Shown: one piece after another, positions 1-31,739 of the stretch
How the letters are laid out: every line of letters starts with the position of its first letter
Position numbering within the stretch: position 1 is the first letter of the stretch
Source: an uncultured delta proteobacterium
Lineage (GTDB): Bacteria; Myxococcota_A; Polyangia; Palsa-1104
DNA length: 31,739 bases
Assembly (NCBI GenBank): GCA_963785725.1
Contig: CAWAWS010000042.1
Span: 1-31,739, forward strand
Direction of reading: 5' to 3'
Notes under the pieces: model-generated
Told to the model about the DNA's origin: nothing
The model's input: only the letters and a program-made list of their open reading frames with translations
The model's database searches: none
Position numbers and translations under genes: made by a program

Positions 1-44
1 ATTGAGCTCAGCATCAGTGCCCGCGTGTACTTGAGTCGATTCAT
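1..44 (-). CDS. 5' end of a gene running off the left edge (MNRLKYTRALMLSS...), possibly a signal peptide
   Basis: Minus-strand ATG at 44, GGAGG Shine-Dalgarno at 51-55 (6 nt spacing), open frame to the edge, basic then hydrophobic residues. Not in the ORF track. Confidence 0.55.
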   Translation of the reverse strand, partial: MNRLKYTRALMLSS

Positions 45-94
45 TCAAGACCTCCGAATGGCAACGAGGGTTGATTCGCGCTGGACTTGGCTGC

Positions 95-111
95 AGCAAC
101 ATGCGCGCCGT
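95..111 (-). promoter_or_regulatory. Putative sigma54 (-24/-12) promoter
   Basis: Minus strand ACGGCGCGCATGTTGCT has GG-N10-GC spacing and resembles TGGCACG-N4-TTGC; about 50 nt upstream of the ATG at 44. Confidence 0.55.
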
Positions 112-2133
112 TTTCAGCACATCGAAGTGGATCTGCGTGTTCGCTCCTTTCACTTACATTTCAGGATTTTGATCTACTGCACACTTTCGTGGGTGGTGAG
201 TGGGAGAGTCCGACTCGGGTCAACTCGGGGCATTGGCCCTCATTTACTGGGGCATATTTCCGCTATTAATTAGCGTATTGGCAGTCATTACAGAGAATGA
301 AACGTATTCATTTGAATGACATTGCCTACATGCGACACCGTGTTGAATAGGCAAAGTGTCAAGCGCAGTTGACGTCGCTCCGACATGATGGGCGCGCGCT
401 CAGACAGTGCTCGCCCTACGGGCTGCGCAAGACAACTCGCGCGCGCCCATCATGTCTCCGCTCTGGCCTTTTCGAGCGGACGAAGGTTGCGCGATGCTAC
501 GGTCGACTGGCGATGCGGAGTAAGCGATGACGTTCAGCTGGAGCGCGCTCAACGATCACAGCATCACGCAGTGGAAGGCGGTGCTCGCGCTCTTGGGCGT
601 CGTCATTCTCGGCTGGGGCGTGTTGGCCGAGCGCGTCACGCAGCTGCGCCGCGGCCGCCGGCTACGCGATGCGCTGCTCATTGTCGTGGCGGCGGCGTCG
701 TGCTCGGCGTGGTTCAACTTCGGCCACTTTCATTACGGCCCCTTCGTGCACTGGTACGAGCTCTATCATTACTATCTGGGCGCCAAGTATCCCGAGCTCG
801 GCTACACGCGGCTCTACGACTGCACCATCGTCGCCGAAGACGAGTGGGCGCACCTCGGCCCGCAGCTCGAGCGCGTGCGCGTGCGCGACCTCGTCACCAA
901 CGAGCTGGGCACGGCGGCGCCGGCGCTGGCGCATCCCGAGCGCTGCAACGAGCACTTCACGCCCGATCGTTGGCGCGACTTCGAAGAGGACTCCGACTTC
1001 TTCCGCTCGGCCTCGACGTGGCAGTTCTGGACCGGCGCCCTGCAAGACCACGGCTACAACGCGACGCCGGTGTGGAGCTTGACCGCCGGCCTCCTCGCCA
1101 ACGCCGGCCAAGCGTCGCCCGACCTCATCGGCGACCTCAGCTTCTTGGACGTCGTGCTGATGACGGTGATGTGGGGCTTCATCGGCTGGGCGTTCGGCTG
1201 GCGGACCGTCTGCGCCGGCATGATCTTCTTCGGCTGCGAATATCCCGGCCGCTATTGGTGGACCGGCGGCGCGTTCTTGCGCACCGATTGGCTCTGCCTC
1301 ACCGTCGCCTCGGTCTGCCTCATGAAGCGAGAACGCCCCCTCGCCGCCGGCTTCGCGCTCGGCTGGGCCACGCTCTTGCGCGTCTTTCCCGGCTTCCTCG
1401 GCGTCGCGCTGTTGGCGCAGCTCGTCGGCGTGTGCGTGCGCGCCAAGAAGCTCGTCGTGCCGGCGTGGCTCGGTCGCTTCGTCGCCGGCGCGGCGCTGGC
1501 GGCGGCGCTGCTGGTGCCGCTGGCGAGCCTGCGACTGCGCGGGCAAGACAGCTGGCTCGCCTTCGTGCACAACAGCCAGAAGCACCTCAATACGCCAGTG
1601 CGGAACAACATGGGGCTGAAATCGGTGCTCGCCTACGACGCCGATCTGCGCAGCGCGCGGACGTTCGACGCGTCGCGGCCGGACGTGTGGGACAAGTGGA
1701 AGCAGGCGCAGCGCGACACGTTCGCGCGGCGAAAGCCGATTTATTGGCTGCTGGTCGCGGCCGCGCTCGTGCTCTTCGGCGCCGCGCTGGCGACGGAGCC
1801 GGCGTGGGTGGCGCTGGCGCTCGGCGGCGGCCTCGATCCTCATCGTCGCGCAGATCACCTGTTATTACTTGGTGGTGCTGCTCTTGCTGGCGCTCATCGA
1901 CGAGCGGCTGCGCTGGGCGAGCGCGGCGCTGGCGTTGGCGGCGGCGGTCAGCGATCTGGTGCCGCTGTGGTATCTGCGCGAAGACGACTGCTACGTGCTC
2001 ATCAGCGAATATTGGCTCGCCTGCGTCGTGCTCATCGTCGGAGGGTTGCTGCTGGAGTCGCGCAGGAGGGCGCTGTTGCCGCAGCCGGAGCCTTCGTCGC
2101 CGGCGAAATCAGCGGCGACGAAGGCGGCGAAGG

Positions 2134-5354
<3,221 letters not shown>

Positions 5355-5357
5355 GGG

Positions 5358-6476
5358 TTACTCCACGTCCTGACCGTCGGACATGACGTCCGTCGGCTTC
5401 GCCACGATCTTGTCGCCCGCCTTCAAGCCGTTGAGGATGGCGATCTTGCCGCCCTGCTCGATGCCCGGCTGGACGACGCGCTCTTCCAAGTGTTTGCCGC
5501 CGCTGACGCCCACGCCCTGGTTGTCGACGATGGCGAAGGCGCGCAAGGTGTCGCCGTCCTGGCGCAGCGCCGTCTTCGGCACCACCGGCAGCGTCTGCGT
5601 GCCGGCGTCGAGCCGCGCCGTCGCGAACAGGCCCGGCCGTAGCAGCTTCTGCTTATTGGGAACGACCGCCTCGAACACCAGATCGCGCGTCGAGGAGCGG
5701 ACCGCCGGCCCAATATAATGAACGACGCCCGTGAACTGCTGGTCGGGGAACGCGCCCACCTGGAACTGCACGGCCTGGCCCTGCTTGACCGCGCCCATGT
5801 TCTGCTCGGGGATGGTCAGCTCGAGGCGCAGCGGATCGATGTCGACCAAGTGCGCCACCTTCGTATCGGGATGCACGTACTCGCCCACCGACACGTAACG
5901 CTCGGCGATGAGACCCGAAAACGGCGCGCGAATGGTCGCGTCACCGAGCGTCTGCTTCGACTGCGACGCGCGCTCGGCGGCGGCGTTGGCGTTCGACAGC
6001 GCCGTCTTGCACGACGCCGTCTGCTTGTCGTACTCGCTCTGCGCGACGGCGCCCTTGGCGAGCAGCTGGTCGTAGCGCGCGCAATCCTGCTTGGCCAGCT
6101 CCTGCTGCGTCTGCGCCGTCTGCAGATTGGCCTGCGACTCGTTGGCCACGAGCGACGCCAGGCGCGAATCGAGCTGCGCGATCATCGCCCCTTGCGCGAC
6201 GTAGCTGCCGCGCTCGACCGTCGTCTTCAGGACCTTGCCGGTCGCGTTCGCCGCCAAATCGGACTCTTGATTGGCCTTGAGCGAGCCGGCCAAGAGCACG
6301 GTGTTCGGCATCGGCGCCTGCGCGACGACGAGGCTGTCGACCTTGATCGGCTTGGCGCGCTCGGGCGCCTTGGACGAGGCCGCCGTCGGCTGATCGCAGG
6401 CAGGCGCCGCCAGCGCGATCGCCAGCAGAAACATTTCGGAGTGACGGCTCAGGAATGGCAGACGAGGAAGTGACAC
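5358..6476 (-). CDS. RND periplasmic adaptor (membrane fusion protein), probable lipoprotein
   Basis: Lipoyl-like halves (TVERGSYVAQGAMIAQLD; TIRAPFSGLI), helical hairpin, LRPGLFA, LKAGDKIV; APAC lipobox-like sequence; directly upstream of the RND permease. Confidence 0.92.
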   Translation of the reverse strand: MSLPRLPFLSRHSEMFLLAIALAAPACDQPTAASSKAPERAKPIKVDSLVVAQAPMPNTVLLAGSLKANQESDLAANATGKVLKTTVERGSYVAQGAMIAQLDSRLASLVANESQANLQTAQTQQELAKQDCARYDQLLAKGAVAQSEYDKQTASCKTALSNANAAAERASQSKQTLGDATIRAPFSGLIAERYVSVGEYVHPDTKVAHLVDIDPLRLELTIPEQNMGAVKQGQAVQFQVGAFPDQQFTGVVHYIGPAVRSSTRDLVFEAVVPNKQKLLRPGLFATARLDAGTQTLPVVPKTALRQDGDTLRAFAIVDNQGVGVSGGKHLEERVVQPGIEQGGKIAILNGLKAGDKIVAKPTDVMSDGQDVE

Positions 6477-6479
6477 GAT

Positions 6480-7151
6480 CTAGCTCCTCTTACGCATGGG
6501 GCGAAGGGTCTTACGCGCGGGAATCGGCAACGGATCGTCGTGGCGAGCGCGCACGCCCTCGACGAGGATGTTGATGATGCCGCGCAAAAACGTGGGCGCG
6601 GCGAGCGGCAACGTATCGGCCGTCTTGTGCAGAAACTGCGACATCACGTAGTCGCAGATGCCGCCGAAGAAGGTGCGCGCCAGGATCTCGGAGTCGACGG
6701 CGCGCAGCCGGCCGAGCCGCGCCTCCGCCTCGAAATAGGCGCCGAGCATCTTCAGGGCCTGGATGTGCACGGGATTGGGATGCTGCATCCGGTCAGTCAG
6801 CGTCGTCATTTTCGCAGCGCTCGACCAGGCCATCATCATGAGCGGCAAAACGGTGCGCATGCCCTCGACGATGTCGACCCCGACCTCGTAGAGGTGGTCG
6901 GTGATGTCGCCCAGGCCGACGCGCTCCGGCAACGTCGCCAGCGACGGGGAGAGCACGATCATCTTGTCGATGACGGCGACGAACAGCGCCTCCTTCGTCT
7001 TGTAACGATAGAAGATGAGGCTCTCGGAGACGCCGGCGCTCTCGGCGATCTCGGCCGTGGTGGCGTCGAGCCCGCGGCGCAAGAAAACGTCGCGAGCGGC
7101 ATCGAGGATCGCGTCTTCGGAGACGCCTGCTGGTCGGCCGCGGAGTTTCAT
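6480..7151 (-). CDS. TetR/AcrR family transcriptional regulator
   Basis: N-terminal HTH: ILDAARDVFLRRGLDATTAEIAESAGVSESLIFYRYKTKEALF; first gene of the efflux operon. Confidence 0.93.
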   Translation of the reverse strand: MKLRGRPAGVSEDAILDAARDVFLRRGLDATTAEIAESAGVSESLIFYRYKTKEALFVAVIDKMIVLSPSLATLPERVGLGDITDHLYEVGVDIVEGMRTVLPLMMMAWSSAAKMTTLTDRMQHPNPVHIQALKMLGAYFEAEARLGRLRAVDSEILARTFFGGICDYVMSQFLHKTADTLPLAAPTFLRGIINILVEGVRARHDDPLPIPARKTLRPMRKRS

Positions 7152-7198
7152 TTCCTGAGTTCGGGCTCAAGAATAAGATCGGCGCCCGCGGTCGGCAA
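7152..7198 (-). promoter_or_regulatory. Sigma70-type promoter of the tetR-MFP-RND operon with overlapping inverted repeat (candidate TetR operator)
   Basis: Minus strand TTGCCG (7198-7193)-17 nt-TATTCT (7175-7170); imperfect inverted repeat TTCCTGAG-N6-CTCAAGAA at 7152-7173 covers the -10 and start region. Confidence 0.55.
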
Positions 7199-7334
7199 CG
7201 AAAAATGACGCAGTGCGAATAAGTAGCACTCGCCCGTACAGCGCCGCCGCACGAGCCCCAACGACGCGGCCGCAACGGCCATGCAACGAGCGTGGTTCCG
7301 CGTACAAGTCGCATGTTCTCGCAGGTTTCTGAGG

Positions 7335-7364
7335 TTGACCCTCGTGCCGGATCTCACTTATGCT
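7335..7364 (+). promoter_or_regulatory. Putative sigma70-type promoter for the kinase operon
   Basis: TTGACC-18 nt-TATGCT, ending 9 nt before the ATG at 7374. Confidence 0.5.
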
Positions 7365-7373
7365 GAAAGGGCA

Positions 7374-9017
7374 ATGTCTTTGCCTGGAGCCGTAGGGGAG
7401 CGGGCTGCGACCTCTGCGGACGACACCGTTCCGAGCCCGAAAGTGCCGGATGTCGACGGCGATTTGGCCGCCGGCACCATCGTCAACGAGTTCCGCGTAG
7501 AGTCGCGGCTCGGCCAGGGCGGCATGTCGACTGTCTACTCCGCGATACAGCCGCTCATCGGCAAGCGCGCCGCCATCAAGGTCATTCGCCGCGAGTTGTG
7601 CCTCGATCCGGTGCAGGTCGAGCGCTTCGTGCAAGAGGCGCGGGCCGTCAATCAGATCGGGCATCCCAACATCGTCGACGTCTTCGCCTTCGGCACGCTG
7701 CCGGACGAGCGCAGCTACCTCGTCATGGAGTGGCTGCAAGGCGAGACGCTGGCGGAGCGGCTCAAGCGCGGGCCGCTCGGCGTGACCGAGGCGATGGCCA
7801 TCATCTTCCAGATCTGCGACGCCTTGGCCGCCGCGCACGACAAGGGCATCGTTCACCGCGATCTAAAGCCGGAGAACGTGTTCCTGGTGCCGGTGCGCAA
7901 TCGCCGGCTGTTGGTCAAGCTGCTCGACTTCGGCGTGGCCAAGCTGCGCGGGCCGCGCGGCGAGGCGCGCGTCGATCACACGTCGCCCGGCAACACCGTC
8001 GGCACGCCCAAATACATGGCGCCCGAGCAGGCGCGCGGCCGCGACGTCGACTATCGCGCCGACGTCTATTCACTCGGCGTCACCGCGTACGAGATGTTCA
8101 CCGGGCGCGTGCCCTTCTTGGGCGACGAAGCGATCGACGTCATGCACCAGCACGTCTACAAGATGCCGCCGGCGCCGAGCCTCTTGCGCGCCGATCTGCC
8201 GCTGCAAGTGGAGCGCTTGTTGCTCGGCATGCTGGAAAAGAAGCCGGACAAGCGGCCGACGCTGGCGCAAATCGAGGCGCGGCTGGCCGACGTGCGCGAC
8301 GCGGTGCTGGCGGCGACGGGCGAGTCGGGCCCGATCGCGCTGCGGGCGCTGGAAGTGGGCGGACCGCGACACATCACGGCGCCGCGGCAAGTGGCGGTGA
8401 CCGAGACGATCGAGAGCCTACGCGGCGGGCCGCCCAAAGCGGTGCTGATATTGGCGTTGGCGCTGGTGTCGCTGTCGATCATGGCGGCGACCGCGAAGCT
8501 GCTCTTGCGCCATCGGCAGACCGAGCTGACGACGACGACCGCGCCACCGCCGGCCAAGCCGGCCCCGAAGACGACGGCCGAGCTCGCCGCCGAAGTCGCC
8601 GACGTGCCGCCGCCGGCCGCCGCGGCCAACGACGAGGCGGCGATCATCGTCGCGCCGTCGGCGGACGTCGCCGCGGCGGCTGCGGATGCGGCGAATTGGC
8701 GGCCGGCGACGCTCGTCGTGCGCGCCAACGCGCCCGGCGCGCACGTCGAGCTCGACGGTCGCGCCGTCGGCATGACCGGCAAGAAAGTGCGCGTCGCGCA
8801 GCCGGGCCTGCATCAGCTCGTGGTGAGCGCGCCCCATTTTCGTCCACTCAAGCGCGCGATGCGCTTCGACTCCGGCGCCGAGGTGCAGCTCGACCTCACG
8901 CTCGATCGTGTCGGCGCGCGCCCAGCCGCGCCGGCGCATGCGGCGCCGACCCCGGCGCACCCGTCGTCGCGACCGCGCAACCGCGACGACATGATCGATC
9001 CCTTCGCCAGCCCGTGA
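7374..9017 (+). CDS. Membrane Ser/Thr protein kinase with C-terminal PEGA-like domain
   Basis: Hanks motifs LGQGGMSTVY, AAIKV, HPNIV, HRDLKPEN, DFG, GTPKYMAPE, DVYSLG; one TM helix; Pro/Ala linker; VRANAPGAHVELDG. Start placed at the in-frame ATG 7374. Confidence 0.93.
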   Translation: MSLPGAVGERAATSADDTVPSPKVPDVDGDLAAGTIVNEFRVESRLGQGGMSTVYSAIQPLIGKRAAIKVIRRELCLDPVQVERFVQEARAVNQIGHPNIVDVFAFGTLPDERSYLVMEWLQGETLAERLKRGPLGVTEAMAIIFQICDALAAAHDKGIVHRDLKPENVFLVPVRNRRLLVKLLDFGVAKLRGPRGEARVDHTSPGNTVGTPKYMAPEQARGRDVDYRADVYSLGVTAYEMFTGRVPFLGDEAIDVMHQHVYKMPPAPSLLRADLPLQVERLLLGMLEKKPDKRPTLAQIEARLADVRDAVLAATGESGPIALRALEVGGPRHITAPRQVAVTETIESLRGGPPKAVLILALALVSLSIMAATAKLLLRHRQTELTTTTAPPPAKPAPKTTAELAAEVADVPPPAAAANDEAAIIVAPSADVAAAAADAANWRPATLVVRANAPGAHVELDGRAVGMTGKKVRVAQPGLHQLVVSAPHFRPLKRAMRFDSGAEVQLDLTLDRVGARPAAPAHAAPTPAHPSSRPRNRDDMIDPFASP

Positions 9018-9892
9018 AGAGCCTTCGGTCAGCCCGCCTGGTCGCGGTCGTGCTCGTGTCGGCGCTGGTGACGGCGCCGGCGCGCGCGCAGCCGCCGCGC
9101 AAAGCCGCCGAAGCGCGCAAGGCCGCCGAAGCGCGCGACCTCTACGCGCGCGCCATGCGCCACTACGAGCTCGGCGAATACGATCCGGCGATCGAGGACT
9201 TCAAGAAGGCCTACGAGCTGAGCCAAGCGCCCGGCCTGCTGTTCAATTTGGGGCAGGTCTATCGGCTCAAGAAGGATTGGCCGCAGGCGATTCGGCTCTA
9301 TCGCTCCTATCTGCGCCTCTCGCCGCAAGCGAAGAACAAGGCCGACGTCGAGTCGCTGATCGCCGAGATGCAGGCCGCGCTCGACGACGAGCAGCGCAAG
9401 GCCGCCGAAGCCGCCGCCGCGGCCGCCGCGCAACAGGCGCAGGCGCAAACGCAGGCGCCGCCGGTCACGACCACGCCGACGACGCCGGTCACGCCGACGC
9501 CGACGCCGACGGCGGAAGCGATCGCGCCGCCGCCGCCGCCGCCGCGTCCGAAGCACGCCAAGCTCAAGCTGTGGCTGGGCGGCGCGTTCGTCGTCGCCGG
9601 CTTGGGCGCGGTCGGCGCCGGCATCGCGCTCGGCGTGCGCGCGCAGTCGGACTCGCGCAAGCTCGTCGACGCCGCCAACCTCGACAACCAGACGTGGGAC
9701 AGCGCGCGCCAGGCGCTCTATCGCGACGGCCAGCACATGGCGCTCGCCGCGACCACCCTCGACGTCGTCGGTGGCGCCTTCGTCGCCGCCGGTGTCGTCG
9801 TCGGCATTTTGGGACTACGCGATTGGCGCCATACGCGCCGGTTCGCGCTTTTGCCGTCGTCGGACGGCGCTGGAGTCACATGCGCCTTCTAA
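9014..9892 (+). CDS. Signal-peptide TPR protein with C-terminal hydrophobic helices (myxobacterial type)
   Basis: GTG at 9014 overlaps the kinase TGA (GTGA); signal peptide ending APARA; TPR-like ARDLYARAMRHYELGEYDPAIEDFKKAYEL...LLFNLGQVYR; Pro/Thr linker; two Gly-rich hydrophobic segments. Confidence 0.85.
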   Translation: MKSLRSARLVAVVLVSALVTAPARAQPPRKAAEARKAAEARDLYARAMRHYELGEYDPAIEDFKKAYELSQAPGLLFNLGQVYRLKKDWPQAIRLYRSYLRLSPQAKNKADVESLIAEMQAALDDEQRKAAEAAAAAAAQQAQAQTQAPPVTTTPTTPVTPTPTPTAEAIAPPPPPPRPKHAKLKLWLGGAFVVAGLGAVGAGIALGVRAQSDSRKLVDAANLDNQTWDSARQALYRDGQHMALAATTLDVVGGAFVAAGVVVGILGLRDWRHTRRFALLPSSDGAGVTCAF

Positions 9893-10878
9893 CGATCGCC
9901 TTCGCGATGATGACGCTCGCCGGCTGCAACTTTCGTCCTGGTTTAGCCAGCGGCGCCTTCTTCTGCGGCACCGGCAGCGCCTGTCCGCCCGGCCAATTCT
10001 GCGCCGGCGACGGCCGCTGCTATGCCGACGGCCATGCGCCCGACATGCTCGGCGGCGGCGTCTGCCTGCCGATGAGCTGCTCGGACCAGGGCAAGAACTG
10101 CGGCGCCGTGTCCAACGGCTGCGGCGCGACGATGAGCTGCGGCAGCTGCGACGCGCCCAACACCTGCGGCGGCGGCGGTCCCGACAACGTCTGCGGCTGC
10201 ACGTCGACGACGTGCGCCAAGATGGGCTGGAACTGCGGCACCGCGCCCGACGGCTGCGGCGGCACGCTCGACTGCGGCGGCAGCTGCACGGCCGGCCTCA
10301 CCTGCGGCGGCGGCGGCATGGTCAACGTCTGCGGCTCCGGCGTCTGCGTGGCGACGACGTGCCTCGCCGCCAAGGCCAACTGCGGCACCATCAGCGACGG
10401 CTGCGGCGGCACGCTCGACTGCGGCATGTGCACGCCGCCGCAGACCTGCGGCGGCGGCGGCGTCAGCAACGTCTGCGGCTGCACGGCGACGAGCTGCTCG
10501 GCCAAGAGCAAGAACTGCGGCACCATCCCCGACGGCTGCGGCGGCTCGCTCGACTGCGGCAACTGCGCCGCGCCCGCGACCTGCAGCAACGACAACCAGT
10601 GCACGTGCACGCCCACGACCTGCAACGCGATGGGCTGGTGCGGCACGGCGCCCGACGGCTGCGGCGGCACGCTCAACTGCGGCGGCTGCATCCTCTCGTC
10701 GTGCGGCGCCGGCGGCCAGAACAAGTGCGGCCTCGGCGGCTGCACGAAGACGACCTGCAAGGCGCAGAACAAGAACTGCGGCACCATCAGCGACGCCTGC
10801 AGCGACGTCCTCAACTGCGGCACGTGCCCGACCGGTCAAGTCTGCGGCGGCGGCGGCATCGCCAACGTCTGCGGCTGA
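9880..10878 (+). CDS. Cys/Gly-rich repeat lipoprotein
   Basis: ATG 9880 after GGAG; lipobox LAGC; six ~45-aa repeats with core CGxxxDGCGGxLxCG. Confidence 0.88.
   Translation: MRLLTIAFAMMTLAGCNFRPGLASGAFFCGTGSACPPGQFCAGDGRCYADGHAPDMLGGGVCLPMSCSDQGKNCGAVSNGCGATMSCGSCDAPNTCGGGGPDNVCGCTSTTCAKMGWNCGTAPDGCGGTLDCGGSCTAGLTCGGGGMVNVCGSGVCVATTCLAAKANCGTISDGCGGTLDCGMCTPPQTCGGGGVSNVCGCTATSCSAKSKNCGTIPDGCGGSLDCGNCAAPATCSNDNQCTCTPTTCNAMGWCGTAPDGCGGTLNCGGCILSSCGAGGQNKCGLGGCTKTTCKAQNKNCGTISDACSDVLNCGTCPTGQVCGGGGIANVCG
10075..10875 (+). repeat. Six degenerate intragenic repeats encoding Cys-rich modules
   Basis: Recurrent AACTGCGGCACC...GACGGCTGCGGCGGCACGCTCGACTGCGGC blocks (e.g. ~10231, 10378, 10513, 10638). 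Confidence 0.8.
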
Positions 10879-10957
10879 TTCGCGTTCGCCGCTTGGCGGG
10901 ACGTTCGTCGCCGCTTCCTGACGTCCGACTGGCTCGACGAAGCGGCGCCTCTCGGTC

Positions 10958-12220
10958 ATGATGGCGGGGTTGCCCGCGCTGCTCCTCATCATCGGCTCGT
11001 TCGCGCTCATCGGGAGCTTCAACGCGCTGCGCCCGCGCTATTCGCCGGCCGGCCTGGCCGCCGTCAGCTTCTTCGCCGGCTGGCTCACGGGCGAGCTGGC
11101 CGCGCACCTCTTGGTCATCGACGTCGCCGTCGTCGCCGCGCTCGTGTGGCACGGCGCGCTCGCCGCCTGGCAAGGGCAGCTCGGCTTGGCGCTCGATCTC
11201 GTCGCCGTGTCGCTCCTGCTCGTCGCCTGCACGCGCAGCTTCGCCAGCGCCGCCATCGTCACCACCGCGCTCGCCGACGTGGCCCTCGACCAAGCGCCGC
11301 GCGAGCGCGACTTGGGCCAGCTGTTCATGCCCTTTCCGGTGCGCGATGGACGCAACGAGCGGCTGCGCAACATCGTCTACCACAGCGACGAGAACGTGAC
11401 CTTGCGGCTCGACGTCTTCCGGCGCCGCGGCGAGGGCTACGGCGCGCACAGCAAGAGGCCGGTGTTGCTGTTCGTCCATGGCGGCGGCTGGATGATCGGC
11501 AACAAAGAGTACCAAGGCCTGCCGCTCCTCAACCGCTTCGCCGCGCGCGGCTGGGTCGCCTTCTCGATCAACTATCGCTTGAGCCCGCGCGCGACGTTCC
11601 CGGCGCACGTCATCGACGTCAAGCGCGCCATCGCCTGGCTGCGCGCGCACGCCGCGGAATATGGCGGCGATCCCGACTGCATCGTCATCGCCGGCAACTC
11701 GGCCGGCGGCCACTTGGCGTCGCTGGCGGCGCTGACGCCGAACAAGCGCGAGTGGCAGCCCGGCTTCGAGGCCGTCGACACGTCGGTCACCGCCTGCTTG
11801 TCGTTCTACGGCGTCTACGACTTCACCGATCAACACGGCCACTGGCCCAACCGCGGCCTCAACGGGCTGCTCGAACGCTACATCATGAAGGCCAAGCGAA
11901 AAGACGCGCCCGAGCGCTTCGCCGAAGCCTCGCCGATTCATTGGCTGAGCCGAGAGACGCCGTGTAAGGCGCCGCCGTTTCTCGTCGTCCACGGCACGGC
12001 CGACAGCATCGTGCCCGTCGCCGAAGCGCGGCGCTTCACGGCGGCGTTGAAGGCGTGCGGGCACGAGAAGTTCGCCTATATCGAGCTGCCGGGCGCGCAG
12101 CACGCGTTCGAGATCTTCCCGTCGCTGCGCACGTTCGCGGTCTTGCGCGGCGTCGAGCGCTTCGCGCAGCAGGTGCTCGACGAGCGCGCCGCCGCGAGCG
12201 ACGACGGCGCGTCCGTTTAG
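10958..12220 (+). CDS. Membrane-anchored alpha/beta hydrolase, HSL-family esterase/lipase
   Basis: HGGGW oxyanion motif, GNSAGG nucleophile elbow, VHGTADSIVP (Asp), GAQHAF (His); N-terminal hydrophobic helices. Confidence 0.9.
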   Translation: MMAGLPALLLIIGSFALIGSFNALRPRYSPAGLAAVSFFAGWLTGELAAHLLVIDVAVVAALVWHGALAAWQGQLGLALDLVAVSLLLVACTRSFASAAIVTTALADVALDQAPRERDLGQLFMPFPVRDGRNERLRNIVYHSDENVTLRLDVFRRRGEGYGAHSKRPVLLFVHGGGWMIGNKEYQGLPLLNRFAARGWVAFSINYRLSPRATFPAHVIDVKRAIAWLRAHAAEYGGDPDCIVIAGNSAGGHLASLAALTPNKREWQPGFEAVDTSVTACLSFYGVYDFTDQHGHWPNRGLNGLLERYIMKAKRKDAPERFAEASPIHWLSRETPCKAPPFLVVHGTADSIVPVAEARRFTAALKACGHEKFAYIELPGAQHAFEIFPSLRTFAVLRGVERFAQQVLDERAAASDDGASV

Positions 12221-12259
12221 CGACGGCGCGACGACGGCGGCGGCGCGACCGCGTGCAGG

Positions 12260-12700
12260 CTACAGCTTCTGCGGCGATGGACGGACGCGCGCTTGCAGGC
12301 GGCCGTCGTCGGACGGGCCGAAGCCGCGCCGCTGCAGCCACGCCGTCACCACCGCCGCGCGCGGATGCGTCGGCCGCACGACGTTGGTCAGATAATTGAG
12401 CCCCTGTTGCGCCGCCTCGACGTGCAGCTGCGCGAGGATGAAGCTGCCCACGCCGCTCGACGCGCTCGCCGGCTCGACCGCCAACAGGATCTCGGCGTCG
12501 CCCCAGTTGGCGTCGAGCCAGCCGTAGCCGACGACGCGGCCGCCGCCGTCCTCGACGCGCCACCACTCGGCGGGCACGAGATCGCCGGGGCGCAGCTGGC
12601 GATAGCGGTTGTCGAAGATGCCGGGCTCGCACTGCCCGACGATGCGCGCCTTGTCGGCGTCCCAGCGCGCCGTGGTCTCACGAAGCCACTTCCAGCTCAT
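12260..12700 (-). CDS. GNAT family N-acyltransferase
   Basis: Starts MSWKWL at 12700, overlapping the PPTase stop (ATGA); VVGYGWLD...LAVEPASASSGVGSFIL...WLQRRGF. Confidence 0.78.
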   Translation of the reverse strand: MSWKWLRETTARWDADKARIVGQCEPGIFDNRYRQLRPGDLVPAEWWRVEDGGGRVVGYGWLDANWGDAEILLAVEPASASSGVGSFILAQLHVEAAQQGLNYLTNVVRPTHPRAAVVTAWLQRRGFGPSDDGRLQARVRPSPQKL

Positions 12701-13389
12701 GCGCCATCCTCCATCGTCGACCAAACCACCGCTGAAGCGCGCGCTCCGTCGACGTCGAGCGCGAGCCGGCACTCCCCGAGCTCCTGCGTGTGAATGCGAT
12801 TGGACTGCAGATCGATGCGCAAGGGAACCATCGTCGGCAAGGGCGCGCGCAGGCCACACTGGGCGAGCTTGAGCAGCGCCTCTTTGACGCACCAAGCGGC
12901 GGTTACGACGCGCGGGTCTGCGCTCGAACGGCCGAGCGCGCGCGCCCAAGCGGCGAGCTCGCCGGCGGCGAAGGCTTCGGCGGCGAAGCTCGGATGGCGC
13001 GGCTCGACCGCCTCGATGTCGACGCCGACGCGCACGCCGCGACCGGCGACGGCGACGGCCCAGCCGGCGCCGTGCGCGATCGACAGCGCGACCGGCGACG
13101 AGTCGCGAGCGAATCCGCCGCCGTCGTGGACGCGCGGCGCACCGGCCGCGGCGCCGTCGGGCTCGGGCAGCACGCAGGCCGACGCGGGGACGCCGAGGCG
13201 CGCCAACGCGCGGCGGGCGGCGACGCGACCGGCAACGAAGTCGACGCGCCGCTTGTCGACGGTCAAGGCGGCGGCCAGCGCGCGCTCGCGCGGATGCAGG
13301 TAGCGCGCGGCGAACCAGTCGGCGTGGCGGCGCACGCGCGCCAACGCGACACGGGCGTAGACGAGCGGCGCCGGCCGATCAGCCGTCAT
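12697..13389 (-). CDS. 4'-phosphopantetheinyl transferase, Sfp-type
   Basis: Motifs FVAGRVAARRAL, LSIAH, VGVDIE, WCVKEALLK; start overlaps the end of PKS2. Confidence 0.9.
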   Translation of the reverse strand: MTADRPAPLVYARVALARVRRHADWFAARYLHPRERALAAALTVDKRRVDFVAGRVAARRALARLGVPASACVLPEPDGAAAGAPRVHDGGGFARDSSPVALSIAHGAGWAVAVAGRGVRVGVDIEAVEPRHPSFAAEAFAAGELAAWARALGRSSADPRVVTAAWCVKEALLKLAQCGLRAPLPTMVPLRIDLQSNRIHTQELGECRLALDVDGARASAVVWSTMEDGA

Positions 13390-16300
13390 GGGCCACGCTT
13401 TCGAGCCGGCGCAGCTGCAGCCGCGTCAACGTGAAGAGCACGTCATCCTGGGCGCGCGCCACGACGTCGTAGAAGATCTCGCGATCACGCGCTTCGACGA
13501 CGTCGGCGATCACGATCACGGGCGTCGCCGGCGGTCGCGCGGCATAGAGCGTCAGCGCTTGGAAGCCGATCGGAATGGCGATGAAGCCGGACGGGCCGGC
13601 GGCGTCCCAATTGCCGGCCACTTGGAAAGCGGCGTCGAGCAGCAGCGGATCGACGGCAAAGTGCGGCGCGGTCGTGAACGCGAACAGCGCGCGCGCGTCG
13701 GGCGGACGCACCTGACCGACGCAGCCGCGCTCCGTCCGCGCGATCCAGTCGACGTGCCGAAAGAGCGGACCGAGCGACACCGGCGCGCGCAGGCGATCGA
13801 AGCGCGACGGTTGGCGCAGCTCCGACGGCGGCAACGGCGGCGGCGTGTCGAATGGCGGCGGCGGCGGCGCGCCGAAGACGACCCGGCCGCGATAGTGCCG
13901 ATCGCGCTGCGACAGCGCGCCGCCGGCGACGACGTCGACGACGGCGCGACCATCGGCGTGCCGCTCGACGACGCGCGCCTCGGTGTGCACGAGCGGCGCG
14001 GCGCCCGGCGGCAGCTTCACCGGCGACAGGATCGCAAAGTCGGTCAGGCCGCGCAGCGCGGCGCCGGGCAGGAGCAGCCGCGCCGCTTCGGCGAGCAGCT
14101 CGACGGCGAACGCGCCGGGCACGATGGGCACGTCGTCGAGCCGATGCTGGCGCAAGAAGAGGTCGCGGTGATCGTCGAACGTGCGCGCGATCGTCAGGCG
14201 CGGCGGCGTGTGGTCGGCCGCCGGCGCCGACGGCGGCAAGACCGCGTCGCACAACGGCCAAGCGGCCTGCACGAGCGGCTGGCCGCGATCGTCGACGGCG
14301 CTCGGCTGCGCGGCCGCGCCATCGCGCACGTGCGCGGCGAACGGCCACGACTCGGCTTGCGTCTCGGGACAGACCACGAGCTCGTGATCGCCGTGCGCGC
14401 CGTGGGCCAGCTCGTCGACGAACCAGCGGCGACCCTCGGCGGGCGTGATGGCGGCGACGCCCGCCTGCTGCAGCCGCTCGGCGGTCGCGGCTTCGGCGGC
14501 GGCGCCGACCTCGGCCCAGGCGCTCCAGTCGAGCGTCACGCAGCGGGTCGACGGTCGCGACGGCGCGGCGGCGGCGAGCAGCTTGGCCATGGCGTCGTTG
14601 GCAGCGCAGTAGTCGGCCTGGCCGCGATTGCCGAGCCGGCCGGCGATGGAGCCGAAGGCGACGAAGAAGCGCAAGGGATCGCGCTCGCTGTGCGTCAACA
14701 AGCTTACGAGCCCGCCGACCTTGACGCGCACGGTGGCGTCGACGACGGCGAGCGCTTTGTCGGGCAGCGCGCGCGATTCTTCGACCATGGCGCCATGGAC
14801 GATGCCGTCGATGCGGCCGTGGCGCTTGCGCACGGCGGCGAGGAGCGCGGCGCACTCGGCGTCGTCGGCGACGTCGGCGGCGCGATATTCGATGGCGCTG
14901 CCGGCGGCGGCCAGATTGCGCGCCAAGAGCCGCGTGTTGGCGATGGCGCGCCACTGTTGCGCGAACTTGACCGGCGTCAGCGTCGGATCTTGGCGACGGC
15001 GGCGCGTCAGCTCTTCGCGGCGCAAGGCTTCGAAGGCCGCGTCATCGTAGTCGACGAAGGGCTCGTCGCCGCGCGGCTTGGGCGTGCGCCCGCTGACGAC
15101 GCAGATGGCGCCGCGCTCGGCCAACGCGCGCGCGCACTCGAAGACGACGCCGCGCCCGCCGCCGGAAAAGACGACGACCGCGCCCGGCTCGACCGCGAAC
15201 GCCGGCTCGCCCGCGAACGCCGGCTCGCCCGCGAACGCCGGCTCGCCCGCGAACGCCGGCTCGGCCGCGGCCGAATCGGCCGCGAACGCCGGCTCGCCCG
15301 CGAACCCCGGCTCGGCCGCGAACGCAGGCTCGTCGGCGGCCGAATCGGCCGCGATCGTCAGCGGCGCCGGCCGCAACACGGGCACGAGGCGCCGGCGCGT
15401 GAAGTAGCCGACCTCGACCCGATCGCCGCCCGCCTCCAGCTCGCCGACGACGCTGGCGGCGATGAAGCGCGCGTCCTCCTGCGCGTCGAAGTCGATGGCG
15501 CGCGCGACCAGCCCCGGCCGCTCCTGCTTGAGCCCTTTGGTGAAGCCGGTGAGCGCGCCGCCGCTGCCGACGCGCGCGCCCGCCGCCGCGACGAAGCCGA
15601 GCCCGCCGCCCATCGCCGTGAGCGCCAGGTAGACGCCGGCGGCATCGGCGCGCGCGTCCCAACGCGGCCACAACGCGCGCGCCGTCGCGAACGCGCGCCG
15701 CGTCGCCGCCAACGCGGCGTCGGCCGGCGACGCCACGCCCGCGCCATCGAGCTCGACGGCGTCGATCGCGCCAATGATGTCGTCCGTCATCATTGATATC
15801 AGCCGCGCCTGCAAGTCGTCGACCGACGCATTGACCGCCACTTGGCAGCGCACGACCGGCCAATCGGCCGCCGCGAGCGCGGCCGCGATGGCGACGTAGT
15901 TGCGACCGCGCGGATCGCCCAGCAGCAGCAACGCCCCCGGCCGATGCGGCGACGGCGCCGGCCGGGTCAGCGGCACCAGCTCCACCCGCAGCCGCTGCGC
16001 CACCCGCTGCGGCTGCGCCGGGTGCGCCGGCATCGCCTGCTGCCGCGCCGTCCGCCGTGACGACGTCGTTTGCGACGGCTGCGGCGACGACGTTTGCGCC
16101 TGCCCCGTCTGTCGCGTCCTTTGCGCCTGCCCCGTCTGTCGCGTCGTTTGCGTCTGCGCCGTCTGTCGTCCCGGCAACGGCGCGCGCCGCTCGGCCGCGG
16201 TCACGCGCTCCTCGAGCACGACGTGCGCGTTCACGCCGCCGAGCCCGAAGGCGCTGACGCCCGCGCGGCGCGGCTGCCCTGCCGGCGGCGGCGGCCACGG

Positions 16301-18985
16301 CCGCGCGACCGTCGCGATCGCCAGCGGACCGTCGTGCAGCGCCTGATGGTCGGCGTGCAAGCGGCCGCGATGACGCATCGGCGGCAGCGTCCGCTCATGC
16401 AGCGCCAGCGCCGTCTTGATCAGCCCCGCCATCCCCGCCGCCGACGACAAGTGCCCCACGTTCGACTTGATCGATCCGAGCGCGATGGGTGTTTGCCGCG
16501 CGCGCTCGGCGTAGATCGCGCCGTACGTCTCGAGCTCGACGGCGTCGCCGGCGCGCGTGCCCGTGCCGTGCGCCTCCAAGAGGTCGATGCTGGCGGGCGC
16601 GACCTGCGCGACGCGATAGGCGCGCGCCAACGCGCGCTGCTGGCCGCGGCTGTTGGGCGCCAAGAGCGCCGTGCCGCGGCCGTCGGACGAGCAGGCGCTG
16701 CCGGCGACGAGCGCGTAGACGCGGTGGCCGTCGCGCTCGGCGTCGCCGGCGCGGCGCAGGACGACGGCGCCGGCGCCTTCGGCCGGGACAAAGCCGTCGG
16801 CGTCGGCGTCGAACGGCCGCGATCCGCCGGCGGCCAGCGCGCCCAACGTCGCCAGGGCCACGTAATATTCGGGAAAGAGGTTGTACGCCGACGCGGCGAC
16901 GACGACGGCATCGAGCTCGCCGCGCAACAGCGCGCCGACGCCGAGATGCAGCGCCACCAGCGACGACGCGCACGCGGCATCGACCGCTTGAGCGCCGCCG
17001 CGAAAGTCCCACAGCGACGCCACGCGCGTGGCGCAGCCGAGGCTCGACAGCTGCTCGAGCGTCTCCTCCGACGACGGCGCGAGCGACTGCGTCAGGCGCG
17101 CGGCAAAGGCGGTGACGACGGCCGCGGTCGTGGCGGGGTCGACGCCGGCAGCGGCGAGCACGCGCTCGACGAGCGCGCGGCTGCGCGCGGCCAAGGCGCG
17201 CCGCTCGGCCTCGTATTCGCGTTCGCGCAGCGGCAAATGGCCGACGATGACGCCGACGCGCCGCGCGTCCCAGGCGCCGGGGCGATAGCCGGCGTCTTCG
17301 AGCGCGGCCGCGCAGGCGTCGACGGTGAGCACGACGGCGCCGTCGACTTGGCGCGCGGCCACGGGCGGCAGGCGCAGCCGCGCGGCATCGGCGTCGAGCG
17401 CGGGCAAGAGGCCGGCCAGCGTCGAGCGCACGGCGCCGGACACGCCCGCGGTCGCCGCCTCCAGAAACGCCGCGGCGTCCCAGCGTGCGGGCGGAATGTG
17501 GCCAATGGCGTCGCGACCGTCGAGCACGCCGCGCCACAACGCGCGCGCATCGGGCGCGCCGGGCATGACCGCGCCTACGCCGACGATGGCGACGCGACGA
17601 TCGCCCCAGCGCGACGCCGGCAAACGCGGCGCGGCCGGCGCCGGCTGGCGGTCGTCGGCGCGCGCCAAGATCGCGACGTGCACCACGGCGCCATGGCCGG
17701 GCACGCTCACGGCCGCGCGCCGAACGCCGCCGAGCGCGCCCGTTCGCAGCCGCACCGATCGCGCGTCGTCGGCCGGCTCGTCCCACACGCGCGCGTCGCC
17801 GCCGGGTCGCTGGCCGCGCTCGAGCGCCAAGGCCGCCGTTACGACGCCGAGCAGGCCCGAGGCCGCGCCCAAGAAGCCGAACGTCGCCGTCGCCGTCGCC
17901 ACGCCGAGCGGTTGCGGGCGCGCGCCGCCGAACGTCGCCGCCAACGCCCGGCGCTCCACCTCGTCGACGACGCCGAGGCCGGCCGCTTGGCATTCGACGT
18001 AGTCGACGCTGGCGGGATCGAAGTGCGCGCCCGTCAATGCCTGCCGCGCGGCGCGCGTCAACGCCGGCTCGGCCGCGACGGCGACGCTCTGCCGGCCGAT
18101 CGACGCCTGCCCGACGCCGCGCACGACCGCGCGCACGCGGCGCGCCTGCGAGCGGGCGTCGGCGTCGCGCATGAGGACGAGCGCGAGCGTGCCTTCGCCG
18201 AGCAGCGTGCCGTCGGCGCCGTGCGACGTCGCGAACGGCTGCAGCGCCGCGGCCGACGACAACAGGCGCCGCTGCCGATAGGCCTGCACGACGGTGGCCG
18301 CCAAGAGCGGCGACAGCGCGCCGACGACGGCGACGTCACACTCGCGCGCGTCCAGCGCCGCGACCGCGGCCGCCAGCGCCGCCAACGCCGAGGCCGCGCC
18401 GGCATCATGCGCGAAATGGCCGGCGCCGAGGTCGAAGGCGTTGGCGAGCCGGCCGGCCGTCATCGCCGCCGTCGTCATGAGCGAGTCGACGCTGATGGGC
18501 GGCGCCGCGGCGTCGAGCGCGCGCAGGGCGGCGTCGAGCGCGGCCGCCGGCAACGCCCCACCCGTCGCGCATAGCGCCGCCATCGTCTCGTGCAGCCGCA
18601 CGCGCGCCAAATGATCGACGGCCGGATCGAAGCCGAGCGTCGTCGCCGCCATGTGCACCGACGTGCGCGCGCCCCATGAGCCCGGCTGGCCCAGGCCGGC
18701 GTCGTCGAGCGCGTCGCGCAGCGCGGCCAAGGTCGCCCGCTCCATGCGATGCATGCGCTCGAGCTGCGCCGGCGGAATGCGAAAGGCGCGAAAATCGACG
18801 GTGTAGTCGTCGATGAGCCGCGCGCGCGGCGGCGGCCCGAAGGCGCGCGGATCCCAGCGTTCGGGCGGCAGCGGCGGAAACTCGGGCGGCGCCGGCTGCG
18901 CCAGCTGCGCCCACAATTCGTCGACGGTGCGCGCGCCCGGCAGTCGGCAGCCGATACCGATGATGGCCGCGTCCGCCTGCGCCAT
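13379..18985 (-). CDS. Pfa-like type I PKS subunit 2: inactive KS - KS - KR - DH (no AT, no ACP)
   Basis: KS0 has DAGAASA/ECQAAG/TFGFL (triad lost); KS has DAACASS/EAHGTGT/KSNVGHL; KR has SGGGRGV and FGSIAGRLGNRGQADYCAAND; DH has FLRQHRLDDVPIVPG and LLDAAFQ. Confidence 0.9.
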   Translation of the reverse strand: MAQADAAIIGIGCRLPGARTVDELWAQLAQPAPPEFPPLPPERWDPRAFGPPPRARLIDDYTVDFRAFRIPPAQLERMHRMERATLAALRDALDDAGLGQPGSWGARTSVHMAATTLGFDPAVDHLARVRLHETMAALCATGGALPAAALDAALRALDAAAPPISVDSLMTTAAMTAGRLANAFDLGAGHFAHDAGAASALAALAAAVAALDARECDVAVVGALSPLLAATVVQAYRQRRLLSSAAALQPFATSHGADGTLLGEGTLALVLMRDADARSQARRVRAVVRGVGQASIGRQSVAVAAEPALTRAARQALTGAHFDPASVDYVECQAAGLGVVDEVERRALAATFGGARPQPLGVATATATFGFLGAASGLLGVVTAALALERGQRPGGDARVWDEPADDARSVRLRTGALGGVRRAAVSVPGHGAVVHVAILARADDRQPAPAAPRLPASRWGDRRVAIVGVGAVMPGAPDARALWRGVLDGRDAIGHIPPARWDAAAFLEAATAGVSGAVRSTLAGLLPALDADAARLRLPPVAARQVDGAVVLTVDACAAALEDAGYRPGAWDARRVGVIVGHLPLREREYEAERRALAARSRALVERVLAAAGVDPATTAAVVTAFAARLTQSLAPSSEETLEQLSSLGCATRVASLWDFRGGAQAVDAACASSLVALHLGVGALLRGELDAVVVAASAYNLFPEYYVALATLGALAAGGSRPFDADADGFVPAEGAGAVVLRRAGDAERDGHRVYALVAGSACSSDGRGTALLAPNSRGQQRALARAYRVAQVAPASIDLLEAHGTGTRAGDAVELETYGAIYAERARQTPIALGSIKSNVGHLSSAAGMAGLIKTALALHERTLPPMRHRGRLHADHQALHDGPLAIATVARPWPPPPAGQPRRAGVSAFGLGGVNAHVVLEERVTAAERRAPLPGRQTAQTQTTRQTGQAQRTRQTGQAQTSSPQPSQTTSSRRTARQQAMPAHPAQPQRVAQRLRVELVPLTRPAPSPHRPGALLLLGDPRGRNYVAIAAALAAADWPVVRCQVAVNASVDDLQARLISMMTDDIIGAIDAVELDGAGVASPADAALAATRRAFATARALWPRWDARADAAGVYLALTAMGGGLGFVAAAGARVGSGGALTGFTKGLKQERPGLVARAIDFDAQEDARFIAASVVGELEAGGDRVEVGYFTRRRLVPVLRPAPLTIAADSAADEPAFAAEPGFAGEPAFAADSAAAEPAFAGEPAFAGEPAFAGEPAFAVEPGAVVVFSGGGRGVVFECARALAERGAICVVSGRTPKPRGDEPFVDYDDAAFEALRREELTRRRRQDPTLTPVKFAQQWRAIANTRLLARNLAAAGSAIEYRAADVADDAECAALLAAVRKRHGRIDGIVHGAMVEESRALPDKALAVVDATVRVKVGGLVSLLTHSERDPLRFFVAFGSIAGRLGNRGQADYCAANDAMAKLLAAAAPSRPSTRCVTLDWSAWAEVGAAAEAATAERLQQAGVAAITPAEGRRWFVDELAHGAHGDHELVVCPETQAESWPFAAHVRDGAAAQPSAVDDRGQPLVQAAWPLCDAVLPPSAPAADHTPPRLTIARTFDDHRDLFLRQHRLDDVPIVPGAFAVELLAEAARLLLPGAALRGLTDFAILSPVKLPPGAAPLVHTEARVVERHADGRAVVDVVAGGALSQRDRHYRGRVVFGAPPPPPFDTPPPLPPSELRQPSRFDRLRAPVSLGPLFRHVDWIARTERGCVGQVRPPDARALFAFTTAPHFAVDPLLLDAAFQVAGNWDAAGPSGFIAIPIGFQALTLYAARPPATPVIVIADVVEARDREIFYDVVARAQDDVLFTLTRLQLRRLESVAHDG
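15184..15353 (-). repeat. 18-bp tandem repeat array encoding (AGEPAF)n inside the PKS2 KR region
   Basis: Repeated CCGGCTCGCCCGCGAACG units with two AADSAA spacers. Confidence 0.85.
16091..16170 (-). repeat. 27-bp x3 tandem repeat (RQTGQAQ-like) in the PKS2 KS-KR linker
   Basis: TTTGCGCCTGCCCCGTCTGTCGCGTC occurs twice exactly and once degenerate. Confidence 0.8.
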
Positions 18986-18988
18986 CGC

Positions 18989-21900
18989 TTAACGCGGGCC
19001 TCGCACCCGATCTTGCAGCGACTGACAGAAGCGCGCCCACGACACCTCGTCGAGCCGCTCCGTCTCCATGTCGACGACGCGCTCGAGCCGCATCATGCGC
19101 AGGCCGCGCAGCTGCATGAGCGGCGCGCGATCGGCCCCGAGCAGGAACAGATCGCAGAAGACGCCGTCCGTCGTCGAGGCGCGCAGGCGCACGTGGCATT
19201 GCACCTCTTCGTCTTCGCCGGGCGCGCGGCCGAGCGCGAGCTGCTCGATGCCCATGGGCACGCCGCGCTGTCGCGTCAGCGCGTACCAGCCGAAGCCGGC
19301 GAGCATGAACGCGCACTCGAGCACCGCCGGCGCCAGCACGAAGCGCGGCGTCCGCGGCGGCTCGAACAGCGCCTCGGACTCGGCGCGAATGCCGCCGATG
19401 AGCTCGCAGAACGACAGCGAGCGCGCCCACACGCAGCCGCCCAGCGTTTCGCCGAGGTGCAAGGGGCCGTCGGCGGCGACGGCGTGGCCGTTGCGTCCGT
19501 GCGCGCTGCGGCGATCGAACGCGCGGGCGACGTCGCGCGGCAGCGGCAGCGCGGCGCCGCCGGCCGGATGCAGCTCGGCGCCAAAGCGCACTTTGGGCGC
19601 GCCGCCGGCGACCTCGGCGAAGAGCGTGGCCAAGACGCGCTCGCCGACGCGCTCGGCCTCCAGGCGCACGGCCAGCTGGCCGTCGGCATCGAGGAACAGC
19701 GGTCCGGCGGCGCGCAGCTCGGTGGCGCCACCGACGGGCACGCCGAGGAGCAGCTCGGCGGCCTCGGCCAGCGCTTCCCACGCCAGCGCCGAGGGCACGA
19801 ACGCGCGTCCGTCCACGAGCGAGTCGCGCAAGTAGGGATCGGTCGCCGGCGCGAACAGCCGCTGCGCGACCAGCTGCTCGCGGTCGCGGGTGACGACGCG
19901 GCCGATGAGCGGATAGTCCGACTTCGACGTCGTCCACGCCATGCCCGACGAGCGCGCGATCGACAGCGGCGCCGCGACGACGCCATCGCCGGCCGCCGCG
20001 CTCGCTCGTGGCGCGCCATTTCTGTGCGCGGCCGCGTTCGCCGCGCCACTCCGGTGCGCGCCGTTGGCCGCCGCGCCCTGGCCGACCGCGGCAGCGGCCA
20101 CCGTCGCGACATGGGCCGCGGTCGCGCCGTTCGTCGCCGCGTGCGTCGCGTTATTGGCCGGCCGGCTTCCGGTCGCCGACAGCGTCGTCGCCGGCGCCAC
20201 CTGATCGGTCGCCGTCGCCACCTGCGCGGCGTTGGCGTGCGCGCTGCCGTTCTTCGGCGTCCGCGCCGCCCCGCCGTTCGCAGGCTCGTGCGCCCCATTC
20301 GCCGGCGGCGTCATCGTGCCATGTGGCTGCGTTGTCGCGCCTGGTGGCTCCGTCGTCGCCCCATGTGCCGGCGCCGTCGTCGGCTGCTGATCGACCCGCG
20401 CGACCAGGCGCTCGATGACCTTGCGCAGCGTGTTCAGCTGCCGCATCGACACGCCCTCTTCCCGCGCCAAACCGAGCTCCTCCCGCACGCGCGCGAACAC
20501 CTCCACCTGCTTGACCGTGTCGATGCCCAAGTCGCCTTCGAGGTCGAGATCGAGCTCCAGCATCTCCGTCGGATAGCCGGTGCGCTCGGCCAGCGCCGCC
20601 ACCATCAGGCGGCGCACGCGCTCGAACGCGTCCCCGGCGCGCTCGCCTCGATCGACTTCCGGCTTCGACATCGTGCTCGTCTCCTCCAAATCCGCCATCG
20701 GCTCGAGCGCGCCCGCTTCCGCGACGAACGCGCAGCCGATCAGCCGCAACAGTTGTTGTCGTTCCCCCACTTTCGGATGCATGGCCGCCTGCGAAATAAA
20801 TCGACGCCCGGCGAGGATCTCGCGCACGTAGCTCGTCAGCGGCCACTTCGGCCCGGCCTCGAAGAAGCGGCGCGCCCCGCGCGTCCAGGCCGCTTCGATG
20901 GCGGCGGCGAACTGCACCGGTGTCGTATATTGCCGCACCAAACGCGCGATCGTCGCCTCCACGTCGTCGTCGTAGACGGCCAAGTCGACGGTCGAGATCA
21001 CCGTCGCGCGCGGCGGCCGCCAGTCGAGCGTCGTCAGGACCGCGCGATAACGCTCGGCGGCGGCGGCGATGAGCGGCGAATGGTAGGCGTGCGAGACCGT
21101 CAGCGGCACCAGCTCGACGTCGGCCGCGAGGCAGCGCTCGGCCAGCGTCGCCATCGCCGCCGAGTCGCCCGACGCCAGCGACGAGCTCGGGCAGTTGTCC
21201 GCGGCGACGACGACGGTGCCGGCGATTCCGGCGACGAGAATCGCCGAGGCGCGCGGCCGAGCAGGCGACGGCGGCCATGCGACCCGAGTCGGCGAGCGGC
21301 AACGCCAGCACGGCGGCGGTGCGCGCGGCAATGGCGCGCAGGCCGTCGGCGAAATCGAGCGCGCCGGCGGCGACGAGCGCGGCCAGCTCGCCGGCGCTCT
21401 GCCCGATGTACAGCTCGCCGGCGAGGCCGAACGACGCCAACAGCGCCTGCAGCGCGCAGCTGACGGTGAAGACGGCGGCGTGCAGATCCTCGTGCGGCGG
21501 CGGCGCGCTCGCGTCGTCGGGCCACAGCGCCGGTCGCAGCGGCCGGCCGACCAGCGTCTGCCACACGGCGTCCGCGCGATCGAGCGTGCGCGCGACGATG
21601 GGATATCCCGCCGCCAGCGCGCGGGCCATGCCCGGATATTGTGGGCCTTGGCCGGGAAAGAGGAGGACGCGCGGACCTTCGAGCCGCGCCGACGACACGA
21701 ACAGCCCCAGGCGATCGAGCGGAACCGCCGGGCGACCGGGCGCGTTGGCGTGCACGAGCTGCTCGGCGCGCCTTTCGAGGTCGGGCGCCGACGTCGCCGT
21801 CAACGCCAGGCGCGCCGGCGCGTGCGGGCGCGTCATGGCTTCGGCGCGCGTGCGCTCGGCGGCGTCGGCGAAGTCCTCGGGCGAGCACTCGGCCAGCATG

Positions 21901-24839
21901 GCCGCCAGCGCCGTCAGCGCGTCGAGGCCGTCGGCGACGGTGGCGCCGGCGAACGCGAACAGCTGCGCGTCGCCGCGGTCGGGCTCGCTCGCGCGCGGCG
22001 CGCCGTCGAGCCGCGGTGGGCTGCGCTCGCCGCCGTCGGGCTCGCTCGACTGCTCGCTCGGCGCGCCGGCCCGCTCCTCCTCGAGGATGGCGTGGAAGTT
22101 GGAGCCGCCGATGCCGAACGCGCTCACGCCGCCGCGGCGCGGCGCATCGGTCGGCGCCCAGGTCTGCCGCACGCGCACGACCTCGAGGCCGGCGGCCGCG
22201 AAGTCGATCTTCGGGCTCGGCTCGTCACAATGCAGCGACGGCGGCAGCTCGCCCGCTTGCAACGCCAACACCACCTTCTGCAGCGCCGGCGCGCCCGCCG
22301 CGGCGACGAGGTGACCCAAGTTCGACTTCACGGTGCCGATGCGCAACGGCGTCGTGCGCGCGGCGCCGCCGTAGGTGCAGGCCAGCGCCATGGCCTCGAC
22401 CGCGTCGCCGACGGCGGTGCCGGTGCCGTGGCATTCGACGTAGTCGACGCTGGTGCCGGCGATTCCGGCCGAGTCGAGCGCGCGCTGCAGCGCCAAGCTC
22501 TCGCCGTCGACGCTGGGCGTGAGCACCGAGCGGCCCTTGCCGTCCGACGAGCCGGAGCAGCCGCGCACGAGCGCGCGAATGCGGCGCCCTTGGCGGCGCG
22601 CGTCGCCGGCGCGTTCGAGCACGAGCACGCCCGCGCCTTCGCCGGGCACGAAGCCTTGCGCGCGCGCGTCGAAGGGGCGAATGCCCGCGGGCGACAGGCC
22701 GTTGAAGCGCGACGTGGCGACGTAGAACTCGGGCGCGATGTCGCACCAACCACCGCCGACGACGGCCAGGTCGCAGCGACCGAGCCGTAACGCTTGCGCG
22801 CCGGCGTGCAGCGCCGCCAGCGTCGACGCGCACGCCGATTCGACGGCGACGTGGCCGCCGCGCGCGCCGAGCGCCGCCGCGACGCGTGCCGCGGTCACGC
22901 TGCCGAGCCAACCGGTCAAGGAGTGCCGGTCGAGCGCCGGCAGCCGCTCCGTCCACGCGCGCTCGGCCTCGTCGACGATCGCCTGCACGCGCGGCTCCGG
23001 CACGTGGTCCGCGCGCAGCGTCTCGGCGAGCGCGGCGGCGAATTCGGCGAAATTCACCCGCGCTTCGGCCAGCCAGCGCCGATGGACGAAGGGCATGGCC
23101 GCGATGAACACCTGCACGCGCGCCGCGTCCACCGTCGGCGCGCCGGCGTCGCGCCACGCCGCGCCCGCCGCGCGGGTGACCAGCAGCTGCGTCGGATCGA
23201 TCTGACCTCGCGCCGCGCGCTCGTGCTGACCTCGCGTCGTGCGCCCGTGCTGCCCACTCGCCGCGCGCTCGTCGTCGGTCGGCTGCGGCAGGTCGACGAA
23301 CGAGCCCATGCGCGCGACCGACTTCTCGCGCGCTTTGCCGTCGGTCGAGTAATAGCGCTCGAGCGGCCAGCGCGACTTGGGCACGTCGACGACCTGGTCG
23401 CGACCGGCGAGCAGGTTGTCCCAGAGCTGCGTCAGATCGGGCGCGCCCGCGAAGATGCCGCCCATGCCGACGATGCCGAGCGGCGCGAACGAAAACGGTG
23501 GCGCGCCGGCGTTTGCGCGCGTCGTCGCGGCCGTCGTTCGCGCGGGCGCGCTTTCGAGGACGGCGTGGAACGTCTGACCGTCGAGCGCGATGGCGGTCAC
23601 GCCGGCGCTGGCCGCGCCGTCGGGCCACGCCGTCGCGGCGTCGCCGGCTGCGGCCGCCGGCAAGCGCCGATGATGCAGCGCCAGCGCCGTCGAGACGAGC
23701 CCGGCCGCGCCCGCGGCCGCGCGCAAGTGGCCGACACGCGCTTTGACCGCGCGCAACGCCGGCGCCGCCGCGCCACCGACGACGGCACGCAAGGCCTCGG
23801 CTTCGGCGCGATCGGCCGCGCGAACGCCGCTCGCGTGACACTCGAACAGCCGCGCCTGCGCCACGTCGCGTCCCGCCGCCGACCAGCCGGCGCGCACGGC
23901 GGCCGCGATCGTCTCGCTGTCCGCCGCAAACGGCGGCGCGCCCGCAGCCGCGCTGGCGCGACCGACGGAATGCACGACGGCGAAGATCGTGTCACCTGAC
24001 GCCACCGCATCGTCGAGCCGCTTCAAGGTCAAGACGGCCGCGCCTTCGCCGAGGACGAGGCCGTCGGCGTCGGGTGACAGCGGCCGCGCCTGTCCGGTCG
24101 GCGACAGCACGCCGAGCGCGGCATACGCGGCCAGCTCCGTCGGCGTCAGCAGCTCGGAGACGCCACCGACGAGCGCGCAATCCCACTCGCGCTCGTGCAA
24201 GCCGGCCAACGCCAGCTCCAGCGCCGCCAACGCGGACGCGTGATCGGCATCGACGGCGTAATGCGGCCCATATAGATCGTGGTGCATCGCGATGCGCGCC
24301 GCGGCCACGCTGCCGAGCGAGCCGACGACGTCGTCGCTCGACGCTTCCAACAGACGCGACCGCAAGAGCGCCAGCGCGTCGTCGGCCAATCGTGCGCGCG
24401 CGTCGCCGGCGAGCGCGGCGAACGTCGGGCTCGCCGCCAACGCGTCGGCGAGATCGGCGGCGCGCATGCGCAAACCGACGTCGCGCTGCAGGCCGAGGCC
24501 GCTTGCGCCGAGCAGAATCGCCGTGCGCTCGCGTGGAATGGCGCGCACGCCGGCGAGCGCTTGCGTGCCGGCTTCGAGCGTCGCCAGCTGCATGCGGTTG
24601 ACGGTCGTGGCATCGGCGGGCGGCAGCCGATACTTGCGCCAGTCGAGCTGCCAGCCGCCGAGCCAGCCGCCGACGATGCTCTTTCCCAAGCGAGCGTAAC
24701 GGTCGGCGACGAACCCGTCTTCGTCACGCACCGGTCGGAGCGCGGTCCGACCGGCCGAGAGGTTCTCCCAGAGCTGCGCCCACGATGCGGCGCCGGGCAA
24801 AACAGCGCCCACGCCGACGATGGCGACTGGAGAACTCAT
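18989..24839 (-). CDS. Pfa-like type I PKS subunit 1: inactive KS - KS - AT - ACP(Thr) - degenerate DH (+1 frameshift at ~21245)
   Basis: ORFs 20151..24839 and 18989..21331 join within the AT (GRMAAVACSAARL/AILVAG). KS0 DADHASA; KS ESACAST/ECHGTGT/KSNLGHL; AT FPGQGPQY, GQSAGE, VSHAYHS; ACP LDLDLEGDLGIDTVKQ; C-terminal DH-like YLRDSLVDGRAFVP. Confidence 0.88.
23202..23272 (-). repeat. 24-bp x3 degenerate repeat (ERAAxGQH) inserted in the active KS of PKS1
   Basis: Protein ERAASGQHGRTTRGQHERAARGQ; DNA units CTGACCTCGCG...CGTG. Confidence 0.6.
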
Positions 24840-24845
24840 CTCTCG

Positions 24846-24854
24846 ATTTTATCA
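24846..24854 (-). promoter_or_regulatory. Extended -10 promoter (TGnTAAAAT) 6 nt upstream of the PKS1 ATG
   Basis: Minus strand TGATAAAAT-CGAGAG-ATG in an AT-rich intergenic gap. Confidence 0.5.
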
Positions 24855-24903
24855 GCGATATACCGGATATGCCTGTAAAATTACTGCGTATTCAGGCGGT
24901 TAT

Positions 24904-25485
24904 TTAATGGTACCGAACCTCACAATGCAGCTTGAATAGCTCATCGCGTCCATCCGAGCGGCCTTCGGACCAGGTGCCGGCGATGGTGCCGCGAACGTCA
25001 CGTCCGCCCGCCAGCTCGATCGCCGCCGGCACGAAGCCGCGCCAGGCGCCCGAGCTCCATTCGAGCAGCCGCTTGGGAATTCCGGTGCATTCGCCCAAGT
25101 AGTAACCCTGGTCGTTTCTGATGGCGACCGCATCGCCGAAGTGGACGTAGGTGCTCCACAGTCGCGGGGTGAACCCCATGACGCGCACCGGTGCCGCGAT
25201 GCGCAGAAAGATGCGATACATCGTCGTCAGATCTTTGAGCGCGTTGAGGCGCGTGATCTCCATCGTGATGTCTTCGACGGTCTTGCGCAGCTCCTTCGCC
25301 ACCTGGTCGAGCACGTCGTTGAGCGGCTCGACGTTGTACCAAGCCACCGGCATCAGCACCGACTGGTACTCGGGATCGCTGGTGGCCGCGACGAGCTTCT
25401 TGAAGCTGCCCGGGCCCAGCCGTTCGTCGATCCACTGCGCGGCCATGACCACGTGGGACCCTTTGCACTTGTAATCGGGTTTCAT
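24904..25485 (-). CDS. Myxobacterial H-NOX/V4R-like (TIGR02265/DUF2378-like) putative ligand-binding protein
   Basis: N-terminal KGS, WIDERLG...LMPVAWY motif, C-terminal WSSGAWRGF...ELAGG and beta strands; typical codon bias. Start 25485 or 25506. Family call is from pattern recognition. Confidence 0.6.
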   Translation of the reverse strand: MKPDYKCKGSHVVMAAQWIDERLGPGSFKKLVAATSDPEYQSVLMPVAWYNVEPLNDVLDQVAKELRKTVEDITMEITRLNALKDLTTMYRIFLRIAAPVRVMGFTPRLWSTYVHFGDAVAIRNDQGYYLGECTGIPKRLLEWSSGAWRGFVPAAIELAGGRDVRGTIAGTWSEGRSDGRDELFKLHCEVRYH

Positions 25486-25626
25486 GGCGAGTCGATATCG
25501 TATCATATCCCGCGAGCTTCATCGACCGTCGCTGTCTTGCAAATTGCGAATGCGACCTCAGGCGCTTGCAGTAGTGAAGGCTCATAAGCGGCTGGCTGCG
25601 CGGCGTCGACTGTTGCAAAATGCAGT

Positions 25627-27677
25627 ATGCGGCGCGAATCGGCCGGACTAACCCTCGCCGTCGTTAGCGTCGTCACGCTCATCTTCGGGCTCGCCTATCT
25701 CGACCTCCGGCGCGAGCAGGCGCGCGCGCTCGACGAGTTCACGGCCGAGCAAGCGGCGCTGTCGGCGACGTTGGCGGCGACGCTGTCGCGACGGCTGGAT
25801 TCGGTCGAGCGCGACTTGGGCGTGTTGGCCGCGATCGGCGACGGGGCCGCCGCGCTGCCGGCGTTGCCGCTGCTCGTCGACGGCAAGAGCGCCTATCGCG
25901 AGGTCGAGCTGCTCGACGAGCGCGGGCAGCCGCGCGCCGAAGCCCACTTGGGCGGCGCCGCGCTCGACGACGATCGCGCGCTGGCGGACGTGCGCGCGCG
26001 TTTGTGGTCGGCGACGGCGGCCGATGGTCACGTGCGCGTGTCCGATCCGCTCGGCGTCGCGCCCGGTCGGCTGCGGCTGTTCTTGCGTCGCGACGCGCAC
26101 GCGGCCGTCGCCTTGTGGGCCGACACCAATCGCTTCTTCGACGGCGTGCGCCAAGCGGCGTTCGAGACATCGCCGGCGCCGATGAGCTGGCTGGTGATGG
26201 ACGAGCAGCGCCGCACGGTGCTGTTCAGCTTCGGGGCCGACCATCAGATGCCGTGGCACACGACGTCGTGGCAGCCGGAGACGGCGCCGGCGGAGCTGCA
26301 GTCGATGCTGGCGGCGATGGCGGCGGGCGAACGCGGCACGCGCTTCCTCAACCGGCCGTCGGCGGTGGCGGTCGGGCTCGAGCGACGCGTGGCCATGGCC
26401 GGGTTCGCGCCGGTGCATCGCCGCGCGGGAGACTGGTCGGTCGCCGTCGTGGCGTCGGCGAAGGCGGTGCGCGATCGGGCGCGCTTTGCCGTGTGGCGAC
26501 TGGGCGCGGCGACGGGATTGACGGCGCTGTTGGTGGCGCTGTTCGCGGTCATGGTGGCGCGACAGCAGCGGCGCACGCAGGCCTTGGGGACGAAGCTGGA
26601 GCTGGCGGAAGCGACGGCCGCGTTGCGTGAGCGCGCGGAGACGATCGTCGAGCGCATTCCCGTCGGCGTGATGGCGATCGACGGCGACGGGCAGGTGCGC
26701 GCGGTCAATCCCTACTTGGCCGAACGCGGCGCGCGGCCGTCGGGCGCGTTGGCGGAGGCGCTCGCCGGCCTCCTGCCCGACGAGCAGGCGCTCGTGACCG
26801 CGCTGTGGACGGCGGCGCGCGCCGATCGCCAGCCGCGCGAGCGCGCCGGGCTGCGCCTGCATCTCGGCGGCGCCGCGCGCGACGTCGACGTCTTCGTCGT
26901 GCCGCTGGCGCGGCCACTGCCCGACGCCGACTGCTTCGTCGTGCTGCACGATCGCACGACCTTGCGGCAGCTCGAGCGCAACCTCGTGCGCGCCGAGAAG
27001 CTGGCGACGATCGGGACCTCGTCGGCGGGCGTCGCGCATGAGGTGGGCACGCCGCTCGGCATCATCTCCGGTCGCGCCGAGCAGCTGTTGGCGCGCGCCG
27101 ACGACGAGGTCGTGAAGAAGGGGCTGTCGTCGATCCTCGACCAGGTGGACAAGATGTCGACGACGATTCGCCAGCTGCTCGACTTCGCGCGCGCTCGGCC
27201 GGTCGAGGTCGAGGCGGTCTCGGCGGCGCACGCGCTCGGTCAGGCGGCGGCGCTGCTCGATCATCGCTTCCGCCAGGCGAATGTCGCGCTGTCGGTCGAG
27301 GCGGCGCCGTCGTTGCCGCCCTTGGCCGCCGATCGCGGGCAGCTCGAGCAGGTGCTCGTCAACCTGCTCATCAACGCCTGCGACGCCTGCGGCAAAGGCG
27401 GCGCCGTCGTCGCCCGCGCGCATTCGGCGACAGCCGAGAACGAGCTCGTGCTCGAGGTCGCCGACGACGGCTGCGGCATTCCGCCCGAGCAGCTCGCCGC
27501 CGTCTTCGATCCCTTCTTCACCACCAAAAAGCGCGGCCAAGGCACTGGGCTCGGCCTCATCGATCGCCGCCGACATCGTCAAGAACCACGGAGGCCGCTT
27601 GATCCTCGATTCGCAGGTGGGCACGGGAACGCATCGCGCGCGTCTATTGGCCGCGGGCGCGCGAGGCACAGTCGTGA
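25627..27677 (+). CDS. Membrane sensor histidine kinase with periplasmic (Cache-like) and PAS-like domains (+1 frameshifts at ~27559 and ~27632)
   Basis: Two TM helices; H-box AGVAHEVGTPL; N-box QVLVNLLINACDA; G1 DDGCGI; F-box FDPFFTTK; G2 GTGLGL. Corrected end IARVYWPRAREAQS* with TGA overlapping the next GTG. Confidence 0.9.
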
Positions 27678-29024
27678 ATTCGCGCGTCCTCGTCGTCGAC
27701 GACGACGGCGAGATGGCCGAGACCGTCGCCGACTACTTGAGCGGCCGCGGCTACAAGAGCGAGACCGCGGTCGGCGGCAAAGCGGCGCTGCAGCTCATCA
27801 AGCGCAAAGAGTTCGACGCCATCATCACCGACTTGCGCATGGACGCCGTCGACGGGCTCGACGTCTTGGCCGCGTCGCGCGCCGCCGATCCGGGCCGGCC
27901 GGTCATCGTCATGACGGCGTACGGCACGATCGACGGCGCCATCGAAGCCGTGCGCAAAGGCGCGTCACACTATCTGACCAAGCCCTTCAAGCTCGAGGAG
28001 GCGGCGCTGGCGCTCGAACGCGCGCTGGCCAACGAAGGGCTCGTGCGCGAGAACGCGGCGCTGCGCAAGCGTCGTCGACGAGCGGCTCGGCTTTCGCAAC
28101 CTCGTCGGCAAAGCGCCGGTCATGCAGCAGCTCTACGACCTGCTCGAGCGCGTGAGCGCGATCTCGTCGCCGGTGCTCCTGTACGGCGAGTCGGGCACGG
28201 GCAAGGAGCTGGTGGCGCGCGCGCTGCATCACGGCGGGCCGCGCGCGCGCGCGCCGTTCGTCGCCATCAACTGCGCGGCCATCGCCGAGTCGCTGTTGGA
28301 ATCGGAGCTGTTCGGGCACGCCAAAGGCGCGTTCACCGGCGCCGGCGAAGCCAAGCGCGGCCTCTTCGTCGAAGCCGACGGCGGCACGCTCTTGCTCGAC
28401 GAGATCGGCGAGCTGCCGCTCGGCCTGCAGGCCAAGCTCTTGCGCGCGCTCGAGACGTCGGCCGTGCGCCCCGTCGGTGGCGGCATCGAGCGCAAAGTGG
28501 ACGTGCGCATCATCGCCGCCACCAATCGCGATCTCGCCAAAGCGGTGCAAGAGAAGCGCTTCCGCGAGGACTTGTACTATCGGCTGCACGTCATCCCGGT
28601 GCATTTGCCGCCGCTGCGCGCGCGTCGCGACGACATTCCGCTGCTGGTGGAGCACTTCGTCAAGCAGTTCGCGGAGCAGCACCCCGACTTGCCGCCGCGC
28701 GAGATGACGCCGGAGGCGCTGCGCCGGCTGTGCGAGCTGCCGTGGCCGGGCAACGTGCGCGAGCTGCGTCATGCGGTCGAGCGGCTGCTCGTGCTCGGCC
28801 GCGGCCGGCGCATCGACGTGCGCGACGTGGCGCTGGCCGTGCCCGAGCCGCTGCCGGAGGCGATGGCCGCGGTCGCCGCCGAGATCGTGCCGCTGCGCGT
28901 GCTGCAGCGGCGCTATGTCGAGTGGGTGCTCACGCAGACCGGCGGTAACAAGGTGCGCACGGCGCAGCTGCTCGGCATCGACGCGTCGACGATCTATCGC
29001 ATGCTGACGCGCGACGAAGATTAG
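27674..29024 (+). CDS. Sigma54-dependent NtrC/AtoC-family response regulator, REC-AAA+-Fis HTH (+1 frameshift at ~28070)
   Basis: REC: VLVVDDD, ITDLRM, MTAYG, YLTKPF. AAA+: GESGTGKE, ESELFGH, GAFTGA, LLLDEIGE, FREDLYYRL, WPGNVREL. HTH: GNKVRTAQLLGI. Confidence 0.93.
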
Positions 29025-29030
29025 CGGCGG

Positions 29031-29594
29031 TCAGCGCGACAAGACGAGGTCGGCCGACAGCTCGAGGTCGTCGTTGACCTTGACGAACATGAGGCTCGGC
29101 CGATCGACCTTGAAGCCGTCGAGGCTGATCTTGAACTTCGTCTGCGCCCGCACGCGCGTCGGCGATTCCCACACCAGCGTCACCGGCAGCTCCATCATCT
29201 GCTGCACGCCGTGAAAGGTGAGCTGCCCCTTGAAGCGCGTCGTCGTCGTCGTCGGGAACGTGGCCGGCGGCGTGATGCCTTCGCCGAGCGCCTTCAGCTC
29301 CACCTGCGGATACTTGGCCGCCTCGACCGTCTCCTTCATGTGCTCGTCGCGGTTGACGTTGCCGGAGTCGAACGACTGCACGGGAATGCGCACCATGACC
29401 TGCGCTTTACCGTCGGCGAGCCGCGCTTTGCCTTCGCACTTCTTCGACGTGCCCACGACCTCGTGGAACTTGTGGACGAGGTGGTATTCGGCCTTGCTCT
29501 GCCCGGCGTCGACGGCGAAATCGGCGCTGTCGGCGTGCGCGGAGACGGCGAACGCGAAAATAGGCAGTGCCAGTAAGCGGAATAAAGTTTTCAT
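29031..29594 (-). CDS. YceI-like periplasmic lipid/polyisoprenoid-binding protein
   Basis: Signal peptide MKTLFR...SAHA; SFDSGNVNRDEHM, AAKYP, FKGQLTFHGV. Confidence 0.85.
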   Translation of the reverse strand: MKTLFRLLALPIFAFAVSAHADSADFAVDAGQSKAEYHLVHKFHEVVGTSKKCEGKARLADGKAQVMVRIPVQSFDSGNVNRDEHMKETVEAAKYPQVELKALGEGITPPATFPTTTTTRFKGQLTFHGVQQMMELPVTLVWESPTRVRAQTKFKISLDGFKVDRPSLMFVKVNDDLELSADLVLSR

Positions 29595-29765
29595 CCGCCA
29601 AGAGTACGATTGATTGGGCTCGCTGGGCCATTTCCAACCGAGCAACTAGTCGGTCCGATTCGGCACGCGCGTTGATTTCGTAAGCGCCGCAACCGCGCGC
29701 GACGACAGCTGTCGTTTGCGACACGCATGACGCGCGTCGTGACCGTGGGCGTCGGCGAGACGCCG

Positions 29766-30054
29766 TCACAGATCGGGCGAATCGAGCATACAGCGCGCGA
29801 CGACGTCGCGCCGGCCGGCGCGCGCGCGCGGCGGCGGCAGCGGCGCGCACGTGAGCTCGTACCAAACGCCCTCGATGCGGCGCGCCTGGCGGTCGCGGTC
29901 GAGCGCGCGGCGGTCGGGATCGCGCGGCGGCGTCTGGTACCCGGCGCTGCAGGAAACGACGCAGCGGCGCCAAGCTCTGCGTGCGCGCACTGCGGCGGTT
30001 GGCCCGTTGTGACCGCTCGCCGGACTTACGCCGCGAACAGGCAGAATCTTCCAC
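29766..30054 (-). pseudogene. Possible remnant of a conserved hypothetical gene
   Basis: Protein-like motifs SLAPLRRFLQRRV and RQARRIEGVWYELTCAPLP lie close together in different minus frames; no intact gene. Confidence 0.3.
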
Positions 30055-30139
30055 CGTGGCTGGGCTTCGTTCGCGCCTGAAAGAACTTTGAGATCGCCGT
30101 CATCGAGACGCGCGGGCGACGGTGCTATGGTTCGCTCGA

Positions 30140-30658
30140 ATGGCGCACGAAGACTGGCGGATGTTGGCGGAAACCCGTAGTTGCGAGGAGTTCGCCGGCG
30201 CCTATCCGCACCCATTCCTGCTGTCGCTGTCGGGTCTGGTGGCACCGCCGCCGCCGCCGCGCACGCTGCGCATGGACGACGTGACGCACGTGGCGCAGGT
30301 CGAGCTCATCCGCGCCGAGCGGCGGCGCCGGCTGACGCCGGCCGATCGCGAGCCGGCCGTGTTACCGGTGCGCAAGCAGCAGCCGACGTTCCCGAGCATG
30401 ATTACGGTCGGTCGGGCGCGCAACAACGACATCGTCGTGCCCGATGCGCTGGTCTCGAAGTTCCACGCCTTCTTCCGCTGTCAGGATGGTCAGTGGAGCC
30501 TCGAGGACGCCGGCAGCGTCAACGGCACGCGCGTCGGCAGCACGACCGTCGCCTACAAAGGCCCGCCGGGCGCGCTACGCTCGGGCGACCACGTCTGGTT
30601 CGGCGAGCAGAGCTTCCGCTTCCTCGACGCGCCGACCTTGTGGGTCGCGCTGCGGTAA
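30140..30658 (+). CDS. FHA domain protein
   Basis: ITVGRARNNDIVV, VSKFHA, LEDAGSVNGT, LRSGDHVWFG. Confidence 0.9.
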   Translation: MAHEDWRMLAETRSCEEFAGAYPHPFLLSLSGLVAPPPPPRTLRMDDVTHVAQVELIRAERRRRLTPADREPAVLPVRKQQPTFPSMITVGRARNNDIVVPDALVSKFHAFFRCQDGQWSLEDAGSVNGTRVGSTTVAYKGPPGALRSGDHVWFGEQSFRFLDAPTLWVALR

Positions 30659-30736
30659 CGCGCCTTCGCGCGATCGTCACCCGAGCGCGCACGCGCCCTT
30701 GACGCGGATGTGATACACCGTCGGTGGATGCGCGCT

Positions 30737-31399
30737 TCAGACCCCCGCGCCGTCGGGCAGCTCGGTGAACACGATCCCCGCGCCGGGCGACTTGTACTTC
30801 TTGTTCATGTAAATGAGCACCGGCGTCAGCGATTCGAGCGCCACGGCGTTGTCGAGCGGACCGGCGTCGAGGCCGCGCAGGCCGAGGTCGCGCACGAGGC
30901 CGAGCGCCGTCGTCTTGGCGCGATCGTCGTCGGCGCAGACGAGCACGTCGCAGTGGATGGCGTGCGTCGGATCGGCCAGGTGCGCATGGCTGACGTGATG
31001 CAGGGCCGCGGCCACGGGCGTCGCGGCGCCGAGCAGCGCCTGCGCTTCGAGCGCGGCGGCGCGGCCGGCGGGCAGCTGCACGCGGCTGACCTTCGGCGGC
31101 ACGAGCGGGACCGTCACGTCGATGAGCACTTTGCCGGCGGCGGCGGCGGCGATGGTGCGCACGCTGTCGCCGTGCGCGGCGTACGGCACCGACAGCACGA
31201 TGACGTCGGCGGCGGCGACGGCGGCGGCGTTTTCGTCGCCGGCAATCGCGCCGTGACCGGCAGCGGCGAGTTCGGCGGCGGCGGCTTTGGCTTTGCCTCC
31301 GTCCCGCGAGCCGATGATGATGCTGTGACCGGCACGCGCCCAACGAATGGCGAGCCCGCTGCCCTCTTTACCCGTGCCTCCGACGATGGCGATACGCAT
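30737..31399 (-). CDS. npdG: NADPH-dependent F420 reductase (F420H2:NADP+ oxidoreductase)
   Basis: [63 protein letters not shown]...AGI; adjacent to cofE. Confidence 0.88.
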
Positions 31400-31406
31400 G
31401 GCGATG

Positions 31407-31435
31407 ACCTTATGATCGATCCCGCGCGACGGCAA
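31407..31435 (-). promoter_or_regulatory. Putative sigma70-type promoter for npdG (leaderless geometry)
   Basis: Minus strand TTGCCG-17 nt-TAAGGT-7 nt-ATG. Confidence 0.45.
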
Positions 31436-31449
31436 ACACGATGATCCGC

Positions 31450-31739
31450 ATGGGCGAGAAGCTGGAAGTCACGAGCATTCCCGGCATTCCGCTGGTGAGC
31501 GCGGGCGACGACTTGGTCGCGCTCATCGCCGCGGCGTTGACCGGCGCGAACGTCAGCCTGCGCGACGGCGACGTGTTGGTCGTGACGTCGAAGATCGTGT
31601 CGCGCGCCGAAGGTCGCTTCGTGGCGCTGTCCGACGTCGAGCCCTCGCCGCGCGCGGTCGAATTGGGCGCGCAAGTGGGCAAAGATCCGCGCATCGCCGA
31701 GCTCGTGCTGCGCGAGGCGACGTCGGTGTCGCGCGTGCC
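31450..31739 (+). CDS. cofE: Coenzyme F420-0:gamma-glutamyl ligase (partial, runs off the right edge)
   Basis: My translation: [26 protein letters not shown]...[20 protein letters not shown]...[12 protein letters not shown], the CofE/FbiB N-terminal signature. Alternative start 31441. Not in the ORF track. Confidence 0.88.

Follow-up and report, generated by a model that had tools for sequence, protein, structure and literature searches.

The window, the whole stretch of 31,739 nucleotides analysed, carries two large synthase genes, PKS1 and PKS2, followed by a PPTase gene and a GNAT-like gene. As the initial annotation had described, these four minus-strand genes are tightly coupled, with a 3-nt gap between the synthase genes (18988-18986), an 11-nt overlap between PKS2 and the PPTase gene (13389-13379) and an ATGA overlap into the GNAT-like gene (12700-12697). 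A further gene, overlooked in that annotation, lies upstream of PKS1.

24904..25506, minus strand: upstream gene, 200 aa, 64 nt upstream of PKS1 on the same strand
18989..24839, minus strand: PKS1, ~1947 aa on read-through, KS0-KS-AT-ACP-DH0, with a frameshift inside the AT in this assembly
13379..18985, minus strand: PKS2, 1868 aa, KS0-KS-(structural KR subdomain)-KR-DH, without AT and without ACP
12697..13389, minus strand: Sfp-type PPTase, 230 aa, with GxD.E and WxxKEA motifs
12260..12700, minus strand: GNAT-like gene, 146 aa, translationally coupled in the window, outside the conserved unit

Pfam returned ACPS and 4PPT_N for the PPTase gene and weak GNAT matches for the GNAT-like gene. Linkage of the PPTase held up across relatives, its gene lying directly downstream of PKS2 in seven of the eight loci having downstream sequence. 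The GNAT-like gene had been taken as a dedicated part; it had no match in any of the six other loci whose sequence extends past the PPTase or PKS2, and tblastn matched the window alone among all loci fetched by then, so we rejected it as a member of the unit. The 200-aa upstream gene probably does belong to it. A 56% homologue sits directly upstream of PKS1 in one other locus (L016), and a TIGR02265-type gene lies divergently upstream in six others. Its product scored 0.91 in the atlas to DUF2378 and V4R clusters; the link to TIGR02265/DUF2378 and V4R-like proteins is weak, with profile-profile hhalign against the TIGR02265-type alignment giving E = 9e-4 and a probability of 22%, and single-sequence hhalign giving nothing.

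Domain layout and catalytic residues

Both synthases open with an inactive KS (KS0), followed by a KS with a C-H-K-H set, and divide the other domains between them.

PKS1 KS0, 23544..24836, minus strand: Cys replaced by His in the window and by H, F, Y or G across the family; the two His and the Lys retained in most cases
PKS1 KS, 22071..23489, minus strand: catalytic set C670, H804, K838, H843, each 19/19
PKS1 AT, 20747..21695, minus strand: GQSAGE, Arg and HAYHS, interrupted by the frameshift
PKS1 ACP, 20384..20623, minus strand: Thr as the phosphopantetheine-site residue, codon ACG (20518-20516)
PKS1 DH0, 19070..19915, minus strand: dehydratase fold of PKS type, lacking the catalytic His and Asp, then a conserved C-terminal W..F motif
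PKS2 KS0, 17657..18979, minus strand: lacks Cys and both His; predicted to partner the adjoining KS in the manner of a CLF
PKS2 KS, 16202..17602, minus strand: catalytic set C672, H806, K840, H845, each 23/23
PKS2 KR, 14366..15181, minus strand: K1422, S1446, Y1459, N1463, each 23/23
PKS2 DH, 13388..14260, minus strand: H1614, P1623, D1784, Q1788 (H-P-D-Q), each 23/23

Pfam (both proteins with two KS stretches, PKS1 in addition with AT, PP-binding and DH, PKS2 with KR and DH) and the catalytic residues confirmed the initial division, in which each protein has two KS folds, PKS1 holds the AT and ACP, and PKS2 the KR and the intact DH. Domain order and catalytic residues also bear out that neither synthase alone provides a full cycle. 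Across 19 aligned rows of the PKS1 KS0, Cys was kept in none, the first His in 15, Lys in 15 and the second His in 18. DH0 exceeded the Pfam cut-offs for PKS_DH_N and PS-DH, and its catalytic His was present in 0 of 19 rows, nine of them gapped at that column.

AlphaFold modelled the PKS2 KS0-KS didomain with a pLDDT of 89.9 and a pTM of 0.94, and the best Foldseek match was the KS-CLF of PfaC (6riw; TM 0.78 in both directions), with the other chains among the matches listed at query-normalised TM of 0.38-0.44. Each KS0-KS pair is thus predicted to form a pseudo-dimer within one chain, resembling PfaC KS-CLF and led by the dead half, so that each subunit would hold one complete condensing unit. 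AlphaFold may echo a KS-CLF-like dimer by resemblance to solved structures.

PKS1 had been presented as one gene, but in the window it falls into two ORFs (20151-24839 and 18989-21331), split by a previously unmentioned one-base frameshift inside the AT near 21240-21250. The frameshift is likely an assembly error (an indel), since fabH, fabD, fabG and fabF of the same assembly are likewise frameshifted, a relative of 82% identity (P0121) has an intact frame and two ACPs, and three independent contigs across the site are one base shorter.

A recurring two-gene family related to Pfa synthases

PKS1 is followed directly by PKS2 in the window and in eight further loci (L013, L015, L016, L047, G419, G585, G652 and G679), and G703 has both on separate contigs; PKS1, PKS2 and the PPTase recur across nine other loci. 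Relatives bear the names Anaeromyxobacter dehalogenans 2CP-C, Cystobacter fuscus DSM 2262 and Archangium. The split layout therefore represents a recurring family of myxobacterial-group genomes, with intact pairs in several families and fixed catalytic residues, and we rejected one-off decay or misassembly of a pfa locus. Decay does occur within the family, as G652 has no PPTase adjoining the pair and the PKS1 of G015 is truncated, its KS0-KS half being gone. That truncation, the AT frameshift, the one ACP fewer than in the closest relative and the absence of full-length PKS2 from all 14 genomes of the window's own taxonomic family might suggest that the copy here is a pseudogene, or that decay or misassembly of an ordinary pfa locus produced the layout; with essential fab genes frameshifted as well, the extra base missing from three contigs and complete pairs elsewhere, such a reading is very hard to credit.

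Genome searches centred on two classes gave 2/182, both long ORFs of one-gene size, in one class and 0/107 in the other. A metagenome scan contained at least one family locus among 20. No family member occurred among 31 plasmid records, and plasmid record H2 is an ordinary Ser-ACP Pfa-like pair. A census of the family among 50% representatives was swamped by modular PKSs.

In the KS tree, which like the other trees included no PKSE sequence and no named type R protein, the PKS1 and PKS2 active KSs are sister groups joined in one clade (0.988), apart from the PfaA-like, type-R-like and PfaBC KSs. The family is thus Pfa-related yet distinct, as first proposed. In trees built from the KR and from the ACP, it falls with type-R-like synthases.

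The Pfa set consists of PfaA (KS-AT-ACPn-KR-DH), PfaB (AT), PfaC (KS-CLF-DH/I x2), PfaD (ER) and PfaE (PPTase). The family shares with it a PfaA-like KS, AT, tandem ACP, KR and PKS-type DH, two active KSs and a linked PPTase, and, like PfaC, a KS and inactive KS predicted to fold as KS-CLF. However, AT-ACP lies on PKS1 and KR-DH on PKS2, so that the single-chain PfaA order is not found; the inactive half comes first, with one didomain per chain, whereas the Pfa KS-CLF places the active KS first; and the ACP site carries Thr where the PfaA-like proteins compared carry DSIKR. TIGR02813 was among the best NCBIfam resemblances at 403 and 465 bits, below its cut-off of 1010. No FabA-type DH/isomerase (PF07977) was found in PKS1, PKS2 or the family matches, which have PKS-type DH only, and no PfaD in the loci read; in the window's genome (88% complete) TIGR02814 reached 28 bits at best.

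Type R secondary-lipid synthases (KS-MAT-CLF-ACP3-6-KR plus PPTase) have been described with product unknown (Shulse and Allen 2011, PMC3098273), and the words threonine and serine are absent from the main text of that paper. The proteins that we call type-R-like were matched to this class by architecture only, the named type R proteins lying outside the compared set. They share with our family the Thr-ACP motif, the KR motif HGA.VEES and a PPTase that is linked or fused, but fall in different KS clades, have a second KS that comes after the AT and keeps C-H-K-H, and show GHS/HAFH in the AT where the PKS1 family has GQS/H(A/G)YH. Type R is moreover a single gene with another domain order. Enediyne PKSEs (CalE8, SgcE), which are iterative and make a polyene, resemble the family in KS/AT/ACP/KR/DH/PPTase content and in having no ER. 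Their ACP has an attachment-site Ser established by mutagenesis and mass spectrometry, and an unusual HMSSI motif according to the available part of one report (PMC3107222). In contrast to the one chain, one KS and HMSSI of PKSE, here there are two chains, four KS folds and LGIDTVKQ, and the PKSE partner thioesterase CalE7 has no counterpart; neither a hot-dog thioesterase nor an enediyne cassette was seen next to these genes, whether in the window or in the loci read. Hgl (heterocyst glycolipid, type F) and Ars (type P) are also split Pfa-like synthases, making long alkyl chains (PMC3098273), but HglC is KS-CLF-AT, and neither tandem KS0-KS on both chains nor Thr-ACP is described there.

Papers, PDB and family libraries yielded no characterised system or description with the PKS1/PKS2 domain order. 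An unknown type I PKS cluster reported from Archangium and Melittangium has, in the accessible portion of its report, a gene list with other neighbours and without a PPTase (PMC12766979); the swf system, as far as the available text describes it, is unrelated (PMC3908369). Within those sources, the two-gene PKS1/PKS2 system is a variant of Pfa-type synthases without an earlier description.

Threonine at the carrier site

The most surprising feature of the family, overlooked in the initial annotation, is an invariant Thr in its carriers. All 47 ACP copies (22 proteins) have Thr in place of the phosphopantetheine Ser, within the motif LGIDTVKQ. Across 21 loci the codon for this Thr is ACC 39 times and ACG 12 times. 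A single ACP, earlier read as characteristic, is not a family trait, since each protein carries one to four copies, most of them two or more, the 82%-identical relative having two. The PKS1 ACP matched PP-binding over the Pfam cut-off and in the atlas, and in an alignment with the PigH ACP (PDB 5y08) its Thr takes the position of the Ser, placing a hydroxyl residue at the start of helix II of an ACP fold. No alternative attachment Ser emerged, as no column reached 30% Ser among the 47 copies. Ser-linked phosphopantetheine is generally treated as universal among carrier proteins. With Thr standing in every carrier domain where textbook carriers need Ser, the swinging arm is likely anchored on another amino acid.

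Motifs are intact in the family PPTases, which fall into a single clade (0.94). The Thr-ACP motif also occurs in the one-gene type-R-like synthases, which have Thr-only ACPs with a PPTase fused in cis and keep two C-H-K-H KSs in 16 of 16 proteins. An alignment of 15 sequences revealed no residue separating Thr-linked from Ser-linked PPTases.

One genome on a single contig (G053, 99% complete) bears on the function of these carriers. All three of its matches to the FabF model of elongating KSs fall inside one 3108-aa Thr-ACP synthase, and the profile search found no FabF apart from that synthase, no FabZ match and no AcpP over cut-off. Biotin-carrier and carboxyltransferase genes come after the synthase, in which Pfam detected no ER domain. 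The genome has one free ACP, Ser-bearing, beside an oxoamine-synthase-like gene (read by eye). Across family f22, 0 of 18 genomes had FabF or FabZ over cut-off. Of five genomes compared that have the Thr synthase, the four other than G053 also have a FabF and AcpP. Thr phosphopantetheinylation of the family ACPs is likely, given the invariant Thr, the one-gene synthases with a fused PPTase and the lack of FabF, FabZ or AcpP over cut-off in G053. The argument from G053 concerns a related one-gene synthase, not the PKS1/PKS2 cluster.

Alternatively, the Thr-ACPs could stay unmodified, as scaffolds or dead domains, while the chain rides in trans on a free Ser ACP, such as AcpP, that the cluster PPTase arms. 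E. coli ACP(S36T) was reported, in the available part of that study, to be unmodified, non-functional and unable to support growth (PMC3340395), and the window's genome has six other PP-binding matches, AcpP among them. However, an unmodified residue sits poorly with a Thr held invariant and amplified up to four times per protein, with its presence in synthases carrying their own PPTase, and with a genome such as G053, where the lone free Ser ACP adjoins another kind of gene; we consider this alternative improbable. For a lineage without FabB/F and FabI/L, fatty acid scavenging has been proposed in the accessible text of one report (PMC7460792), a rival to the G053 argument. On balance we favour Thr-linked phosphopantetheine, and regard it as reasonably probable that a widespread branch of Pfa-type enzymes, comprising the two-subunit KS0-KS family and the one-gene type-R-like enzymes, runs on it through its own PPTases, and that the one-gene form is an unrecognised fatty acid synthase in some Myxococcota without FAS II.

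If true, this would break the Ser-only arming rule for carrier proteins and might offer an orthogonal PPTase/carrier pair for engineering. Genome-mining pipelines score a carrier without Ser as dead, and many synthases would have been so misjudged if the whole clade uses Thr. The one-gene form would give a testable answer to how membranes are made in lineages reported without FAS II.

Proposed mechanism and product

Judged from sequence, PKS1 and PKS2 would form a conserved two-subunit Pfa-related synthase, likely iterative, with carriers likely armed on Thr by the adjacent PPTase and a product that is likely a long-chain unsaturated or hydroxylated lipid; we hold this reading with somewhat better than even confidence. 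The PPTase would first place phosphopantetheine on the ACP Thr, and the PKS1 AT would load malonyl. Malonyl ATs have Phe at a position where the PKS1 AT carries a bulky Tyr. The PKS1 KS0, with His-Lys-His kept, may decarboxylate malonyl to prime the chain, although this role is weak, because the first His is lost in 4 of 19 rows and PfaBC CLFs keep these His too; the PKS2 KS0 would be structural and may set chain length. Early and late rounds of elongation would be shared between the two active KSs, in line with the proposal for PfaA and PfaC. The PKS2 KR and DH would act on chains tethered to PKS1, so that the subunits must meet, possibly through DH0 and DH. The two didomains likely stem from a duplication followed by loss of KR/DH activity in one copy and of AT/ACP in the other.

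The earlier proposal of one ACP serving two active KSs stands as regards the KSs, but ACP number varies, and sharing is not new in itself: the PfaA KS and PfaC KS-CLF share carriers, according to the available part of one report (PMC13291983), and type-R-like proteins likewise have two active KSs.

The cluster encodes no ER and no release enzyme, and double bonds or hydroxyls would therefore be retained unless an ER acts in trans. A full FAS-like machine borrowing a genomic ER would make, in place of a polyene, a very-long-chain membrane lipid that is saturated or partly reduced. The grouping of KR and ACP with type-R-like synthases, which resemble a primary FAS in f22 (no ER domain found), is compatible with this, as are PF03060 (FabK/NMO-type) genes in all five genomes tested, the window's included; yet no locus read has a linked ER gene, and the genome of the window, which has a complete FAS II, gave no PfaD over cut-off. 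We regard such a machine as possible but rather unlikely. Two active KSs, no release enzyme and at least two ACPs in most copies could also suit a synthase whose second active KS, instead of extending the chain, condenses two acyl chains in a single Claisen reaction to a head-to-head product of mycolate or olefin type, which KR and DH would then complete. This is a distinctly doubtful option, as the two active KSs group as sisters and have unremarkable C-H-K-H sets, Pfa systems normally have two elongating KSs, and the loci read showed neither an acyl-AMP ligase nor an ole-like gene.

The favoured two-subunit reading, if true, would add to the known types a doubly pseudo-dimeric iterative lipid synthase. 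Because the family is present in cultured myxobacteria, its product should be findable by knockout.

A four-gene set with a broken PKS1 frame

The window fills an entire 31.7-kb contig of an 8.9-Mb assembly that is 88% complete. Pfam bore out the domain content that the initial annotation had listed for four minus-strand genes, and the coordinates agree with its account of how they adjoin: a 3-nt gap, an 11-nt overlap and an ATGA overlap. KS0 denotes a KS fold without the catalytic Cys, and DH0 a DH fold without the catalytic His.

Features of the window
24839-18989, minus strand: PKS1, KS0-KS-AT-ACP-DH0
18985-13379, minus strand: PKS2, KS0-KS-KR-DH
13389-12697, minus strand: PPTase
12700-12260, minus strand: GNAT-like gene
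10958-12220, plus strand: BD-FAE alpha/beta hydrolase, transcribed convergently towards the cluster
24904-25506: 200-aa upstream gene

The PKS1 reading frame is broken near 21240-21250, where the frame changes both in the GC signal at third codon positions and in the match to AT. This break is likely an assembly error, since fabH, fabD, fabG and fabF of the same assembly are each frameshifted, three of five other window genes tested switch frame, and P0121, a protein 82% identical to PKS1, has a continuous frame at the AT site broken in the window. Moreover, three contigs (two public soil runs, one study) cross the site with one base fewer, one of them with only 5 further differences in 252 bases. 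Single-base indels are frequent in this assembly: the four fab genes, a histidine kinase, an RND-like transporter and a Ser/Thr kinase switch frame (regions G000:C5:235500-240500 and window 25627-29024, 1991-5354 and 7281-9900), so its broken genes should not be taken for pseudogenes. Window PKS2 carries short AGEPAF-like tandem peptide repeats at residues 1210-1270 (window about 15180-15370), where the structural part of the KR gives way to the catalytic one, as well as Q/T-rich linkers; neither was seen in relatives.

The PKS1/PKS2 family

The family is real and patchily distributed. In a stricter initial screen of 40 related genomes, full-length PKS2 was found in at least two (G015 and G035) and in none of the 14 from the window's own family. 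A KS0 profile survey across the class, scoring only four candidates per genome, was positive in at least 8 of 401 genomes, counting the window's own. Further carriers were a Sandaracinus MAG from a genome-collection scan, at least one metagenome contig and, by protein search, full-length relatives under the source names Anaeromyxobacter dehalogenans 2CP-C, Archangium lipolyticum, Archangium minus, Cystobacter fuscus DSM 2262 and Polyangiaceae. PKS2 directly follows PKS1 in the window, in loci L013, L015, L016 and L047 and in genomes G419, G585, G652 and G679; in G703 the two genes lie on separate contigs. Of the eight loci whose sequence continues downstream, seven have a PPTase gene after PKS2, which in G585 lies on the opposite strand; in G652 none was found. 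The GNAT gene, previously regarded as a dedicated member of the set, loses that status, being present in none of six other informative loci. Neighbours differ: L016 has a hydroxylase/desaturase-like gene, G585 a P450 and G652 a prenyltransferase, and those of the loci read point to no shared tailoring step. In G015 (98% complete), PKS1 (L013:13490-19201) is missing its KS0-KS half, which was not found in the rest of the genome; an FG-GAP repeat gene on the other strand occupies its place.

A gene of about 200 codons lies directly upstream of PKS1 in eight of nine loci with an intact upstream side. It is of a TIGR02265 type and divergent in six, and of the window's type and on the PKS1 strand in two; L047 has neither. 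Kinship of the two types is weakly supported. The window's gene matched no Pfam or NCBIfam family; in the atlas it neighbours clusters of Myxococcota proteins close to DUF2378 and V4R, and its own genome holds about eight distant paralogues (C20, C7, C27 (two), C30, C8, C14 and C3).

Catalytic residues were aligned for 19 PKS1 and 23 PKS2 proteins, picked from the matches by architecture and including some closely related rows; three duplicates of fetched loci and variant architectures were excluded. The second KS keeps C-H-K-H throughout (19/19 and 23/23), all 23 PKS2 proteins have full KR (K-S-Y-N) and DH (H-P-D-Q) sets, and the PKS1 AT retains Ser, Arg and His, with GQSAGE and either H(A/G)YH or RAYH as its signature in the family. 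The PKS1 KS0 never has Cys (F in 10, H in 6, Y in 2, G in 1 of 19), but retains His1 and Lys in 15 rows each and His2 in 18; in the PKS2 KS0, Cys, Lys and His1 are gone from every row and His2 from nearly all. The DH His of PKS1 occurs in no row, nine being gapped at that column. AlphaFold gave a confident model of the PKS2 KS0-KS didomain (pLDDT 89.9, pTM 0.94), whose top PDB match, over its full length, was the PfaC KS-CLF (6riw, TM 0.78; other listed chains 0.38-0.44). By sequence, the 6riw KS matches the second KS of the family, so the two domains come in the opposite order to those of PfaC.

A FastTree phylogeny of 168 KS domains (457 columns, rooted on modular KSs, no PKSE) placed the active KSs from both PKS1 and PKS2 in a single clade (0.988), separate from the clades of PfaA-like, type-R-like and PfaBC KSs. 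In the same tree the KS0s grouped with domains of the CLF-like kind (0.975), where long-branch attraction may play a part. The sequences fit a history, whose order of events we infer, in which a KS0-KS synthase would have been duplicated and the remaining domains then divided between the copies.

The family probably works similarly to Pfa-type iterative synthases but, on the features tested, belongs to none of PfaA-D, type R (one-gene synthases) or PKSE, in keeping with the initial annotation, which had found the layout unlike PfaA, PfaC and PKSE and knew no characterised system like it. Split iterative systems do exist, the galbonolide PKS being one. Full-text literature, in which subscription papers are thinly covered and MIBiG lies outside scope, yielded no such characterised system, and neither the layout nor a naturally occurring Thr at the attachment site was found described there. 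PMC12766979 mentions a type I PKS cluster of unknown kind in Archangium and Melittangium, which may or may not equal this one. The family is apparently an undescribed variant of Pfa-type synthases; its split double KS0-KS layout is by itself of moderate interest.

A threonine carrier

The main reason for interest is an invariant Thr carrier, which a broader clade shares and which a single experiment could test. The family ACP motif reads LGIDTVKQ, versus LGIDSIKR in PfaA-like proteins, and its Thr aligns to the attachment Ser of the solved PigH ACP (5y08). Thr occupies this position in all 47 ACP copies of 22 family proteins, which have no alternative conserved Ser column, and in 109 of 160 copies of the entire ACP set (Ser in 51); across 21 loci the residue is encoded 39 times by ACC and 12 times by ACG. 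E. coli ACP(S36T) is described in PMC3340395 as not modifiable and unable to support growth, so Thr is not a generally harmless swap for Ser.

Three observations argue, at the sequence level, that Thr may function as the attachment site. The family keeps its own PPTase, the cluster PPTases having intact motifs and forming a single clade (0.94). One-gene synthases of type R architecture (as given in PMC3098273) share this Thr-ACP, many with a PPTase fused to a chain whose ACPs are exclusively Thr; KR and ACP trees group the family with these, at modest support. Finally, in f22, a family of the window's phylum, none of 18 genomes at least 95% complete has FabF or FabZ over cut-off, although nine have weaker FabZ-like matches.

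In the single-contig f22 genome G053, all three FabF-model matches fall within one 3108-aa synthase whose three ACPs are all Thr, and neither a FabZ match nor an AcpP over cut-off was found. In G360 and G829, the only FabF-model matches at E 1e-35 lie in a similar ORF (Thr read in the G360 ACPs only). Biotin-carrier and carboxyltransferase genes come next after the G053 synthase and two others:

One-gene KS-AT-ACP3-KS-KR-DH-PPTase synthases with Thr-only ACPs
L081:3691-13017 (genome G053)
L083:2825-12073 (genome G360)
L082:3438-12632 (genome G215)

These are candidates for an unrecognised primary fatty acid synthase. Counting against the f22 argument for Thr function, four of five genomes tested (all but G053) have FabF and AcpP alongside the Thr synthase; the search for an ER domain in the G053 synthase found none, though that genome has a PF03060 gene at another site; and Bradymonabacteria, a lineage that may or may not be f22, lack FabB/F and FabI/L and are proposed, in PMC7460792, to take prey fatty acids. 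Elsewhere in G053 (L085:1738-5895), a free Ser-ACP adjoins an oxoamine-synthase-like gene, a GNAT-like gene and an NAD-dependent reductase, which by eye looks like a sphingolipid-type cassette.

Proposed working of the synthase

The cluster PPTase would arm the ACP Thr, and the PKS1 AT would load malonyl, the specificity expected from an AT sequence rule. Each chain would provide one KS with its own CLF-like partner, making a KS homodimer unnecessary. KSQ domains and type II CLFs prime by decarboxylation; the PKS1 KS0 may do so too, a weak step given that PfaBC CLFs retain the same His residues. The two active KSs would divide elongation, as proposed for PfaA and PfaC (PMC13291983), and the PKS2 KR and DH would process chains held on PKS1 ACPs. 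From domain content, neither protein alone completes a cycle, which implies functional cooperation, and a putative DH0-DH contact could join them in a stable complex. None of the loci read has a linked ER or release enzyme, so the likeliest product is a long chain, unsaturated or hydroxylated, that is passed to an unlinked acceptor; the main rival is an ER acting in trans, which would give a saturated lipid. The BD-FAE hydrolase could release the product in the window, and other loci fetched have no homologue of it.

The second KS of type-R-like synthases, termed CLF in a 2011 survey (PMC3098273), keeps C-H-K-H in 16/16 on a very long branch (P0144, P0146, P0164, L058, L069, L070, L079 and others) and may be an active, FabF-like condensing domain. 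Ten further proteins have other tandem-KS architectures (P0018, P0039, P0047, P0071, P0072, P0131, P0133, P0137, P0145 and P0240), among them two consecutive active KSs, three or four KS folds with a DH, and, in P0071 and P0137, a C45-family acyltransferase domain; their ACPs carry Thr in some and Ser in others.
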